From: an uncultured Candidatus Saccharibacteria bacterium | GTDB lineage: Bacteria; Patescibacteriota; Minisyncoccia; Phycocordibacterales; JAACPR01 | Reading direction: 5' to 3' | DNA length: 64,000 nt | Assembly (NCBI GenBank): GCA_964402215.1 | Contig: CAYOAT010000001.1 | Span: 70,703 to 134,702 of the forward strand | Shown here: positions 1 to 64,000 of the stretch, piece by piece | Position numbering within the stretch: the stretch's first letter is position 1 | Layout: every line of letters starts with the position of its first letter | Position numbers and translations under genes: made by a program | The notes under the pieces: model-generated | Told to the model about the DNA's origin: nothing | Seen by the model: the letters and a program-made list of their open reading frames with translations, nothing else | Databases searched by the model: none

Positions 1-113
1 AAAAAGAAACGTTTGAGGGCATTAGTGCAATTGTTTTTATACTAATTGCAATATTTTTATTATTATCGCCGATCGGTAAGGGTGGCTTTCTTGGTGAACA
101 TATATATAAATGG

Positions 114-2135
114 TTGACCTGGGCTTTTGGTATTGGTTATTACTTGATTCCAATTATTTTAATAATTTTAGGAATTTCTTTTATAAAATCTCTAAGTCAC
201 AATTTGGCTTGGCCAAAAATAATAGGCGGAATATTAATGATGACGGCCGGTCTTGGTCTGATAGATTTGATTGTTAGTAAAGGTGGAATTGTCGGCGCCT
301 TCATAAACAAACCATTATTAAATCTGTTTGGAACATGGATGGTTGCGATTGGGCACGTTGCAGTCCTTATAATCGCCACACTAATTATTTTTGATCTATC
401 ATTAAAGTTCTCTTTCATTCAAAACTGGTTGGATAAAAAAGATGATGAAGAAGAAAATGAAGATGACGAGGAAGAAACAGAGATTACAAAAAAAGAAGAA
501 GCAAAAATGAAGAAACTTGCCGTTCAGGCAGAAGAAGATAATGAAGAAGTCGAAGAAGAAGTAAAAATTGCGGAAAAAGAAATAAAGAAACCAGAAGATC
601 AATCAAAAAAAGACGGTTTGATTTTCTTTTCACAAAGTTCATCCCACTTTCGAGAATATAACCCTCCTCCCCTATCGCTATTAGATAAAGATTCGGGCAA
701 ACCGGACGTTGGTGATATAAAAGCAAACGCCAATATTATAAAAAGAACTTTATCAAATTTCGGAATTCAAGTTGAAATGGATGAAGTTTCAATCGGACCT
801 TCTGTAACGAGATATGCATTAAAACCGGCACAAGGAGTAAAACTTTCTAGAATTGTTGCCTTGCAATATGATCTATCGTTGGCATTGGCGGCAAAATCAA
901 TTCGAATTGAAGCGCCGATTCCCGGAAAATCTTTGGTTGGTATTGAAATACCAAATTCCTCAAAAACAACTATTGGATTGGGTTCAATCCTGAAAGATGA
1001 TGAATTTCAGAAATCCTCAAAACCTTTATTATTCGCTGTTGGACGCGGAGTTACTGGTTTATCACATTTCGTTGATTTGGCTAAAATGCCACACCTTTTG
1101 GTTGCGGGCGCCACAGGTTCAGGAAAGTCAGTTACGATTCATGAAATAATTACTTCTCTTCTATATAGAAATTCACCCGAATTAATGAAGTTTATAATGA
1201 TTGATCCAAAGAGAGTTGAATTAACAATGTATAACAAGATCCCTCACCTCTTAACACCAGTCATTACTGATGCCAAGAAAACAATCATGGCTTTAAAATG
1301 GGCGGGAAAAGAAATGTCTAGACGTTATGATACCCTGGAAGCAAGTGGCGTTAGAGATATTTCTTCTTATCATAAAAATATTTTGGAACCAGCTATTAAG
1401 AAAGTTGAGAATGACAAAGACGCAGAAATTCCAGAAAAAATGCCATACATTATTATAGTGATCGATGAATTGGCTGATATTATGCAAACATATCCAAGAG
1501 AATTGGAATCATGTATCGTTCGATTGGCACAGATGAGTCGAGCCGTCGGTATTCACTTGATAATTTCAACACAACGCCCAAGCGTTAACGTTATTACCGG
1601 ATTAATCAAAGCAAATATCCCTTCTAGAATTGCTTTGCAAGTCGCATCTCAAATAGATTCAAGAACAATTATTGATATGCCTGGTGCAGAAAAATTACTT
1701 GGTGCCGGTGATATGCTATATCTTGGTGGAGATTTGGCAAAACCTATTCGAGTACAATCTCCTTATATTTCTGAAGGTGAAGTTAAAAGTGTTGTTGCTT
1801 ATTTAGCAAAAAATAATGAATATATTGAAGGAGACACAGAAGAAATAGAACTAGAAAAAATTGAAAATAAAAACGAAATTTTTGATAGTTTGGGTGACGA
1901 TGAAGAAGACGACGATTTGTACGACGACGCAAAAGCTGTTGTCGTCGCCGCAGGAAAAGCATCTACTTCTTACTTACAAAGAAAACTTGGTGTTGGATAT
2001 TCAAGAGCTGCAAAAATTATGGACATGTTGGAAAATAGAGGTGTTATTGGACCACAGAATGGTTCAAAACCAAGAGATATAATAGGCGCCGCTGAAGAGG
2101 GTTCCGATCAGAATTCCGAAGAATCGGAAGGATAA
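114..2135 (+). CDS. ftsK: FtsK/SpoIIIE DNA translocase
   Basis: N-terminal TM helices, acidic low-complexity linker, Walker A GATGSGKS and Walker B VIDELAD, C-terminal gamma winged-helix region (YLQRKLGVGYSRAAKIMDMLE). Confidence 0.9.
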   Translation: MTWAFGIGYYLIPIILIILGISFIKSLSHNLAWPKIIGGILMMTAGLGLIDLIVSKGGIVGAFINKPLLNLFGTWMVAIGHVAVLIIATLIIFDLSLKFSFIQNWLDKKDDEEENEDDEEETEITKKEEAKMKKLAVQAEEDNEEVEEEVKIAEKEIKKPEDQSKKDGLIFFSQSSSHFREYNPPPLSLLDKDSGKPDVGDIKANANIIKRTLSNFGIQVEMDEVSIGPSVTRYALKPAQGVKLSRIVALQYDLSLALAAKSIRIEAPIPGKSLVGIEIPNSSKTTIGLGSILKDDEFQKSSKPLLFAVGRGVTGLSHFVDLAKMPHLLVAGATGSGKSVTIHEIITSLLYRNSPELMKFIMIDPKRVELTMYNKIPHLLTPVITDAKKTIMALKWAGKEMSRRYDTLEASGVRDISSYHKNILEPAIKKVENDKDAEIPEKMPYIIIVIDELADIMQTYPRELESCIVRLAQMSRAVGIHLIISTQRPSVNVITGLIKANIPSRIALQVASQIDSRTIIDMPGAEKLLGAGDMLYLGGDLAKPIRVQSPYISEGEVKSVVAYLAKNNEYIEGDTEEIELEKIENKNEIFDSLGDDEEDDDLYDDAKAVVVAAGKASTSYLQRKLGVGYSRAAKIMDMLENRGVIGPQNGSKPRDIIGAAEEGSDQNSEESEG

Positions 2136-2153
2136 AATAATAACTGAAAGATT

Positions 2154-2597
2154 ATGGCCAGGAGTAACACCGCATCAATAATAAAAATAATTCTGACCGT
2201 AATAGTTGTAATAATTGTCATTGGATACGCAATTTTTAACTCTCGTCTATTTATAAAAGGTCCGCAAATCAATATAGATTCCCCTGTTGATGGCGCGGTT
2301 ATCATCGATAATCCCCTAATCAAATTGACTGGAAAAGCTCTTAATATTTCACACTTAGAACTTAACGGCAGACAAATTTATACAGAAGAAAATGATTCTT
2401 TTTCAGAATCTTTGCTACTCAATTCTGGTTATAATATAATCCAGGTCATTGCGGAGGATAAGTTTGGTAGAAGTGTTAAACAAACCTTACAATTAGTTTA
2501 CCGCGGTGAAGAAGAAAAAATTATTTACCCCGCTAGTGAAGAATTAGAGTTAATCGAATCGGAGGAAGCCACATCCTCTGATTTAGAAAATATTTAG
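2154..2597 (+). CDS. hypothetical membrane-anchored protein
   Basis: single N-terminal hydrophobic helix; no recognisable motif. Confidence 0.4.
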   Translation: MARSNTASIIKIILTVIVVIIVIGYAIFNSRLFIKGPQINIDSPVDGAVIIDNPLIKLTGKALNISHLELNGRQIYTEENDSFSESLLLNSGYNIIQVIAEDKFGRSVKQTLQLVYRGEEEKIIYPASEELELIESEEATSSDLENI

Positions 2598-2632
2598 ATT
2601 GAATTTATCAACAAATTTTAAGATAGAAATAT

Positions 2633-3652
2633 ATGATGAAAAAACATACAAAAAAGGATGACGCTAAAGTTAATAATGAATCATTAGAAGATGCGATTAG
2701 CGCGATAAAAACAAAATTTGGTGATGAATCAATTATGATGCTTGGTCAGGCAGCAAGAGTAGATGTTGATGCTATTCCAACAGGATCGCTTGGACTAGAT
2801 GACGCTCTTGGAATCGGCGGAATCCCACGTGGACGAATTATTGAAATTTTTGGACCAGAATCATCTGGCAAGACTACCCTCGCTCTCCATGTTATTGCGC
2901 AAGCTCAAAAGGCTGGTGGCATTTGTGCATTCGTTGATGCTGAACATGCACTTGATCCAGATTATGCAAAGAAAATTGGCGTAAAAACTGATGAATTACT
3001 AATTTCACAACCAGACACTGGCGAGCAAGCTTTGGAAATTACTGAATCACTTGTTAGATCCGGCAAAATCAGTGTCATTGTTATCGACTCTGTTGCTGCC
3101 CTAACCCCAAAGGACGAGATCGAAGGCGACATGGGTGCATATCACGTTGGTAAACAAGCCAGATTAATGTCACAGGCATTACGAAAACTAGCTGGTGTTT
3201 GTTCAAAATCAAAAACTGTCGTTATTTTTATAAACCAAATTAGAATGCAAATAGGCGTAATGTTCGGAAATCCAGAAACTACTCCAGGTGGACGCGCACT
3301 AAAATTCTATTCTTCTGTTCGTTTAGATATTAGACGAATTGCCCAGATCAAGAAGGGTGAAGAAATTATGGGTGGACGAATTCGTGTAAAAGTGGTAAAA
3401 AACAAAGTTGCAGCCCCATTCAAGATGACGGAGTTTGATTTGATGTATAACGAGGGTATATCACAAGAGGGCGAAATTATTGCTCTTGGTGAAAAATACA
3501 ACGTTATTTCAAAATCAGGCAATAGTTATGCTTATGGCGAAGAAAAGCTTGGACGTGGATACGATTCCACCCGAACTTTCCTACGAGAAAACCCAAAAGT
3601 ATTTAACGACATCTTGAAGGATATTAAAATTAAAATGAAAGAAGCAAAATAA
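2633..3652 (+). CDS. recA: recombinase RecA
   Basis: [14 protein letters not shown]-loop and overall RecA-like sequence. Confidence 0.95.
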
Positions 3653-3658
3653 AAAAAC

Positions 3659-4234
3659 ATGTTAGCCTACAACGAAATCAAAGAAAGAAAATACATTATT
3701 TTAGAGGGAGAACCTTACGAAGTTTTAAGCTCGCATGTTTTTCGTAAACAACAAAGAAAACCAGTTAATCAAACAAAATTACGGAATTTAATTACTGGTG
3801 GAATGAGAATGGATACATTCCATGTAAACGACTCGGTCGAGGAAGCAGAACTAGAAACAAAAAAAGTAAAGTTTATTTTTAAAAAATTCAATCCTCGCGA
3901 AAAAAGAACAGAATTCTGGTTTTCTGATGTAGAAACTCCAAATAGATTTGAAATTACCGAAACATTAATCGGCGATCAACAAAAATATCTAAAAGATGGT
4001 TTAGAAATTTCAGCTTTGGTTTTCGAGGAACAAATTATTGGAATTAAATTGCCTGTTAAAATTGAATACAAAGTAATTGAGGCTCCCCCAGCAGTAAAAG
4101 GCAATAGCGCAACTGGCGCAAATAAAATGATTGTTTTGGAAACTGGTTTAGCTATCAATGCTCCCCTTTTCGTTAATGCGGGTGACGTTGTTAGAATAAA
4201 TACTGAGACTGGAGAATACGGAGAAAGGGTTTAG
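3659..4234 (+). CDS. efp: elongation factor P
   Basis: EF-P length and N-terminal KOW-like region; ~190 aa. Confidence 0.75.
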   Translation: MLAYNEIKERKYIILEGEPYEVLSSHVFRKQQRKPVNQTKLRNLITGGMRMDTFHVNDSVEEAELETKKVKFIFKKFNPREKRTEFWFSDVETPNRFEITETLIGDQQKYLKDGLEISALVFEEQIIGIKLPVKIEYKVIEAPPAVKGNSATGANKMIVLETGLAINAPLFVNAGDVVRINTETGEYGERV

Positions 4235-4247
4235 AATTAAATACTTT

Positions 4248-4276
4248 TTGACAACACAAAACCGCCCCGTTAAGGG
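4248..4276. terminator. bidirectional hairpin terminator between efp and rpsR
   Basis: ACCGCCC-cgttaa-GGGCGGT stem-loop flanked by A-run and T-run. Confidence 0.5.
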
Positions 4277-4292
4277 CGGTTTTAGTTATTTA

Positions 4293-4493
4293 CTATCTAT
4301 TGATGTAAGCTAACAGTCCCATAAATCTAGCTCGCTTTACAGCCTCGGCCAGTTTTCTCTGCATTTTTGCAGAAACACCAGAACGTTTACTAGAAATAAT
4401 TCGACCGTGCGGATTCAAAAATTTTGAGAGCACGTGTGTATCTTTATAATCAATATGTTCAATATTATTCTCTTTAAAAAAACAAGGTTTCAT
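4293..4493 (-). CDS. rpsR: 30S ribosomal protein S18
   Basis: S18 signature region (SAKMQRKLAEAVKRARFMGLL). Confidence 0.85.
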   Translation of the reverse strand: MKPCFFKENNIEHIDYKDTHVLSKFLNPHGRIISSKRSGVSAKMQRKLAEAVKRARFMGLLAYINR

Positions 4494-4514
4494 AATGTTA
4501 ATACAAATTACGGA

Positions 4515-4961
4515 CTAAAATGGAATATCCTCTGGATTGATTTCGTCCTCTGGATATTCAATCTGATTACCATCGTCAGCTGGAGCCGCCTGTACAGGGG
4601 CTACCGGTGCTGATTTCGATGTACCGGCCATACTACCAGACTTTAATCCAAATTGCACTCTTTCAGCGACAATTTCGGTTCTGTATTTCTTTTGTCCATC
4701 CTGTTCCCAACTACGGGTTTGAATTCTACCTTCAACAAAAACGCTTTGTCCCTTTTTCAAATATTGCGCTGCGGTTTCAGCCTGTCGACCAAAAACAACA
4801 ACATTATGATAATCAGCAGATTCCTGGCGATTACCATCACGATCCTTGTAAACTCGATTCGTAGCGACACTAAAATTTGTAACTGCAATACCCGAAGGTA
4901 ATGCCTTTTGTTCTGGATCCCTTACTAGGTTTCCAATAATTATTGCTTTATTTACGTACAT
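4515..4961 (-). CDS. ssb: single-stranded DNA-binding protein
   Basis: OB-fold N-terminus (NKAIIIGNLVRDPE), acidic C-terminal tail ending DIPF. Confidence 0.9.
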   Translation of the reverse strand: MYVNKAIIIGNLVRDPEQKALPSGIAVTNFSVATNRVYKDRDGNRQESADYHNVVVFGRQAETAAQYLKKGQSVFVEGRIQTRSWEQDGQKKYRTEIVAERVQFGLKSGSMAGTSKSAPVAPVQAAPADDGNQIEYPEDEINPEDIPF

Positions 4962-5022
4962 GCATCAATCTTTGCAGAAAGAAACAAGATAGTCAATTTA
5001 AAAATTTAGATAGAATTTAGAA

Positions 5023-5547
5023 TTATTTAACAAGCTCGTCGATGGCCTCATCAACACCTTTATCAGTATCATCAGAAACTACTTCAGCATCAACGTCGAG
5101 GGCAACCTCAGCAACTTCTTCTACAACAGGAACCTCTTCTGCTTCGACTTCTGAACCAGCTTTTTTATTAACTTTTTCTCTTGGAATTTTATTAGTACTA
5201 TGTTCTGGATCATTAACAGTTTTAACAAGTAAAAATCTTAGGACATTATTGTTAGCCTTTAACTCAGAATCTATAGAAACTACATCTGCTGCTGTTGCGT
5301 TAAATGTAATTGAACCAAAGTAAGCTTTATCAAATTTGTAATTATTATCCAAAATCTTTATCGTCATTTGATAAGCAAGATTTATTAATTTTGCCTCTAT
5401 TTCATTTACTATTTCCGCTCCGTTATCTGTAAGAGTTTTTTTAATTTTTGAAACTTCGTCTACAACTTTATCTGCATTAATTGAAGAAACAATATGAAAA
5501 CCAACTTCATATAATTTCTTATCGCTTGTTTTATTTTCTTCTGACAT
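5023..5547 (-). CDS. rpsF: 30S ribosomal protein S6 with acidic C-terminal extension
   Basis: S6-like N-terminus and position in the conserved rpsF-ssb-rpsR arrangement. Confidence 0.7.
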   Translation of the reverse strand: MSEENKTSDKKLYEVGFHIVSSINADKVVDEVSKIKKTLTDNGAEIVNEIEAKLINLAYQMTIKILDNNYKFDKAYFGSITFNATAADVVSIDSELKANNNVLRFLLVKTVNDPEHSTNKIPREKVNKKAGSEVEAEEVPVVEEVAEVALDVDAEVVSDDTDKGVDEAIDELVK

Positions 5548-5571
5548 GAGTAAGAGATTATCACACGAGAC

Positions 5572-6360
5572 TTAAAATGGCAAATTAAACAGATTTTGGG
5601 CGTTTAGAAGGAGCTGTTTGGATAAAACTTCAACTGAAATTCCTTTAATTTCGGCGATTTTCTTTACAACATCAATAACATTTAGTGGCTCATTTCTTTT
5701 GCCACGATTTGGTGCAGGAGCAACATACGGGCAGTCGGTTTCAGCGTGAATCTTGTCTATTGGCACAAATTCTACTAATTCTTTGTATTGAGAGGCAAAA
5801 GTAATTACTCCAGTAAAAGACATATTAAAGCCAAGCTCTAAAAACTTTTTTGCTTCATCTTTTGTACCAGCAAAAAAATGGATGTTGCCACGCAAAGTAT
5901 CACCAGCGACTTTCTTATATTCATTTAAAATTCGCAAAACGTCTCCATAAGCATCGCGACAGTGAATCATTAGCGGTTTATCAAATTTTATAGCAAGTTC
6001 GATTTGTTTTCTAAAAATTTCTTCTTGCTTTCTCTTCGTTGAATCAATATCACCAGAAACATGGTAGAAATCCAGACCACATTCCCCTATCGCAACGACT
6101 TTCTTGTTAGATAAAAGCTCTATATAATTATTTTCATTAAATTCCTCCTTTTCAGCATAAATCGGATGTAAACCAATCGAAGCATACATATTTTCATACT
6201 TTTCAACCAATCGCGTTACCTCTATTGAAGTAATATGTCGTGTTCCAACATTAATAATAGAAATACCGTGTTTTTGCGCGCGAGTAACCACTTCATCACG
6301 ATCAGCAGAAAAATCCGTGAAATTGATGTGTGCGTGTATATCTATGTATTTTTTATCCAT
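5572..6360 (-). CDS. tatD: TatD-family metal-dependent deoxyribonuclease
   Basis: IDIHAH... N-terminus and TIM-barrel hydrolase motifs. Confidence 0.85.
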   Translation of the reverse strand: MDKKYIDIHAHINFTDFSADRDEVVTRAQKHGISIINVGTRHITSIEVTRLVEKYENMYASIGLHPIYAEKEEFNENNYIELLSNKKVVAIGECGLDFYHVSGDIDSTKRKQEEIFRKQIELAIKFDKPLMIHCRDAYGDVLRILNEYKKVAGDTLRGNIHFFAGTKDEAKKFLELGFNMSFTGVITFASQYKELVEFVPIDKIHAETDCPYVAPAPNRGKRNEPLNVIDVVKKIAEIKGISVEVLSKQLLLNAQNLFNLPF

Positions 6361-6361
6361 G

Positions 6362-7795
6362 TTATTTTCTTTCGAAAATTGGTTTCACTGGTTTTTTATT
6401 ATCAGCAATCGCAGTCAAAATTTGTCCTGCAGTTTCAGGTAAAAGTGGTCGAAGCAAAAATGCGACTTCTCGAAGCTTCTTTACTAAATCCTCAATTATT
6501 TTTATCGCAGCTTTTCTATCAGTCTTGATTAATTTAAATGGTTCAGTTTCTTGAATAGATTTATCCATTTCACTAATCTTTTTGAAAACATAATCAGTGA
6601 CTTTCTGTAAATCAAATGATTCAAAAGCTTTTTTATATTCTTTTGGAAATTTAACTTCTTTTAACGAAATTGGTTTTACTAAATTGTCCTCTGCCATTTT
6701 CATAATTCGGTTAATCAGATTCCCAAGACCATTTGCGAGATTTGCGTTGTAAGCTTCTTTGAATTTTTCCAATGTGAAATCACTATCTTCAAATGTGCTT
6801 AATTCTCTTAACAAGAAATATCTTAGCGCGTCTGTACCGTATTCAGAGACAACTTCCATTGGATCAATAACATTTCCAATGGATTTGGACATTTTTTGAC
6901 CACCGCTGGTAATAAAGCCGTCAATAATTATTTGGCTTGAAGATGGCAAATTCGCCGCCATTAACATTGCTTGCCAACGCGCCGCTTGGAAATGTAGATT
7001 GTCTTTTCCACAATACTGAATAGGCGTTCCTTTTACCCAATATTTTTTAAAGTTTTTACTTTCTGGCCAACCTAATGTTGAAATATAGTTTGCCAAAGCA
7101 TCAAACCAAACATACATCACATGTTTATCATCACCAGGAACAGCTATTCCCCATGGCATTCTTTCCTTTATTCTTGAAATACTAAAATCCTCTAATCCAC
7201 CAGACACGAAATTACTTATTTCTTTTAATCTGGAAATCGGAATAACAAAATCGGTCTTCTTTTCATATAAATCCAAAAGTTTTTTAGCAAAAGCGCTGTA
7301 TTTGAAAAAATAATTTTCTTCTTCTATTTCTACAAGTTTTTTACCCGGATGATTTGGACATTCGCCATTTACCAAATCCTTCTCTGTCATAAACATTTCA
7401 CAACCAACACAATATAGCCCGCGGTAATTCTTTTTATAAATATAACCGTTCTTGTCGCAAAGCTCCCATAATTTCTGAGCAGAAACAATATGATCTTTAT
7501 CGGTTGTTCTAATAAATTTATCGTAACTTAGATTAAGTTTTTCTTTCAAAATTTCAAAATCCTTAACTTTTTCATCTAGAAATTGTTGTGGTTCTTTTCC
7601 CTCTTCCTTTGCCTTCTGATAAATCTTTAGACCATGCTCATCAGTTCCTGTATTAAAAAAAACATCGTAACCTAAATACCTTTTATATCTTGCCACGGTG
7701 TCAGCCCGAACAATTTCCATCGCAAAACCGATATGAGGTTTTGCATTAGAATAAGGTAAAGTAGTCGTTATATAGAAAGGTTTTTTCCACCACAT
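6362..7795 (-). CDS. metG: methionyl-tRNA synthetase, catalytic core only (no C-terminal tRNA-binding domain)
   Basis: PHIGFA (HIGH-type) and KMSKS motifs; 477 aa. Confidence 0.95.
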   Translation of the reverse strand: MWWKKPFYITTTLPYSNAKPHIGFAMEIVRADTVARYKRYLGYDVFFNTGTDEHGLKIYQKAKEEGKEPQQFLDEKVKDFEILKEKLNLSYDKFIRTTDKDHIVSAQKLWELCDKNGYIYKKNYRGLYCVGCEMFMTEKDLVNGECPNHPGKKLVEIEEENYFFKYSAFAKKLLDLYEKKTDFVIPISRLKEISNFVSGGLEDFSISRIKERMPWGIAVPGDDKHVMYVWFDALANYISTLGWPESKNFKKYWVKGTPIQYCGKDNLHFQAARWQAMLMAANLPSSSQIIIDGFITSGGQKMSKSIGNVIDPMEVVSEYGTDALRYFLLRELSTFEDSDFTLEKFKEAYNANLANGLGNLINRIMKMAEDNLVKPISLKEVKFPKEYKKAFESFDLQKVTDYVFKKISEMDKSIQETEPFKLIKTDRKAAIKIIEDLVKKLREVAFLLRPLLPETAGQILTAIADNKKPVKPIFERK

Positions 7796-7832
7796 AATCT
7801 TTGATTTAAATAATTAAAAAACACTTTTAATT

Positions 7833-8906
7833 TTATTCTCTTGGTTCAGCAGCTCTCTTTTTTTCAAGATCATTTATATATTCCATAATTCCAGCAGCTA
7901 CTGGAACAGCTAGAATTATTCCCAAAAATCCGGCAATTTGTGCACCAATGATTATGGCGATAATCGCAATGATTGCAGGAATACCAACGATTTTTTTAAC
8001 AACAAGGGGGTGAATCAAATGGTTTTCAAATTGTTGAATAATTACATACAAACCTGCCACCATTAATCCCGCCGTAATACCATCCTGGCCAACCGCAAAC
8101 AAGATCGCTGGGATAGAGGACAAAATAGGACCGAATAGTGGAATAAGCTCGAATACAGCAGCAATTAAAGCCAAAAACAAAGCGTTCTCAATGCCCAAAA
8201 CACTAAGGCCAAGATATGTTAGAACCCCGATCAAGACGGCGAGCATCAATTGTCCCTGCATCCATAAACCAATTTTTCTTTGTGATCTTTTCCACAAATC
8301 AATCGCGTACTTTTCATATTTAACAGGAATAACTATTTTAAGGAAACTAGTGACACCATCTTCTTGTACGGCCAAATAGAATGACATAATCATGATCAAC
8401 ATGAAACTGAGAATACCACCAAACACCGTACTTGCTGTGTTAAAGAAACCAACAGTTGCTCCTGACAAACTGCCGCCAATTTTACTAATCAAAGCGCCTG
8501 TCGAATTATTAGTTAAATTATCCAATAGCGTGTTAAGGGCCGTATGATTACCAAAACCTGTAAAGTTTCCAGCGCTAGTTGTCAGAGATTTAATATAGTT
8601 TGGCAAACTAATTATAACGTTATTAAAATCTTGGATAAGAGTAGGAACAAAGAAATAAAAGATCGCAGCAAAAATCAAAATTACAAATATATAAATAAAC
8701 AAAACGGCAATTGGACGTGGAACTCTTTTGCTTACAAACCATTTTGTACCAGGCTCAATAGCTGATGCAATAACAATTGACGCAAGTAAAGCTAAAATTA
8801 GATCATTAATAACAAACAAAAGCCAAAAAAACAGAATCACGATAACAAACCTAAACATTGTGGCGGTTGAAATAGTTATATTTGCTGATTGATCATTTTC
8901 TTTCAT
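7833..8906 (-). CDS. AI-2E family transporter (PerM/YdiK-like)
   Basis: multi-TM protein with AI-2E-like conserved C-terminal region. Confidence 0.7.
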   Translation of the reverse strand: MKENDQSANITISTATMFRFVIVILFFWLLFVINDLILALLASIVIASAIEPGTKWFVSKRVPRPIAVLFIYIFVILIFAAIFYFFVPTLIQDFNNVIISLPNYIKSLTTSAGNFTGFGNHTALNTLLDNLTNNSTGALISKIGGSLSGATVGFFNTASTVFGGILSFMLIMIMSFYLAVQEDGVTSFLKIVIPVKYEKYAIDLWKRSQRKIGLWMQGQLMLAVLIGVLTYLGLSVLGIENALFLALIAAVFELIPLFGPILSSIPAILFAVGQDGITAGLMVAGLYVIIQQFENHLIHPLVVKKIVGIPAIIAIIAIIIGAQIAGFLGIILAVPVAAGIMEYINDLEKKRAAEPRE

Positions 8907-8960
8907 TTAGGAATAATATACAACGTTTAAGGCGTATTATCCAGTAATTTACAAGTTATT

Positions 8961-10226
8961 TTAGACTTTTAATAAGTTTAAAAAATGATCTGGGTTCTCC
9001 TGCGGACCAATAATAGCAAGATTTAGACCGCTATTTTTGATAATATCTTTCATTACTCTCTGAATTTGTGTGGAGGTGACTGACTTAATTTTCTTTGCAT
9101 ATTCATCAGGAGACTGAATCTTTTCATGAAGGACTTCCTGTTCCCCGTAATAGTCTGTCCAATCTTCAGATGTTTCTAAACCGGTCGCCAGATTACCCAA
9201 AATAATGTCTTTGGCTTTTACCAATTCTTTTTCAGAAACTTTTTCATCACGAAGTTTTTTAAATTCATCAATTATTACTTTTATTGCTTCCACGGCACGA
9301 TTATTTGTTGCTCCAATTCTGACTAGAAAATTTCCGTAATCAATTGATGTGTCATTAAATGCATTAACGTAATAACAAATTCCCAATTCGTCACGCATTT
9401 TTTTAAATAATCTAGAACTCATTCCGGAACCCAAAATTGTTGTCGCCAGGTCCATTATTGGATTTCTTTTATCATGAAGATTATAGGAACGAAAACTGAT
9501 TATCATGTGTGTCTGATCAATTTTCTTATTTAAAACCTTTATTTGTGGATTTTTTTGGTCAATAATTGTTTTCTGTTTTTTTACAATCGGCTTTTTCTTT
9601 ATAGAACCAAATTTCTTTTGAATTTCTTTAATTACACTTTGTTCATTAATTTTACCTGACACAACTACAACAGTTTTCTGAGGAACATAATGTTTATCAT
9701 GATAGTTAACAAAATCATTTCTTTTAAAGGATTTTATATTTTCTGTTGTTCCACCAATTTTTCGACCAGCAGGCTGATCACCGAAAAGTAATTCCGAATA
9801 GACTTCAAAAATCTTTCTCATCGGAATATCTTCATACATATTCATTTCTTCCAAAATTACTCCCCTCTCTGTTTCAATATCTTTTTCAGGAAAAATAGAA
9901 TTTAAATAAATATCTGAGACAATATCAATTAAATTATTTATTTTTTCGTATCTAGCCTTTGCATAATAACCTGTTCGAACGTCCCCAGTGAAAGCGTTAT
10001 CTTTCGCTCCTAAAGAAGCTAATTCATAATTGATTTGCTCTCCAGTACGATTTTTTGTCCCCTTGAAACACATATGTTCCAGAAAATGCGATAGACCGTT
10101 AATCTTTTTCTCTTCATATTCTGAACCAGCCTCGACAAGAACCATCACCATGGCTGTTTGTGATTCCTTCATTGGAACAGTAATAATTCTTAAACCGTTT
10201 GGTAAAATTTTCTTTTTATATTTCAT
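8961..10226 (-). CDS. M16 family (insulinase-like) zinc peptidase
   Basis: inverted zinc motif HFLEHMCFKGT (HxxEH). Confidence 0.8.
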   Translation of the reverse strand: MKYKKKILPNGLRIITVPMKESQTAMVMVLVEAGSEYEEKKINGLSHFLEHMCFKGTKNRTGEQINYELASLGAKDNAFTGDVRTGYYAKARYEKINNLIDIVSDIYLNSIFPEKDIETERGVILEEMNMYEDIPMRKIFEVYSELLFGDQPAGRKIGGTTENIKSFKRNDFVNYHDKHYVPQKTVVVVSGKINEQSVIKEIQKKFGSIKKKPIVKKQKTIIDQKNPQIKVLNKKIDQTHMIISFRSYNLHDKRNPIMDLATTILGSGMSSRLFKKMRDELGICYYVNAFNDTSIDYGNFLVRIGATNNRAVEAIKVIIDEFKKLRDEKVSEKELVKAKDIILGNLATGLETSEDWTDYYGEQEVLHEKIQSPDEYAKKIKSVTSTQIQRVMKDIIKNSGLNLAIIGPQENPDHFLNLLKV

Positions 10227-10236
10227 AAGTTAGAAG

Positions 10237-11637
10237 TTAGTTTAACTTTTTCTTTAAGAAACTCAAAATATCGTCTTGTTTCACTCTTTCCTGTTCACCA
10301 GTATCTCGATCACGAATTGTAACCGAATCATCTTTTTCAATCGTATCAAAATCAATTGTTATACAAAATGGAGTACCAATTTCATCTTGTTTTCGATAGC
10401 GCTTGCCGATACTACCTGCCTCATCATATATAACTTGCCCACCAATTCCCGCGATGACTGAATTAATTTGTTTTTTAATCATTAAATGAACTTCCTTTGC
10501 ACGCTCAACTAATTGTGGTTTATTCTTCATCAAAGGAAATACAGCAACAATAACAGGAGCAACTTTTGGTGAAAGTTTTAAATACTCTCTCGCTTCACCA
10601 CCAAGTTCGTCTTCCTTGTATGCATCGGTCAAAATCGCCAAAATTAATCTGCCAATTCCAACGGATGGTTCAATAACGTGTGGGAGAAATTTTTCTTTTG
10701 TTTCTTCATCAAAATATTCAAGAGAAACTTTACTTGCAGCGGCATGTGCCGAAAGATCAAAATTGGTTCTATAAGCCAAGCCGTACAATTCTTTTCTGCC
10801 AAAAGGATAATCAAATTCAAAATCGATTGTTCTCTTTGAATAATGAGCACGATCTGCCGGATCAACCTCTAATTTGTGAACTTTTTTCTGATCTAGGCCA
10901 AGATCTTTTGTAAATTCGATAACCTGCTCTGTAAAATCATCAAAAATCTTTTCCCAATTATTTGGATTAATAAAATATTCAATTTCCATTTGTTCAAATT
11001 CTCTAACACGGAAAAGAAAATCTCTTGGGGCGATTTCATTTCTAAAGGCTTTACCAATTTGTGCAAGACCAAATGGTAATTTTGGGTGAAAAGAATCCAA
11101 GACATTTTTAAAATTAACAAACATTCCACCAGCTGTTTCGGGTCGTAAATATGAAATTGCCGCTTCGTCTTCGGTAGCACCGATATGAGTTTGAAGCATC
11201 ATATTAAATTGTTTTACCTCGCCAAGGGCATTACCGTCTGGGCTTTTCAGTTTTAGTTCCTGAATTTTTGAATTCATATCAGAAAGTTTCATTCCCTTTA
11301 CCGAAATACCGGCATCTTCTAATAAATGGTCCGCTCGAAATCGTTTTTTTGTTTTTATATCTTCTACCAGTGGATCTGAAAATCCATCGACGTGGCCAGA
11401 GGCTTTCCAAACATTTTGATTCATTAAAATAGCGGCATCAACCGGATACATGTCATCGCGGTCTAAAACAAACCTCTTCCACCAAATATTTTCTATATTT
11501 TTCTTCAAAACAACACCAAATGGTCCATAATCCCAGGTACCGGCCAAGCCACCGTAAATTTCTGACCCCTGATAAACAAATCCCCTTCTTTTGCAGAGAG
11601 AGATTATCTTTTCCATTGTGTTATCTTTTTCTTTCAT
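10237..11637 (-). CDS. glyS: glycyl-tRNA synthetase, alpha2 (eukaryote/archaea-like) type
   Basis: class II GlyRS N-terminus and overall similarity. Confidence 0.9.
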   Translation of the reverse strand: MKEKDNTMEKIISLCKRRGFVYQGSEIYGGLAGTWDYGPFGVVLKKNIENIWWKRFVLDRDDMYPVDAAILMNQNVWKASGHVDGFSDPLVEDIKTKKRFRADHLLEDAGISVKGMKLSDMNSKIQELKLKSPDGNALGEVKQFNMMLQTHIGATEDEAAISYLRPETAGGMFVNFKNVLDSFHPKLPFGLAQIGKAFRNEIAPRDFLFRVREFEQMEIEYFINPNNWEKIFDDFTEQVIEFTKDLGLDQKKVHKLEVDPADRAHYSKRTIDFEFDYPFGRKELYGLAYRTNFDLSAHAAASKVSLEYFDEETKEKFLPHVIEPSVGIGRLILAILTDAYKEDELGGEAREYLKLSPKVAPVIVAVFPLMKNKPQLVERAKEVHLMIKKQINSVIAGIGGQVIYDEAGSIGKRYRKQDEIGTPFCITIDFDTIEKDDSVTIRDRDTGEQERVKQDDILSFLKKKLN

Positions 11638-11643
11638 ATTCCA

Positions 11644-13590
11644 CTATTGAACCACATCTCCGTGTTTATCGAAAGCATTTCTACCAACAAGTAATGTATT
11701 CGTTACCTCTCCAGGTAATTCAATTTTTGTCTTTGCAAAGGCATCAAAAGAAGAAACGGAAATACTATTAACCAGATCTGGAGTATAACCAATTTGACTT
11801 ATACTTGGGCGAATTTTTAATTGAAAACTGACTGAACGGCTAGGAGCACTATGGCCAGTTCCGGCACTAATTCTTCCAGGACTCCAAATTATTCTTCGCG
11901 AGGTTGAATCGTAGGTAATATCTTCACTTATTGGATAAACATTTCCTGTCCACGTTACATATGTTGGCAGCAGCCCAATTACCTTTGTAGTTTCTACGTC
12001 ATTTGTACTATTTAAAATTTCCCAAGTTGCCGTGTACAAAGTTTCTTGTTCAACCTTTGGCGGAACAGGTCCGGAATCAATGAAGCTAGCGGTTTTTGTA
12101 TACTGAGAATTATATGAAGTTTTTGAGTCAAAAACCAAATCAGAAAGTATTTTTATAGTTACAAAATCTCTCTCTTCTATTTTTTCGTCGACTCCCGATT
12201 CTGAAGTTCTAAGACCAGTTACAATTGCAGATATTCTAACTTCCGGATTAACTAAACTTTTATTATTTACAGATAAATCATATGTTTCTAACTTATCTGA
12301 AATCGGGATACTGCTTCTAGGAGGAACAGAAGATAATTTTTCTAGGGTATTCTTTGTGTATGAAATCAAGTTTGTATATGAATCATAAAATCCACTTGTT
12401 ACTAAAATCTTACCCTTATCCAAGACTTTCCCTTCTAGATATAGTTTAGCCTCAACATCACGCACGACATTATTAGTATTATTAGAAAACGTTAGGATGT
12501 AATTTATTTCATCTCCACTCTCTACGACCGCGATCGGCTCACTTGAACCATTTATAGCCAAATCAAGACCAATAAATGGTTTTTCAAGCAAAACAACGTG
12601 TCTGACATTGGTAAGGGTTATGTCAATTTCCTCTTTATTATCAGATTTTGGTGTCCCAGCCGAAAATTTAAAAGCCCTCTCCTCATTATCTTGGGCTTGA
12701 AGTTGGCCCGATATTTTTATGTTTTTGACATCGGTCGGATTAAATTCACCAAATTCCCAAACATTATTTCCATAAGTTGGCGCGATATTTGCCTTCTCAT
12801 ATTTGAAACCAAAAGGATATTCAGCGATAACTAGCAAATTATTTATTGGTCTTTCGGAATTTGATTTGATTTCCAAATTAAAATCCATGGTTTGGCCAGA
12901 AGAGATTTTATCTAGCGCAGTAACAAGTATCTGTACTGGCGAAACACTAAGTGTGATTGTAAAAGTTTTTGTTTTACTCAACAATACGACTGACCCGGGT
13001 GTTCGATACTCGACATTTACATCTACAGATTTTGTCTCTCCATTTTCACCAAAAAAAGCCATATCAAGAGTTTTCTTTATGACAGACCCAGCTGATAGAT
13101 CACCAATTTCGATGCGACCTCGTCTTAAGTCATTCTTTAAGTCACTAGATTTTGTTCCTTCAGGATATTCAATAGCCAAATTAGTTGACTCCATATTTAT
13201 TTGACTATTGTTTTGAACAACAACATCTATAGACAACTGATCCCCCCCACCGACAGAAACCGGACCAACTATATCAATATTAATATCGTCGGTTGAAATT
13301 ATTTGTTCTCCCCCTATAAACATATAAGCTGCAAATCCTAAAGAACCGAGGAAAAATAATATTGCGACAACCAAGACTGTCCAAAATATTCCAGTTTTTT
13401 GTTTGTTAATTGGAAAAGATTCAGAAGACGAGTTATCTAGTAAATCCCCATCCTTCCAATCTGGCATTTCTTCATATTTTTTCACATCGAATTCAGAACG
13501 TTCATCTGTATCAAAAGACTGATTCTTTGAAAACAATTTATTTTCAAGTTTTTCTATTCGATTGGTTTCTTTTTTATCAAAGTAATTCAT
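11644..13590 (-). CDS. hypothetical large surface/secreted protein with single N-proximal TM
   Basis: 648 aa; acidic cytoplasmic N-terminus, one TM, long beta-rich extracytoplasmic region; no catalytic motif seen. Confidence 0.5.
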   Translation of the reverse strand: MNYFDKKETNRIEKLENKLFSKNQSFDTDERSEFDVKKYEEMPDWKDGDLLDNSSSESFPINKQKTGIFWTVLVVAILFFLGSLGFAAYMFIGGEQIISTDDINIDIVGPVSVGGGDQLSIDVVVQNNSQINMESTNLAIEYPEGTKSSDLKNDLRRGRIEIGDLSAGSVIKKTLDMAFFGENGETKSVDVNVEYRTPGSVVLLSKTKTFTITLSVSPVQILVTALDKISSGQTMDFNLEIKSNSERPINNLLVIAEYPFGFKYEKANIAPTYGNNVWEFGEFNPTDVKNIKISGQLQAQDNEERAFKFSAGTPKSDNKEEIDITLTNVRHVVLLEKPFIGLDLAINGSSEPIAVVESGDEINYILTFSNNTNNVVRDVEAKLYLEGKVLDKGKILVTSGFYDSYTNLISYTKNTLEKLSSVPPRSSIPISDKLETYDLSVNNKSLVNPEVRISAIVTGLRTSESGVDEKIEERDFVTIKILSDLVFDSKTSYNSQYTKTASFIDSGPVPPKVEQETLYTATWEILNSTNDVETTKVIGLLPTYVTWTGNVYPISEDITYDSTSRRIIWSPGRISAGTGHSAPSRSVSFQLKIRPSISQIGYTPDLVNSISVSSFDAFAKTKIELPGEVTNTLLVGRNAFDKHGDVVQ

Positions 13591-13610
13591 TCAAAATAAT
13601 TATAACACTA

Positions 13611-14216
13611 TTATAAATGACTATCGCGAATTGCCCTATTTATTTCCACAATCATGCCTTTTTGAGAAAAAACAATATTTTGGCTTAACTTTAAAATTAA
13701 TTCAAAATCTAGCTGATTTTTTAAATAAAATTCTATATCTTTAGTCTGTTTCAAGTATCCTAAATGATACAAAATAGCGGCAGAAAAAATTGCTTCGAAA
13801 GATAATATATCATTTTGATTATTAAATTTATCCTGATTTTCTAAAGAAAAATCTAAAAAACGTGCCGTTTCGGTATAGATTACTTCATCCTTTACTTCGC
13901 CGGCAATTAGACGATTAATCAAACTAAATACTCTACAAACAGATTCACGAAGATCCTCATTAACCATATCGGTATAAAAGTTTTTTACAAAACCTGCGTT
14001 AACCAATCTCCAACCTGTGCGGCCAGAAACTAATGCAACATTGACTAGAGAAAAATCCTGAATAGATTGTCTCATCTTGGACTCCATTTTTCTGGCGCCC
14101 TGAGCAGTTGCCCTAATAACTCCGAATTCTTCAGTTAGCAAAATAATACTGCTGTCTGCTTCCCTTGTTTGGAAACTTTTCAAAACAAAAGCTTTTGTTC
14201 TGTGAATATGATGCAT
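13611..14216 (-). CDS. recO: DNA repair protein RecO
   Basis: N-terminal OB-fold pattern (AFVLKS...GARKMESKMRQ) typical of RecO. Confidence 0.65.
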   Translation of the reverse strand: MHHIHRTKAFVLKSFQTREADSSIILLTEEFGVIRATAQGARKMESKMRQSIQDFSLVNVALVSGRTGWRLVNAGFVKNFYTDMVNEDLRESVCRVFSLINRLIAGEVKDEVIYTETARFLDFSLENQDKFNNQNDILSFEAIFSAAILYHLGYLKQTKDIEFYLKNQLDFELILKLSQNIVFSQKGMIVEINRAIRDSHL

Positions 14217-14232
14217 TAACTAACTTTTTAAT

Positions 14233-17200
14233 TTAATTAATCGAGATTTTAAATGAAAATCCTTCCGTCTCAAGAATGGCCCCATCATTTCTCTCAATGG
14301 TTATTTTTGTCGCCCGCACAGATTCCGAAATTTGATTTGAAAATTTATTAATAAATTCAACACCACGTCCGCCAGTTTCAACTGATAAAATAATTTTATC
14401 ATTTGGAACAAGTTTCTTTTCTTTCCTCAAGCTTTGAATAAATCGAACTAACTCGCGCAGAGTCCCTTCTTGTTTTAATTCCGCATCAATTACAGTATCA
14501 AGTTGAACTTTTTGTTCTCCTAATGTTTGGTCGGAAATAATTTCCTTAACATTAACTTCGTCTTTTATAAGTTCAATTAAATCTGCACTGATTTCAGTTG
14601 AGGGAATATTTATTTTTAGAGTTCGTAGGGGTTGTCTAACTTTAATTCCAAACTTATCCCGTTCTAGTAAAGAAATACTGACGAGATTTCTAACGTTCGC
14701 CATTTCACCTAGAAGTTTTTGATCAACATCTTTTATTTCTGGCCAAGATTCTAAATGAACGCTGCGATTTTGGTCAGTAAAATTTATATTATTTATTCTT
14801 TGATAAATCATTTCAGCGGTAAAAGGCATAAATGGAGCCATTATTTTAGCGAATTCGTTCAAAACATAAAATGTCGTCTGAATTGCAAATTCGCGATCTT
14901 CGCTATTTTCGTTTTTAAATCGGTCACGTGAACGACGAACATACCAAGTCGATAAATCATCAACAAAATCAAAGAAAGTTCGACACGCAGTATTTAACTC
15001 GTAAATTTCCATTGCATCTGTTGTCTCTTTTAGAACTTGATTTAATCTTGCAATAATCCATTTATCAAGAACATTTGACGACTCAGTTTTTGTTACAGGC
15101 GCCACGGAATTTTGATCCTTGTACAAATCGTAAAACGCAACAACATTTAACAGCCGTGAAATAATTTTTTTGTAAACTTCATCAACCCCCTTTTCAGAAA
15201 AACTAAGTGGTTCGGCCTGAACAATTCCAGAAGATAGCATGTAGTATCGCATTGGATCAGCGCCATATTTGTTGAAAATCAAACTTGGCTCTGGATAATT
15301 TTTCAATCTTTTCGACATTTTTTGTCCGTCTTCAGCCAAAACTAATCCATTCACCACAACATTTTTGTATGGGGCTTTTCCAAACAACGCGGTGTTCAAA
15401 GCGAGCAGTGTGTAAAACCAACCACGAGTCTGATCAAGTCCTTCTGCAATAAAATCTGCAGGAAATTTTTGACGTGTTTTAAACAATCCTGAAAAACCAA
15501 CAGCCGGTTCCATTGTTTTTTCAAAAGGATAATGAGGAACAGCAAATGGCATTGATCCAGAATCAAACCAAGTATCAAAAACTTCCGGAATTCTCTTCAT
15601 TAGCTTTCCGTTTTTAGTAAAAGTAATTTCATCAATATATGGACGATGAAGATCCAAAATATATTCGTCATCGTGAGGAATCGGAGCAAAGTTAAATTCA
15701 GTAACACTGCCCGTTGGGACAAGATCAGAAGATTCTTCTTTTATTTTTGCAGCGGCTTTGTTATCAAGACCCTCGTTTAGTGACATTAACATCCATATTG
15801 GATATTCATGGCTTACAACAAGGATATTTTTGTCACTATGTTTTTTATTTATCTCATAAATAAAATCACCGATTCTTTTTTTAATATCAGTTAAATTTTC
15901 ACCGCCTTCAGGTTTTTCATAAAACTTATCTAGAAAACTTTTATAAGTTAGATCATACTCTTCAAAAGCTTTTCCATTCAAAATTCCAGACTGTGTTTCT
16001 TTTAATCTATCATCAATAATTAATTTATCAGCCGAAATATTTAATTCCTTCATCAAAATATCAGCAGTCTCACGTGTTCGAATGAGCGGTGAACAATAAA
16101 CAAAATCAATTTCCTTACCCACAAATTTACTTGCAGCATCTAGAGCTTGTTTTTTTCCTTTTTCGGTTAAGTGAACAGGTTTAGAATTATCAGAATTTAA
16201 AAAGCGACCGACATTATGATCTGCCTCACCGTGTCGCATCAAATAAAATGTATTTGAACTTTTTGTTCTATCTTTTATATCTTTGATTGAACCTAAAAAT
16301 TCTATTTCAGTTGAATCTTCTGATTTCCAAATTGGCATTGGCGTTCCCCAATAACGAGATCTAGAAACTCCCCAATCTTTTACATTTTCTAGCCAATTTC
16401 CAAAACGTTTTTCTCCAATATTTTGTGGAACCCAATGAACTTTCTTGTTCAGGGCAACCATTTTTTGATTATAATTTGTAACTTTTATAAACCAAGAAGA
16501 AAGTGCAAAATTCAAAAGCGGCGCATCTGTTCTCCAACAATGAGGATACGAGTGCACAATTTTTTCCTTTGCAAAAAGAGTTCCATCAGCCGCTAGCCTT
16601 TTAATAACTAAAACGTCAGTTGCAGTTGGGTCTTCTTTGGGCTTTGCCTGTAAACCGGCAAATCCTGTAATTTCTGGCTTTATAGAGCCATCAATATTTA
16701 CGTGTTGTACAAATGGTAATTTATTTTTTTGACCAAGAACAAGGTCATCTTCACCAAATCCTGGGGCAATGTGTACAATTCCCGTGCCGTCTTCAGTTGT
16801 AACGAAACTGCCTGAATATATTTTCCAACCGTTTTCACGATTTAGTAAATCAGTTTTATTTGAATAATAATCAAATAATGGACGATATTTTTTACCAACA
16901 AGATCACTTCCATTTATTGTTTCAATCTCTTCAAAACTTTTATCTTTCAAAGTCGATGCCAATCTACTTTTCGCCAAAATCAAAATATCATTTTCAACTT
17001 TTACTTTTACATATTCAATATTTTCACCGACTGCCAAGGCAACATTACCGAAAAGCGTCCAAGGTGTGGTCGTCCAAGCTAACAAATAAGTATTTTCCTC
17101 TCCTTCCAAAGCAAATTTTACATAAACCGAAATATCGGTGATATCTTTGTAACCGGAATTTACTTCAAAGTTTGAAAGGGGCGTTTCAAGTAGCGGAGAA

Positions 17201-17742
17201 ATCTGCATCACTTTAAAATCTTCATAAACCAAACCTTTTTTCTGTAATTCACTAAAAGCCCACCAAACCGATTCCATAAAATTAGAAGACATGGTGGTGT
17301 ATTGATTTTCCATGTCAATAAAACGGCCGGTTCTTGGAACAATTTCTTTCCACTCTCTATCATATCGAAACACACTATCCTTTGCGGCTTTACTAAAAGC
17401 TTTTATGCCAAAATTCTCGATATCTTTTTTTGTTCGAAGATTATTTTCTTCTTGAACCAATTTTTCAATTGGCAAACCATGACAATCCCATCCCCATCTG
17501 CGGTCAACGTGATACCCGCGCATCGTCTCATATCTTGGAATAACATCTTTCATTGTTCCAGCCAAAATATGCCCATAATGAGGAAGTCCTGTGGCAAAAG
17601 GAGGGCCGTCGTAAAAAACATAATCACCTTTTGGTGAAGATTTCGCCAAGGTCTTTTCAAAAATTTTATTTTCTTTCCAGAAATTTAAAACCTTCTCTTC
17701 TTCTAAAGCAAACGGGCTTTTATTTGTATCGTCATTATTCAT
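14233..17742 (-). CDS. ileS: isoleucyl-tRNA synthetase with an inserted histidine-phosphatase (PGAM-like) domain
   Basis: HYGH (HIGH) and KMSKR motifs, CP1 editing domain; ~190-aa insert with LMRHGEADHN and VVSHE motifs between WGTPMPIW and WFDSGS. Confidence 0.95.
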   Translation of the reverse strand: MNNDDTNKSPFALEEEKVLNFWKENKIFEKTLAKSSPKGDYVFYDGPPFATGLPHYGHILAGTMKDVIPRYETMRGYHVDRRWGWDCHGLPIEKLVQEENNLRTKKDIENFGIKAFSKAAKDSVFRYDREWKEIVPRTGRFIDMENQYTTMSSNFMESVWWAFSELQKKGLVYEDFKVMQISPLLETPLSNFEVNSGYKDITDISVYVKFALEGEENTYLLAWTTTPWTLFGNVALAVGENIEYVKVKVENDILILAKSRLASTLKDKSFEEIETINGSDLVGKKYRPLFDYYSNKTDLLNRENGWKIYSGSFVTTEDGTGIVHIAPGFGEDDLVLGQKNKLPFVQHVNIDGSIKPEITGFAGLQAKPKEDPTATDVLVIKRLAADGTLFAKEKIVHSYPHCWRTDAPLLNFALSSWFIKVTNYNQKMVALNKKVHWVPQNIGEKRFGNWLENVKDWGVSRSRYWGTPMPIWKSEDSTEIEFLGSIKDIKDRTKSSNTFYLMRHGEADHNVGRFLNSDNSKPVHLTEKGKKQALDAASKFVGKEIDFVYCSPLIRTRETADILMKELNISADKLIIDDRLKETQSGILNGKAFEEYDLTYKSFLDKFYEKPEGGENLTDIKKRIGDFIYEINKKHSDKNILVVSHEYPIWMLMSLNEGLDNKAAAKIKEESSDLVPTGSVTEFNFAPIPHDDEYILDLHRPYIDEITFTKNGKLMKRIPEVFDTWFDSGSMPFAVPHYPFEKTMEPAVGFSGLFKTRQKFPADFIAEGLDQTRGWFYTLLALNTALFGKAPYKNVVVNGLVLAEDGQKMSKRLKNYPEPSLIFNKYGADPMRYYMLSSGIVQAEPLSFSEKGVDEVYKKIISRLLNVVAFYDLYKDQNSVAPVTKTESSNVLDKWIIARLNQVLKETTDAMEIYELNTACRTFFDFVDDLSTWYVRRSRDRFKNENSEDREFAIQTTFYVLNEFAKIMAPFMPFTAEMIYQRINNINFTDQNRSVHLESWPEIKDVDQKLLGEMANVRNLVSISLLERDKFGIKVRQPLRTLKINIPSTEISADLIELIKDEVNVKEIISDQTLGEQKVQLDTVIDAELKQEGTLRELVRFIQSLRKEKKLVPNDKIILSVETGGRGVEFINKFSNQISESVRATKITIERNDGAILETEGFSFKISIN
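15673..16254 (-). other. histidine phosphatase (branch 1, PGAM/SixA-like) domain embedded in IleRS
   Basis: RHGE catalytic motif, VYCSPLIRTRETA, second-His motif SHE; residues ~497-690 of IleS. Confidence 0.8.
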
Positions 17743-17770
17743 AAATTTTTAGTAAATATAAAGATATCTT

Positions 17771-17804
17771 ATCACAAAATCAAGCTTAAAAACGCTTGAT
17801 TTTG
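17771..17804 (-). terminator. hairpin terminator downstream of argS
   Basis: ATCAAGC-ttaaaaac-GCTTGAT stem-loop with T-rich tail on minus strand. Confidence 0.4.
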
Positions 17805-17829
17805 GCTTGAAATAAACTTTTAATAAAAT

Positions 17830-19566
17830 CTACATTCGACTAGGAACCTTTATACCTAACACTTTTAGACCGTTTTGAATAACATGCATTACGGCCTTTG
17901 TTATAGCCACCTTATAAGCTTCATTTGGCCCACCATCAAGAATCATATTTTGTGCGTAGAATGAATTAAATTCACTACAAATCTTTGTCAGCAACGTTGT
18001 AATGTCTTGTGGTGAAAGTCCGCCTGAATAAGCATTTTTAACTTCCTCTGGAAAACGATAAAGTAATTTTTCAATATTTGTCGTTTGCCAGCCTTCGGGT
18101 TCAGTAGTTTCAACAAATTCTATCTCCTTTTCTTTTGCCGAATCAATAATAGATTTTGTTCGAACATATGTGTATTGCAAATATGGGCCAGAGTCCCCTT
18201 CAAAAGAAACCGCGGCGTCTTTATCAAAAATAATATCGCGTCCGATTGCTTGTTTTAATATTGAATATTTTAAAGCGCCCACAGAAATAATTGTTTTTAC
18301 ATCTGCAGCATCTTGCTCTCCAAAATTTCTGTCTTTAATTTTTTCTGCGACAGTTTCTTCTATTTCTTGTAGTAAAGAATCACCAGTTATGACATTTCCC
18401 TTTCTCGACGACATCTTGCCTTCGGCAAAACGCATCATGCCGTGTGTAATATGCAAAGTTTTTGAGGAAATTTCTGGTCGAAGTTTTTTTAGTGCAGCCA
18501 AAATTACTTTGTAATATTCTTTTTGTTCACTGGCCGTAACAATTATTGAAGCATCGAACTTTCCAAATTTTTTCTGCAAAACATCCTCTTTGTAATATGC
18601 AAGACCAATATCTTTTGCTTCATAAGCTGGCAAACCAGCAGATGTGATAAAAACTCGCGTGTGCAAACCGTCTTTTTCTCCGTGATAAACAATAGCACCG
18701 TCACTTAATTCAAAAACATTAGGAATATTTGTTCTAACAATTTCACTTCCCGACTTTGCCATTTCATGTTCAAAAATTAATTGAGCGAAAGTTGAACCCA
18801 ATTTTTCGTACATATCATTGAAATGCCACAAACTCCATTCGCGACCTTTGTCGTACAAAGCTTTTATTTCAGGATCATCGTTCTGTTTTTGTTCATCAAA
18901 AAGATAATAAACTTTTTTATTTATTTCATTTATTTCTGCTTTAGCAGTTTCGTCTTCCTCATATTTACTTGCACCAAAGGCATAGACTTTTCCCAAATAA
19001 TCAGTTTTTTCAACAATTGTTGCAGAATCTTTTGGCATTTCGGAAATATTTTGTTTTATTCCCCACAAAGCTTTTGCCACATGCAAACCAACATCACCCT
19101 GGTAACAAACGCGAGTTACAGTTGCTCCATTCCACTCCAAAATTCTTGCAATTGATTCGCCGATAGAATTAGACATTAAATGCCCGATATGAAGAGGTTT
19201 GAACGGATTTGGATCTGTAAATTCAACAATAATATTTTTTCCGGCCAAATCTTTGTTACGACCATAATGTATTTCGCCATTCAAAACTTGTTGAACTGAC
19301 TTCTTGAAAAATGATCGACTTAAGAAAAAATTAATAAACCCTGGACCAGCTATTTCGATTTTTTCTATCTCCTCATTTTTTGATTCATTTAATTTTGCCA
19401 AAATCTCTTCTGCAATTTGTCGTGGATTGCCCTTATTTTTTTGAGCCAAAATTAGTGCGACGTTTGTAGAATAATCTCCGAACTTCAAATCTGCTGGATG
19501 TTCAACGACAAAATCAACTTTTTCAGTTAAAGCTTTTTCAATTAATTGTTTTATCGTATTTTTCAT
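17830..19566 (-). CDS. argS: arginyl-tRNA synthetase
   Basis: class I HIGH region PLHIGHLMS and ArgRS domains; start taken at internal Met (MKNTIKQL) 4 nt after dut stop. Confidence 0.9.
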   Translation of the reverse strand: MKNTIKQLIEKALTEKVDFVVEHPADLKFGDYSTNVALILAQKNKGNPRQIAEEILAKLNESKNEEIEKIEIAGPGFINFFLSRSFFKKSVQQVLNGEIHYGRNKDLAGKNIIVEFTDPNPFKPLHIGHLMSNSIGESIARILEWNGATVTRVCYQGDVGLHVAKALWGIKQNISEMPKDSATIVEKTDYLGKVYAFGASKYEEDETAKAEINEINKKVYYLFDEQKQNDDPEIKALYDKGREWSLWHFNDMYEKLGSTFAQLIFEHEMAKSGSEIVRTNIPNVFELSDGAIVYHGEKDGLHTRVFITSAGLPAYEAKDIGLAYYKEDVLQKKFGKFDASIIVTASEQKEYYKVILAALKKLRPEISSKTLHITHGMMRFAEGKMSSRKGNVITGDSLLQEIEETVAEKIKDRNFGEQDAADVKTIISVGALKYSILKQAIGRDIIFDKDAAVSFEGDSGPYLQYTYVRTKSIIDSAKEKEIEFVETTEPEGWQTTNIEKLLYRFPEEVKNAYSGGLSPQDITTLLTKICSEFNSFYAQNMILDGGPNEAYKVAITKAVMHVIQNGLKVLGIKVPSRM

Positions 19567-19570
19567 AATT

Positions 19571-19996
19571 TTATTTTCGTCCTGTTGAACCAAAACACCC
19601 TTCACCACGACTTGAATCATTTAATTCAGAAACTTCTTCAAGTTCTGGAATAACTACTGGATATATCACTAATTGTGCTATTTTATCACCTTTTTCAATC
19701 TTGTATGACTCGTTACCAAGATTAATTAAATTAACATTGTATTCACCACGATAACCAGGATCGAAAACTCCACCCATCGTATGTAATCCAGCCTTTTTGG
19801 GTAAACCACTTTTATCTTTTATGATTGCTGCAAAATTATTATCAAATTCCATTGCAAAACCTACCGGGAAAATCCTTCTTTCCATTGGTTTTAACTCATA
19901 ATCTTCAAGAGAATATAAATCCATACCAACGTCCCCTGGGTGCGCATATGTTGGTAATTTTGCGTCTTTATTCAACCTCTTGATCTTTATTTTCAT
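19571..19996 (-). CDS. dut: dUTP diphosphatase
   Basis: dUTPase motifs (AHPGDVGMDLYS). Confidence 0.9.
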   Translation of the reverse strand: MKIKIKRLNKDAKLPTYAHPGDVGMDLYSLEDYELKPMERRIFPVGFAMEFDNNFAAIIKDKSGLPKKAGLHTMGGVFDPGYRGEYNVNLINLGNESYKIEKGDKIAQLVIYPVVIPELEEVSELNDSSRGEGCFGSTGRK

Positions 19997-20004
19997 ACAA
20001 ACAT

Positions 20005-20036
20005 CATATCAAATATAAAAAATAAAAGCCGAGAGA
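20005..20036 (-). terminator. hairpin terminator after tmk
   Basis: GCCGAG...CTCGGC stem followed by T-run on minus strand. Confidence 0.4.
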
Positions 20037-20067
20037 TTTCCCTCGGCCTTTAGTGTAAAAAGAAGAC

Positions 20068-20721
20068 TTATCTGAGGCCCAAAATTCGGACGACCTCTTC
20101 GTAAACTTCGTCAGGTGTACGACTGGCATCGATCGTTATGCTCGGGACAAGTTTCATGAACTCACGAAATCCTTCACGGACTCTTTCGTGAAATTCAATC
20201 GGCTTTTCGTCGAGATGGTTCAGATCTTGCTTGCCCTCTTTTTTTCTGGCAAGTGCAACTTGTACATCAACATCAAAAAAGATATAAAGATCTGGCTTAT
20301 AGTCACCAATAATGAAGTTTCTGAAAGTAAAGAAAGTTTCTCTCAGTTCTTCTGCTTCATATCCATAAATCTCGATGGCGAATGTCGCCGAATCAAAACG
20401 ATCGGTAGCAGCCATTAGTCCAGCATCAACCGCAGGTGCAATTGTTTTCTCAACATGATCACATCTTGTTGCCCAGAACATTGTCGCCAAAGTCTTGGCA
20501 CTCGCATTTTTTGCATTAGGCCAAGTCAAAATAGCTGGCCGCAGATCCTCAGCATACGGCGAACCGCCGGGCTCTCTAGTTGTGACAATTTTGTCGCCAA
20601 ACTCTGCTTTTAGTCGCTTTAAAACTGTCGATTTACCAGATCCTTCTGGCCCATCGAATACAAAGAATTTACCTTTTTGTGACATAATTTTCTCCTTGAA
20701 TTTACTTTCTTCTTTCGACAC
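20068..20721 (-). CDS. tmk: thymidylate kinase
   Basis: P-loop FVFDGPEGSGKST; true start may be internal Met (MSQKGKFF). Confidence 0.9.
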   Translation of the reverse strand: MSKEESKFKEKIMSQKGKFFVFDGPEGSGKSTVLKRLKAEFGDKIVTTREPGGSPYAEDLRPAILTWPNAKNASAKTLATMFWATRCDHVEKTIAPAVDAGLMAATDRFDSATFAIEIYGYEAEELRETFFTFRNFIIGDYKPDLYIFFDVDVQVALARKKEGKQDLNHLDEKPIEFHERVREGFREFMKLVPSITIDASRTPDEVYEEVVRILGLR

Positions 20722-20722
20722 T

Positions 20723-21952
20723 CTACCTGTTTCTTAAAATTTTATCAATCTTTTCAGCAATGATTTTGAAATCTTTTTCTTTTTTACCGCGTGTAGTTTC
20801 TGCTGCCGAACCAATTCTAATTCCCGACGGATCAAATGGAGAACGTGTATCAAATGGAATTGCATTTTTGTTTACAATAATTCCAGCCTTTTCTAATAAA
20901 GATTCAGCCTCTTTTCCGGTTAATCCACCGGCTCCCTTTTCATTTTTCGCACCACCATTCCAAACATCAATTAAAACCAAATGACTGTCTGTTCCGCCTG
21001 AAATAATTCTCCAACCAAATTTCTTTAATTCTGTGGCCAATATATTGGCATTTTTTACAACTTGTTTTGCATATTTTTTAAATGTAGGAGAAGCGGCTTC
21101 ACAAAGCGCTACTGCCACAGCGGCGATTTGGTTATTATGTGGTCCGCCTTGAAGACCCGGAAAAATTGCTTTGTTAATTTTTTTTGGAAATTCTCTTTCA
21201 TCAATTTTACTAAAAATTAATGCTGATCTTGGTCCACGTAGAGTTTTATGAGTTGTCGTTGTTACAACATCAGCATATTCAAATGGAGATGGATAAACTT
21301 TTCCCGCAACAAGCCCTGCGATATGTGACATATCGACCATTAAAATGGCGCCGCATGAATCAGCTACTTCCCTCATCTTTTTCCAATCAATTTTTCTTGG
21401 ATAAGCGGTATAACCAGAAACAATTAAATTTGGTTTTTCTTTTTGTGCCAACTCTTTTAGTAACTCATAATCTATTGTTTCAGTTTTTTGATCAACGCCA
21501 TATAGAACTGAATTCCAAAATGTGCCAGTCGCTGAAACTTTTTGCCCATGAGTTAAATGCCCGCCATGGTCTAGTGACATACCCATAATCTTTCCACGTG
21601 GTTTTATAAAACCATCAGCGGTTGTGCCACCGATCGGAACAAGAGCAAAGTAAACGGCAAAATTTGCTGGTGATCCAGAAAGAGATTGTACATTCACTGC
21701 CCATTTATCTTTACTTAGTCCAAAAAGTTTTAACGCACGAGCCTGACAAACTTCCTCAACAGAATCAATTACAGAATTTCCACCATAATATCTCTTTCGC
21801 GGATAACCTTCTGAGTATTTATTGGTTAAAACTGAACCGAGGGCTGACAAAACGTCCTTTGAAACATAATTTTCAGAAGCAATAAGATTTATTACTTTTT
21901 TCTGGCGCCGTGTTTCTTCCTTTATTAGATTTTCTATTTTTTTGTCTTTCAT
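20723..21952 (-). CDS. glyA: serine hydroxymethyltransferase
   Basis: LIASENYVS N-terminal signature, PLP-lysine region. Confidence 0.95.
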   Translation of the reverse strand: MKDKKIENLIKEETRRQKKVINLIASENYVSKDVLSALGSVLTNKYSEGYPRKRYYGGNSVIDSVEEVCQARALKLFGLSKDKWAVNVQSLSGSPANFAVYFALVPIGGTTADGFIKPRGKIMGMSLDHGGHLTHGQKVSATGTFWNSVLYGVDQKTETIDYELLKELAQKEKPNLIVSGYTAYPRKIDWKKMREVADSCGAILMVDMSHIAGLVAGKVYPSPFEYADVVTTTTHKTLRGPRSALIFSKIDEREFPKKINKAIFPGLQGGPHNNQIAAVAVALCEAASPTFKKYAKQVVKNANILATELKKFGWRIISGGTDSHLVLIDVWNGGAKNEKGAGGLTGKEAESLLEKAGIIVNKNAIPFDTRSPFDPSGIRIGSAAETTRGKKEKDFKIIAEKIDKILRNR

Positions 21953-21966
21953 TTATATAAAGCTTA

Positions 21967-22665
21967 TCACGAAATAATAATGTTGCTTTTATGGCGATTA
22001 TTCAATTTTTCATAAATAATAATAACAATCGATATTAATGCCATTCCATAAATAAAATCTTCAATTGGGATACTTATTATATTAATGTTTGTCTTCAAAA
22101 AGGTATTGTAAATCACAACTGGTCTTGCTGTAAGATAAAGATTGAATATAAAAGTTAAAATATTTACAACTCCAAATATAAAAATCAAAAAATGTTTTTG
22201 TAAAAAAAGTTTTGTTTTTAATATTGAATCGACGACGATTACTAAAAAGAAAACTGATAAAACAACGCCAGAATATATTTTACCGATAAATAATGAGAAC
22301 GCAGCGCCTACTAAAATAAGTAACAGAAAAAGTGGATTCTTAAAAAATTTTATTTCTTTTATTTCAACAAAAAGTTTTTTATAGTTAACCCACAAAAACA
22401 AGCAAGCAAATGGTACCGAAATAAAAAATAAAACTTCCTCTATAGGAATCCTGCCGATCAAAAAACCGCTTATATATTTTTGATTAAAAGACCAAAAATA
22501 ATTTATTACTAGCTCATCCCAAATTACAAAAAAAATAAAAGCGCAAAGAATTGATAAAAACATTGGTTTTCGATTTAATTCTTTTGCTCTCTCGGGCAGG
22601 AACAGTAAGGCCAATATTGGTCCTAAAAAAACTATTATATTAAAAATAAAATATTCTATTTTCAT
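21967..22665 (-). CDS. polytopic membrane protein, tentative lycopene cyclase domain (CrtYcd-type, two repeats)
   Basis: two internal repeats each with PIEE/PIED..FF motif on TM helices; sits in a carotenoid operon. Confidence 0.4.
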   Translation of the reverse strand: MKIEYFIFNIIVFLGPILALLFLPERAKELNRKPMFLSILCAFIFFVIWDELVINYFWSFNQKYISGFLIGRIPIEEVLFFISVPFACLFLWVNYKKLFVEIKEIKFFKNPLFLLLILVGAAFSLFIGKIYSGVVLSVFFLVIVVDSILKTKLFLQKHFLIFIFGVVNILTFIFNLYLTARPVVIYNTFLKTNINIISIPIEDFIYGMALISIVIIIYEKLNNRHKSNIIIS

Positions 22666-23732
22666 GATTTTCTATTTGTTACATACACCAGCAATTCCAC
22701 TAATGAATTTTTGATATCTTCCCCTGTCGCCAGATTTTTTATTCTATTATTAGCTTTTTTTATATACTTTTCTTTGATTTTATCAATTTCTGTTTTGACT
22801 CCAAACTCTCTAAAAAGAGATCTGATTTTACCCAAATCATCCACACTTAAATTATCTTTTCCAAAAATACTGTCTAGAATTTTCTTTTTTGACTTTGGAA
22901 TTTTTTTATATAAGAAATATCGAATTAAATTTTTTGTATTTCTACTGATATCAATACCGGCTGTCTTGCCTATCTCTTTTTTTTCTCCAAATATACCAAT
23001 CTCATCATCAACTATTTGAAAAACAATGCCAATATCCTCACCAATTCTATCAAAGTCTGAGGTTACTTTCGTCGAAGAATCATTAAATAAAGAAGCCATC
23101 ACCAACGGCATTGAAAATGTGTACCTTGCTGTTTTATATAAATATATTTTTAATATGTTACTTGAATTTGGCTCTATATTTGAAGCACCAAAAAAAACAT
23201 CATCGATTTGACCTAACCCAGTCTGAGAATAGTCGTTCAATAGTTTTTTAATTATATGTTCTCCATTTTTTAAACCAGAAACAGCAGAGTTAAATAATTG
23301 AAAAGCCATAAAAAATGCCATATCACCAACAGAAATGGCTATCGATTTCGCTGTTTGCACTTCATTATCTTTAACGCTTTTTTTAATATCATTAATATAC
23401 TGTGCGTGAATTGATGGTTTGCCTCGGCGAAAAAGATCGTCGTCCATAATGTCGTCATGTATGAGAAGCGCGGAATGGGCAATTTCCATGGCTACAGCAA
23501 AATTAAGTAGTCTATCTTTATCTTGGAATCCGAGTCGCTCGGCTGTATAAACAAAAAGAGTACCCCTGATACTTTTACCCCTAGTTGCAAACTCCCCCAA
23601 TCTATCTATCGCTTTTCTCTGCGTCTCACCACAATAACTGTACTCATGTTTTTTATGAGAGATAAATTTTTTAATAGCCCGATCAATTTCTTTTTTAATC
23701 CTAGAAATTTGTTTTAAATACGACTCATCCAT
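22662..23732 (-). CDS. trans-polyprenyl diphosphate synthase (GGPP/FPP synthase family)
   Basis: first Asp-rich motif LIHDDIMDDD and second motif FQIVDDEIG. Confidence 0.85.
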   Translation of the reverse strand: MDESYLKQISRIKKEIDRAIKKFISHKKHEYSYCGETQRKAIDRLGEFATRGKSIRGTLFVYTAERLGFQDKDRLLNFAVAMEIAHSALLIHDDIMDDDLFRRGKPSIHAQYINDIKKSVKDNEVQTAKSIAISVGDMAFFMAFQLFNSAVSGLKNGEHIIKKLLNDYSQTGLGQIDDVFFGASNIEPNSSNILKIYLYKTARYTFSMPLVMASLFNDSSTKVTSDFDRIGEDIGIVFQIVDDEIGIFGEKKEIGKTAGIDISRNTKNLIRYFLYKKIPKSKKKILDSIFGKDNLSVDDLGKIRSLFREFGVKTEIDKIKEKYIKKANNRIKNLATGEDIKNSLVELLVYVTNRKS

Positions 23733-24568
23733 ATGATTGTTTGTTTTAGGGAAATTAATATAATTTTAAAAATTGATGGCTTAACTTTTTTTCTAAATAT
23801 AATTGTCGGGTCCTTATAGATTTCATCTATAATACTTTCATATATATTTGCAACTATTTTAATGGATAGTTTAAGTCGTCTTGGAATATATGATATAGAT
23901 TCCTTGCTCTCATGTAAAATACTTTTTGATCGATCAAGCTGAAAACGAATGAAAGAAATAAATTCGCTATTCTGATTGTTGGACACCTCTTCTGTAATGA
24001 TTTTTGGTAAATTAAATTTATCCAATTCATCTATGGGTAGAAAAACTTTGCCGGATGTTTCGTCTTCAGAAATGTCTCGAATAATATTTACAAGTTGCAT
24101 TGCGTGGCCCATTTTCTTTGCCCCATCAAAAGCATTTTCCGGTAAACACATGACATATGACATAAAAATACCAATAACATCAGCCACGCCATAAACAAAT
24201 TTACAAAGCTCTTCATATGATTCGTATGACCTTTTGAAAAGGTCAATGTCTTGGGACTTAAAATATTCCATAACAAAAGAATGATCAATTTTTCTTCTAT
24301 TTATCAGCTCTGCAAATGAATCGATATGTGCAATGCCGGATTGTTGGCCGGACAAACTATTAATTGTGGCATTTTTCAATTTACTAAATGATTCATAATC
24401 GGGCGGACTTGAATCAACATAATCATCAGAAATTCTAAGAAATGTATACAAAGAGTAAACATCTTTTCTTATTTTTTTTGGGAAAAACAACGACGAGATG
24501 TAGAAGGTTTTGCTTGATTTTTTTATTGAATCTGAATTAGGTTGTATATTTTTTTGAATCATTGTCAA
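23714..24568 (-). CDS. phytoene/squalene synthase family (CrtB/CrtM-like)
   Basis: Asp-rich RISDDYVDS, YGVADVIG, QLVNIIRDISED motifs. Confidence 0.8.
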   Translation of the reverse strand: MTMIQKNIQPNSDSIKKSSKTFYISSLFFPKKIRKDVYSLYTFLRISDDYVDSSPPDYESFSKLKNATINSLSGQQSGIAHIDSFAELINRRKIDHSFVMEYFKSQDIDLFKRSYESYEELCKFVYGVADVIGIFMSYVMCLPENAFDGAKKMGHAMQLVNIIRDISEDETSGKVFLPIDELDKFNLPKIITEEVSNNQNSEFISFIRFQLDRSKSILHESKESISYIPRRLKLSIKIVANIYESIIDEIYKDPTIIFRKKVKPSIFKIILISLKQTIIWMSRI

Positions 24569-26033
24569 AAATCAGATTAGCAACAATCTGTGCTGAAATC
24601 AAAGTAGTAGGCATTCCAACACCAGGGTTTGTATACTGGCCAACGAAATAGAGATTATCAACTTTTTTACTGAAATTTTTTGGTCGAAACATTGCTGTTT
24701 GGAAAAGCGTATGTGCGATACCAAATGCCGATCCTTTATAGGCATTGTAATCAGAAATAAAGTCACGATGTGAGTAAACTCTCTTTATTTTAATATGATT
24801 TTTTATATCTTCTCCAATAAGATTTTCCAAATGAGAAATAATTTTATTTGTCTCCTCTTCCCGTGTTGAATCGTCATCAATTAATCCTGCCGCAACTGGT
24901 ACAAGTATCATTACTGTTTCGTGACCTACTGGCGAAACAGAAGGATCGGTCTTTGAAGGAACATGAACATAATATGATGGATTTTCTGGCCACTTTGGAT
25001 TCTTGTAAACTTTTTCAAAACTTTTTTCCCAAGAATTGTTGAAATATAAATTATGATGTTCAAATTTTTCAAGTTTCTTATCTAAACCAAGATAAATAAT
25101 AAAACCCGATGGTGATAATACCCTCTTTGACCAAAATGACTCATCGTGAGTCTGCCATTCTTTTTCTAACAACTGAGTTTCTACAAAATGATAATCCGCG
25201 TTACACACGATGATATCTGATGAATATTCATCGTTCCCGCAAAAAACAGATTTTGCTTTTCCATTTACTACATTGATTTTTGTTACAGCACAATTTGTTT
25301 TTATATTAACACCAAATTCAACACAAATTTTTTCTAGAGCTTTAACAACCTCATGGATTCCGCCCATCGGATAATATATGCCTTGATTAAAATCCGTATG
25401 TGAAATTAATTCATAAAAGGCGGGCGTATTATATGGAGAACCCCCAAGAAAAACTGTCGTGAATTCAATTATTTTTTGTAATTCAGGATTTTTGAAATAA
25501 AAAGAAACATCTTTATGAAACGATTTAATAAAATCTAATAATGGGAGTTTTAATAAAAATTTAATATTAAATAATGGTTTCAGTCTTTTGTAACTAAAAT
25601 AAACCATTTTATCCATGGAAAGGTCATAAAGTTTTTTTGCTTTTTTTAAATATTTTTCTAACTTTCCACCGGAACCACTTTCCACTTTTTCAAACTGTTC
25701 TTTTATATCTTCGATGTTATTGGTGATTAAATAACTATTTCCGTTATCATAAAAAACTTTGTAGTGAACATCTAACTTCCTCAAATCTAGATAATCTAAA
25801 ATATTTTTGTCGAGTTTTTTAAAAAGATTTTCAAAAACATCCGGCATCATGTACCACGATGGTCCCATATCAAATATATATCCATCAACAATATATTTTC
25901 TCGCCCTACCACCTAACATAATATTTTTCTCTAAAATAGTGACCTTGTTACCGTCCTTGGCCAATAAAGCCGCCGTGGCTAGTCCACCGATCCCCCCGCC
26001 CACGATAACTATGTTTTTATTTTTTAATTCCAT
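24537..26033 (-). CDS. phytoene desaturase family FAD oxidoreductase (CrtI/CrtN-like)
   Basis: N-terminal Rossmann GGGIGGLATA...GGRA...FDMGP; C-terminal NLYFVGQYTNPGVGMP. Confidence 0.85.
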   Translation of the reverse strand: MELKNKNIVIVGGGIGGLATAALLAKDGNKVTILEKNIMLGGRARKYIVDGYIFDMGPSWYMMPDVFENLFKKLDKNILDYLDLRKLDVHYKVFYDNGNSYLITNNIEDIKEQFEKVESGSGGKLEKYLKKAKKLYDLSMDKMVYFSYKRLKPLFNIKFLLKLPLLDFIKSFHKDVSFYFKNPELQKIIEFTTVFLGGSPYNTPAFYELISHTDFNQGIYYPMGGIHEVVKALEKICVEFGVNIKTNCAVTKINVVNGKAKSVFCGNDEYSSDIIVCNADYHFVETQLLEKEWQTHDESFWSKRVLSPSGFIIYLGLDKKLEKFEHHNLYFNNSWEKSFEKVYKNPKWPENPSYYVHVPSKTDPSVSPVGHETVMILVPVAAGLIDDDSTREEETNKIISHLENLIGEDIKNHIKIKRVYSHRDFISDYNAYKGSAFGIAHTLFQTAMFRPKNFSKKVDNLYFVGQYTNPGVGMPTTLISAQIVANLIFDNDSKKYTT

Positions 26034-26045
26034 ATATTAATAATA

Positions 26046-26531
26046 CTATCTCTTAAATTCCTTTTCGCTCGTATCCAAAAGATAAACATTTTTTATGTTG
26101 GCCCCAATAATTTTGTCCCAGCAGGGTTTACAACACCACCAATGTCCCCACAAATACAAATCGGCGTCGATCGGGTTTTTGCCGTTCTTTATGGCATCTT
26201 TTATAGCTCTCTGTTCACTGTGATCAGAATATTTGGCACACCCAGGACAAGCCCAATACTTCGTACCAGTCTTTATTTTAAGGAGACGTCTAATACACCA
26301 CCCACGCTTGTGCCATTCATTTAAAAGCTTTATATGGCCCAATGGAGCACGGTTAGCGGCCTTACCCAATATCTGCCCGTCTTTTGCTACTACTGAGCCT
26401 GTCGGTTGACCAAAATCTGTTGATTCTTTCATGGCGGTTTCCTTGGCCAAAGCCATAAATTTGTCAGTTATTGGGACATAAAAAATTTGACGCCCTTCTG
26501 GTAAATACGGGTAATTTGTCATATTCAACAT
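26046..26531 (-). CDS. dCMP deaminase-like zinc deaminase with extra Cys cluster
   Basis: HSEQRAI (HAE-like) and CCKPC (PCxxC-like) motifs; additional CPGC upstream. Confidence 0.6.
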   Translation of the reverse strand: MLNMTNYPYLPEGRQIFYVPITDKFMALAKETAMKESTDFGQPTGSVVAKDGQILGKAANRAPLGHIKLLNEWHKRGWCIRRLLKIKTGTKYWACPGCAKYSDHSEQRAIKDAIKNGKNPIDADLYLWGHWWCCKPCWDKIIGANIKNVYLLDTSEKEFKR

Positions 26532-26596
26532 TATATAAGATTTTAAAATTATTTTAATCTTATTTAATTATTTTTAAGTGTTATAATCTTTTTTAT

Positions 26597-27433
26597 ATGA
26601 CAAAATTTGATCAAATTTATCAGAAAATCCTGAAAGACATAATGACGAATGGGATCAAAGAATATTCCGAGAGAACTAAAATGGAATGTTCAGTTTTGCC
26701 GGGAATTCATTTCTCGATTGATCCAGAAAAAGATGGCTTCCCCCTACAAACTCTACGAAAAATTCCACTAAAATCTATTATTGCTGAACAAATTTGGTTT
26801 TTAAGTGGTGCACGAAAACCAGAAGATTTTTTACGCGATTACACAAAAATTTGGGATGCTTTTACTAACCCTGGAGACGTTGTTACTGTCGCCTATGGAT
26901 ATAGATGGAGAAAACATTTTGGCCGTGACCAAATCGCCGCATTAATAAAATTATTAGAAAAAGAACCTAGTTCAAGACAAGCCGTTGTCGTAACCTGGGA
27001 TCCAGGACAAGACGGTTTAGGCGCAGCAAAAAAAGCTAACGTCCCCTGTCCTTATACTTTTACTGTAAATATTATTGGTGGAAAATTACATTTACATAAT
27101 ATGGTGAGATCAAATGACATGGTACTTGGATTTCCATTTGATGTTGCAGGATTTTGTTTGCTTCAATATATTTTGGCACAAAAATTAGGAGTGGGTGTTG
27201 GAACTTATTCTCACTCGATTTCAAATGCTCATATTTATGAAAATCATTATGCTGGGGCGAAGGAAGTTATAAAAAGAAAACACGATCACGAACCAATAAA
27301 ATTAGTTCTTCCAAAAAATAGTTTTGCTCGTGCTGAAAAGAAAGATAAAAAACTTCTTGACGAAATTTTTGAAAATCTTAATAAACAATATCATCCTTTA
27401 GAAAATATTAGCGGTTTAATAATATCAAAATAA
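26597..27433 (+). CDS. thyA: thymidylate synthase (ThyA family)
   Basis: ThyA-like N-terminus (DGFPLQTLRKI), PCP... catalytic Cys region, RSNDMVLGFPFD. Confidence 0.8.
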   Translation: MTKFDQIYQKILKDIMTNGIKEYSERTKMECSVLPGIHFSIDPEKDGFPLQTLRKIPLKSIIAEQIWFLSGARKPEDFLRDYTKIWDAFTNPGDVVTVAYGYRWRKHFGRDQIAALIKLLEKEPSSRQAVVVTWDPGQDGLGAAKKANVPCPYTFTVNIIGGKLHLHNMVRSNDMVLGFPFDVAGFCLLQYILAQKLGVGVGTYSHSISNAHIYENHYAGAKEVIKRKHDHEPIKLVLPKNSFARAEKKDKKLLDEIFENLNKQYHPLENISGLIISK

Positions 27434-27435
27434 AT

Positions 27436-28116
27436 ATGTCAGTCTTAACAAACAAACAAATATTAGAAAGAATCAGAAATGGCGATATTACTTTTAAACC
27501 ACCTCTTGATGAATTTCAATTGCAAGCTCACGCGGTTGATTTGCGACTTGGTTACACTTTTATGATTCCAAAAAGCTGGCACCTAACCGAAAACGGCCGA
27601 GAGTCATTACGAGTTGATCATTTGAATAGTGAGAATGTTTCTAATTTATATGATGTTGTAGAGCTTGAAAAAGGCCAATATTTTGAGCTTTTACCAGAAG
27701 AGCACGTTCTAGCTGCAACTTTTGAATCAATCAAATGGCCAGATGATTTGATGTCTGTTTTGTATCCTAAATCTTCAACAAATCGTCGAGGTCTTTCCGT
27801 TGATTTAACTGGAATTGTTGATGCGGGATATGAAGGACAATTAATTATCCCAATCAGAAACAATACAAGTGCTCATTCAATCAGACTTTATCCTGGAGAA
27901 AGATTTTGCCAAATCACTTTTCATGAATTATGTGAACCAGCTAGAAAACCAAAAGGAACATATCACCAAAAAGATGTTGTCGAGGGTTTTATCTTAAATA
28001 AGAAATACAAAGATTACGATATGATCAAAAAAGGTCAGATCTTGGAGATGAAAGAAAAATACAAAATCGATTTAGATAAGGAAAAAAATGGAAACAAAAA
28101 ACAATCCAAAAATTAG
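27436..28116 (+). CDS. dcd: dCTP deaminase with Lys-rich C-terminal tail
   Basis: dUTPase-superfamily dCTP deaminase N-terminus MSVLTNKQILERI and DLRLGY motif. Confidence 0.75.
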   Translation: MSVLTNKQILERIRNGDITFKPPLDEFQLQAHAVDLRLGYTFMIPKSWHLTENGRESLRVDHLNSENVSNLYDVVELEKGQYFELLPEEHVLAATFESIKWPDDLMSVLYPKSSTNRRGLSVDLTGIVDAGYEGQLIIPIRNNTSAHSIRLYPGERFCQITFHELCEPARKPKGTYHQKDVVEGFILNKKYKDYDMIKKGQILEMKEKYKIDLDKEKNGNKKQSKN

Positions 28117-28603
28117 TTTGATTGTTGCGATAGCAAAAGGTTCTCGAACCATTGGAAAAGAAGGCGGTGGAATTCCTTGGCATATCAGTGAGGATTTTAA
28201 ATATTTTAAAAATATTACGACTGGTCATCCGATGATTATGGGTCGAGTTACTTGGGAATTATTTGGCGGTAAGCCACTTCCCAACCGAACCTCTATTGTC
28301 GTGACAAATAATCCTAATTACAAAGTTCCGGATGGACACTTTGTATGCGGATCAATCGAAGCGGCAATCGAAAAAGCCCGTGAACTTGATTCAAATGAAA
28401 TTTTTGTAATCGGCGGAGCAAGTATTTACGAGGCGGCAATGAAATACGCTAACAGAATTTATGTGACGATCGTTGATGTAGATATTGATGGTCCCGCAAA
28501 ATTCCCCGATTATGTTGCTGCCGGTTTTGCAAAAATAGTTTCCAGTCGAGATTCCAGTGAAGGAGATTATAGATATACCTTTCAAGTTGTTGAAAAAAAC
28601 TAA
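28088..28603 (+). CDS. folA: dihydrofolate reductase
   Basis: ISLIVAIA...GGIPWH...MGRVTWE motifs; overlaps dcd 3' end. Confidence 0.85.
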   Translation: METKNNPKISLIVAIAKGSRTIGKEGGGIPWHISEDFKYFKNITTGHPMIMGRVTWELFGGKPLPNRTSIVVTNNPNYKVPDGHFVCGSIEAAIEKARELDSNEIFVIGGASIYEAAMKYANRIYVTIVDVDIDGPAKFPDYVAAGFAKIVSSRDSSEGDYRYTFQVVEKN

Positions 28604-28695
28604 AGCAACCAAAAAACCATAATATTTTTTGAGTTCCTCCGCAGGGTAAATCCCGAGGACTAGAACGAACAAAAGTATTATGGTTTTTTAATTAT

Positions 28696-29118
28696 TTATT
28701 TAACTTCTACACCCATTGAGCGGCAACTTCCCTCTATAGTTCTAGCCGCGGCTTCAACAGAACTAACATTCAAATCAGCCATTTTCTTTTTTGCAATTTC
28801 AAGAATTTGAGCTTTTGTAATTGTGCCTGCTTTTGTAGTTTTATTAGCACCGGAACCTTTATCTTTTCCAATAGCTTTTAAAATAAGAGCTGCTGCTGGT
28901 GCAGTTTTGTATTCCAATTTAAAACTTCGATCTTCAAAAACAGTAATAATTGTTGGAACAACTTCACCCATTCTGTCTTTGGTTTCAGTGTTGAATTTGT
29001 TAATAAATTCACCAATGTTAATACCTGCCTGACCCAAGGTTGGACCTAAAGGTGGAGCTGGTTTTGCTTGACCGCCGATTGCTTGAACTTTTATAACTTT
29101 TTGTATTTTCTTAGCCAT
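28696..29118 (-). CDS. rplK: 50S ribosomal protein L11
   Basis: near-canonical L11 sequence (PPLGPTLGQAGINI). Confidence 0.95.
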   Translation of the reverse strand: MAKKIQKVIKVQAIGGQAKPAPPLGPTLGQAGINIGEFINKFNTETKDRMGEVVPTIITVFEDRSFKLEYKTAPAAALILKAIGKDKGSGANKTTKAGTITKAQILEIAKKKMADLNVSSVEAAARTIEGSCRSMGVEVK

Positions 29119-29141
29119 AATTTGTGTTTCGTGATATTAGC

Positions 29142-29687
29142 TTAAATTTTCTTAACTTGCAAGAAATCAAGTTCAACAGGAGTTTCTCGACCAAACATCG
29201 AAACGTTTACCTTGATTTTTCCTCGAGATTCATCAATTTCTTCAACTCGACCTTCTAATTCCTTGAATGGGCCATCAACAATCATCACAACGTCACCAGC
29301 AATCAAATCAATTTTATGTTTTGCTGTATCAGTTTTCATTCTACCGAACAAATCATCAACTTCTTTTTTTGATAATGGAACTGGAAATACTCCTGATCCA
29401 ACGAAACCAGTAACACGTGGCGTGTTTCGTACGACATACCAAGAGTCGTCGGTCACAATCATGTCGACCAAAACGTACCCAGGATAAATCTTTTCATCAA
29501 CTTCTACTCTTTTGTTTCCTTTTATTTTAATTTTCTTTTCTGTTGGAACAAGAACATTAAAAATTTTCTCTTCCATAGCAAGAGATTCAATTCTTTGTGC
29601 CAAGTTTTTTGCTACAGCATTTTCGTATCCAGCATATGTGTGGATCGCATACCAATTTCGTTCTCGTGTTGGTTGTTGTTTTGACAT
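29142..29687 (-). CDS. nusG: transcription antiterminator NusG
   Basis: NGN domain WYAIHTYAGYEN and KOW domain. Confidence 0.95.
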   Translation of the reverse strand: MSKQQPTRERNWYAIHTYAGYENAVAKNLAQRIESLAMEEKIFNVLVPTEKKIKIKGNKRVEVDEKIYPGYVLVDMIVTDDSWYVVRNTPRVTGFVGSGVFPVPLSKKEVDDLFGRMKTDTAKHKIDLIAGDVVMIVDGPFKELEGRVEEIDESRGKIKVNVSMFGRETPVELDFLQVKKI

Positions 29688-29691
29688 GTTT

Positions 29692-29874
29692 TTATTTTAC
29701 GAAGAAATTTTTGATAATATCCACGAAAATAAAATCGAAAAATCCAAGATATAGAGATACAGCAAAAGAAATTATTACAACAAGCAATGTATAAACCATT
29801 GTTTGTTTTTTTGATGGCCAGCTAACGTGTTTTAATTCACCTGTTGTGTCTTTGAAGAAATTTATTAATCCCAT
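29692..29874 (-). CDS. secE: preprotein translocase subunit SecE
   Basis: 60-aa single-TM protein immediately upstream of nusG. Confidence 0.85.
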   Translation of the reverse strand: MGLINFFKDTTGELKHVSWPSKKQTMVYTLLVVIISFAVSLYLGFFDFIFVDIIKNFFVK

Positions 29875-29891
29875 AATTTTGTTTGGTTATT

Positions 29892-29912
29892 TAAAAAAGC
29901 CCTTTCGGGGCT
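29892..29912 (-). terminator. rho-independent terminator
   Basis: AGCCCCGAAAGGGCT hairpin followed by T6 on minus strand. Confidence 0.6.
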
Positions 29913-29965
29913 ATGTGAATAGCGTACCACCAAGGGCTTTTTTAGTCAAATTAAGGAGATTCTAA

Positions 29966-30769
29966 TTATTTTATTTCGTAACCAATGTAAATTGTGTATG
30001 TCACAACTTGTTCACCCGATGGAACATCTGGTGTTACAGAAGATTCGGCAGACATCATCATTCCTTTTCCATAAGCATTACCCATACCATCGTCATACAT
30101 TGGGTAATATCCTTGATCTTCACTGAAACTAATAATTTTACCAAGTTTTATATCAAGACTTTTTGCTAATTCCTCAGCTTTTGCTTTAGCATTTTCGATT
30201 GCCTTCATTTTAGCTTCTTCCTTAAGTGAATCAGGATCGTCAGTTGTAAAATTTAAACCACCAACATTTGAAATACTAATTGCACCTATTCCAGATAACA
30301 ATTCACCAGCTTTTGATGTATCTCTAATTTTAACAGTAACTGTCTGGCTGATTTCATATCCAATAATTTCCTGATGACCTTGTGGGCAATATCCGTTTTT
30401 ACAAGAGTCCTGAATCCATTGAGTTTTTGGATAAACGCTGTATCCAGCAGTTTTTAAATCTTTTTCTTCTACACCGTTATCCTTCAAATATTTCAAAGCC
30501 TTATTAATTTTTTCTGATGCCATTGTCTGAGCTGACTTAACGTCTTCAGATGTTTCAGTCACAGTAAAATCAAATGTAGCAATATTTGGTATAACAGTTA
30601 CCTCTCCTTTTCCTGTTACAGAAATACTGTTCATGTAAATATCGTTACCGGCAGCATTAATTGATATAACAACTAAATATACTGATAACAATACGGCCAC
30701 AACCATAATCGCAGATGCTATCGCGCCTAGCGCAAACTGCCAATTTTCAAATATTTTTTTATAATTCAT
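29966..30769 (-). CDS. SIMPL/DUF541 periplasmic protein (YggE-like)
   Basis: N-terminal TM, SIMPL-like repeated beta-alpha region. Confidence 0.65.
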   Translation of the reverse strand: MNYKKIFENWQFALGAIASAIMVVAVLLSVYLVVISINAAGNDIYMNSISVTGKGEVTVIPNIATFDFTVTETSEDVKSAQTMASEKINKALKYLKDNGVEEKDLKTAGYSVYPKTQWIQDSCKNGYCPQGHQEIIGYEISQTVTVKIRDTSKAGELLSGIGAISISNVGGLNFTTDDPDSLKEEAKMKAIENAKAKAEELAKSLDIKLGKIISFSEDQGYYPMYDDGMGNAYGKGMMMSAESSVTPDVPSGEQVVTYTIYIGYEIK

Positions 30770-30826
30770 ACTATTAAATTAACTAGTAATAATGTCTGAT
30801 TATACATCCCCCTAACTTTTTTGCAT

Positions 30827-31654
30827 CTATATATTTTTACAAGAATCAAAGAGATTTTTGAACAAGCAAGCAACTGTCATGGGTCCAATTCCGCCGGGCA
30901 CTGGCGTAATTGCCGCAGCATTTAATCCGGACGTTTTTATGTCCCCAACCAATTTGCCGTTTTTATTATGTGAAATTCCCACACCTATAATAATTTGCTT
31001 TGAACTAAAAAGATTACTATTTAGAAACTCCGGTTTCCCTACTGCAGATACAACTATATCAGCACTAGCAATAACTTTTTTAATATTTTTAGTTTTGCTG
31101 TGACAAATAGTTACTGTCGAGTCGTTATTTAAAAATTGAATTGCTGTCGGGCGCCCAACAAGATTAGAACGACCTAATATAACAACATTTTTGCCAGCAA
31201 TTTTTATTTTGTAATAATCTAACAATTCAAAAATACCGCGAGTGGTGGCCGGAACGATACCTCCCTCTTCATTTCTCAACAACTTTGTAATGTTTGCGCT
31301 TGTTAAACCATCAACATCCTTGGCCGGGTCAATTGCATCAATTATTTCATTTTTATTATATTTTTGAGGAATCGGTAACTGTACAATAATACCCTGAACA
31401 CTTTTATCAGAATTTATTTTTTTAATTTCTTCAATAATTTTTTTCTGCGAAATCTTTTCGTTAAATTTTATGACTGATGCTTTTGCACCAACGGCTTCTG
31501 CAAATTTAATTTTTTGAGAAATATAAATATTTGAAACACTATCGTTTCCAATTTGAACAATTACAATGCTTGGCGTAACCTTTAAATTCCTTGCCAAACG
31601 AAAAAGTTTGGATTTTATTTTCTCATTTATTATTTTGCCACTAAGAATTTTCAT
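30827..31654 (-). CDS. folD: bifunctional methylene-THF dehydrogenase/methenyl-THF cyclohydrolase
   Basis: FolD motifs including GRSNLVGRP and CHSKT. Confidence 0.9.
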   Translation of the reverse strand: MKILSGKIINEKIKSKLFRLARNLKVTPSIVIVQIGNDSVSNIYISQKIKFAEAVGAKASVIKFNEKISQKKIIEEIKKINSDKSVQGIIVQLPIPQKYNKNEIIDAIDPAKDVDGLTSANITKLLRNEEGGIVPATTRGIFELLDYYKIKIAGKNVVILGRSNLVGRPTAIQFLNNDSTVTICHSKTKNIKKVIASADIVVSAVGKPEFLNSNLFSSKQIIIGVGISHNKNGKLVGDIKTSGLNAAAITPVPGGIGPMTVACLFKNLFDSCKNI

Positions 31655-31897
31655 TTGCTTTTGTAAACAACAGATTAGCTTAGAATGAATAATTAGGCAA
31701 AGTTAGTAAATAGTATAGAGAACTACAACCAGCATTAATCCGAGAACGAAATAATCAATTAATTTCTTAACTTTTTCATATTCAACAATCGCCGTATCAA
31801 GTTCGGTTTTTATTTTGTCGCTATTTTCTGCGGCCCCGTCGACATCTCGCGTTTTAACGATTTTTCGCTCGGTTTTCATTTGTTAAATTATAACAAA

Positions 31898-32656
31898 TTA
31901 TTTTGCCAAAAGTTCATCAATCAATGTAATCCAATTTGCTTCTGGTTGTGCTCCGCTAACAACAGTTCTTGAACCATCAGGTCCAATTACAATTGAAAAT
32001 GGTGTACCAATTCTGCCGGCATTTACATCTAGGGCTTCCTGGTAATTCTTTATTAGTGTAGCTACCTGTCTTTCTTCAGAAATACATTCATTAAAGTCAT
32101 CAACATCTAATCCTATTGATTCAGCGATTATAGGTAATTGAACCAAATCAAATCTATCATTTGAAGGAGTTGTGGAATAAATTTCATTCAAATATTCCCA
32201 GAATTTCTCATTTCCACCTAGTTCCCCTGCGCATTCAGCTGCGTGTGATTCCAAAGCTGCTTTTGCATGCAAAGTTGGTAGTGGTAATGCTCTGTAAACC
32301 CAAGCTATTTTATCACCATATTTAGCAGAAACATTTTTTAATGTTTTATGTAGAACGGCGCAGAAAGGACATTCTGGATCTGAATATTCAATAATAACGA
32401 CTTTGGCATTCAAATTACCAACTATGTGATCTGCGGCTTCAGGTGCTCTAGCTTTTGATATATCTTCTACTTCCACGGCGGTAGTTAAATTATCAAGTTG
32501 TGAATTTACACTGTTCATAAACTTTGAGTAAGTAATCTGTGGATCCACTTTTTGACTAGGTGAATTTGTAAAAATTATAGCTGCTGCGATTATGGCGCCA
32601 GCAATAACAATTGAAACAGCCATCCAAATATTCTCTTTTTTATTTTCCTCTGACAT
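31898..32656 (-). CDS. DsbA-like thioredoxin-fold protein, membrane anchored
   Basis: N-terminal TM; CxxC active site PECPFC. Confidence 0.75.
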   Translation of the reverse strand: MSEENKKENIWMAVSIVIAGAIIAAAIIFTNSPSQKVDPQITYSKFMNSVNSQLDNLTTAVEVEDISKARAPEAADHIVGNLNAKVVIIEYSDPECPFCAVLHKTLKNVSAKYGDKIAWVYRALPLPTLHAKAALESHAAECAGELGGNEKFWEYLNEIYSTTPSNDRFDLVQLPIIAESIGLDVDDFNECISEERQVATLIKNYQEALDVNAGRIGTPFSIVIGPDGSRTVVSGAQPEANWITLIDELLAK

Positions 32657-32720
32657 ACTTTTAAATTAAATTAATAATTACTAAACCCAAGTGAATATAA
32701 TAGTACTATAAATTTATTAT

Positions 32721-32796
32721 TGGGGCGACTATCGGGAATCGAACCCGAATTGAGAGTTCCACAAACTCTTGTGTTAACCGTTACACCATAGCCGCC
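32721..32796 (-). tRNA. tRNA-His (anticodon GTG) with encoded G-1
   Basis: hand-folded cloverleaf: acceptor GCGGCTA/TAGTCGC, anticodon loop TTGTGGA, T-loop TTCGATT, G-1:C73. Confidence 0.85.
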
Positions 32797-32814
32797 ATAA
32801 ACTCTAATTATACA

Positions 32815-33375
32815 TTATTTGTAACTTGGGGATTCCTCTTTTATACCAGACAAATGGTTAGAAAGTCTAGCTAAAGCATAAAGTAAACTTGATAAACGAT
32901 TTAAATAAATCAAGGTATTTTTACTGATTTCAACTTTTTTTTCATCAAAAACTGCCACCACTCGCCTTTCTGCTCGCCTGGCAATAGTTCTAGCAAAATC
33001 AAACAAACTTGATAACTCGGTTCCACCCGAAACAAAGAAAGATTTTATTGGTGGTAATTGTTTTTCAATTTCATTAACTATTTTTTCAATTTGTAATATT
33101 TTTTCTTCGACAATTTCTTTTTTGGCTCCTGCAACTTCGGCCTGGATAATAAATAAATTTTGTTGAATATCCGAAACAATATCAAAAAATGACTCGCCAG
33201 TTATTACTTCTAGATTTTGTTTTTTTGATGCAAGTTTTATAAAACCTAAATAGGAATTTATTTCATCAAGAGACCCAAGCGCCTCAGCAATTGTAGAACT
33301 CTTTGAAAATTTTTGGTCACAGCCAAAACAAGAGGTTGTTCCGTCGTCGCCTTTTTTTGTAAACAAAGGTGTCAT
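32815..33375 (-). CDS. PduO-type ATP:cob(I)alamin adenosyltransferase
   Basis: N-terminal KGDDGTTS motif typical of the PduO/MMAB family. Confidence 0.8.
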   Translation of the reverse strand: MTPLFTKKGDDGTTSCFGCDQKFSKSSTIAEALGSLDEINSYLGFIKLASKKQNLEVITGESFFDIVSDIQQNLFIIQAEVAGAKKEIVEEKILQIEKIVNEIEKQLPPIKSFFVSGGTELSSLFDFARTIARRAERRVVAVFDEKKVEISKNTLIYLNRLSSLLYALARLSNHLSGIKEESPSYK

Positions 33376-33415
33376 AATTTTTAATTATACTACATTAAAA
33401 AAAAACAAATCAAAC

Positions 33416-34366
33416 TTAGAATAAATTAAATAACTTAGCCATAAAAACTACATACAACAGTATGTATAACGCTCCCTCTTGTATATGAATTCTGCGTGAA
33501 ATTCCTGAAATTACAAATAGCAATGTTGTAATAATCATTACCGGTAAACCTAATAATAAAGTCTTTTCATCAAGTATTAATGTACTAAGTAGGCCCGGAA
33601 TTCCCACAACAACAAGTACGTTAAAAATGTTTGATCCAAAAATGTTTCCAATCGATAATTCTGATTTGTGTGCCAAAGCGGCCTTAACTGAAACCACAAG
33701 TTCAGGCAAGGAAGTTCCAATTGCAACTGCTGTAATCGCAATAATTCCTGGTGCGATTTTTAATAGTTCTGATAATTTTATAACCGCAACTATTAAATAT
33801 TGTGAACCAATAATTAAACCAGCAAAACCCAGAAACAATAATACGAAATCTCTTAACGATAATTTTGGTCTTTCGGATTTTAATTTTTCAATTTCATGTG
33901 GTTCATCGGCGTCGCTTGGTTTATAAATTAAAGAAAAACCAAGATAAACAATAAAGGTAATTAATAAGAATATTGATTCATATAATGACACCGATCCATC
34001 CATCGCGACAATCAAAAATATTGAAGTAGTTATAGCCAGTGTTGGTAGTTCAAGATCAATTAATTCTTTTTTTACAACAAGTCTACGAGCAACAATTGCT
34101 GAAAGACCGATAATTACCAAAATATTAAAAATATTAGAGCCGATAACGTTCGCAGCGACGATTTCAGGCGCATCATGTAAAACCGCAGTAATTGATGAAA
34201 TTAATTCTGGTAGTGAAGTTCCAAAACCGATTATTGTTACACCTATAATGAACGGTGATAAACCAACTGCCAGCCCAATTCTTTCAGCACTTTCCAAAAC
34301 CCAATCAGCACCTTTTACCAAAGCGAATAATGAAATAACAAATATAAAGATCCAAAAAAATATCAT
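33416..34366 (-). CDS. Ca2+/Na+ antiporter (CaCA family)
   Basis: two alpha-repeats with GTSLPEL. Confidence 0.85.
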   Translation of the reverse strand: MIFFWIFIFVISLFALVKGADWVLESAERIGLAVGLSPFIIGVTIIGFGTSLPELISSITAVLHDAPEIVAANVIGSNIFNILVIIGLSAIVARRLVVKKELIDLELPTLAITTSIFLIVAMDGSVSLYESIFLLITFIVYLGFSLIYKPSDADEPHEIEKLKSERPKLSLRDFVLLFLGFAGLIIGSQYLIVAVIKLSELLKIAPGIIAITAVAIGTSLPELVVSVKAALAHKSELSIGNIFGSNIFNVLVVVGIPGLLSTLILDEKTLLLGLPVMIITTLLFVISGISRRIHIQEGALYILLYVVFMAKLFNLF

Positions 34367-34447
34367 GTGTTTTTTAATTTTAGCATTGAAACTATGTAGC
34401 GCAAAATTGCAAATCTAATAAATGTCAGGCAAAATGGATAACATAAT

Positions 34448-34529
34448 GCCCAGGTGGTGGAATTGGTATACACGTACGCTTGAGGTGCGTATGCCGCAAG
34501 GCTTGGAGGTTCAAGTCCTCTCTTGGGCA
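34448..34529 (+). tRNA. tRNA-Leu (anticodon GAG), long variable arm
   Basis: acceptor GCCCAGG/CTTGGGC, perfect anticodon stem TACGC/GCGTA with loop TTGAGGT, 13-nt variable arm, T-loop TTCAAGT. Confidence 0.8.
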
Positions 34530-34551
34530 CAAAATATTAAAAACTGTGAAA

Positions 34552-34579
34552 CAAAAAACCGGCTAGTTGCCGGTTTTTT
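34552..34579. terminator. bidirectional terminator between tRNA-Leu and rplS
   Basis: A-run, CCGGC-tagtt-GCCGG hairpin, T-run. Confidence 0.6.
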
Positions 34580-35025
34580 TATTTCTTTTCTTCTGCAACA
34601 ACTTCTGGCTTTGATTCTTCTTTAGATTCTTCTTTGACTTCGACTGGAGCTTTTTCCTCGGTAGTGATGTCAATCATCATCATCTTCATCCTCTTACTCA
34701 TCTGCTTAATTGCTTGTCTGCGAATATTATAAAGTTTACTTCGACGAGTTTTTGATCTTTTAACAATTTCAATTTTATCAATCATTGGAGAATATAATGG
34801 AAAGATTTTTTCAGTTCCGTATCCATCTGTTGTTCTGCGAACAGTAAAAGTTGCTCCGGCTTCTGTTCCGTGTTTTCGAGCTAAAACCAAACCTTCAAAT
34901 TGTTGAACTCTGGTTTTGCCTTTTTCTTCAACTTTTTGATAAACACGAACAGTATCACCTGTTTGTAGGTCTAAGTTTTTTCTTGAATCTGTGTTTACTT
35001 GCGAGAATTGCATAGTGGTCAACAA
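34579..35025 (-). CDS. rplS: 50S ribosomal protein L19 with Lys/Glu-rich C-terminal extension
   Basis: L19 core (VRVYQKVEEKGKTRVQQFEGLV). Confidence 0.9.
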   Translation of the reverse strand: MLTTMQFSQVNTDSRKNLDLQTGDTVRVYQKVEEKGKTRVQQFEGLVLARKHGTEAGATFTVRRTTDGYGTEKIFPLYSPMIDKIEIVKRSKTRRSKLYNIRRQAIKQMSKRMKMMMIDITTEEKAPVEVKEESKEESKPEVVAEEKK

Positions 35026-35040
35026 TTTAGCATATGCCGA

Positions 35041-35766
35041 TTATTTAATCAAGGAAATTGCTGTCTTAAAGTCGTCAGGATAAGGAGCCTCAAAAGTTAT
35101 AATTTCGCCGGATAAACTAGTAAAACTTAAACTTTTTGCATGCAAAGCCGTTCGTTGAAAGCCCAAGAGAGACTCTCGATCTGGAGCATAAATTTCATCG
35201 CAGACAATAGGGTGATAAATGTGTTTTAAATGAACTCTGATTTGATGAGTTCTGCCGGTCTTTGGCGAGGCCTCGATATAAGTTACATTCTTGTCCATCG
35301 ATCTTTTTAAAACTTTTATTTCTGTAATTGCTTCACGCATCTCTCCTCTTGCCCGTAATCCAGCCAGCCACTGACGAAAATTCTTTTTACTTCGACCAAT
35401 TGGTTCATTAATTAAAACAGAATCTTCTTTTATATTTCCATAAACAAACGCTTCGTATTTTTTTTGAATTTTTCTATCTTGAAATTGTTTTTTTAAATCT
35501 TCAAAAGATTTTTGATTTCTTGCCACAACAATTACACCAGAAGTATCGCGATCAAGTCGATGAACAATTCCCGGTCTGGCGATTTTTGTTTCTTCTCCAG
35601 TTTTTTCATTTTTTATAACAAGTGGTTCACCAACATCTTTTGTTTCTGGAAACTTTTCTAAAATTAAATCACACAATGTTAGTTCATCTGTTCTACCATC
35701 TGAATGAACAATTAAACCAGCTGGTTTATTAATAACCAAAAAATCTTTATCTTCTTTGAGAATTTC
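35041..35766 (-). CDS. RluA-family pseudouridine synthase
   Basis: catalytic HRLDRDTSG motif; the ORF-track N-terminus overlaps tRNA-Val, so start placed at a TTG codon (35764-35766) just past the tRNA; start is uncertain. Confidence 0.7.
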   Translation of the reverse strand, partial: EILKEDKDFLVINKPAGLIVHSDGRTDELTLCDLILEKFPETKDVGEPLVIKNEKTGEETKIARPGIVHRLDRDTSGVIVVARNQKSFEDLKKQFQDRKIQKKYEAFVYGNIKEDSVLINEPIGRSKKNFRQWLAGLRARGEMREAITEIKVLKRSMDKNVTYIEASPKTGRTHQIRVHLKHIYHPIVCDEIYAPDRESLLGFQRTALHAKSLSFTSLSGEIITFEAPYPDDFKTAISLIK

Positions 35767-35772
35767 TAATAT

Positions 35773-35846
35773 CAATTTGTGGGCGTTAAGGGACTTGAAC
35801 CCCTGACCTACCCGGTGTAAACGGGTTGCTCTAGCCAACTGAGCTA
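35773..35846 (-). tRNA. tRNA-Val (anticodon TAC)
   Basis: acceptor GGGCGTT/AACGCCC, anticodon stem ACCCG/CGGGT with loop TTTACAC, T-loop TTCAAGT. Confidence 0.8.
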
Positions 35847-35908
35847 AACGCCCAACGTGGGACAGGTTGAGAATATCAAAAAAAACTTATTGTGGCTAGC
35901 TTTAATTG

Positions 35909-35980
35909 TCCTCTCGGCAGGAATCGAACCTACATCAATGCCTTAGAAGAGCACTGCTCTATCCATTGAGCTACGAGAGG
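35909..35980 (-). tRNA. tRNA-Arg (anticodon TCT)
   Basis: acceptor CCTCTCG/CGAGAGG, anticodon loop CTTCTAA, T-loop TTCGATT. Confidence 0.75.
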
Positions 35981-36020
35981 AATTACTAAAAAATAACAAT
36001 GAAATGGCAATCGGTCAATA

Positions 36021-36299
36021 TTATTCGGCGATCAATCGATCAAAATTATTTTTTCTGACTTCAAAATCATTCACAAGCTTATCAACTTTTTCCACATTAA
36101 CTGTTGTTGTATTTATGTCAGATTCAACAACATCCTTGCGGATTTTAGTTGTTATATTTTGATAAATAAATAAACCAAAAATAATTGTCAAAATTAAAAT
36201 TATAATCGCACCTTTCCAGAGAATGTGCCAATCAGAAACCTGATTCTTTCCAAAAACAGATAAAGTATTTTTATTATTTTGCAATTTTATAAATTTCAT
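36021..36299 (-). CDS. small membrane protein, last gene of the pilM/N/O operon
   Basis: 92 aa, single TM; translationally coupled to upstream gene. Confidence 0.4.
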   Translation of the reverse strand: MKFIKLQNNKNTLSVFGKNQVSDWHILWKGAIIILILTIIFGLFIYQNITTKIRKDVVESDINTTTVNVEKVDKLVNDFEVRKNNFDRLIAE

Positions 36300-36847
36300 A
36301 TGGCTTTTATAGAAACATCAATTGAAATATTCGCGCTCCATAAAATTTTATTATCAACATTGGAACTACTCAATTTTACAGAAGCAATTTCAGAGTAATA
36401 CGATAAATTTTCTACGAGTTTAATGAATTTATAAACCTTATCCCACTCACCTGTTGCGATTAGGATAATATTTAAATTTCCATATGGATTATTTTTATTT
36501 GTTTCTTCGTCTACGAGGCCAGAAACATCAACAGTTTGAGTTTTAATTACAACACTGCTTTTTTCTCCAAGATCTTCAACTTGTCCAATAAATTCAACAA
36601 TTTTGTCTTTTGATAAAAATAATCGATTGATCGATTCCTCTTTTGACACAACCTCAGACAAATTTCTTTCTAAATTAGAAACTCTATAATTTTGTGAATA
36701 CTCTTCAAAGAAAGTCTTATGCAAATCATAGATTTTTGAAGCATCTTCATTAATAAATTTAAAATATAAAACATCAAATATTAAAACAACGACCAAAACA
36801 ATAATGGTACAAATCAATATTGTTTTTGTTTTGTTGAAATTATTCAT
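36296..36847 (-). CDS. PilO-like type IV pilus assembly protein
   Basis: N-terminal TM plus periplasmic domain, position after PilN-like gene. Confidence 0.5.
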   Translation of the reverse strand: MNNFNKTKTILICTIIVLVVVLIFDVLYFKFINEDASKIYDLHKTFFEEYSQNYRVSNLERNLSEVVSKEESINRLFLSKDKIVEFIGQVEDLGEKSSVVIKTQTVDVSGLVDEETNKNNPYGNLNIILIATGEWDKVYKFIKLVENLSYYSEIASVKLSSSNVDNKILWSANISIDVSIKAI

Positions 36848-37421
36848 TGTTTGTTTTTTTTACACCGCGCGCCGGGATCAAACTAGCTGTGAACTGAATG
36901 TTGGTTATTTTTGCAAAATTTGAATACGGGATGTCAACAACACTAAACAAACTAGTTTTGTTTAGATTTTCCTGAAAAGCCAATAGATCTGCGCGTTTAT
37001 CTGCCATACCTCGCACATCTATTTTAATGAATTTTCTTCCGCTTTTATCTGCCGGGTCAATATACCCCATATCAACAACTATTCCGCTCAATATTATCCC
37101 AACATTTTTGCTTGATGTAAGTGCATCAATAAAAATGGAAGGGTTAACAATTTCTTTATTTAAAAACGCGATCTGTTCGTTAAGCAACCTTGATTTTTCG
37201 ACTAATTCTTTCCTTTGTTTTGAAATTTCATCAGCCCGAACATTTGAAACTTGATTTTCGGCAATATTTTTTGCAATTGAAACCTGAATATGTGTCGCCG
37301 CCAAAATTGCACCAAAAATAACTGCAGCCGTTATTATAAATATACTTGCCACAATCAAAAATCTAGAAAGATATTCTTTTCTTAGTATTTCAATATTTTC
37401 TTTTAATAAAAGTTTAATCAT
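36840..37421 (-). CDS. PilN-like type IV pilus assembly protein
   Basis: N-terminal TM followed by coiled coil; overlaps pilM stop. Confidence 0.55.
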   Translation of the reverse strand: MIKLLLKENIEILRKEYLSRFLIVASIFIITAAVIFGAILAATHIQVSIAKNIAENQVSNVRADEISKQRKELVEKSRLLNEQIAFLNKEIVNPSIFIDALTSSKNVGIILSGIVVDMGYIDPADKSGRKFIKIDVRGMADKRADLLAFQENLNKTSLFSVVDIPYSNFAKITNIQFTASLIPARGVKKTNNE

Positions 37422-38445
37422 TTTTTTTTAAGGAAAGAGCAAGTCCAATCGCCACTGCATAATTTAATGAATCATTCTTGTTTATTTTTGGAACAAACTC
37501 ATTTATATCAAAACAGTTTGACCAAACATTTCCGGTTTCAACATTAATTTTTAAATGTCTTTCAAGAAATTCATCAATCTCTTGAGAACTACTATTCTCT
37601 CCAATAATATACGCTGTTTTTATTTTTTTGTGTTCCTCACCAAAATTACGATTTGTAAACCAAAAGACTAATAGTTTATTTAGAGCATTTTTCAATTCAG
37701 TGGCCTTATCACCATTTTGATTAGAAATAATTTCATTCATACCGACTGAAACAGATGAAGAATACTGAACGGTATTTCTTTCAACTATTGCGACATTTGT
37801 TCTATCGTCAAGTAAACGAATTAATAAATATGGATCCTTATCACCAGACTTGATTACCGCAGCAGCAGACGCGATAGATTCGGATTGAAAACAAACCGGA
37901 AACAAACCTGCCTGATTCAATATCGTAGTGTAAACAGAAATAACATTTTTTGGAAAAACCATGACAACTATATCTATCTTCCCTTTCTTTAATAGTTCTT
38001 CATCATCAAGAATTGAATAATCAAAGACGGCGTCTACCATTGATAATGGAACATTCTCCTCAATTGAAAATTGAACTGCTGAATAAATATTTTTCAAAGC
38101 CTCTTTTGGTAATTGAATTTTATAAATATAAGTTTCAATTTCTGGCAAAGCAACGGCGACAAATTTTAATTTTAATTCTTTTTTTAACTTAGAAAGCGTT
38201 TCAACGAGGATTTTTGCTTCTTCAGAATTAATATCTTTCGTTTTAGAAATATTAATAATGTCACATTTTTTATCAATTTCGATTTCTTTATATATTTCTG
38301 GCAAAGAATTGCCGTGACTATTCTTTAACTTCATTACCCGAATTTTTTTAGAAGAGATATCAATTGAAACAGGATCAAAACTTAAATAGTTTGGTATTGG
38401 GAAACCATCATCAATATTTAAAGATAAACGAACGGACTGAAACAT
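37414..38445 (-). CDS. pilM: type IV pilus assembly protein PilM (actin-like ATPase fold)
   Basis: size, actin-like fold pattern and operon context with PilN/PilO-like genes. Confidence 0.65.
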   Translation of the reverse strand: MFQSVRLSLNIDDGFPIPNYLSFDPVSIDISSKKIRVMKLKNSHGNSLPEIYKEIEIDKKCDIINISKTKDINSEEAKILVETLSKLKKELKLKFVAVALPEIETYIYKIQLPKEALKNIYSAVQFSIEENVPLSMVDAVFDYSILDDEELLKKGKIDIVVMVFPKNVISVYTTILNQAGLFPVCFQSESIASAAAVIKSGDKDPYLLIRLLDDRTNVAIVERNTVQYSSSVSVGMNEIISNQNGDKATELKNALNKLLVFWFTNRNFGEEHKKIKTAYIIGENSSSQEIDEFLERHLKINVETGNVWSNCFDINEFVPKINKNDSLNYAVAIGLALSLKKND

Positions 38446-38492
38446 AAAGAAATTATACTACATTTATAATTTCTTTATAAGATTTTTGTAAA

Positions 38493-38834
38493 CTAAGAGA
38501 TTTTTGTGCCTGCGGGGATAAAATCTTCGACGATCAATAATGACAATTTATTATTTTCTCTATCCGCTGCCGCCATAATCATGCCGTTGCTTTCAAGACC
38601 TTTAATTACCCTTGGTAGAAGATTCGTAATAAATGGACACTTTTTACCAATTAAATCAGATGGATTTTGATAATACTCCGCAATTCCAGAAATAATTTGT
38701 CGTGTATGATCACCAAAATCAACTTCAAGACGCAATAATTTATCAGCATCAGCTACTTTTTCTGCTGATTTGATTTGCCCAATTTTAATTTCGACTTTTT
38801 TAAATTCATCAATTGAAATTTTTTGTTCTTCCAT
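38493..38834 (-). CDS. stand-alone tRNA-binding domain protein (MetRS C-terminal/Trbp111/CsaA-like)
   Basis: EMAP/Myf OB-fold: FKKVEIKIGQI...LLRLEVDFGD...PRVIKGLESNGMIMAA. Confidence 0.8.
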   Translation of the reverse strand: MEEQKISIDEFKKVEIKIGQIKSAEKVADADKLLRLEVDFGDHTRQIISGIAEYYQNPSDLIGKKCPFITNLLPRVIKGLESNGMIMAAADRENNKLSLLIVEDFIPAGTKIS

Positions 38835-38847
38835 ATGTTTATAATTA

Positions 38848-39243
38848 TTAACGGTTTTGTTTGTCTAAATAATCCTGCAAAATAATCGCTGCGGCAGAAG
38901 CATCAATTTTTTCTGTCTTTCCGCTAACATTTCTGGCTTCCATACTAGTAAGATATTCGGGATTTAAATATACATCGATTTCCAGTTCTGTTTCTAAAAC
39001 TTTTTTTAAATCAATTATTTCTGTCATTATTTCATTGTCCTCCATCTTGTAATTTTTTGACTCTCCGATAATGATTTTATTTATCGAGTTTTCGACGATA
39101 ATCTTTTTTAGATTTTCCAGCATTTTATGATCGTTTTCTAAAATACTTTTTGGAAAAGCAATTTTTCCATTATCATCAGATATTGCGATACCAATTCTTT
39201 TTGTCCCGTAATCTATACCAATATATTTCATAGAATGTATCAT
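38848..39243 (-). CDS. ruvX: Holliday-junction resolvase-like RuvX/YqgF
   Basis: MKYIGIDYGTKRIGIAISD RNase-H-like N-terminus (likely true start at this internal Met). Confidence 0.85.
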   Translation of the reverse strand: MIHSMKYIGIDYGTKRIGIAISDDNGKIAFPKSILENDHKMLENLKKIIVENSINKIIIGESKNYKMEDNEIMTEIIDLKKVLETELEIDVYLNPEYLTSMEARNVSGKTEKIDASAAAIILQDYLDKQNR

Positions 39244-39282
39244 TGCAAAACAAACGTTTTTTGGCTAGTATTCATTGTTATT

Positions 39283-39373
39283 GGAGAGATGGCAGAGTGG
39301 TTGAATGCACCGGTCTTGAAAACCGGAATACTCGAAAGGGTATCGTGAGTTCGAATCTCACTCTCTCCGCCAA
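39283..39373 (+). tRNA. tRNA-Ser (anticodon TGA), encoded CCA
   Basis: acceptor GGAGAGA/TCTCTCC, anticodon stem CCGGT/ACCGG with loop CTTGAAA, long variable arm, T-loop TTCGAAT. Confidence 0.9.
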
Positions 39374-39514
39374 GTCGTGACGGGTTATTTCTGCACGAGA
39401 CACGTCGATACTGTTTATACACAGTGGTTGAAATTTTTATCAAAAGCCTATTCAAAAATTAGTATCACTGAATTTATTTTATTTTGTTTTTTATACCCCC
39501 CCGTCATCATAATT

Positions 39515-40234
39515 TTATTTCTTATCCTCTAGGTATGATTCCATCATAAATCTTATTGTATTATTTATTTTTCCTACGATTTTTACTATATCATTTAAAT
39601 AGTTTTCAGATTTTATTTTCAATAATTTATCGGTGTAGGAACTAACTGCACCATCGCAATAATAAAATCTTGTTGTAGAAACATTATCACCTAAGGAATA
39701 GTAGGCTTTTTGGTTGTAATTGTTCTTAGGCGAATCAAAAAAAGTATTTATAAAACCAGATCTTATTTCCTTTAGAGATTGATCGTAGTGGAAGGTCACA
39801 TTACTTCTAATCCTTGATATATGAGACAAAAAATCATTTTTATTTTCATCATACAAAACATCTAAAACATCATGCCAATCATTTCTTATATCTGATGGTA
39901 ATTTTTTTTCAAAAAGAATAAACGATATTGAGCTAGTAACCTTTTTATTCTTTTCAAGAAAAATAAATAATTCACTAGTCAAACTGATAATTAATCTATT
40001 TAAATGATTATTAAGACCGGCCCAAGAGCCAAGATGGTCATTTGGTGGTTCACTATTATCAGAATTCGGTTTTCTATATTCCTTTACTATATATTCAACA
40101 AAAAACAACAAATCTTTCAAATCATTAAAAATCAAACCCAATACCAAAAAGAAATTATCAAAATCACTATCCTTATCCTTCTGTATAATTTTAGATGGAT
40201 TGATACTTTTTAAATTTCCCTCAAATTCTTTCAT
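39515..40234 (-). CDS. hypothetical protein (possible HEPN-like Rx5H motif, unverified)
   Basis: 239 aa, no TM; RIRSNVTFH resembles an Rx4-6H motif; directly downstream of the UvrD-like helicase. Confidence 0.45.
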   Translation of the reverse strand: MKEFEGNLKSINPSKIIQKDKDSDFDNFFLVLGLIFNDLKDLLFFVEYIVKEYRKPNSDNSEPPNDHLGSWAGLNNHLNRLIISLTSELFIFLEKNKKVTSSISFILFEKKLPSDIRNDWHDVLDVLYDENKNDFLSHISRIRSNVTFHYDQSLKEIRSGFINTFFDSPKNNYNQKAYYSLGDNVSTTRFYYCDGAVSSYTDKLLKIKSENYLNDIVKIVGKINNTIRFMMESYLEDKK

Positions 40235-40304
40235 TATTTTTCATTAATATTTTATTAACACATTTTGAATTTGCTCCTCAAGATTTTTTTGCATGACGAT
40301 GAAA

Positions 40305-42218
40305 CTAATTTTGGTCAACCTGTTTTATCGGAATTTTGGAATCTCTAAGAAATCTGGTCAATGTTCTTTTTTCTGTTCCACTATTACTTCCCGAATGTCT
40401 TTGTTGTCCAATTCGTTTATTGCAATAGCTGATAAACAATTTATGTCTTGCTCTTGTCATGGAAACATACAACAACCGTCTTTCATCGCCCTCTTTATCT
40501 CCAGTATTTCGTCCTGGAATATACTCATCTTCTGCACCAACTATGAAGCACACATCAAAAGACAAACCTTTTGCTTGGTGCATAGTGAGTATATTAACAG
40601 CATTTTCTTTTGTTTCTTGTTCGATATATTCTGACGAAGTGCTTACTATTTTAATTAAACCTTCGAGATCAGCTTTTTCTTGACTCTCCAAAATGCCAAC
40701 AAAATATTTTTTTACTTGTTCCCTGATCTCTCCTTCACTCATAAATTTATCGACTGTCGCAGTTATCGCTTCAATAGGATTTTGGATTGCTTTGAGTTCC
40801 ACTATTGCCACATTTATTTCGGAAACAAATTTTGCTATTTTTTGTCCAAACTTTTGTAATTCATTCGGAGATTCAACTATTTTTTGTAGAGCCACGCTAA
40901 ATCTTATTCCCCTGCTTTGAGCGTAATTCCATATATTTTTTATAGACTCATCACCCAAGCCGTTTGTTTTATCGACTTGTAATAATGTTCGCCAAGCTAA
41001 ACAATCGTTTTGATCAACTAGCAAACGAATAATTGATAAAACAATTCTATACTCATTATTGCTTTCTAGCTCGGAATCAGTCGTCAAAGACACATCAACG
41101 CTTTGCTTTTTCAGGGCTTCAATAATTGGCTTAGACAATGAGCCATTACGGTCGCTTCTTAATAAAATTGTGATTTGATCTGGCTTAATATCTTTGGCAA
41201 TCAAGCTTTTTATTTTTTTAGCTATGATTTCAGCTTCATGGTTTTGATCTTTAAATCCAATTATCAAAACCTCACCGTCTTCCGATTGGTCTTTCGGGCG
41301 TGTTGGCTTCGGTAATCGTTTAGGATCGAGACTGGCAACAAATTCAGCTGAATGTAAAATGTTTTTATCACAACGAAAACATATTTCTAACGCCAATTTT
41401 TTGGAATCTTGATATATCTGTTCAAAATTTCTTATACCTTCGGGGGTTGCGAAACGGAAGCCGTAGATACTTTGGTCATCATCTCCCGCAACAAATAATT
41501 CCGCACCTCGTTTTGCTAACTCGTTGACTATCGCAAGGTCGCAAGCGTTTAGGTCTTGATATTCATCAATCAAGATATGCTTATATTCTTTGTCCAATTG
41601 GAAATCTCTGCTTTGGTTTAACTGCTTTTTCAGTTGATAAACAAGTTCTGCTCTCAATGTTTCGCCATATTGATCTTTGTGGCTTCGCCACGCACCAAGA
41701 AAGGAGGGGTTTGGAAATTGTTGCTCCCAGCCAATTTCATCAATTCTCAAAGTTTCCCAGTCAGTTGAAAGCTGGTTGATCAAGTTTTGGACATCGCCAA
41801 TTTCTTTGAGGCTTAGAACTTTTTTTAAATCCTCTTGGATAATATATCTTTCTTCCCAGTCATCGGCTATTCTGATTGGTCTTGGCAATGTATCAATTCT
41901 GCTTGAATTATGAAGAATTTGTCTCAACGCAAAGGAGTGAAGCGTTGATACTTGAGGAATTGTTTTTCCTAAAGGTTCTAAAACTTTCTTGATTTCATCT
42001 TTCAGTTGAGCGGCGGCTAAACGGGTAAATGTAAGCAAAAGAATTGATTCTGGGTCAACATTATGTTGGAGAATTAAAGAAAGTACACGCCGAGTAAGCG
42101 TTTTTGTTTTACCCGTTCCTGGTCCAGCAAGTAATCTTGCATGACTGCCAATGTGGTCAATCGCTTCGATTTGATCGCTTGTAGCGTCGCCGTGAATTGT
42201 TGTTTTTATATCGTCCAT
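40305..42218 (-). CDS. UvrD/Rep/PcrA-family SF1 DNA helicase
   Basis: Walker A AGPGTGKTKT, motif II ILIDEYQDLN, GDDDQSIYGFR, C-terminal QAKGLSFDVCFIVG and VSMTRAR. Confidence 0.9.
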   Translation of the reverse strand: MDDIKTTIHGDATSDQIEAIDHIGSHARLLAGPGTGKTKTLTRRVLSLILQHNVDPESILLLTFTRLAAAQLKDEIKKVLEPLGKTIPQVSTLHSFALRQILHNSSRIDTLPRPIRIADDWEERYIIQEDLKKVLSLKEIGDVQNLINQLSTDWETLRIDEIGWEQQFPNPSFLGAWRSHKDQYGETLRAELVYQLKKQLNQSRDFQLDKEYKHILIDEYQDLNACDLAIVNELAKRGAELFVAGDDDQSIYGFRFATPEGIRNFEQIYQDSKKLALEICFRCDKNILHSAEFVASLDPKRLPKPTRPKDQSEDGEVLIIGFKDQNHEAEIIAKKIKSLIAKDIKPDQITILLRSDRNGSLSKPIIEALKKQSVDVSLTTDSELESNNEYRIVLSIIRLLVDQNDCLAWRTLLQVDKTNGLGDESIKNIWNYAQSRGIRFSVALQKIVESPNELQKFGQKIAKFVSEINVAIVELKAIQNPIEAITATVDKFMSEGEIREQVKKYFVGILESQEKADLEGLIKIVSTSSEYIEQETKENAVNILTMHQAKGLSFDVCFIVGAEDEYIPGRNTGDKEGDERRLLYVSMTRARHKLFISYCNKRIGQQRHSGSNSGTEKRTLTRFLRDSKIPIKQVDQN

Positions 42219-42334
42219 ATATTTATATTATACCATATTTAAGCACAAAAAGCCATAAGCAATGAGCTAAAATGTGCTTATTATTAGCCACGTAATTGGC
42301 TTTATTTGTTATACTTGACAAAAGTTGTTTTTAT

Positions 42335-43708
42335 TTAAGATTTCAACGAAATCTTCTTATCACTCAACATAATCTCACTCTTAAAACACCCTAGTAATTC
42401 CCTCTTTTCCAAGGCGGAGCCGTCTCTCAAAATGTATTTAGCATAATTTCTGATATCGATATCGCTAACAATAATTTTTTCTTTCGTTCCTAAAATTATC
42501 TGTTGAAACTTTTTAAATTTCTCAACGTCAGTTTTGATTTTTTCTTTGATCTTAATTTCACTAATATCAATTTGATCTAGTAATTCTTCAAATTGAACAA
42601 TTAGATCTTTTTCTTCAATATAGCCACACGGACAGTTTTTATCTTTATTCTTGGTACATCCATAATAAACGTAGCGATGAACATTTCCATTTTTCTGTCT
42701 TTTAAATTTTTCATCTGCTGATATACCAGATCCACACAATCCGCAATACATTAGTTTAGTGAAAGCGAATTCTTTATTTTCAATTCTTATAAAACTACTC
42801 TTGATCTGACTCTGTACCAAATCAAATAATTCTTTAGTGATAATTGGTTCGTGTTTTCCTTTGTACCAGTTTCCGCTTTTCTTTGGATATTCAAATTCAC
42901 CATAATAAAAATGGTTGTTGAGGATTGTAAAAATATTACCGAGACTAATATGTTTCTTGCCACAAACGGTTCTAAAGTTTAATTCAAATTTCAACCAGTT
43001 GTATATTTTCTTTCCGCTCCAATGTTCGTGTGCAACTTTCTCAAACATTTTTTTAATAGTTGGTGCTCTTTCTGAATCAATATAACACTGACATTTTCTA
43101 TCTGTCCTTTTTTCTTTCAAATAACCAGTCGGTGCAGGACCTGGCCACAAACCCATCTCAACTCTGGTGCGAAGTCCCCTTTTAACGTTGATACTTTTGT
43201 TGTCATTTTCTAATTTAGCTTGGGAACACAAAATCATTAATAGAAATTTTTCATTCGGTGAATTCTTAAAAGTCTGACCATAAGTTCTGATCTCTTGAAG
43301 CTTTGACTCATCCATCAAATCAACTAGCGACCCCAAGTCTCCTGCATTTCTAGATAATCTATCTGGTGCCCAGGTTAATATGCCATTAAAACGTCCAGAA
43401 TCGATATCAGACAGTATTTCCTTGAAGACTGGTCTCTGACCGGAATCTTTAGCTGAATGTGCCTCACGTCTTATTTCAACGATTTCCAGACTCTCTCTTT
43501 CAGCTATTTGCAACATCTCTTTAACTTGTGAATCAATTGATAATATTTGCCGTTCTTCAGCTTCAGTTGATTTACGAGCGTATAGAACATACTTAACTGG
43601 AACAGCTTGAACGACCTTCATATCACCAATTAATCCAACATTTGTCTTTGTCTCCATACAACCATTAATGACAGAACCGTTGGTTTTGCTAAGCGAAGTT
43701 GTCGACAA
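42335..43708 (-). CDS. large serine recombinase (resolvase domain + recombinase domain + zinc ribbon)
   Basis: catalytic YARKSTEAEE (Ser) N-terminal domain, recombinase domain, Cys4 ribbon CGLCG...CPCG; start probably at an internal Met. Confidence 0.9.
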   Translation of the reverse strand: MSTTSLSKTNGSVINGCMETKTNVGLIGDMKVVQAVPVKYVLYARKSTEAEERQILSIDSQVKEMLQIAERESLEIVEIRREAHSAKDSGQRPVFKEILSDIDSGRFNGILTWAPDRLSRNAGDLGSLVDLMDESKLQEIRTYGQTFKNSPNEKFLLMILCSQAKLENDNKSINVKRGLRTRVEMGLWPGPAPTGYLKEKRTDRKCQCYIDSERAPTIKKMFEKVAHEHWSGKKIYNWLKFELNFRTVCGKKHISLGNIFTILNNHFYYGEFEYPKKSGNWYKGKHEPIITKELFDLVQSQIKSSFIRIENKEFAFTKLMYCGLCGSGISADEKFKRQKNGNVHRYVYYGCTKNKDKNCPCGYIEEKDLIVQFEELLDQIDISEIKIKEKIKTDVEKFKKFQQIILGTKEKIIVSDIDIRNYAKYILRDGSALEKRELLGCFKSEIMLSDKKISLKS

Positions 43709-43763
43709 CGTGTTGGCAAGAATTCTTAGCGAAACAATAAAATCGCGATATTATACTAAACAC

Positions 43764-44972
43764 ATGGAAATATTAATTTTTGGCGGAATAGCTGTCTTTA
43801 TGATAATAGGATTTATCTCTTGGATAATGGAGATAAATGAAAATTCAAAAAAATATTTGGATTTAAAACCAAAACTAGATTCTCTAGAAAAAGATCGCCA
43901 AGATCATCTAACGAAAGTTAAAAAATTAGAGGAAACAACTGAAATAGTTAAAAGAGATTTACATAAAATTGCTGAACAAAAATCAATGGGTTTTCCTTGG
44001 TTGGCAGAAGCTTACGCAGAATATTTTTCTTTACGTGATTTAATGGTAGAAAAATATTTGGAAAACAAAAGACATCCGGCATATACAGCCGCAGAAGCAG
44101 TAAGAGAAATTAAAAAAGAGAAAAAGAAACTCCTAAAAGAAAATAAAATTATTTCTTATAAGATAAATTATTTTGAGAAGTTATTCCCATGGCTGAGTGA
44201 ACTTATAGCGGAAAATGAGCAGGAAGATATACCAGTAATGATAGACGACGATCAAATCGAAGATAATGATGACAGAGTTAAAAATTATTTAACACAAGAT
44301 GAATATAGAAAGTTGCCATCAGTAGAAAGAAATCAAAAAGCGCTGGACAGATATTTACAAAATAGAAATAAATCCAAATGGGCTATTGGTAGAGATTATG
44401 AAATGTACGTGGGACATCTTTATGCACAGGATGGTTACATTATTGAATATAAAGGAATAATTGATGGTTTTGATGATTTGGGCAGGGATATAATTGCAAA
44501 GAAAAATGGTGAGATCTGCATAATTCAATGTAAATATTGGGCGCAATATAAAGATATTCATGAAAAACACGTATTTCAATTATTCGGAACCACAATGGAA
44601 TATTGGCTGAAAAATTTTGTTAGTAAGGGCACTAAAAATAATTTTTCTGAGTTTTCAAGATTTTTGGATGAAGAAAAAATTAGACCAATATTTTTTACTT
44701 CCACAACATTATCAGAAAGAGCTAAGGAAATGGCGAAAGCCTTAAGCGTTGAGGTTATCGAAAGTAAACCAATTTCTGATTTTCCAAGAATTAAGTGTAA
44801 TATCAATGTCGATGAATTTGGAAAAGAAACAAAAATTTATCACCTACCGATGGATCAACAATATGACCGTACAATTATAGGAAATAAAAAGGGTGAATTC
44901 TATGCTTATACAGTTAAAGAAGCTGAGGGCGCTGGATTTAGAAGGGCTTTTAAACACAAGTTTAGTAAATAA
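43764..44972 (+). CDS. membrane-anchored coiled-coil protein with C-terminal Mrr-like (PD-(D/E)xK) restriction endonuclease domain
   Basis: N-terminal TM, long charged coiled coil, Mrr_cat-like core GFDDLGRDIIAKKNGEICIIQCKYW and C-terminal YHLPMDQQYDRT...AGFRRA; start set at the internal Met that avoids overlap with the recombinase. Confidence 0.7.
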   Translation: MEILIFGGIAVFMIIGFISWIMEINENSKKYLDLKPKLDSLEKDRQDHLTKVKKLEETTEIVKRDLHKIAEQKSMGFPWLAEAYAEYFSLRDLMVEKYLENKRHPAYTAAEAVREIKKEKKKLLKENKIISYKINYFEKLFPWLSELIAENEQEDIPVMIDDDQIEDNDDRVKNYLTQDEYRKLPSVERNQKALDRYLQNRNKSKWAIGRDYEMYVGHLYAQDGYIIEYKGIIDGFDDLGRDIIAKKNGEICIIQCKYWAQYKDIHEKHVFQLFGTTMEYWLKNFVSKGTKNNFSEFSRFLDEEKIRPIFFTSTTLSERAKEMAKALSVEVIESKPISDFPRIKCNINVDEFGKETKIYHLPMDQQYDRTIIGNKKGEFYAYTVKEAEGAGFRRAFKHKFSK

Positions 44973-45142
44973 TTTAGTAATATTCCGTCGACGAAATTTC
45001 GACAGTTTCGTTTAATAAAAATTATTCCAAATATAACGATCTCTTGAGACAAGTTAAAGATTTACTATCAGAAAAAGGAATCAAAGATATTAGTCTACTA
45101 GACGTTCACTCCTTCGTCTGGATGATCTATAATTTTAGGTAA

Positions 45143-45592
45143 TTAACGGTTGTCTGATTCAGAAGGTTTTTCTTCAACCCATCCCTCAAGGGAATTGCCA
45201 CCATTTTTTTCAATCTCTTCATCTCTCTCAACATCCTCTTTTCGGCTGTATATTTTAACTTCTATAGCATCAATTTTTTCCTTCCCCATATCTTCCCAGA
45301 AATTCTTTGGTCTCGGTCTCATATATTCTTTTTTATGATTATCAAGCCAATATCTATATGCTCTGGGTTTTCCGATTTTTATATCCGTGATTAACTTACT
45401 TTCTGCCAGATCATTTATGGATTCCACTCCGAGTTTTTTGGCCTCATCTACATTTTTAGAAAATCTTTTCTCATTTTCCATCCATCTATAAACAGTCTGT
45501 CTTGATAAACCAACACGTTCACAGGCCACAGAAATGTTCGCTGTTTTTGCCAATTCTTCTATGAATGTTTTTTCTAATGACTTCTTCTTCAT
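45143..45592 (-). CDS. HTH protein resembling phage terminase small subunit / transposase-type HTH
   Basis: N-terminal HTH ISVACERVGLSRQTVYRWM; translationally coupled to upstream ParB-MTase gene. Confidence 0.5.
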   Translation of the reverse strand: MKKKSLEKTFIEELAKTANISVACERVGLSRQTVYRWMENEKRFSKNVDEAKKLGVESINDLAESKLITDIKIGKPRAYRYWLDNHKKEYMRPRPKNFWEDMGKEKIDAIEVKIYSRKEDVERDEEIEKNGGNSLEGWVEEKPSESDNR

Positions 45593-46863
45593 ATACTTTC
45601 AACCTTGGCTTTCTGACCCGTTAATTTTTCATATCTTGCAATAATGAGATCACAATATATTGGTTCTAGCTCGACCAAATAAGCTTTTCTTTTTAGTTTT
45701 TCACAAGCAATCAATAGACTTCCAGATCCACCAAAAGAATCTAGAATAATATCACCAGGTTTAGTACATCGCCTTATCGCTTTTTCGTATAGATCAACAG
45801 GTTTCTGGGTGGCATGTTCCATTTCCTTTCCAGAAACTCTTTTCGAAGTCCAAATATTTATATCATCGATAGCTTTGTTTCCACTTCCAACATTTACATT
45901 CATGATTTCATTCTGGCCAAATTCTTTTTTCGATAAATAAGGCTTTCCGAGAGTTCCATAAATACATGGTTCATAACATTTTGAGAAAGCCACTTGAGGT
46001 GTTTCATTTTGTGCGTTTTTTATCCATAAACAGACTCGGCGATTTGTAATACCAAGTTCTCGGTAAAGAGACTGTATGATCCAAATCTGTTGTTCTGTAT
46101 TCCAATAAAATATATGGCTATCTGGCTTAGTGAACAATAGAGCAGTTGAGATATTTTTTCTCAAAAATTCTATGTATTCTTTTTCGGTTCTATCGTCATT
46201 AACATTTCCTCCGTAATCTTTCTTCCCGCCGACTCCTTTATTGTATTTAATCTTTAAATTGTAGATTGGGTCAGAAAATATAGTATCCGCTTTTTCATAA
46301 CCAAATAATCTACTCAGTGTTTTTTCTTCATTTGAGCTTCCACAGATCAGGCGGTGGTCACCCAAAGTTACCAGATCTCCAATTTTAGTTTTAGGAACTT
46401 TGATTTTAGCTAATTCTTTTTTCTCGTCCCAATCATCCGTTGAGACACTAATGTCGCCATCCCAGATATTAGCAATATCGTCGAAACTAAAGCCTGAGTC
46501 AGTTAACAAACCAATCTCGAAGTCTTTCAAGGATTCATAATTCCAATCTCCAGTGACAGCATTTGATGTTAGAAGATATCTCTCATATTCTTCTTTAGTT
46601 AGTCTTCGGTTTGGTATTCTGACATCTATCTCTTCATCACCACGACCAAGAATTTGCATCACTTTTAATCTTTGGTGGCCAGCAATTATTTTATTGTCAG
46701 TATCTATTGCAGGGATTTCAACTAAATTAAATCTTTCTAAACTTTTCTTTAAATTTGATTCCTGGTCTGCAGACATCACCCGAGGGTTTTTATTGTATGG
46801 GACCAAATCATTTACTTTGCGCCTGGTCGTGCGCCACATGAGAGGTTCGTTATTGTTTATCAT
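45589..46863 (-). CDS. ParB-like nuclease domain fused to N4/N6 DNA methyltransferase
   Basis: ParB/Srx N-terminus (IIAGHQRLKV), MTase motif IV SDPIYN and motif I LDSFGGSGS. Confidence 0.85.
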   Translation of the reverse strand: MINNNEPLMWRTTRRKVNDLVPYNKNPRVMSADQESNLKKSLERFNLVEIPAIDTDNKIIAGHQRLKVMQILGRGDEEIDVRIPNRRLTKEEYERYLLTSNAVTGDWNYESLKDFEIGLLTDSGFSFDDIANIWDGDISVSTDDWDEKKELAKIKVPKTKIGDLVTLGDHRLICGSSNEEKTLSRLFGYEKADTIFSDPIYNLKIKYNKGVGGKKDYGGNVNDDRTEKEYIEFLRKNISTALLFTKPDSHIFYWNTEQQIWIIQSLYRELGITNRRVCLWIKNAQNETPQVAFSKCYEPCIYGTLGKPYLSKKEFGQNEIMNVNVGSGNKAIDDINIWTSKRVSGKEMEHATQKPVDLYEKAIRRCTKPGDIILDSFGGSGSLLIACEKLKRKAYLVELEPIYCDLIIARYEKLTGQKAKVESI

Positions 46864-46963
46864 AATTATTAAATCCTTTTTATTTCAGTGGATTTGATAA
46901 TTATGATAACTTTTCGGTTGATTCTATGTAACCGATTTTTGACCCCTTTTAAGCGTCCCACAC

Positions 46964-47689
46964 TTATCTGGCCCGTCTCTTGTTTCTATATATAGTTTTT
47001 GATATTTTTCTTGGTGTATAGATATCTGTATCATGTGCATCATTTAGTTTTTTAGAAATTTCAGACGGGCGATAGGTCTTACTTAAATGATAAATTTGTT
47101 TATTTAAATTACTTTGCTCTCTCAATCTAACCTGTTGTAAGTGTGGCGATATCTTTTTATATCTATTTTGAATTATCTTAATCTTACTAAAATTTTTACC
47201 AACATATTCTTCTATATCTCTCCTTGATGCATCTACGCTAACTAATATCGCCACAGGAAAACCAAAATTCTCAACAAAATCATTATTTTTGATTTTCTTT
47301 TTCGCCTGAACCATGTCGATAGAAATAACAGTGTTGATATCGCTTGTAATTATGTATGTGTTGTAAAACAAAATCCAATTAAAAACATTTGGATATGTAT
47401 TCAAAAGACTAATATTATATTTATCTAATAACTCGGAGATTTGATTTTGTAAATCAATTAAATACTTTTGTCTAATACCTTTTAACCACACCTTCGGATA
47501 TTTAAATGAGTTATAACCCAACGTCTCATATCCCATTGGTTTATCGGCAAAACCATTTAGCGGAATTTTAAATTTGCTTCTAAGTAGTCCTAGATCTTTT
47601 TGAAAACCCGATCTTTTTCTTAACCGCTCTAACACTTCAAACAAATGATCTTGCGATTTTGTAAAAATAGAGTGAAATTTCTTGGGCAT
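46964..47689 (-). CDS. hypothetical protein
   Basis: 241 aa, basic C-terminus, no recognisable motif. Confidence 0.4.
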   Translation of the reverse strand: MPKKFHSIFTKSQDHLFEVLERLRKRSGFQKDLGLLRSKFKIPLNGFADKPMGYETLGYNSFKYPKVWLKGIRQKYLIDLQNQISELLDKYNISLLNTYPNVFNWILFYNTYIITSDINTVISIDMVQAKKKIKNNDFVENFGFPVAILVSVDASRRDIEEYVGKNFSKIKIIQNRYKKISPHLQQVRLREQSNLNKQIYHLSKTYRPSEISKKLNDAHDTDIYTPRKISKTIYRNKRRAR

Positions 47690-47891
47690 ATTAGAGTAAT
47701 TATTATACTTTTTCGGATATAATCAAATAAGAATAAATAGACAGAATGCTAATAGTTAAATTTGACAATAAAATTATTTCATAGTCTAAAACGGTCATTT
47801 AATCAGCGCTTACATTTACGGGTCTATAATAAACATAGTGTGTAGCAGGGATAGTCGACCCATTAAAAGACTACACATTCAATAGATAATA

Positions 47892-48176
47892 ATGAGTAAA
47901 TTTATTTCCAGAGTAGAGCTAAATAATGCTACTTTAAATGAGTTTTCTTTGTTTCATGATACGATGTCTGATCTTGGTTTTTCACAAGAACTTCCAATTG
48001 AAAATGGCGATATATACAGATTACCTAGGGCAACCTATCGTATTGTGAAAGATGTTGTTATACGAGATATTTTAAATCTTATTAAACAAGCATTGAAAAC
48101 AATTAATAAAACCGCCGAAATCTTTGTTGTAAAGTACACGGATTCAGATTGGGACGGGCTAGATTTAAAGGAATAG
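47892..48176 (+). CDS. hypothetical small protein
   Basis: 94 aa ORF with plausible spacing from a divergent promoter region. Confidence 0.35.
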   Translation: MSKFISRVELNNATLNEFSLFHDTMSDLGFSQELPIENGDIYRLPRATYRIVKDVVIRDILNLIKQALKTINKTAEIFVVKYTDSDWDGLDLKE

Positions 48177-48296
48177 GTTAAATTGAGCAAAAACGGACTA
48201 ATATAACGCGCTAGATTGGTGGAGAAATTCAGTATACTGTCAAAAATCAGAGTTGTAACCTATGACCAGCGGTAGAACGGCCGTACCTAGCTTATA

Positions 48297-48327
48297 AAAA
48301 CCAGATTCAATTCGAATCTGGTTTTTA
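48297..48327. terminator. bidirectional hairpin terminator
   Basis: AAAAACCAGATTC-aa-TTCGAATCTGGTTTTT. Confidence 0.55.
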
Positions 48328-48365
48328 ATTACTTTTTTGCAATAGAAAAAGTGACAAAAGTGTCA

Positions 48366-48480
48366 CTTTTGTCACTTTTTGCCCTGCTCGAGACTCGTCG
48401 ATTTGGTATACTTAAAAAATCTTAAATAAGCATTACGGGGCTTAACCGATAAAAGTTCTAACACGAGACGGCCCGCCAAG
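48366..48480 (+). repeat. copy A of ~115-bp repeat ending in a tRNA-Ser 3'-end-like sequence (att-like)
   Basis: aligns along its length with 50787..50900 (shared cttttgNcactttttgccNtgctcgagactcgtcgattt ... cattacNgg ... gttctaac.cgag ... ccgccaag); last 10 nt cgccaagtcg equal tRNA-Ser 3' end plus flank. Confidence 0.7.
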
Positions 48481-48534
48481 TCGAGCTAGCACGAGGAACG
48501 TTAAGTATTTAAAATTTTACAATTAAAAGATAAA

Positions 48535-49866
48535 TTAAAACATCAACCATCCTGGCTTAAAGATGATTAAAATTCCAATTATTAACATAATTAATCCACC
48601 AATTAATCTTGAGGCACGAGCATATTTTGTTGTAATCCCTGTCATTTCCAACGTGACCATCGCCACAAAAAAGATAAACAAGTCATCGAGCATAAAAATT
48701 AAAATATAAAGTGAGATATACAAATAATATTGCCAAGTTGGTATCTGATTTAGGGCGAGTAGTTGAGTATAGACTGCGGGTAAACCGGCGGAACAAAGGA
48801 TTTCAACTAAATTGACTGCTGCCGCTAATAAAATAATTCCACCTAAAGCTAGCCACAAACTATTTTGATCAACAACAAGTCTCATCTTCTCAAAAACCTT
48901 TTTTCTTTTCTCGTCACCCGCTACTTTACATCCGCCATCTCTATTAAAAATAAATTCTTTGAGACTATAGCCACCGCCCAAAATCGCGATAATACCTATT
49001 AACATTCTAACCCAAATGACAAATCCTAAAAATAAAATTAGATTCAACCACGCAGACATAAACAAAAAATAAACTAGGGCTGATGACACAATAAAAACAG
49101 AACCCAATAACCACATCCTTTTTCTGTTTTTAATCCCAAGCAATAAACTAATAAGGAACAAGAGGGTCCACATTGCACACGGATTAAAGCCGTCCAAGGC
49201 CCCCATAATTATGGTCACCAAAGGTAGCGAAAAATCCGCCAAACTGATTTCTCCTAATAATGGAATATTGATTTTATTGTCTTGATTCGTTTTTGATTCT
49301 GGAACAGAATTATCAACAACATTATTTTCTTCATGCTCAATGACAGAAGTGGCGGTTTCTAAATTTTCAATAGAAGTATCTAAATCTGGATCAGAATTCG
49401 GCATCACTACATCATCAGAGATTACCAAATTAACAAGGCTGGGTTTCAAACCAACAATATTCGCAACTTGATCTGTACATTTACCCTTCAGACATTCTTC
49501 AAGTTTTTCTTCTATCTCCAAAGAAGTGATTCCACCGGCATAACCAACAAAAGCACTATCACCGATAACCAAAAACGGCACGCCACTAATATCAATATTT
49601 AATGTGCTGGCAACTTCCTTTAAAAGAGATAAATTGTTGTAATTATAATAAATTTCATATTCATAAATATTTAGATTTGGATATTTTTTATTTAAGGACT
49701 CATAAATATATTGCCTTTCTTGCGCACAATGAGGACACCCATCGCCATAAAAAAAATAAAGGTTTATAAAATTTTGAGATTGTGCATAAACATTTGATAA
49801 AAGGAAAAAAAATAAAATCACCGAGAAAACAATGCCAAGAACAAATTTTTTATAAAGAGTCAACAT
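48535..49866 (-). CDS. thioredoxin-fold domain fused to CcdA/DsbD-type transmembrane thiol-disulfide transporter
   Basis: signal/TM, CPHC active site in the N-terminal domain, TM domain with DGFNPCA and LCSAGLP cysteines. Confidence 0.7.
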   Translation of the reverse strand: MLTLYKKFVLGIVFSVILFFFLLSNVYAQSQNFINLYFFYGDGCPHCAQERQYIYESLNKKYPNLNIYEYEIYYNYNNLSLLKEVASTLNIDISGVPFLVIGDSAFVGYAGGITSLEIEEKLEECLKGKCTDQVANIVGLKPSLVNLVISDDVVMPNSDPDLDTSIENLETATSVIEHEENNVVDNSVPESKTNQDNKINIPLLGEISLADFSLPLVTIIMGALDGFNPCAMWTLLFLISLLLGIKNRKRMWLLGSVFIVSSALVYFLFMSAWLNLILFLGFVIWVRMLIGIIAILGGGYSLKEFIFNRDGGCKVAGDEKRKKVFEKMRLVVDQNSLWLALGGIILLAAAVNLVEILCSAGLPAVYTQLLALNQIPTWQYYLYISLYILIFMLDDLFIFFVAMVTLEMTGITTKYARASRLIGGLIMLIIGILIIFKPGWLMF

Positions 49867-49868
49867 AA

Positions 49869-50138
49869 TTATCTATCAAAATTTTTATGAATTATTTCAA
49901 TTAATTTTGTTTTATCAATTTCACCATTTAGTCGTAGAAATTCTACACCTTGTTTGTCTAAAAAAACAAAAGTCGGCAGGATGTTTGTAATATTATATTT
50001 TTCTACCATCTCTTTATCCTGATCAAAATCATAATATTCCGTTATTAATGCAGAATTCTCTGCCTCAATTTCTTTCCACCTTGGTTTCATCACGAGACAT
50101 CCTGGACACCAAACTGCACCAAATTTTAGCACTTTCAT
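49869..50138 (-). CDS. thioredoxin-like protein
   Basis: WCPGC active site, 89 aa. Confidence 0.8.
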   Translation of the reverse strand: MKVLKFGAVWCPGCLVMKPRWKEIEAENSALITEYYDFDQDKEMVEKYNITNILPTFVFLDKQGVEFLRLNGEIDKTKLIEIIHKNFDR

Positions 50139-50150
50139 ATATTAAATATT

Positions 50151-50429
50151 TTAATTTTTAACTATTTTTATCGCCTTCCCATTAATCAATGAATCGGCAA
50201 TCTTTTTATATGCTGAATTAATAATTCTCTGATAGGTGCTTGCCGAGGTCTTCATCTCCTGTGCTGCTGATTCTTGATCTAGATCACTGACATATCTCAA
50301 TCGATATGCCTCAAGTTCTTCATGGGTAAGTTCAATAACAGCAAGGTTTCTCATTGGAATACCCTGTGGTTTAAAATATGTAACGTCAGGTCTAAATTGA
50401 ATTTTTCGACACAATCTTGGTCTTGGCAT
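50151..50429 (-). CDS. DUF134/UPF0251 family putative DNA-binding protein
   Basis: MPRPRLCRKI...FKPQGIP...LTHEELEAYRL...QESAAQEM..S.STYQR...KKIADSLINGKAIKI matches the UPF0251 pattern. Confidence 0.7.
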   Translation of the reverse strand: MPRPRLCRKIQFRPDVTYFKPQGIPMRNLAVIELTHEELEAYRLRYVSDLDQESAAQEMKTSASTYQRIINSAYKKIADSLINGKAIKIVKN

Positions 50430-50495
50430 AACTAAATTATTATAGCAAATAATTAAAATCGCCCCATTTTATAGTAAAGCGATTTCAATTATAAT

Positions 50496-50702
50496 TTACG
50501 AGACTTTGTTTTGCGGAGAAGTTTGTCTTATTCCGTTTCCTCTCCTAATTCCACGTCCTCTTCCACCACCTCTTCCTGGTCCACCTACAGAAACTTGTCT
50601 ATTAGCTACATTTCCCTGTGGTGATTCATCTCCACATGATCCCATTCCACGACCAGTTTTTGGACCTTTTCCATTTGGGCCAGTCCTATCAAAATTTGGC
50701 AT
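50496..50702 (-). CDS. small Gly/Arg-rich protein (DUF5320-like partner of DUF134)
   Basis: MPNFDRTGPNGKGPKTGRGMGSCG N-terminus typical of small proteins found beside DUF134 genes; low complexity so existence is moderate. Confidence 0.5.
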   Translation of the reverse strand: MPNFDRTGPNGKGPKTGRGMGSCGDESPQGNVANRQVSVGGPGRGGGRGRGIRRGNGIRQTSPQNKVS

Positions 50703-50753
50703 ATATATTTATATTATTGCTGTTAATAGATAGTTTATTCACTATCTATTATG

Positions 50754-50782
50754 AGTATATACCCATAACTATCTTGTGTCAA
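50754..50782 (-). promoter_or_regulatory. sigma70-like promoter for the DUF5320/DUF134/thioredoxin operon
   Basis: minus-strand TTGACA (50777-50782), 17-nt spacer, TATACT (50754-50759), ~45 nt upstream of the first ATG. Confidence 0.5.
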
Positions 50783-50786
50783 ACAT

Positions 50787-50900
50787 CTTTTGCCACTTTT
50801 TGCCATGCTCGAGACTCGTCGATTTTGAAAACCAAAATATGCTAAAATAACATTACAGGACCTGGCCGAGAAAGGTTCTAACTCGAGGCTCTCCGCCAAG
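50787..50900 (+). repeat. copy B of ~115-bp repeat; contains degenerate tRNA-Ser-like anticodon-arm and 3'-end sequences
   Basis: aligns with 48366..48480; ends ctctccgccaag, identical to the last 12 nt of tRNA-Ser incl. first C of CCA context; also contains ttgaaaacc like the tRNA-Ser anticodon arm. Confidence 0.7.
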
Positions 50901-50961
50901 AAACATATTTCTAAAATCGAGACTGGAAAAGTCGGGGCGAGGCGCTATAATTTATAATTAT

Positions 50962-51120
50962 GATTAAAACTATATTAATTATTTTCTTAATTTTTATCTC
51001 TGCTGTAATAATTTATTTCATCCTTGGAAACCTTGGTATTGTGCCATTAAGACACTGTGATAGTGCTATGGGCCCATCAGGACAGATATATTTTTGTGAA
51101 TGGTATAGCGGACCACCAAG
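50962..51120 (+). CDS. possible small membrane protein (52 aa), not in ORF track
   Basis: ATG ORF MIKTILIIFLIFISAVIIYFILGNLG... one TM helix; below the ORF-track length cutoff. Confidence 0.25.
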
Positions 51121-51132
51121 TATATATTGACT

Positions 51133-51405
51133 TTACTTTGCCAAACTCAACATAAATTCTTCTAAATCAGTTAATCTTTCAAGAGAAATATCAGTTGTTT
51201 TTTTAAGAAGTTTAATCCCCTGTCTAATTTCCTCCTTATCAATTCCAGCCTGGGATCCAGACTCGTACAGATGCCCCTCAAAAACCATTTTGGCTTTTTC
51301 ACGATCATTATTACTCCAGTCATGTGAAGACAAAAAAACCAAAACTCTTTCTTTAAATTCCGTTTCAGATACTATTGGTTTTGAACTACTCCAAAATAAT
51401 CCCAT
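51133..51405 (-). CDS. hypothetical protein
   Basis: 90 aa, no motif recognised. Confidence 0.4.
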   Translation of the reverse strand: MGLFWSSSKPIVSETEFKERVLVFLSSHDWSNNDREKAKMVFEGHLYESGSQAGIDKEEIRQGIKLLKKTTDISLERLTDLEEFMLSLAK

Positions 51406-51514
51406 GTTAGTTACAATTATTTGTTAATGAAGATATTATACCGGAAAGAACGACTATATAACAACAGCCTAAACCCCGTTTCAAACAAAACCTTGATAAT
51501 TTCGCTTCTCCTAT

Positions 51515-52561
51515 TTGATAAAGATGCTAAAATTAGGACAAATGATATTTTTTATACTTAATTCAATATTGGCGCTTGTTGGAGTTTATATTTCGCGAAT
51601 GATTTTTCTAAAGAAAAAATCATCTGAAAGTGTAGTTTGCTATATCGGCGGCAGCTGTGATGATGTCTTATCAAGTAAATTTTCAAAATTCTTTGGTGTT
51701 GGAATTGATATTTTTGGGATAATTTATTACTCCGTTTTATTTTTAGGATATCTTTATCTATCTATATTTAAACCTATGCCTGAAATTATCTTTGGTTTGT
51801 TTGTTATGGCCTTTATTGGTTTCTCTTTCTCTCTTTACTTGGTTTTTGTCCAAGCTTTGTATTTGAAAAAATGGTGTCTCAATTGTTTTTCTTCAGCCAT
51901 AAATTCAGTAATAATTTTTATTCTCGCATCAATTTCTTTTTCTGATTATTTTGGTGTCGTGGGAGTTTATCTTGCAGAAATGGTTAATACACTAAGCCTT
52001 GTTCATTTAATTGGAGTGGCAATAGGTGTCAGTGCTGCAACAATCGGTGGGTTTATGATTATTAATTTTTTGAAAGATTTTAAAATTGACAGTCATGAAG
52101 ATAGAAAATTAACAATTTTAGATCAAATCGTTTGGTTGGCGGTGGCTACCCTTCTCGTAGTTAATTTATGCTATTACATAATAGATCCTGAACTTTATTT
52201 TGGTTCATCACAATTTCTGTCGCAATTAGTCATTTTCATTGTTTTAATTATTAACAATGCTTTTCTAAGTCTCTATATTAATCCAAAACTTATTGGTATT
52301 AGAATTGATATGAAATCAATTAATGTCTTTAGAACATTTTGGCTTCGCCAGTGCGCACTAGCGATGGGTGTAATTTCTATTATTTCTTGGTATACAATCC
52401 TTTTTGTTTCCTTCTTTGCAAAAATAACCGACGACAGTATCATAAATGTCATCAGTTATTATGTTGCCATTACAATAATGGCAGTAATTGTAAGTCAGCT
52501 AGCTATCCTTCTTGTTGATAAAATAAAAATTACAAGCGATAATACATATAAGTTTAAATAA
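51515..52561 (+). CDS. vitamin K epoxide reductase (VKOR) domain membrane protein with C-terminal multi-TM extension
   Basis: loop cysteines CYIGGSCDDV...SKFSKFFGV and TM active site WCLNC. Confidence 0.7.
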   Translation: MIKMLKLGQMIFFILNSILALVGVYISRMIFLKKKSSESVVCYIGGSCDDVLSSKFSKFFGVGIDIFGIIYYSVLFLGYLYLSIFKPMPEIIFGLFVMAFIGFSFSLYLVFVQALYLKKWCLNCFSSAINSVIIFILASISFSDYFGVVGVYLAEMVNTLSLVHLIGVAIGVSAATIGGFMIINFLKDFKIDSHEDRKLTILDQIVWLAVATLLVVNLCYYIIDPELYFGSSQFLSQLVIFIVLIINNAFLSLYINPKLIGIRIDMKSINVFRTFWLRQCALAMGVISIISWYTILFVSFFAKITDDSIINVISYYVAITIMAVIVSQLAILLVDKIKITSDNTYKFK

Positions 52562-52562
52562 C

Positions 52563-53033
52563 ATGCCACAAAAAAGTATATCTTGGAGAGCATACGATCA
52601 CATTAAAGAAAAAAAATCAGAGGACTGGTTCTGGATTGTTGGGATTGTTGCAATTGCCATCGCCATACTTGCAATTTTCTTTAATAATATTTTATTTGCA
52701 CTTTTAATTGTATTGGCAGCTTTTTCTTCTTTTCTATTAGCACATAGCGCCCCAAGAGTAATTGATTATGAAATCAGCCGAAAAGGAATCCGTTCCGGTG
52801 ACGTAATTTATCCTTTTTCAAGTGTTGAATCTTTTTGGACAGTTGATGAAGATGGCTACGAAAGAGACAGAATACTGGTTAAATCAAAAAAATTCTTTAT
52901 GCCGATGATCACAATTCCTGTTGGAGATGGCGCAAATCTAGAGGAAGTTCGTGAATGTTTACTACAGTATTTAAAAGAAGAAGAACTGCACGAACCATTT
53001 TATGAATATTTAATGCACATTTTGGGTTTCTAA
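52563..53033 (+). CDS. hypothetical membrane protein
   Basis: 156 aa, two N-proximal TM helices; coupled to VKOR gene (1-nt gap). Confidence 0.4.
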   Translation: MPQKSISWRAYDHIKEKKSEDWFWIVGIVAIAIAILAIFFNNILFALLIVLAAFSSFLLAHSAPRVIDYEISRKGIRSGDVIYPFSSVESFWTVDEDGYERDRILVKSKKFFMPMITIPVGDGANLEEVRECLLQYLKEEELHEPFYEYLMHILGF

Positions 53034-53106
53034 TTTTTTATTTTCGCTTGATTTATATTGAAAAAGAAAATAGTATTCAATTTGCGATGTTTTTTTCGTA
53101 AATATC

Positions 53107-53178
53107 GTCCCCGTAGTTCAATGGATAGAATGCAAGATTGCGGATCTTGCGACCCAGGTTCGACTCCTGGCGGGGGCA
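53107..53178 (+). tRNA. tRNA-Arg (anticodon read as GCG)
   Basis: acceptor GTCCCCG/CGGGGGC, anticodon stem CAAGA/TCTTG with loop TTGCGGA, T-stem CCAGG/CCTGG with loop TTCGACT. Confidence 0.65.
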
Positions 53179-53210
53179 CAAAAAATATTTAAACAAGCTA
53201 TAATATTTGC

Positions 53211-54182
53211 ATGACAATTATATTTATAATAATTTTTCTTGTTTCTTGTCTGCTCTTGATGTTTGCTGGCGATTGGTTGATCAGGGCCCTTTCTAATGTT
53301 TCCGAATTTCTGGGCTGGAAAGAATTTACTGTGGCCTTTATTGTTATGTCCATTGCAACGGCTTCTCCTGAATTGTTTATTGGTATAGGATCGGCATTTC
53401 GTGGTATTCCAGAACTCTCACTTGGAAATATCATCGGCCAAAACATTATCCATTTTACTGTAGCTATTTTTATTTTAGTTTTAATTCGTGGAAGTTTCTC
53501 GGTAAGATCACCAGCCACAAAAACAGCAGCCTTTTTTTCTGCTTTTATGGCCGTATTCCCTCTTGTTTTAGTTCTTGATGGATCATTATCCAGAATTGAT
53601 GGGTTGATTTTAATTCTTTTGTTTATCGGCTACACATTTCGTTTAATAAGAAATTCTAAAAGACGTGTAATTATTTTCGACGAGCCAGACAATGCAATTT
53701 CCGAATCAAAATCTTTACTAAAAAACTTTGGTTTATTTATGAAAAATATTTGGTTTCTACTAATCGGTATTTTTATTTTGCTAGTAGCTTCGCAAGGAAT
53801 TATCAGTGCATCAACATATTTTGTTGGTTTTTTTAATATTCCATTTGTCGTTATGGGTGCAGTTATTGTAGGACTTGGAACGTCTTTACCTGAACTTTAT
53901 TTTTCTGCATTATCAGCAAGAAAAGGTGAAACGGAATTAATGGCTGGAAATTTACTTGGTTCAACAGTTGTTTCTACAAGTCTTGTGCTTGGAATCGTTT
54001 CGTTAATATCACCAATTACAAATATCACCTGGCATTCATATGCTGCGAGTAGAATATTTTTATTTATTTCTGTTTGTCTGTTTATCGCCTTTCTCTTATC
54101 TGATAAAAAGGTCAATAAAAAAGAAGCGGCGATATTACTTTCAGTTTATTTATTATTTATTATTTCTGAAACTCTTTTTTAG
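53211..54182 (+). CDS. Ca2+/Na+ antiporter (CaCA family), second copy
   Basis: alpha-repeats ATASPELF and GTSLPELY. Confidence 0.85.
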   Translation: MTIIFIIIFLVSCLLLMFAGDWLIRALSNVSEFLGWKEFTVAFIVMSIATASPELFIGIGSAFRGIPELSLGNIIGQNIIHFTVAIFILVLIRGSFSVRSPATKTAAFFSAFMAVFPLVLVLDGSLSRIDGLILILLFIGYTFRLIRNSKRRVIIFDEPDNAISESKSLLKNFGLFMKNIWFLLIGIFILLVASQGIISASTYFVGFFNIPFVVMGAVIVGLGTSLPELYFSALSARKGETELMAGNLLGSTVVSTSLVLGIVSLISPITNITWHSYAASRIFLFISVCLFIAFLLSDKKVNKKEAAILLSVYLLFIISETLF

Positions 54183-54314
54183 ACCGAGCGACAATTATTG
54201 ACAAAGCCAGAATATTTTGCATAATGTTCCATGAATACGTTCCAGTTCATTGATTCGAATTTGATTTAAAAAAACAAAAAACGCTGAGAAATTAGCAAGA
54301 AAAGGAGCATCAGA

Positions 54315-54728
54315 ATGGATATTTCGAAATTGGCACAACGAGTGTTTATGGTCCTCGGAATCATTGGGGCGATTGCCATGATTGGGGTGACCGTTTCAAA
54401 CGCCAATAAAGAAAAAAAACAGCCGCCTACGCAGACCAAATCAGCCGACGAAGAACCGATGGGCTTTATCGCTGATCTGGGCTGGTATCCGATTGTTGGT
54501 ACTGTCCTTACAGAAACCAACAGTGGTTTGAACTTTATTGTGGTGTCCTTTAATGGAAATCTCGACGACGAGAAATCATACAGAAGGGCCTACATTTCAA
54601 AGGAAAATGTCGATGCCGATAACTGGGCTAAATCAAACCCAGAAACCGGACGCTATGAGGCCCACATTTACTATGAAGTTTTGCCCGGCAAAACAACCGG
54701 CGCCTTCATGGTCGAGTGGCCGAAATAG
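54315..54728 (+). CDS. hypothetical secreted/membrane-anchored protein in a GC-rich patch
   Basis: N-terminal hydrophobic helix; strong RBS AAGGAG 8 nt upstream; local G+C clearly above flanks. Confidence 0.5.
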   Translation: MDISKLAQRVFMVLGIIGAIAMIGVTVSNANKEKKQPPTQTKSADEEPMGFIADLGWYPIVGTVLTETNSGLNFIVVSFNGNLDDEKSYRRAYISKENVDADNWAKSNPETGRYEAHIYYEVLPGKTTGAFMVEWPK

Positions 54729-54793
54729 AACAAGATAAATCCACTCAATACCACAACTTCGGTTGTGGTTTTTTAATTTCATATTAATACAAA

Positions 54794-54821
54794 CAAAAAA
54801 CCGGCATTTGGCCGGCTTTTT
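54794..54821 (-). terminator. rho-independent terminator of rpsT
   Basis: CCGGC-attt-GCCGG hairpin flanked by A/T runs. Confidence 0.6.
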
Positions 54822-54822
54822 A

Positions 54823-55101
54823 TTATTTCTTATCTGCGAATTTTACCTTTTTAATCTTTGCAACCAATCTCGATTTAGTTCTAGCCGCAGCATTTTTGTG
54901 AATAGTGTGCATTTTTGCAGCCTTATCAATTGCTGCATATGCTTCCCCAACCTTTTTCTCTGCTTCAGCAACTTTTTTCTCGCTTAATAATTTTTCAATA
55001 TCTTTTATGACAGCTTTATAAGCTCTTTTTCGGCGTAAGTTAAAAATCGCCTTTTTTTCTCCGGCGCGAATTGCTTTTTTTGCTGAACTTGTTATAGCCA
55101 T
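54823..55101 (-). CDS. rpsT: 30S ribosomal protein S20
   Basis: S20-like basic helical protein (MAITSSAKKAIR...). Confidence 0.9.
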   Translation of the reverse strand: MAITSSAKKAIRAGEKKAIFNLRRKRAYKAVIKDIEKLLSEKKVAEAEKKVGEAYAAIDKAAKMHTIHKNAAARTKSRLVAKIKKVKFADKK

Positions 55102-55176
55102 AGTGACAAAGACTTTACCAGACCTTTACATAAAAAGCAAATGATATTTTTGTAAGCCACGTGATATTATATACAT

Positions 55177-55743
55177 ATGATTGCTTATCTTTCAGGTAAA
55201 ATTATTGATTCAAATTTGGATTCAATTATCTTGGATGTTTCATCTGTTGGTTATCAAATTTTCGTTCTTGGAAAATTTATTCAAGAAATTAAAGCCAAAA
55301 AAGACATTTCACTTTGGATTCATCACGCAGTCCGCGAAGATTCCGAGAAATTATACGGTTTTAAAGATAAATCTGAACTTCTCATGTTTGAAATGCTCAT
55401 GACGATTTCTGGTATTGGACCAAAATCAGCACTTTCTATATTAAATACCGCGTCACTTGAAACTTTAACCGAAGGAATTCATTCTGGTGATGCCGCATAT
55501 CTGTCAAAAATTTCAGGAATAAGCCGAAAAAATTCAGAAAAAATTATAATAAACCTAAAAGATAAAATTGGTGTTGATTTATCTGGAAATGAAGGAGTTC
55601 AAAATCAAAATACAGTAGCAATTGACGCGCTTGTCTCTCTTGGATATTCTGAACGTGAATCCAGAGAAGTTGTTAGAAAAATTGGTAAAGCAGAGAATCC
55701 TGAGGAAATTATAAAGAAAGCTTTAAAGAAATTGAGTAATTAA
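55177..55743 (+). CDS. ruvA: Holliday junction branch-migration protein RuvA
   Basis: MIAYLSGKI N-terminus, HhH motifs. Confidence 0.9.
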   Translation: MIAYLSGKIIDSNLDSIILDVSSVGYQIFVLGKFIQEIKAKKDISLWIHHAVREDSEKLYGFKDKSELLMFEMLMTISGIGPKSALSILNTASLETLTEGIHSGDAAYLSKISGISRKNSEKIIINLKDKIGVDLSGNEGVQNQNTVAIDALVSLGYSERESREVVRKIGKAENPEEIIKKALKKLSN

Positions 55744-55752
55744 AAGAATAAA

Positions 55753-57009
55753 ATGGAAAAGTTATTACGCACAGTAGAAAAATTTATACCAAAAAAACTT
55801 TTTAGAGCTGCTCAGCCTATTTATCATTATTTTTTGGCAATAGTTGGTGCCATAATTTATGGCTTCCCTGCTAGAAAACTTTTCGTCATTGGAATTACTG
55901 GTACAAAAGGTAAATCGACAACTGCCGAAGTAATTAATGCGATTTTAGAAGAAGCTGGATACAAAACCGCTCTTTGCAATACAATCCGCCATAAAATAGA
56001 TAAAGAATCTGTCTCAAACAGATTTAATATGTCGATGCCAGGAAGATTTTTTATTCAGAATTTTTTACATCGCGCGGTAAAAGCCGGATGTACACATGCG
56101 GTTGTTGAAATTACTTCTGAAGGATCAAAACAGTTCAGACATAAATTTGTTTGGCTTGATGTTTTTGTTTTTACTAACATCGTTCCTGAACACATAGAAT
56201 CTCATGGTTCATATAAAAAATACAAGGAAGCAAAATTGAGAATTGCCGATTTGGTTAAAAAGAAAAATGGAATAATTGTGGCAAATTCAGATAATGACGA
56301 GGCTGAAGATTTTCTAAAGAAAGCTAATATTGAAAAACAAATAAAATATTCACTTTCCGATGCAAAACCAATTGTTTATGGCCATGAAACTGAAATGCGA
56401 TTCAAGAGAAATATTTTATACACAAAACTTCCTGGAGAATTTAACGTTTACAATATTTTGGCCGCTGTCACAGTTGCCGACGCGATGGGAATTGATATTG
56501 AAATAATAAAACGTGCTGTAGAAAATCTGGTAGAAATTCCGGGGCGTGTACAAAAAATAAAACTTGGACAAAATTTTGATTTAATTGTTGATTATGCTCA
56601 CACAGCCGCTTCCCTCGAAGAACTTTACAAAGCTTTTCCTGGGAAAAACAAAATCTGTGTCCTCGGAAGTTCTGGTGGTGGACGAGATAGATGGAAGAGG
56701 CCGATCATGGGCAAAACTGCAGAAAATTATTGTTCAGAAATAATACTAACAAACGAAGATCCATATGATGAGGATCCAGAACAAATTGTTAATGAAATAA
56801 AAAATGGTCTAACTGAAAAAACAGCGAAAGTAATCATGGATCGCCGTGAAGCTATAAAAACGGCTATAAAACACGCTAAAAATGGCGATGTCATACTTAT
56901 AACTGGAAAAGGCACAGAACCATATCTTATGGAAGCAAACAACGTAAAAACCCCTTGGTCTGATTATAAAGTCGCTAAAGAAGAATTAGAAAAGATTCTC
57001 AATAAATAA
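55753..57009 (+). CDS. Mur ligase family protein (MurE/MurF-like)
   Basis: P-loop GITGTKGKST, TNIVPEHIESHGS motif, Mur ligase C-terminal domain. Confidence 0.7.
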   Translation: MEKLLRTVEKFIPKKLFRAAQPIYHYFLAIVGAIIYGFPARKLFVIGITGTKGKSTTAEVINAILEEAGYKTALCNTIRHKIDKESVSNRFNMSMPGRFFIQNFLHRAVKAGCTHAVVEITSEGSKQFRHKFVWLDVFVFTNIVPEHIESHGSYKKYKEAKLRIADLVKKKNGIIVANSDNDEAEDFLKKANIEKQIKYSLSDAKPIVYGHETEMRFKRNILYTKLPGEFNVYNILAAVTVADAMGIDIEIIKRAVENLVEIPGRVQKIKLGQNFDLIVDYAHTAASLEELYKAFPGKNKICVLGSSGGGRDRWKRPIMGKTAENYCSEIILTNEDPYDEDPEQIVNEIKNGLTEKTAKVIMDRREAIKTAIKHAKNGDVILITGKGTEPYLMEANNVKTPWSDYKVAKEELEKILNK

Positions 57010-57071
57010 TTAGTTGTAATAGTTTTTGTTTTCACTTTTGCAGATTTATTTAAATCTGATAAACAATTGAT

Positions 57072-57980
57072 ATGCCCGAACTACCAGAAGTCACAACAAC
57101 GGCGCGAATACTTAACCAACTTATTGTCGGTCAGAAGATTTTATCTGTTTGGACAAATTACGGTAGTTCGTATTTTAATGGAAAAAATAATATAAAAGAT
57201 AAAAAATATTTTGAATTTTTTAAAAAAGAAGTAATTGGAAGAAAAATCACCAATGTTTCAAGAATCGGTAAAAACGTTTTAATAAATATAGAAGGTCCAA
57301 AGACTATTTTGGTTCACATGAAAATGACCGGTCATTTACTGTATGGAAATTATGAAAAAAGAAAAAACGAATGGGTCGCAATGACACCAGGTCCCCTTCA
57401 GGACAAGTTCAATGCCTATATCAGACTAATATTTGAACTTTCTAATGGAAAATGTTTGGCACTTTCGGATGTTCGACGTTTTGCCAAAGTAACTTTGATT
57501 GAAGATGGCGATGCAGAAAATTTTTCTGACACAAAGGATCTGGGTCCTGATCCAACTCACAAAAGTTTTGTGCTAAAAGAATTTAAGAAAGCACTTTCGA
57601 AAAAACCAAACGGTCCAGTCAAAACTGTTCTCTTGGATCAAAATATTATTGCGGGTATTGGAAATATATATTCTGATGAAGCTTTGTGGTTATCAGGAAT
57701 TCATCCTGAAACAAAAGTAAAAAAAATAAATGATACTGACCTAAAGAATCTTTTAAAAAATATAAAGAAAGTATTAAAACTCGGACTAAATATGGGGGGC
57801 GATTCAACATCGGACTACAGACGACCTGACGGAAGCCCTGGGAAATTCCAACACACTCATAATGTTTATCAGAGAAAAGGTGAAAATTGTCGTAGAAAGG
57901 GCTGCTCCGGAACAATCATCAGAAAAGTCATCGGCGGCCGAGGCACCCATTTTTGTGATACACACCAAAAGCTAAAATAA
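57072..57980 (+). CDS. mutM: formamidopyrimidine-DNA glycosylase (Fpg/Nei family)
   Basis: MPELPEV N-terminal catalytic Pro, H2TH region, C-terminal Cys4 zinc finger. Confidence 0.9.
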   Translation: MPELPEVTTTARILNQLIVGQKILSVWTNYGSSYFNGKNNIKDKKYFEFFKKEVIGRKITNVSRIGKNVLINIEGPKTILVHMKMTGHLLYGNYEKRKNEWVAMTPGPLQDKFNAYIRLIFELSNGKCLALSDVRRFAKVTLIEDGDAENFSDTKDLGPDPTHKSFVLKEFKKALSKKPNGPVKTVLLDQNIIAGIGNIYSDEALWLSGIHPETKVKKINDTDLKNLLKNIKKVLKLGLNMGGDSTSDYRRPDGSPGKFQHTHNVYQRKGENCRRKGCSGTIIRKVIGGRGTHFCDTHQKLK

Positions 57981-58229
57981 GCTTGTTTCAGACCGTACAC
58001 TTGGTTTATGGATAAGTATATATAGAAATGCTTGACAAAATTTACCTATATGCTATAGTATATTGGTAAATGTTCTTTCGGTACAACCGAAAACTAAGCG
58101 CCAAAAAGGAGTTTGCCAAATGAGGTGAGCGTCGAAAACGGGTTAGGCCTTATCACTTGAAGCCTAATTGCGTTGGTTACGCACAATGAGTGTTAATCCC
58201 CCGAGCGAAAGCAAGGGGGATTCATATTT

Positions 58230-58709
58230 TTACTTATCAAATAATCTAAATAATAAAACGGCTGTAGCTACCGAAACATTTAAAGATTCTTTTTTACCAA
58301 GCATTGGAATTTCAGCCACAATATCACTTTGCGCCAAAATTTCTTCTGAAACACCCTCCACTTCATTACCAACGACAATCGCGACCTTTTCTGGAACCTC
58401 TATAGTTTTATAATCAATAGACTTCTCTGATTGTTCAAGAGAAATTATTTTGAAACCATCTTTTTTTAATTTTTCAATTAATTTTAGTGAATCGCCGGCG
58501 GCTTCCCATTCAATATTTTTTTCTGCTCCCAAAGCAGATTTCTTCATATCATTCCTTTCTCTACCAAAACGATCAAGGGGGGTTGGAGTATACCCGACGA
58601 GAAATATTTTCGAAACGCCAATAGCGTCGGACGTTCTGAAAATAGAACCAACGTTTAAAACACTTCGAACGTTATCTATCATTAGAACTATTTGTTTAGT
58701 CTTATTCAT
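58230..58709 (-). CDS. SpoU/TrmH-family RNA 2'-O-methyltransferase
   Basis: SPOUT motifs (VLNVGSIFRTSDAIG, IVVGNEVEGV, IPMLGKKESLNVSVA). Confidence 0.8.
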   Translation of the reverse strand: MNKTKQIVLMIDNVRSVLNVGSIFRTSDAIGVSKIFLVGYTPTPLDRFGRERNDMKKSALGAEKNIEWEAAGDSLKLIEKLKKDGFKIISLEQSEKSIDYKTIEVPEKVAIVVGNEVEGVSEEILAQSDIVAEIPMLGKKESLNVSVATAVLLFRLFDK

Positions 58710-58727
58710 CTTTGATATACTACAACC

Positions 58728-59132
58728 ATGTTTAGCTTTTTTCCAAGTCTTTTAACATATAGTCTTTTATCAACAACAATTATTAGAGTAGTGATTGGTT
58801 TGGTTTTAGTCGCATTTGGAATCATGGCTTTATCCAATAAAAGAAACCTTATCAGACAAAAATTGATAACTCGTGGTTACCCTTTCCCTAGCTTTGTTCC
58901 AATTATTTTAGGCACATTGTCAGTCATTTGCGGCGGATTATTAACTGTCGGATTTTTAACTCAAATAATAGCAATTGTTGCGTCATATACATTTCTAAAT
59001 TTGTGGGTCATAGACAAGGGTGAAATAAAAATATTTGGTCAGTCGTGGTTGTTTTATGTAGCAATGATGATCTTTTCACTGGCTCTTGTTTTATCTGGCG
59101 CAGGGTTATTCGCTTTTGATTTACCACTTTAA
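58728..59132 (+). CDS. DoxX family membrane protein
   Basis: 4-TM small protein with DoxX-like N-terminal helix. Confidence 0.65.
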   Translation: MFSFFPSLLTYSLLSTTIIRVVIGLVLVAFGIMALSNKRNLIRQKLITRGYPFPSFVPIILGTLSVICGGLLTVGFLTQIIAIVASYTFLNLWVIDKGEIKIFGQSWLFYVAMMIFSLALVLSGAGLFAFDLPL

Positions 59133-59182
59133 TTAGACTTTTTATATTTTTTTGGTATAGTTTTTCTTACCATTTGTTTTTT

Positions 59183-59255
59183 CCGCTCATAGCTCAGTTG
59201 GTAGAGCACCTGCCTTTTAAGCAGAGGGTCGTAGGTTCGATTCCTACTGAGCGGA
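59183..59255 (+). tRNA. tRNA-Lys (anticodon TTT)
   Basis: acceptor CCGCTCA/TGAGCGG, D-arm GCTCAGTTGGTAGAGC, anticodon loop CTTTTAA, T-loop TTCGATT. Confidence 0.85.
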
Positions 59256-59269
59256 CATTAAGAAAAATT

Positions 59270-59292
59270 CAGCGCGTTTGCGCTGTTTTTTT
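59270..59292 (+). terminator. terminator after tRNA-Lys
   Basis: CAGCGC-gttt-GCGCTG hairpin plus T7. Confidence 0.6.
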
Positions 59293-59324
59293 ATAAATAT
59301 TTTTACAAATTATTTTAGAAATAA

Positions 59325-59338
59325 AAAAACTACAAGCC
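59325..59338. repeat. 14-bp direct repeat AAAAACTACAAGCC (left copy) bounding a ~1.5-kb insertion
   Basis: identical 14-mer recurs at 60837..60850, overlapping the holA stop codon; left copy is part of hairpin CTACAAGCC-tgatt-GCTTGTAG. Confidence 0.6.
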
Positions 59339-59407
59339 TGATTGCTTGTAGTTAATCCGACGATTCTCCATTTCTGGAAAGGTAGTCGGCTTACCTTGTT
59401 GGAACCT

Positions 59408-59845
59408 TTACCAGGTTCCGCGAGTGTCATCAGTCACCGCGGCGGGCGGGAACTGCTCTTCACTCTTGCGTAGACTTGAAGACAAGTGCTGCACGAACCA
59501 TGTAACGAAGCGGCACGCAATCATGTACCCAACAACCAGAGCAAGGAGAGATCTCCACGTCCAATCGTTGAAACCCCAGCCGATGACCCATGTTGTCACC
59601 ATATAACCAAAGATCAGCTTGGGAAAAGTCTGATACAGATTGGCCCACGCCGGAGACTGAACCTTGATTTCAGGGATCATTTCGACGCCCAACTTCATGA
59701 GCATCGCAGCCATGCTAACACCGAAGAACGTAGGGACAATTCCCCACACACCTACTGTGCCAAACACAACTATCGGCGCACTCCAGATAACAAATGCCAT
59801 GATTTTAATGACCAGGCATATATCTCGAATCTCATTTTTCTTCAT
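59408..59845 (-). CDS. hypothetical polytopic membrane protein encoded by GC-rich DNA
   Basis: 145 aa, 3-4 TM helices; G+C far above background; plus-strand overlapping ORFs are non-protein-like. Confidence 0.5.
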   Translation of the reverse strand: MKKNEIRDICLVIKIMAFVIWSAPIVVFGTVGVWGIVPTFFGVSMAAMLMKLGVEMIPEIKVQSPAWANLYQTFPKLIFGYMVTTWVIGWGFNDWTWRSLLALVVGYMIACRFVTWFVQHLSSSLRKSEEQFPPAAVTDDTRGTW

Positions 59846-60007
59846 GATTTCTCCTTATCCTTTTTAGGGGATTGTTTTTTAAATCGTTTTTAATGATCAA
59901 ATATACTAATATTATAGCATGGATTATACCATATTGTCAAGAATAACGTTTTGTATTAAAAAACGGGCACCTTTCTTAGTGTCCGTTTGCCAGTTCAAAC
60001 TGGTTCT

Positions 60008-60688
60008 TTACTTTTTACTCCACCTTTTAACATGAATATCAGCCAATTTGTAGAGTTCCTGTTTCTTGAACTCCATGCCGAATTTACCTGCCCTTGTAAG
60101 GGCCTCCTGAAGACTTTGTCGAGTATCAATAATCCAATTTATACGGCGCTTCAACTCATCCAGATCAATATTAGAATTTGATGCATTATTTTTGAGTTCC
60201 GTGAACCCTTCTTCTGCTTGCAAAACAAATGCTGCCAATATTGACAACCGATATCGTGTTGAATCGTAATCAAAGGCGTGACCGATATCAAGGCCCTTCA
60301 TCGATTCAAACAAGTCATCAAATATTCCATCAATTTGCGATGTGCGGATATTCCAAGATATATATATCCGTCTTGGAAAGACATACACGCACGTTATGAC
60401 AATCCCGACAATTATCCACAGCGCCGTTATGGTCTGCGTCGTTGCATGCAACACTGCCATGATTATTTGAATGGCAACAGAAGAAAGGATGATCGTCAAA
60501 AATAAATACAACATCAATCTGATGTTAAATTCAATCCTGCGATATTCATCAATTAACCCATTGATTGTCTCCCCTGATTTAAGATTAATTTTTTCGTAAC
60601 CGTTGATCAGGGCCGAATTAGTAATTCGGATGAAACTATTCACCGCCGATATAGACGTTTTCATTTTCAATGACCTACTGTCTTTCAA
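60008..60688 (-). CDS. hypothetical membrane protein (two central TM helices)
   Basis: 226 aa; lies within the same insertion. Confidence 0.45.
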   Translation of the reverse strand: MKDSRSLKMKTSISAVNSFIRITNSALINGYEKINLKSGETINGLIDEYRRIEFNIRLMLYLFLTIILSSVAIQIIMAVLHATTQTITALWIIVGIVITCVYVFPRRIYISWNIRTSQIDGIFDDLFESMKGLDIGHAFDYDSTRYRLSILAAFVLQAEEGFTELKNNASNSNIDLDELKRRINWIIDTRQSLQEALTRAGKFGMEFKKQELYKLADIHVKRWSKK

Positions 60689-60836
60689 TGCCTATTTTTT
60701 GAACCATAGTCTTTCTGACATTTATACTGACTTTCGATCAAAATAAATACGATTTCTCGTTATGCAATTCGAAATAGTTAGGCAACTATTCTTTGTAGGA
60801 GAATACAATAAAAAGACAATCTGTCAATGTTTAAAG

Positions 60837-60850
60837 AAAAACTACAAGCC
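60837..60850. repeat. 14-bp direct repeat AAAAACTACAAGCC (right copy)
   Basis: identical to 59325..59338; minus-strand reading GGCTTGTAG-TTTTT is the last Gly-Leu-stop of holA. Confidence 0.6.
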
Positions 60851-61558
60851 AAGGATTAATTTTTCTAATCTCGTTTCTAAATCTGGCCCACTCCTTCTCG
60901 ATTCATGATAAACCTCGATCATTTTGTTAGACAAATTTTCTAATTCATCTTTTGAAAAATTCCCTGAATATTTCTTTGCTTTTGAATAGACAAACGGTTT
61001 AAGTCCGGCCTCTTCAGCAAAATCAGTTTGGCTAGCCATCAACATTGTCTTAACTTGCCACCACAAAACTCCATGTATTTCCTCAACAGGAATTCCTTCT
61101 TTTACCGCTGATAAATACAGAATCCATAATTTTTTTGAATCTCTTTCACCAAGAGCATCAGTCAAAGAAAAAATATTAAAAGAATCATTTTTATTTTTCG
61201 CCGCGGCGTTTGAAAATTCTTGAACCTTTTCTGCAAATTTTTCTACTTTTTTTAAAATCTCTTTTGATACATCAGGATCTACCCAAACAAAAACATTATC
61301 TGATTTTTTAACTTCCTCTAATTTATCGACGAGGCATTCAATTCCCTCTTTTGATTCTGAAATACGAGACATTTGCACAATATATTTTTTTGAAAAGAGA
61401 GATTGACTTCCGACAAGCTCATCCAATTTTGATTCGCTGAAATTTTCTGCACTGATTTTAAATACTTCAGATTCTGGTCGCTTCAAAAGCATTGAATCAA
61501 CTAATTTCGCGGATTTTTCAAAACATTTATTTGGTTCGCCGTAAATAAAATAAAGCAT
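60842..61558 (-). CDS. holA: DNA polymerase III delta subunit (short form)
   Basis: MLYFIYGE N-terminus typical of HolA; position immediately downstream of polA. Confidence 0.6.
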   Translation of the reverse strand: MLYFIYGEPNKCFEKSAKLVDSMLLKRPESEVFKISAENFSESKLDELVGSQSLFSKKYIVQMSRISESKEGIECLVDKLEEVKKSDNVFVWVDPDVSKEILKKVEKFAEKVQEFSNAAAKNKNDSFNIFSLTDALGERDSKKLWILYLSAVKEGIPVEEIHGVLWWQVKTMLMASQTDFAEEAGLKPFVYSKAKKYSGNFSKDELENLSNKMIEVYHESRRSGPDLETRLEKLILGL

Positions 61559-61560
61559 AA

Positions 61561-63972
61561 TTATATTCTTTTCATTTCACCCCAATTTTTACCAACAGAA
61601 CATTCAGAAATTATCGGGACCCCGCCGACTTCTTCTCTTGTAACAACAGATTCCATAATTTTTTTAATCTTATCTGCATATTTTGAAACCATTTCTTCTT
61701 TCATTTCATAAATCACTTCATCGTGAATTTGTAAGATTATTTTAACTTGATCTAGAACTTTTTCTTTCTCTAAAAATTCATTAATTGCGGTCATAGAAAG
61801 TTTAATAAGATCCGCCTGAGTACCTTGAATTGGGGCATTTATGGCCATTCTTTCGGCTTGTGCGCGTATATATGGCAAAGGCGACTTGAACCCATCAAAA
61901 TAGCGTCTACGACCAAATAATGTCGTTGTATAGCCGTTCTTCTGTGCATCTTTCTTTGTCTTATCCAAATACTCGCCAAGACCCGTGTAAATAGCAAAAT
62001 ATTGATTATAAAATTCCTGAGCCTCTTCACGAGTTGATCCAAGACCTTCTTTCAAGGCATTAACTCCCATTCCATACAAAATTCCAAAATTAATAATTTT
62101 GGCTCGGCGTCGCATTTCTTTTGTAACCTTGCCATTCGGAACATTAAAAATTCTTGAAGCCACATTCGTATGAATATCTTCACCATTTTTGAAAACCTCA
62201 ATTAATTTTTGATCACCAGACAAAAACGCTGCAATTCGTAATTCAATTTGTGAATAATCGAAAGCCACCAAAACATTTCCTTTTTCAGCAACAAAAGCTT
62301 CACGAATCTTTCGTCCACGATCTGTTCCGGTTGGAATATTTTGCAAATTCGGATTATTCGAGGACATTCTGCCTGTTGTCGTCCCAGTTTGAAGGAAGCT
62401 GGCGTGAAGTCGACCATCAGTTGCGACAAGAGCAGGAATATTATCAATATAAGTAGAAAGAAGTTTCTGAAATTCGCGATATTCCAAAATTTTATCAATA
62501 ATTTTGTGCTCCCCTTTTAATTTTTGCAGAACATCTTCGCGTGTCGATAATTTTCCAGTTGAAGTTTTTCTCATTCCTTTATATTTCAACTGCATTTTTT
62601 CGAATAAAACTTGTGACAATTGTTGTGAAGAATTTATATTAAATTCTATTCCGGACATTTCCCAAATTTCTTTTTCAAATCTTGATAATTCAATATGATA
62701 TTCAGTTGAAAGATTTTTCAAAAAATCTTTATCAATCTTTACGCCGTTTTTCTCCATTTGATCAATAATTGGAATAAGGGGTTTTTCAATATCATTAAAA
62801 ACTTTTTCTAATTTATTTTTCTCAATTTCTTTTAAAAGTTTTTCGTGCGCCTTTTCAATATTATTCTCTCCAGTGTAATTCAAAATATCTTCAATTTGTG
62901 GATTGTTTATAGAAGAATTTATGAGCCACAAGGCAATTTTTGCTTCTGACAAAAGCCGTTTAGAGCTTTCCGAATTATTATTTTTGATGACACCTTTTTC
63001 TGGTGTATTTTCGTCAGCAAAAAGTCCTTCCATAGTAGTCTGACCAGAAACTGGCTTTGGCAAAATTTCCTTAACTCTAATAGCCAAAGTCCTGAAATTT
63101 AGCTCTCTAAATAGGTTTTGAACCGATTCTGCAGAAACTGTTTCGCTCCAGGTTTTTTCCGGAATTTTGAATTCAATCGGAACGTCACGGCGGATTGTGG
63201 CAAGCATTTTACTGAATTCAGCTTCCTCTTGATTATCTTCCAGGAGTTTTATAATTCTGTCAGTAATTCCAATTTCTTTAAATTTTTCTTTTGATTTTTT
63301 AAGATTCTTATATAAATTTTCAATCGAACCAAACTCTGTAATTAATGTTGTCGCGGTTTTTTCACCGATTCCACTAATTCCAATGATATTATCTGATGGA
63401 TCGCCGCGAAGACCCTTGTAATCCGGCAAAGATTCAGGACCAAATCCAAATCTTTCACGAACAGCATCTTCATTATAAATAATCGTATCTTTTATTCCTT
63501 TTTTCAGAGTGTAAACGCGTACCTTATCAGCATCCACTAATTGCAAAGTATCCATATCGCCAGATGCAACAATTACATCAGCACTTTTCTTTAATTGATC
63601 CGCCAATGTTCCTAAAACATCATCGGCTTCATAACCTTCCTTTTCATAAATTGGAATATTAAACGCTCGAAAAAAATCATAGGCCCGTTTTATTTGAGAA
63701 ATTAATTCTTTGTCAGTTTCTTTTCTGCCTGCTTTATAGTCAGTGTAGGCTTCGTGACGATAAGTCGGTTTTGGTAAATCAAAAGCTGCAATAATATGAT
63801 CTGGCTTTAATTCTTTAACAATAGAAATTAACATTGAGGCCAAACCATAAAGTGCACCCGTCGGTTCGCCATTGCTTGAAGCAAAATCTGGTAAAGCGTG
63901 ATATGCGCGGTGTAAAATTGCGTGAGAATCCAGTAGAACTATTTTTTTCTTATTTTTTGAAGCCATTTGCAA
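61561..63972 (-). CDS. polA: DNA polymerase I
   Basis: 5'-3' exonuclease N-terminus (LLDSHAILHRAYHAL), polymerase motifs RRAKIINFGILYGMG and HDEVIYE. Confidence 0.95.
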   Translation of the reverse strand: MQMASKNKKKIVLLDSHAILHRAYHALPDFASSNGEPTGALYGLASMLISIVKELKPDHIIAAFDLPKPTYRHEAYTDYKAGRKETDKELISQIKRAYDFFRAFNIPIYEKEGYEADDVLGTLADQLKKSADVIVASGDMDTLQLVDADKVRVYTLKKGIKDTIIYNEDAVRERFGFGPESLPDYKGLRGDPSDNIIGISGIGEKTATTLITEFGSIENLYKNLKKSKEKFKEIGITDRIIKLLEDNQEEAEFSKMLATIRRDVPIEFKIPEKTWSETVSAESVQNLFRELNFRTLAIRVKEILPKPVSGQTTMEGLFADENTPEKGVIKNNNSESSKRLLSEAKIALWLINSSINNPQIEDILNYTGENNIEKAHEKLLKEIEKNKLEKVFNDIEKPLIPIIDQMEKNGVKIDKDFLKNLSTEYHIELSRFEKEIWEMSGIEFNINSSQQLSQVLFEKMQLKYKGMRKTSTGKLSTREDVLQKLKGEHKIIDKILEYREFQKLLSTYIDNIPALVATDGRLHASFLQTGTTTGRMSSNNPNLQNIPTGTDRGRKIREAFVAEKGNVLVAFDYSQIELRIAAFLSGDQKLIEVFKNGEDIHTNVASRIFNVPNGKVTKEMRRRAKIINFGILYGMGVNALKEGLGSTREEAQEFYNQYFAIYTGLGEYLDKTKKDAQKNGYTTTLFGRRRYFDGFKSPLPYIRAQAERMAINAPIQGTQADLIKLSMTAINEFLEKEKVLDQVKIILQIHDEVIYEMKEEMVSKYADKIKKIMESVVTREEVGGVPIISECSVGKNWGEMKRI

Positions 63973-64000
63973 TTCGCTTTAATAGCGCCATCATACCACC

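Follow-up and report, generated by a model that had tools for sequence, protein, structure and literature searches.

The two direct repeats in this 64-kb window (the whole stretch of DNA that was analyzed) are very likely the conserved right-hand attachment (P) arms of two related large serine recombinase (LSR) islands, stacked at the 3′ end of tRNA-Ser(UGA) in a Paceibacteria-type member of the Candidate Phyla Radiation (CPR). The window therefore reads, in order: tRNA-Ser, a 9-kb LSR island, repeat copy A, a 2.4-kb module without an LSR, copy B, and native genes (Table 1). An initial annotation had proposed that elements integrated site-specifically at tRNA-Ser one after another, that each event left an att repeat, and that the 2.4-kb segment is a second cargo module. 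This proposal is supported by the linkage of the repeat to LSR genes, by its absence in LSR-free relatives, and by the symmetry of the junctions.

Table 1. Features of the tRNA-Ser locus, in window coordinates.
Feature	Position	Strand	Basis or remark
tRNA-Ser(UGA); 3′ end is the chromosomal (B) half of left junction attL1	39283..39372	+	ARAGORN, Rfam
11-nt identity CCGCCAAGTCG, with conserved CCGC	39367..39377	+	putative crossover region
P′1 arm, left end of island 1: AGTCGTG-ACGGGTTATTTCT-GCACGAGACACGTCGAT	39373..39411	+	
Island 1 body, ~9 kb	39412..48338		ORFs, Pfam
Unknown 239-aa gene and unknown 241-aa gene, island 1			ORFs
UvrD-like helicase, island 1	40305-42218	−	
LSR, island 1	42335..43708	−	Pfam
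Mrr-like nuclease, island 1	43668-44972	+	
HTH/small-terminase-like, island 1	45143-45592	−	
DNA methylase, island 1	45589-46863	−	
GhoS-like, 94 aa, island 1	47892-48176	+	
Bidirectional terminator, island 1	48295-48327		
Copy A, putative right-end (P) arm of island 1	48339..48479	+	alignment, profile, conservation
Copy A block I GTGTCACTTTTGTCACTTTTT	48360-48380	+	family alignment
Copy A block II GCTCGAGACTCGTCGATTT	48386-48404	+	family alignment
Copy A extended −10-like TGgTATACT	48404-48412	+	sequence
Copy A block III AGTTCTAACACGAG	48454-48467	+	followed by ..GGCCCGCCAA end
P′2 arm, left end of module 2: GTCGAGCTAGCACGAGGAACGTTAAG	48480..48505	+	attP-like with copy A
Module 2 cargo operon (thiol/metal)	48535..50702	−	ORFs, Pfam
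443-aa membrane protein, module 2	48535-49866	−	some homologues named glutaredoxin by JGI
Thioredoxin, module 2	49869-50138	−	Pfam
DUF134, module 2	50151-50429	−	Pfam
DUF5320, module 2	50496-50702	−	Pfam
Best sigma-70-like site, TTGACA-17-TATACT, 11/12	50754..50782	−	consensus match only
Copy B, putative right-end (P) arm of module 2; element–chromosome junction attR	50769..50900	+	
Copy B block II	50807-50825	+	family alignment
Copy B alternative extended −10-like TGCTAAAAT	50840-50848	+	
Copy B block III GGTTCTAACTCGAG	50874-50887	+	family alignment
Native chromosome right of the stack, flank AAACATATTT..	50901..53179		syntenic with LSR-free relatives
Native 90-aa ORF	51133-51405	−	
Native VKOR	51515-52561	+	
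Native 156-aa ORF	52563-53033	+	
Native tRNA-Arg(GCG)	53107-53179	+	

Both repeat copies marked in the initial annotation were recovered. They are 79% identical over 115 nt (BLASTN, E = 7e-22), and their first 64 nt align without gaps at 83% identity in a repeat search. They also share an exact 20-mer, TGCTCGAGACTCGTCGATTT, which has no third site in the 64-kb window even with three mismatches allowed (shuffles expect 0). The repeat is therefore real. A profile built from homologues delimited both copies, moving the left edge of copy A ~27 nt to the left of its original coordinate; the repeat is ~115–140 bp long and the right arm ~140 bp. According to the 20-mer scan and the profile, the window's 64 kb contain only these two copies, both inside the tRNA-Ser island. 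Copy A terminates in ...ggcccgccaagtcg (48470–48483), of which the 11-mer at 48473–48483 recurs at the tRNA-Ser 3′ end plus flank, and the terminus of copy B, ctctccgccaag / CTCTCCGCCAAG (50889–50900), is identical to 39363–39374.

Could the copies be pieces of the tRNA-Ser 3′ end that were displaced by tyrosine-integrase islands, of the kind that duplicates 15–50 nt or more of the tRNA? The terminal identities (12 nt in copy B, 11 nt in copy A) favor this idea, as does the resemblance, in the same register, of GTTCTAAC in the repeat to the T-loop GTTCGAAT of tRNA-Ser. So does TTGAAAACC in copy B (50825–50833), which the initial annotation had likened to the anticodon arm. However, ARAGORN found seven tRNAs in the window and none within the repeats, and Rfam returned no tRNA match at E ≤ 10 over 48200–51000; the copies were rejected as tRNA genes or tRNA-derived fragments on these grounds. 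Alignment with tRNA-Ser confined the matches to GTTCnAA and the last 8–12 nt, and no likeness beyond GTTCnAA and ..CCGCCA was found in either copy. The bases around GTTCTAAC do not pair as a T-stem would. Copy B does contain TTGAAAACC, but the other family members lack it, most of them reading TTTGATATACT there; its match to the anticodon arm is lineage-specific and most likely a coincidence. Moreover, over all junctions examined the identity shrinks to CCGC (at L091, the tRNA ends in ..CCTCCGCATGAC and the repeat in ..GGCCCGCAAAAT), the same arm lies beside a tRNA-Ser(cga), and the same LSR type occurs at a tRNA-Trp. No tyrosine integrase was detected in the island by ORF and Pfam analysis; its recombinase is an LSR. 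A tRNA-fragment origin is consequently highly improbable. What stands of the “tRNA-Ser 3′-end mimics” described initially is 11–12 nt of identity; “mimic” is a misnomer for the ~115–140 nt that would be the element's own arm.

The recombinase of island 1 is a serine, not a tyrosine, integrase. It matches the Resolvase (PF00239), Recombinase (PF07508), and Zn-ribbon (PF13408) families of Pfam, and its translation contains a YARKST motif with the putative catalytic serine. More than 8000 homologous proteins were found at E ≤ 1e-30, the best 120 of which are all at least 73% identical; the sources of the homologues name Paceibacterota, Nomurabacteria, and Campbellbacteria.

The repeat belongs to a family that is linked to such recombinases and to tRNA genes. 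Pattern scans located homologues in Ca. Paceibacteria JTS-AC200 (L039, L054), in L082, and in metagenome contigs L088–L095, and the profile found one copy in each of three loci (L096, L097, L100) that had been fetched through their LSR homologues alone. LSRs of 58–73% identity (tblastn) are present in L082, L088/L092, L089/L095, and L039. The distance between LSR and repeat is 140 nt in L082, 0.8 kb in L088/L092, and 7.7 kb in L089/L095; in the three LSR-fetched loci, the repeat lies 1.0–7.5 kb from the LSR start. LSR and repeat occupy opposite strands in every linked case. The tRNA position can be assessed only where a locus extends far enough past the LSR; there, a tRNA-Ser lies beyond it on the repeat's strand (tga in L097, cga in L096, and Ser in L100). 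At L091, the interval from tRNA-Ser(tga) to the repeat holds an N-terminal LSR remnant. Neither the 2.7 kb available upstream of the L113 LSR nor 10 kb of L102 yielded a repeat. Within the family, L090/L097 (..CTCTCCGC) fall together with copy B, and L054/L082 (..GGCCCGCC) with copy A; the two copies therefore descend from two different element lineages and not from a local duplication. As a side observation, two JTS-AC200 contigs begin with the repeat, implying at least two copies per genome.

Contigs that start in this way, and assemblies that break at the repeat, are also what a short dispersed or MITE-like repeat with no connection to integration at the tRNA would produce. Against this stand the confinement of the window's two copies to the tRNA-Ser island, their lack of terminal inverted repeats or a target duplication, and the location of most full copies near an LSR or LSR remnant or directly abutting a P′ arm (described below), with none in LSR-free 20-kb loci. 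We consider this origin extremely improbable. The candidate of a MITE or insertion-sequence end was likewise rejected, since the 64 kb contain two copies, both in one island, and no inverted partner.

The junctions themselves also point to stacked attachment arms. The left end of each island carries a P′ motif, GTCGWGC..GCWCGAGA (GCWCGAGAy), directly after the tRNA's ...CCGCCA. It lies behind the tRNA in the window and in L096, L097, L100, L102 (the tRNA-Trp locus, where it follows GGGCCCGCCA), and L108, and also behind copy A and the L054 repeat. The arms share a short core: attL and attR have 11–12 nt of identity in the window, and the junctions of L091, L096, L097, and L100 have CCGC in common. 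Reconstructed attP sites form an imperfect inverted repeat around this core. When P-left was compared with the reverse complement of P′, junction A scored 13/24, a value reached by 6 of 20,000 shuffles; L096 scored 14/24 (18/20,000) and L054 13/24 (58/20,000). The symmetry was weaker for the window's P1+P′1 and for L100 (12/24, about 240/20,000), in both of which an insertion in the P′ arm weakens the outer half-site, and it was not significant for L097 (8/24). By contrast, copy B with its flank scored 1/24, and the L110 site 6/24; the flank of copy B is A-rich, non-symmetric, and similar to that of L082. AttP-like symmetry thus exists at junction A and is lacking at junction B. Because copy A is followed by a P′ motif, we take it to be an element–element junction, and because the flank after copy B is A-rich and lacks the symmetry, copy B would be an element–chromosome junction. 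The arrangement is that of an accreted array, in which the internal junction joins a right arm to the next left arm and the outer one joins a right arm to native DNA. Elsewhere, L054 has a similar repeat–P′ junction, L039 has the repeat followed by an LSR unit, and two JTS-AC200 contigs are the same through the repeat to CCGCCAA and diverge beyond it.

Relatives that lack the LSR provide the corresponding sites without islands. In L108 and L110–L112, the layout is RuvX–tRNA-Ser...90aa–VKOR–156aa–tRNA-Arg, syntenic with the window and without an LSR, and no repeat match was found in these 20-kb loci at E ≤ 1. The search of relatives that the initial annotation had called for places most copies near an LSR, and none in LSR-free syntenic loci. 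The tRNA region of L108 is 94% identical to the window at the nucleotide level. L108 is a decayed site, for it retains the P′ motif together with some 13 nt from the left edge of the repeat. Two small genes lie between the tRNA and the common 90-aa ORF in L110, and the content between the conserved flanks is hypervariable among the window, L097, L108, and L110.

Module 2 has no recombinase, as judged by ORFs and Pfam, and its 443-aa membrane protein has no Pfam match. Its operon is widespread in CPR and is the cargo of another LSR island at tRNA-Ser (L106/L107); the DUF134–DUF5320 part is also found in LSR-free L108, without the full repeat. Given the missing recombinase and this partial retention in L108, module 2 may be an old, immobile remnant. 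Both of its ends look intact: P′2 is present, and copy B agrees with the consensus in blocks II and III. Among JGI contigs of the source metagenome, we found no circular junction, excision product, or same-population empty site; those of the source population end at window position 39490 and at about 47100–47180, without alternative junctions.

Three blocks of the repeat are 0.89–0.91 identical across the family, compared with 0.41–0.75 for the stretches between them and 0.71 (nt) for the LSR genes; gaps in the family alignment are not multiples of three. The last block, GGTTCTAACWCGAG, sits 6 nt before CCGC, so that the repeat's right end reads GGTTCTAACWCGAG-N6-CCGC. The GTTCnAA likeness of repeat and tRNA fits a single recombinase reading both sites. 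Blocks I and II lie 70–120 nt from the putative crossover. The block II consensus, GCWCGAGACnCGTCGATTT, has CWCGAGAC in common with the putative recombinase half-site ~74 bp away, and its motif reappears in the P′ arm of some elements (in P′1, at 39393–39411; nhmmer partial match 39390–39411, E = 0.014). Most copies have an extended −10-like motif, TGnTAnAMT. In a consensus scan, promoter-like matches were no commoner in the region than in shuffles; the best sigma-70-like site reads into the DUF5320 operon, with its −35 hexamer within the left edge of copy B. Other observations include TGTCAC iterons and palindromes upstream of the repeat, an intrinsic-terminator hairpin 3′ of it in L088, L090, and L091, and a core-only copy in L054 (4589–4663), separated by 6 nt from a downstream 134-aa ORF whose N-terminus is TspO-like. 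The repeat's neighbors in other genomes are unrelated genes (MscL, TsaD, and a methyltransferase); the start codons of MscL (L097) and TsaD (L096) abut it.

Some of these features could be read as signs of an RNA belonging to the thiol-disulfide module, either a structured cis-regulatory element or the product of a small RNA gene; the initial annotation had raised the possibility of a regulatory or RNA element. Copy B is directly upstream of the DUF5320 operon on the minus strand, and the −10-like motif and terminator hairpins would suit a transcribed unit. The structural analyses gave this idea no support. No Rfam family matched even at E ≤ 10; neither strand of a single sequence folded better than its shuffles (z +0.3 to +1.1); and RNAalifold, applied to 11 distinct copies, yielded −3.3 (+) and −4.4 (−) kcal/mol, with 0 of 8 plus-strand pairs compensatory. 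As a structured non-coding RNA, the repeat was accordingly rejected. Furthermore, conservation is highest in blocks upstream of the putative −10 and lowest in the part that would be transcribed, the minus strand of copy A leads only into a terminator and a convergent gene, and the neighbors elsewhere are unrelated. We therefore consider an RNA function very unlikely.

It is also unlikely, if less so, that the repeat is a portable promoter/operator cassette, bound by a regulator of the element or the host and placed at island ends for expression, and not itself a recombination substrate. Conservation of blocks I and II exceeds that of the LSR gene, and both blocks fall beyond a typical LSR attP (~50 bp); the iterons and palindromes, the core-only L054 copy, the abutting start codons, and the −35 in the edge of copy B all suit such a cassette. 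An expression role for the distal part alone, however, leaves unexplained why contigs of a single genome diverge so sharply at CCGC(CA)A, why invariant block III is placed like the tRNA T-loop, and why there is significant dyad symmetry with P′. For blocks I and II the cassette is compatible with attachment arms; the two readings conflict only over the proximal part as an att site.

How might the stacked LSR islands have arisen? The LSR would target the 3′ ends of tRNA genes, here tRNA-Ser(UGA), and an island would consist of a P′ left end after ..CCGCCA, variable cargo with the LSR opposite to the tRNA strand, and the ~140-bp right arm. Recombination of attP (P arm + P′) with the tRNA end would leave P′ beside the tRNA and the P arm beside the old tRNA flank. 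Crossover probably occurs in or next to CCGC, with block III and the proximal GTCGWG of P′ as likely LSR half-sites. The stack would then read tRNA-Ser / P′1 – island 1 – copy A / P′2 – module 2 – copy B / native flank. Canonical LSRs recombine attP with attB only; with a serine integrase, stacking thus requires a non-canonical pairing of sites or another route. A second integration into the occupied site (attP × attL or attR) is one candidate; integration of a fused circle, or homologous exchange between arms, are others. Blocks I and II are presumably protein-binding or promoter DNA: perhaps an accessory site, given the CWCGAGAC shared with the half-site, and/or an outward promoter for the displaced downstream gene. 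A rather improbable extension is that these blocks are LSR accessory sites that let the enzyme use occupied sites, making the tRNA-Ser locus an LSR-driven, integron-like cassette array; such an array would capture LSR-less modules like the thiol/metal operon, express them from promoters in the arms, and allow their exchange between CPR bacteria. We know of no accessory recombination sites for large serine recombinases.

The genomes of CPR/Patescibacteria are tiny, and little is known of how these bacteria exchange genes. Our full-text literature search found no paper joining Patescibacteria, serine recombinases, and integrative elements; the query “Candidate Phyla Radiation” with “serine recombinase” returned only an inovirus survey, in two versions. 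With the LSR target (a tRNA 3′ end at ..CCGC), the P and P′ arms, and stacking in hand, islands should become delimitable in CPR metagenome-assembled genomes. The repeat also accounts for assembly breaks at its copies, and the DUF5320–DUF134–thioredoxin–membrane protein operon is marked as recurrent mobile cargo. The LSR and its att sites are a candidate natural integrase/att pair for genetic tools, of which CPR now have very few.

A close parallel in arrangement is offered by the SCCmec and psi-SCC composite islands of staphylococci, whose Ccr LSRs insert at the 3′ end of rlmH/orfX, forming tandem stacks in which some units are recombinase-less. In SCC elements the ccr complex is conserved, other regions vary, direct repeats flank the element, and specific sequences of about 60–70 bp are required (PMC10581047). 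The present locus shares with them an LSR island at a conserved gene's 3′ end, tandem stacking, variable cargo, and a recombinase-less unit bounded by direct repeats that carry integration-site sequence. It differs from SCCmec (rlmH, a ccrA/ccrB pair) in its tRNA 3′-end target, single LSR gene, and CPR host, and in a ~140-bp conserved arm with two extra invariant blocks 70–120 nt from the crossover; the parallel is one of island arrangement.

The protein has the same Resolvase, Recombinase, and Zn-ribbon composition as phage LSRs (Bxb1, phiC31, A118, and TP901-1). Also phage-like are a reconstructed attP that is an imperfect inverted repeat with a short core, few bases common to attP and attB, and, in L082, an integrase gene adjoining attP. 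Phage LSRs mostly have protein-coding or intergenic targets, and minimal sites of ~40–50 bp suffice. In the present family, insertion is at the discriminator/CCA end of tRNA-Ser (also at tRNA-Trp in L102), P-side conservation spans about 120 nt, and there are stacks, which are unexpected under strict attP × attB recombination.

As in the cis-mobilizable elements (CIMEs) related to ICESt1/ICESt3 of Streptococcus thermophilus, repeated integration builds arrays at one site, and by analogy integrase-less units that keep both att ends could move in trans. Prochlorococcus tycheposons form tRNA-proximal arrays with partial tRNA copies at unit borders, and of 937 such elements, 910 rely on tyrosine recombinases and the others on an LSR (bioRxiv 10.1101/2020.12.28.424599). 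Unlike both of these systems, which rely mainly on tyrosine recombinases and longer tRNA or gene duplications, the border here is the element's own arm, with CCGC alone common to all junctions and up to 12 nt in the window. Classical tRNA islands likewise target the tRNA 3′ end, leave the tRNA intact with the post-discriminator nucleotides supplied by the element, and have hypervariable content; the present island differs from those with tyrosine integrases in its LSR and in having no long tRNA-derived direct repeat. Stacking of this sort is a familiar kind of event, seen here in a lineage that has received little study.

The two repeats, copies A and B, align along their whole length, as the initial annotation had claimed. 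In this AT-rich window (GC ~34%), a repeat search matched them without gaps at 83% identity over the first 64 nt, BLASTN gave 79% over 115 nt (E = 7e-22), and the 20-mer TGCTCGAGACTCGTCGATTT, whose expected count is zero, is exact in both; allowing up to three mismatches, we found it nowhere else in the window. The bounds used here were set by a profile built from homologues. Copy A terminates in ..GGCCCGCCAAGTCG, copy B in ..CTCTCCGCCAAG, and the tRNA-Ser gene with its flank in ..CTCTCCGCCAAGTCGTG. When the repeats and this gene were aligned three-way, agreement was confined to GTTCnAA and the last 8–12 nt. A strong terminator hairpin precedes copy A and is followed by a hairpin with a 10-bp stem (AAAAGTGACA/TGTCACTTTT), which overlaps block I, one of the three conserved stretches (I–III) of the repeat. 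Other copies have palindromes of the GTGACATGTCAC type at this position, and these look like operator-like sites.

Positions of the features discussed, in window coordinates
Feature	Position	Strand	Remark
tRNA-Ser(UGA)	39283–39372	+	ARAGORN
P'1	39373–39411		left-end motif of island 1
Block II recurrence in a P' arm	39393–39411
Assembly break	39490		just before a C7 run
LSR	42335–43708	-	Resolvase, Recombinase and zinc-ribbon domains
Overlap of LSR and Mrr-like ORFs	43668–43708		41 nt, head to head
Mrr-like ORF	43668–44972	+	434 aa
Assembly break	~47100–47180
Terminator hairpin	48295–48327		bidirectional
Copy A	48339–48479	+	right-hand arm of island 1
Hairpin, 10-bp stem	48347–48370
P'2	48480–48505		left-end motif of module 2
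DUF5320 operon	48535–50702	-	module 2
54-aa ORF	50735–50899	-
Copy B	50769–50900	+	right-hand arm of module 2

An alternative reading, that the repeat is a conserved RNA element of the module, gained no support. At the gathering threshold, Rfam reported only 7 tRNAs in the whole window, and at E ≤ 10 the region 48200–51000 gave chance sRNA matches around the terminator and no family for the repeats. Folded individually, the two copies did no better than shuffled sequences, whichever strand was taken. RNAalifold, applied to 11 distinct homologues, returned no structure (-3.3 kcal/mol on the plus strand, -4.4 kcal/mol on the minus strand), with compensatory change in none of the eight predicted plus-strand pairs. 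Neither ARAGORN nor the Rfam tRNA model detected a tRNA in the repeats. The likeness of TTGAAAACC in copy B to the tRNA-Ser anticodon arm, to which the initial annotation had drawn attention, does not extend to the family: most other members have TTTGATATACT at the aligned position, and we treat the likeness as chance. The 54-aa ORF that runs across copy B was also considered; judged by eye, it has no same-frame counterpart in copy A, and the gaps in the alignment do not come in multiples of three, which excludes a conserved small ORF.

Searches beyond the window established that the repeat is a family. The pattern CGAGACWCGTCGAT-N(55–85)-CCGCCA matched 77 loci in a genome collection; 74 were chance matches in GC-rich genomes, and three were real, namely two Ca. 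Paceibacteria JTS-AC200 contigs (L039 and L054), both of which start with the repeat, and one MAG (L082). A metagenome scan contributed four further distinct copies (L088/L092, L089/L093/L095, L090 and L091/L094). A scan of IMG/VR DNA with the 16-mer GCTCGAGACTCGTCGA gave 8 matches, all to unrelated GC-rich sequences; the search of IMG/VR with the large serine recombinase (LSR) protein of the window found no relative, and a catalogued virus is thus unsupported.

The repeat is linked to the LSR and to tRNA genes. Using tblastn, we found LSRs about 59–73% identical to that of the window in L082, L088/L092, L089/L095 and L039, always on the opposite strand to the repeat, and an N-terminal LSR remnant in L091. 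This LSR family is represented in CPR by more than 8000 proteins at E ≤ 1e-30, with identity of 73% or more throughout the top 120. Three contigs fetched via LSR homologues alone (L096, L097 and L100) contain exactly one repeat copy each, which lies on the strand opposite to the LSR, 1.0–7.5 kb upstream of its start; a tRNA-Ser lies past the LSR 3' end, on the same strand as the repeat. The architecture common to these independent contigs is tRNA(+) – cargo – LSR(-) – cargo – repeat(+). The flanks of L097 are syntenic with those of the window, with RuvX, a tRNA-binding protein and PilM on the left and tRNA-Arg(GCG), S20 and RuvA on the right; its cargo is entirely unlike the window's. In the window, the Mrr-like ORF overlaps the longest LSR ORF; the true LSR start is probably an internal ATG, because database homologues begin 17 codons further in.

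Relatives located through RuvX supplied the converse case. L108, whose tRNA region is 94% identical in nucleotides to the window, and L110–112 have the order RuvX–tRNA-Ser(UGA) ... 90-aa ORF–VKOR–156-aa ORF–tRNA-Arg(GCG), and at E ≤ 1 they match neither the LSR nor the repeat. From this synteny, the genes to the right of copy B (90 aa, VKOR, 156 aa, tRNA-Arg) are native. The repeat is part of the insertions, and the interval that separates the 90-aa ORF from tRNA-Ser is a hypervariable hot spot.

The anatomy of the junctions was examined at the nucleotide level. The two JTS-AC200 contigs are identical through the repeat to ..CCGCCAA and diverge beyond it, a point that marks a recombination junction. 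Just 3' of the tRNA, every occupied site has a motif, P', that reads GTCGWGC, an optional GTTAT loop and GCWCGAGAy (the window, L096, L097, L100, L108 and L102, the last with tRNA-Trp as target). P' also occurs directly after copy A (GTCGAGCTAGCACGAGGA) and after the L054 repeat. The repeat end (P-left) has the form GGTTCTAACWCGAG-N6-CCGC, and its GTTCTAA shares a register with the T-loop GTTCGAA of the tRNA, which is consistent with one protein reading both sites. Over 24 positions, P-left was compared with the reverse complement of P' and with 20000 shuffles. Junction A gave 13/24 matches (reached by 6/20000 shuffles), L096 14/24 (18/20000) and L054 13/24 (58/20000); copy B with its flank (1/24) and the L110 site (6/24) were not significant. 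Given these values and the presence of P', junction A is attP-like, comprising the right arm of one unit and the left arm of the next; the 1/24 at copy B makes junction B attR-like, with the arm joined to the chromosome. Copy B has the flank CGCCAAGAAACAT, which resembles that of L082, CGCCAAGAAAAT. In other genomes the flank after the arm is A-rich and often contains a terminator hairpin that presumably belongs to the tRNA. When all examined junctions are taken together, the identity common to tRNA and arm is reduced to CCGC, as expected for a serine recombinase.

The window therefore reads, in order, tRNA-Ser, P'1, island 1, copy A, P'2, module 2, copy B and native flank. Island 1 (~9 kb) encodes a UvrD-like helicase, the LSR, the Mrr-like nuclease, an HTH/small-terminase-like protein, a DNA methylase and others. 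Module 2 encodes a 443-aa membrane protein, a thioredoxin, DUF134 and DUF5320, all on the minus strand; its ORFs and their Pfam matches include no recombinase. The 443-aa protein has no Pfam match, and some of its homologues are labelled glutaredoxin by JGI; it recovers 6811 proteins at E ≤ 1e-10, the nearest besides the window's own sequence being 64% identical. Copy A clusters with the L054/L082 arms (..GGCCCGCC) and copy B with those of L090/L097 (..CTCTCCGC), which indicates that the two units descend from separate lineages within the element family. Copy B as a local duplicate of copy A was rejected, as each is nearer to copies in other genomes than to its partner. Stacks occur elsewhere: in L054 the repeat leads to P', LSR-less genes and a core-only remnant, and in L039 to a unit with an LSR. 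L108 retains DUF134–DUF5320 (71% nucleotide identity), with homology that runs no further than the left edge of copy B, where only ~13 nt of the arm survive; this remnant shows the decay of such units. Linkage of arm, LSR and tRNA, P' after copy A, and absence of the arm where the LSR is absent together bear out the serial integrations at tRNA-Ser, with a 2.4-kb second cargo module, that the initial annotation had proposed; the repeat is real and that main interpretation was right.

Several observations concern the cargo and its carriers. The operon of DUF5320, DUF134, thioredoxin and a ~420-aa membrane protein (L103–L107) is a widespread, conserved CPR gene set, often extended with Zip, cation-efflux, ParA/NifH-like or NifB-type genes, a content that suggests metal/thiol homeostasis. 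In L106 (780–2435) and L107 (3217–4826), it is the cargo of islands with a second, distant LSR (29% identity, 510–527 aa) directly against tRNA-Ser(gct/gga), along with a CI-like repressor (HTH_3 + Peptidase_S24) and Cro-like genes; this LSR family may represent independent targeting of tRNA-Ser by serine recombinases in CPR. In L102 (15586–15694), the integration site is tRNA-Trp(cca), not tRNA-Ser, and the LSR shares 76% identity with that of the window. That tRNA's end, GGGCCCGCCA, matches the end of copy A (..GGCCCGCCA) better than tRNA-Ser does, the flank has a full block-II copy (GCTCGAGACGCGTCGA), and a Druantia DruA homologue is among the cargo; the subtype of the arm may follow the target tRNA. 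Between LSR and repeat in L096 (2353–9646; CP064977.1, Campbellbacteria) are a faint terminase-like match (Terminase_6C), a CBASS pair (CD-NTase + Cap15), a 424-aa N6/N4 methylase resembling that of the window and an S24 peptidase that may be a repressor, so that the islands look like phage-derived or satellite-like defence islands. In L082, paralogous 216/217-aa genes (1261–1914 and 5628–6278) with closely similar N-termini (MEQYNDLFINTPESLE..) flank the LSR and repeat, one within the island and one in the flank. A search of the source metagenome for empty or alternative junctions met only contigs that stop at the two breaks listed above. These breaks fall inside island 1 in the assemblies of the window population (two JGI 3300020048 contigs and one Logan SRR7760390 contig), and only the NCBI 199-kb contig spans the island; they may stem from differing coverage over the island or from assembly problems alone.

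As to mechanism, the LSR would join attP (arm plus P') to the tRNA 3' end at or beside CCGC, with block III, the block nearest the junction, and the proximal GTCGWG of P' as its likely half-sites. To our knowledge, canonical LSRs pair attP with attB only, so the second event needed another route: attP may have recombined with attL or attR, a fused circle may have integrated, or the arms may have undergone homologous exchange.

One feature alone is puzzling: the two distal blocks are strongly conserved. Mean pairwise identity is 0.89–0.91 in the three blocks, 0.41–0.75 in the intervening stretches and only 0.71 in the LSR genes (nucleotides). Block I (TGTCAC iterons) and block II (GCWCGAGACnCGTCGATTT) lie 70–120 nt from the junction; blocks II and III both contain CWCGAGAC, ~74 columns apart, and block II recurs in some P' arms (in the window and in L102). 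Most copies have an outward-reading, extended -10-like motif of the form TGnTAnAMT, and in two islands the arm abuts a start codon: that of MscL in L097 (6299–6310, ..CCGCAAA/ATG) and that of TsaD in L096 (2340–2355, ..CCCGC/ATGAAAATACTAGCAATAGAAAC = MKILAIET, upstream of the called start). On both grounds, it is plausible that an outward promoter in the arm would keep the displaced downstream gene expressed; in the empty state, only a few bases would separate the MscL or TsaD start from the 3' end of tRNA-Ser. The best sigma-70-like match of the region (TTGACA-17-TATACT) is at the edge of copy B and reads inward into the DUF5320 operon. Promoter-like matches overall were no commoner than in shuffles, and an inward-facing promoter was rejected as a general arm feature, being convincing for copy B only (by eye, L082 has no good match). 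We regard blocks I and II as putative protein-binding or promoter DNA.

The event, an integrative island stacked at a tRNA gene, is of an ordinary kind; its agent is a so far undescribed, very widespread LSR element family of CPR bacteria, for which we found no description in the literature searched, the coverage of which was limited. Among known systems, the SCCmec/psi-SCC composite islands come closest in mechanism and layout: they too depend on an LSR, occupy the 3' end of a conserved gene, stack in tandem and include recombinase-less units. Tandem accretion with cis-mobilizable elements is a conceptual match to the window's stack. SCC islands have flanking direct repeats (PMC10581047). Tycheposon arrays, which are tRNA-proximal and mostly use tyrosine recombinases (bioRxiv 10.1101/2020.12.28.424599), are likewise a conceptual match to this tRNA-proximal stack. 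The system in the window differs from these in its target, the discriminator/CCA end of a tRNA, in its CPR host, and in its long arm with distal invariant blocks.

Follow-up and report, generated by a model that had tools for sequence, protein, structure and literature searches.

Hot spots beside tRNA genes hold strain- or species-specific genes of deviant composition, which lie between core genes and differ at one and the same junction among related genomes. The hot-spot concept is reportedly that of Oliveira, Touchon, Cury & Rocha 2017, and many known tRNA-adjacent hot spots lack mobility genes. In Campbell-type integration, the product has direct repeats at the borders, an intact target gene, and a circularly permuted donor. 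Cis-mobilisable integrase-less elements (CIMEs), which were described in Streptococcus thermophilus, have flanking att sites and consist of cargo only, bounded by direct repeats and without a recombinase. Integron cassettes are small single-gene units with an imperfect 3′ palindrome and are inserted serially at a fixed site.

As shown in Table 1, a 1.5-kb islet (59339-60836 and one copy of a 14-bp repeat) was found between the holA and tRNA-Lys genes in the 64,000-nucleotide stretch of the chromosome of an uncultured Saccharibacteria bacterium analysed in this study (the window). It shares the above traits with each of these systems. On balance, the islet was probably acquired horizontally by a Campbell-type crossover within the 14-bp identity. 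It differs from the known hot-spot islets in being very small (1.5 kb, two genes), in residing in a reduced Saccharibacteria genome, and in having a repeat made of a protein-gene end and a terminator arm rather than of tRNA sequence. In contrast to Campbell-type integration as known, the identity here is only 14 bp, far under that of efficient RecA-dependent recombination, and the donor circle is hypothetical. Unlike CIMEs, the islet has repeats much shorter than typical att sites and no second copy in the collections searched, and I know of no helper element or related ICE for it.

Table 1. Features of the filled holA/tRNA-Lys junction, in order of position in the window
Feature	Position	Strand	Description
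tRNA-Lys (UUU)	59183..59256	+	ARAGORN; Rfam tRNA, 73 bits; convergent with holA; conserved left border of the hot spot
Bidirectional terminator hairpin, native	59270..59285		CAGCGC-GTTT-GCGCTG; terminator scan on both strands; A/T runs on either side
AT-rich spacer, 30 nt	59295..59324		no counterpart in relatives; not covered by blastn homology with L017 or L003
Left (tRNA-side) 14-bp direct repeat copy	59325..59338		minus strand reads GGCTTGTAGTTTTT: 3′ arm of the ORF145 terminator and the beginning of its U-tract
ORF145 intrinsic terminator	59328..59353	-	AACTACAAGC-AATCAG-GCTTGTAGTT, then TTTTTATTT; 5′ arm islet-internal
ORF145	59408..59845	-	145-aa membrane protein; hydrophobic stretches at residues 8-54 and 99-119
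ORF145 promoter, sigma-70-type consensus (predicted)	59911..59940	-	TTGACA, 18-nt spacer, TATAAT; extended -10 TG
ORF218 terminator hairpin	59961..59988	-	AAACGGACAC...GUGCCCGUUUU; RNA fold -16.2 kcal/mol, z = -3.4
ORF218	60008..60664	-	218-aa protein; ATG at 60664; longest ORF begins with TTG at 60688
ORF218 promoter-like site (predicted)	60800..60827	-	TTGACA, 16-nt spacer, TATTCT; promoter scan 10/12
Right (holA-side) 14-bp direct repeat copy	60837..60850		GGC TTG TAG (last two holA codons and stop) and TTTTT; without hairpin
holA (DNA polymerase III delta subunit), native	60842..61558	-	Pfam PF21694; right border of the hot spot

The repeat AAAAACTACAAGCC, which an earlier note on this DNA had placed at the islet borders, is real and exact. 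It occurs in exactly two copies in the window, and no third copy was found there at one mismatch or fewer; thus, it is not a common word. In a shuffle control, 0.05 copies were expected, and two copies were reached in none of the 100 shuffles. When up to three mismatches were allowed, the sole additional match within the islet was the opposite hairpin arm (59343-59356). The two copies are still identical. The minus-strand sequence reads as the holA end, as the note had it, while the hairpin exists at the left copy only: RNA folding gave -14.6 kcal/mol (z = -5.8) for the left copy versus -5.0 kcal/mol (z = -0.05) for the right copy. The hairpin found by the terminator scan has 10 pairs and a 6-nt loop. 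Because the holA C-terminus (...EKLILGL*) is the same as in a 79% relative (L003), the right copy can be assigned to the native holA sequence.

The flanks of the islet are ordinary chromosomal genes. The holA product matches Pfam DNA_pol3_delta_C (PF21694) with 38 bits against a cut-off of 27, the tRNA was the sole match in the Rfam search, and the relatives keep the synteny polA-holA-tRNA-Lys-DoxX-SpoU-Fpg. In all relatives examined, tRNA-Lys adjoins holA. In the closest relative found (L017, holA 89% identical), 48 bp separate the holA stop from tRNA-Lys, and this gap is the common bidirectional terminator; in a 61% relative (L024/L025), the holA stop abuts the tRNA with 1 nt between. The blastn homology to L017 ends at 60852 and picks up again at 59294, leaving a non-homologous block (59295-60851) whose right edge falls at the right repeat copy. 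On the left, homology to the relatives restarts at the native bidirectional terminator (blastn border 59292-59294), which folds at -13.5 kcal/mol and aligns with those of L017 and L003. These empty sites and borders support the proposal that foreign DNA was inserted between holA and tRNA-Lys, and the islet genes are absent from the relatives. The AT-rich spacer is presumed to belong to the target side, as the flank that the target site originally had on the side away from holA.

The same junction holds different cargo in other relatives. It contains a 188-aa GC-rich ORF (GC3 0.69) in L003/L020 and a third cargo, a 95-aa GC-rich ORF, in L004. Thus, the junction is an insertion hot spot. The features by which a genomic islet is recognised were found together here, namely an empty site in relatives, deviant composition, and a junction that holds other cargo in related genomes. 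This hot spot could be useful as a strain-typing marker and as a candidate neutral landing site for the genetic engineering of Saccharibacteria. An imperfect repeat (17/20; TGTGGGTnnTTTTATTT) surrounds the L003 cargo, but it is T-rich and of doubtful meaning.

The islet consists of two predicted transcription units, each with a sigma-70-like promoter, an ORF, and a hairpin terminator. As the earlier note had proposed, two minus-strand membrane-protein genes lie between the repeats, with strong hydrophobic segments in both products, and there is no recombinase: the two small ORFs with their promoters and terminators fill the 1.5 kb. The composition of the islet is foreign, with GC3 values of 0.59 and 0.43 against a window background of 0.27 (sd 0.07, 61 ORFs). 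The claim that the G+C content of the cargo is far above background stands for ORF145 (GC 0.495, GC3 0.589), while ORF218 (GC 0.387, GC3 0.43) is only moderately elevated. This gap between the two ORFs (0.39 vs 0.50) could reflect two sources or two events. Another GC-rich gene, at 54315-54728, also occurs in L017 and has kept its high GC in both, so high GC alone is no proof of recent arrival.

The ORF145 product is a four-helix protein of a rare family. An alignment makes it a distant member of a small family sharing a WTW[RK]S motif, and an exhaustive HMMER search gave three remote matches (E-values from 2e-7 to 3e-4). A word-indexed search of a database of 5.8 billion clusters returned the self-match alone, and nothing rose above threshold in Pfam, PHROG, PADLOC, or NCBIfam. 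The predicted promoter of ORF145 matched 12 of the 12 consensus positions in the promoter scan, as a pattern match alone. For ORF218, likewise, the search of the 5.8 billion clusters returned only the self-match, and no match in Pfam, PHROGs, PADLOC, or NCBIfam passed the threshold. Its product contains a pair of TM helices around residues 46-102, and its C-terminal half is helical. Weak matches below threshold were to 2-TM modules, namely DUF3278 (Pfam, E = 0.0035) and the ThsA2 N-terminus (PADLOC, E = 8e-4), with further weak PADLOC matches to CARF_2M (0.056) and RTasSLATT (0.076); the SLATT profile in Pfam did not match ORF218. The ORF218 protein may resemble SLATT-type effectors. The AF2 models of the islet proteins are poor, with a pLDDT of 69 and, for ORF218, of 53, which is too low for a fold search; Foldseek against the PDB found nothing at E < 0.8.

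Overall, no close homologue of the cargo was found in about 15 billion proteins, no ORF145 or ORF218 homologue was found in any relative, and no match to the islet was found in phage, plasmid, and IMG/VR collections by DNA, protein, or exact-hairpin search. The lack of close homologues in these collections makes the islet unlike an actively spreading element. To my knowledge, little is known about the acquisition of new envelope proteins by such reduced genomes. At this locus, filled and empty sites, exact borders, and a repeat at the junction together resolve a case of gene gain to the base pair, in an ultra-small bacterium that depends on a host.

How did the islet enter? The most likely route is one reciprocal Campbell-type crossover within the 14-bp identity. 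The native holA end (GGCTTGTAG followed by TTTTT) would have recombined with the 3′ arm and U-tract of the ORF145 terminator, present on a donor DNA that was circular or tandemly repeated; switching templates twice at this 14-mer would amount to the same. Such a crossover would leave a hybrid 14-mer copy at each border, an intact holA, and the donor terminator hairpin on the tRNA side. The empty site would then read ...TTAATCCTTGGCTTGTAGTTTTTTTATTTCTAAAATAATTTG with one 14-mer, and the circle junction would read ...CTACAAGCAATCAGGCTTGTAGTTTTTCTTTAAACATTGACAG. When the islet ends are joined through the 14-mer, a coherent 1,512-bp circle results, in which the -35 element of ORF218 comes 10 nt after the ORF145 terminator; in the filled site, the promoter-like site likewise begins 10 nt past the right repeat copy. 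Since the left copy pairs with a 10-nt arm inside the islet, the donor must already have had GCTTGTAGTT(T)n.

By chance, the islet interior has two further 14-mers in common with the other 62.5 kb of the window, which extrapolates to about 30 per Mb. A fortuitous 14-bp identity is thus expected in a genome of about 1 Mb, and the insertion would not call for a dedicated integrase. Natural competence and the integration of DNA by recombination have been described in Saccharibacteria (PMC10633639). Short-homology recombination by the host, following DNA uptake, is slightly favoured over a site-specific integrase acting in trans, the kind of mobilisation that the earlier note had considered.

Several points count against the Campbell-type crossover. 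In model bacteria, an identity of only 14 bp recombines inefficiently. A circle of 1.5 kb would lack a replication function, and the islet-bearing assemblies break inside ORF145. The crossover would also have to be read from one filled allele: exact-protein look-ups of holA, DoxX, and ORF218 gave filled contigs only, apparently all from one sample, a metagenome scan for a same-species empty allele gave distant relatives only, and no circular junction was found. Moreover, three lineages have used the same junction, which exceeds what random microhomology would predict and hints at a targeted site or at exchange by way of homologous flanks.

That recurrence is also what a targeted site would give. 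It is therefore conceivable, though rather unlikely, that the islet is a non-autonomous integrative element of the CIME or satellite kind, for which a tyrosine or serine recombinase from the genome or a helper acted in trans on the 14-mer as an att core. The exact direct repeats bounding a cargo-only insert beside a tRNA gene and the 10-6-10 palindrome overlapping the core speak for such an element. However, the identity block takes up one palindrome arm without the 6-nt spacer, so the palindrome cannot be a tyrosine-recombinase core of the classical kind, in which strands are exchanged within the spacer. Repeats derived from the tRNA are present in none of the three cargos, since local alignment of the tRNA and its flank with the spacer was not significant in the window, L003, or L004, and a duplication of the holA end was not significant in L003 and L004. 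A heuristic motif screen of the 64-kb window detected no signature of a tyrosine or serine recombinase, and no collection searched contained a copy or a relative of the element.

Established classes of element do not describe the islet. An integron cassette was rejected, as the AACTACAAGC/GCTTGTAGTT hairpin with its T-tract is terminator-like and there is no intI, attI, or GTTRRRY core; unlike cassettes, the islet has its own promoters, and its palindromes are ordinary terminators with T-tracts. A classical tRNA-targeting integrase island or prophage was rejected because no integrase gene lies at the island end, 1.5 kb leaves no room for a recombinase or its remnant, and the repeat is the holA end plus T5 rather than a 3′ part of the tRNA. 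IS elements, MITEs, and casposons were rejected: terminal inverted repeats are absent, the islet occurs once in the window and has no further copy in any collection searched, and a repeat copy pairs with the interior. Insertion by dif/Xer (IMEX) was also rejected, as the window lacks a dif-like 11-6-11 site and shows no switch in GC skew. The islet is a real but fairly ordinary gene acquisition, and it does not reveal a new type of mobile element.

A bolder scenario is improbable: Saccharibacteria might capture minicircle cassettes, each a promoter-ORF-terminator unit without a recombinase, at convergent-gene junctions, with the terminator 3′ arm and T-tract as attachment sequence and a recombinase supplied by the host or a helper. 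If this were true, it would be an acquisition system distinct from integrons, and the holA/tRNA-Lys junction would be a dedicated landing pad.

The earlier note had left the choice between a target-site duplication and a duplicated att core; an att-like or crossover duplication fits better. The former would require a staggered cut by a transposase or a casposase-like enzyme in trans, which is quite improbable. Perfect short direct repeats do bracket the insert, and casposons are known to duplicate 14-15 bp at gene 3′ ends. Yet the tRNA-side copy is part of the islet's own terminator, which argues against a target duplication made by a transposase, and under a pure target duplication the chance of this copy forming its 10-bp stem with the islet interior would be about 1 in 10^6. 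In addition, terminal inverted repeats, transposase, Cas1, and polymerase are all missing from the islet, which was seen nowhere else in the collections searched.

Could the two genes instead be ancestral at the junction and have been lost from the relatives, for instance through slippage between the repeats? Direct repeats can indeed promote exact deletions, and the GC-rich 54315-54728 gene outlasted the split from L017 with its GC bias kept. However, the empty 89% and 61% relatives bracket the filled ones, which hold unrelated cargo, so that several independent losses and replacements would be needed; no relative has a homologue of either ORF, and the repeats are still identical. Such an ancestry is very improbable. 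The idea that foreign reads were joined into this metagenome-assembled genome as a chimera, or that the repeat is coincidental, is the least probable of all: although the JGI, ENA, and Logan assemblies each have a break or a gap within ORF145, at about 59470-59492, a k-mer mis-join needs more than 14 bp, independent contigs cross each junction, one contig (L015) spans DoxX, tRNA-Lys, and the left repeat up to 59472, two others (L002 and L028) span holA and the right repeat into ORF145, a JGI scaffold links both sides, and the ORF145 frame and its GC-rich composition carry on across the gap.

It was found that the ~1.5-kb block between holA and tRNA-Lys is a small recombinase-less genomic islet, lying at a tRNA-adjacent hot spot of a Saccharibacteria genome. 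It belongs to a known type of genomic islet, and its general interest is modest. The relatives reached via holA carry the annotation uncultured Candidatus Saccharibacteria and keep the gene order T2SSE, TsaE, PolA, HolA, tRNA-Lys, DoxX, SpoU, Fpg, Mur ligase, RuvA, S20; the adjacency of holA and tRNA-Lys persists down to relatives with 35-45% holA identity. An insertion between the two genes had been proposed in an earlier note made from the sequence alone, and true empty sites support it. In L017 (a relative's contig, JGI Ga0643523_0000042, with 89% holA identity to the window), the holA stop codon is followed by 48 bp, made up of a 12-nt spacer, a bidirectional terminator and 5 nt adjoining the tRNA, and then by tRNA-Lys. 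In the contigs L024/L025 (GCA_022711495.1; 61%), 1 nt separates the holA stop codon from the 3' end of the tRNA. In blastn alignments with the window, the homology to L017 is lost at 60852 and comes back at 59294, and the homology to L003, a relative with 79% holA identity, has its borders at 60860 and 59292. Thus, the lineage-specific block is 59295-60851. At its right edge lies the right (holA-side) copy of a 14-bp direct repeat, and its left part consists of the left (tRNA-side) copy and a 30-nt AT-rich spacer. The orientation of tRNA-Lys relative to holA varies, being co-directional in some relatives (L006, L007, L009, L010) and convergent in the window and others (L003, L004, L008, L017). 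L009 and L010 have a Na/Ca-exchanger-like gene of native composition between holA and tRNA-Lys.

Features of the islet and its flanks in the order met along the holA direction (right repeat, ORF218 unit, ORF145 unit, left repeat within the last terminator), followed by the remote homologues of ORF145 on relatives' contigs
Feature	Position	Strand	Remark
holA	60842-61558	-	Pfam DNA_pol3_delta_C, 38 bits vs cut-off 27
Right repeat copy	60837-60850
ORF218 promoter-like site	60827-60800	-	TTGACA-16-TATTCT; 10 nt past right repeat
ORF218	60664-60008	-
ORF218 hairpin terminator	59988-59961	-	-16.2 kcal/mol
ORF145 putative promoter	59940-59911	-	perfect TTGACA-18-TG-TATAAT
ORF145	59845-59408	-
ORF145 terminator hairpin		-	3' arm = left repeat copy
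Left repeat copy	59325-59338
tRNA-Lys(UUU)	59183-59256	+
ORF145 remote homologue	L018 5001-5375
ORF145 remote homologue	L021 1531-1950
ORF145 remote homologue	L022 3006-3374

The 14-mer AAAAACTACAAGCC was confirmed at both borders of the islet and has no other copy in the 64-kb window, even when one mismatch is allowed. It is not a common word, as 0.05 copies are expected from shuffled sequences; at three mismatches, the sole additional match in the region is the opposite hairpin arm (59343-59356). The right copy reads GGC TTG TAG TTTTT on the minus strand, that is, the final two holA codons, the stop codon and five T, as the first reading had it. Since the HolA C-terminus ...EKLILGL* is identical in L003, the sequence of this copy is native to holA. 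The left copy supplies the 3' arm of a strong hairpin, AACTACAAGC-AATCAG-GCTTGTAGTT followed by T7, together with the first bases of the U-tract. The claim that only the left copy has a hairpin was borne out by folding (-14.6 kcal/mol, z = -5.8), which found none at the right copy (-5.0 kcal/mol, z = -0.05).

How did the islet enter? A crossover (att-like) duplication is the best reading of the repeat; it retains one half of the earlier suggestion of an att-core or target-site duplication and drops the other. The left copy pairs with a 10-nt complementary arm inside the islet; therefore, the incoming DNA must have brought the ORF145 terminator, GCTTGTAGTT(T)n, with it. The most economical route would be one crossover between the chromosome and a donor that was circular or tandemly repeated, at 14 bp in which the two were already identical. 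Template switching twice at these 14 bp would give the same product, namely the native holA end, the islet, the same 14-mer and the native flank. Joining of the islet ends via the 14-mer gives a 1,512-bp circle, in which the ORF218 promoter lies 10 nt after the ORF145 terminator. Two other chance 14-mers are common to the islet interior and the remaining 62.5 kb (~30 per Mb), and thus a 14-bp identity needs no evolved att site. Natural competence and the recombination of imported DNA are traits of Saccharibacteria (PMC10633639). They offer a plausible route for the uptake and, later, for a swap between filled and empty alleles via the conserved flanks.

The same junction holds other cargo in relatives. 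L003 and L020 (98% identical to L003, from another sample) have a different 950-bp filling, with a 188-aa ORF (GC 0.53, GC3 0.69) and its own consensus promoter and terminator, and L004 (47%) has a third filling with a GC-rich 95-aa ORF. No homology was found among the cargos of the window, L003/L020 and L004, and none of them had a homologue in the profile libraries. Thus, of the five closest lineages, three have an independent, compositionally deviant cargo, and two are empty. In L003, the leader that runs from the consensus promoter to the GC-rich ORF contains a strong 57-nt hairpin (6800-6870; -27.9 kcal/mol, z = -7.8); the 3' side of the hairpin has an imperfect 17/20 repeat, TGTGGGTnnTTTTATTT, in common with the terminator downstream of that ORF (7581-7600).

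The repeated use of one junction, which random microhomology alone does not explain, makes a CIME-like model with an integrase acting in trans a serious rival. However, the 10-6-10 palindrome would make a poor tyrosine-recombinase core, its spacer lying outside the identity block, and a heuristic motif screen of the window gave no signature of a tyrosine or serine recombinase. Moreover, a tRNA-derived repeat is absent at the insertion, and in L003 and L004 the holA end is not significantly duplicated. A target duplication of the transposase type is unlikely, the islet being single-copy and without terminal inverted repeats, and the pairing of the left copy with an islet-internal arm is the most telling point against it.

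A chimera of islet and chromosome is also unlikely, because separate contigs span each islet junction and the ORF145 frame runs on uninterrupted across an assembly gap. The islet-bearing contigs (NCBI MAG, JGI 3300020048, ENA ERZ27262924 and Logan SRR7760390; mutual identity 99.85-100%) probably all come from one sample. Three of these assemblies have a break or gap at 59470-59492 inside ORF145, beside a G/C SNP and the small inverted repeat GACTTG-AAGA-CAAGTC: a gap of 10 N interrupts the JGI scaffold, one ENA contig stops at 59472 and another begins at 59476, and the Logan contig breaks off at 59492. The window reads through this stretch without a gap.

The cargo consists of two minus-strand genes, ORF145 (145 aa; GC3 0.59) and ORF218 (218 aa; GC3 0.43), against a window mean GC3 of 0.27 +/- 0.07 (61 ORFs); the intergenic islet DNA is AT-rich. 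A 13/14 inverted match, CGGACATTAAGAAA, between the tRNA-Lys 3' end with its flank (59252-59265) and the ORF218 terminator (59972-59985) flanks the ORF145 cassette, with borderline significance (p about 0.06). Both proteins are hydrophobic, with segments at residues 8-54 and 99-119 of ORF145 and two TM helices inside residues 46-102 of ORF218. Neither had a homologue beyond this organism in a collection of 5.8 billion clusters, and an exhaustive HMMER search over 1.84 billion representatives gave only three remote relatives of ORF145 (122-139 aa, 28-31% identity, E 2e-7 to 3e-4), with the common motif W..G...[DN]WTW[RKM]S. In all three genomes, a Mur ligase gene is convergent with the homologue, and in L018 and L022 it is the last gene of a MraZ-MraW-PBP-Mur ligase cluster. 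One of the homologues lies on a contig of 49% GC and has a GC3 of 0.61. Thus, ORF145 looks like a xenologue from a rare family of bacterial membrane proteins. The homologues suggest a conserved small membrane protein tied to cell-wall/division genes. ORF218 gave only weak matches to 2-TM modules (DUF3278, E 0.0035; PADLOC ThsA2 N-terminus, E 8e-4), and a SLATT-like pore-forming effector is only a lead. AF2 gave poor models (pLDDT 53 and 69), and a fold search was empty. The islet DNA, ORF145 and ORF218 had no relative in phage, plasmid and IMG/VR collections. With low confidence, the cargo is assigned to accessory envelope proteins; ORF218 may, as tentatively, be a membrane-perturbing effector with ORF145 as its integral membrane partner.

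Another GC-rich gene (54315-54728, plus strand, flanks 54183-54830; GC 0.47, GC3 0.53) encodes 137 aa with one N-terminal TM and belongs to no known family. This cassette, with its own TTGACA promoter and terminator, lies between the Na/Ca-exchanger stop codon and a bidirectional terminator shared with rpsT, and no direct repeat was seen to flank it. L017 has a homologue in the same place (about 50% amino acid identity), also GC-rich; L003 has an empty site, with the terminator directly after the exchanger stop codon. Since the gene is still GC-rich in both the window and L017, high GC alone is no clock for recent arrival in these genomes. Two more minus-strand ORFs with a raised GC3, 26046-26531 (0.42) and 20068-20721 (0.37), may likewise be acquired or atypical.
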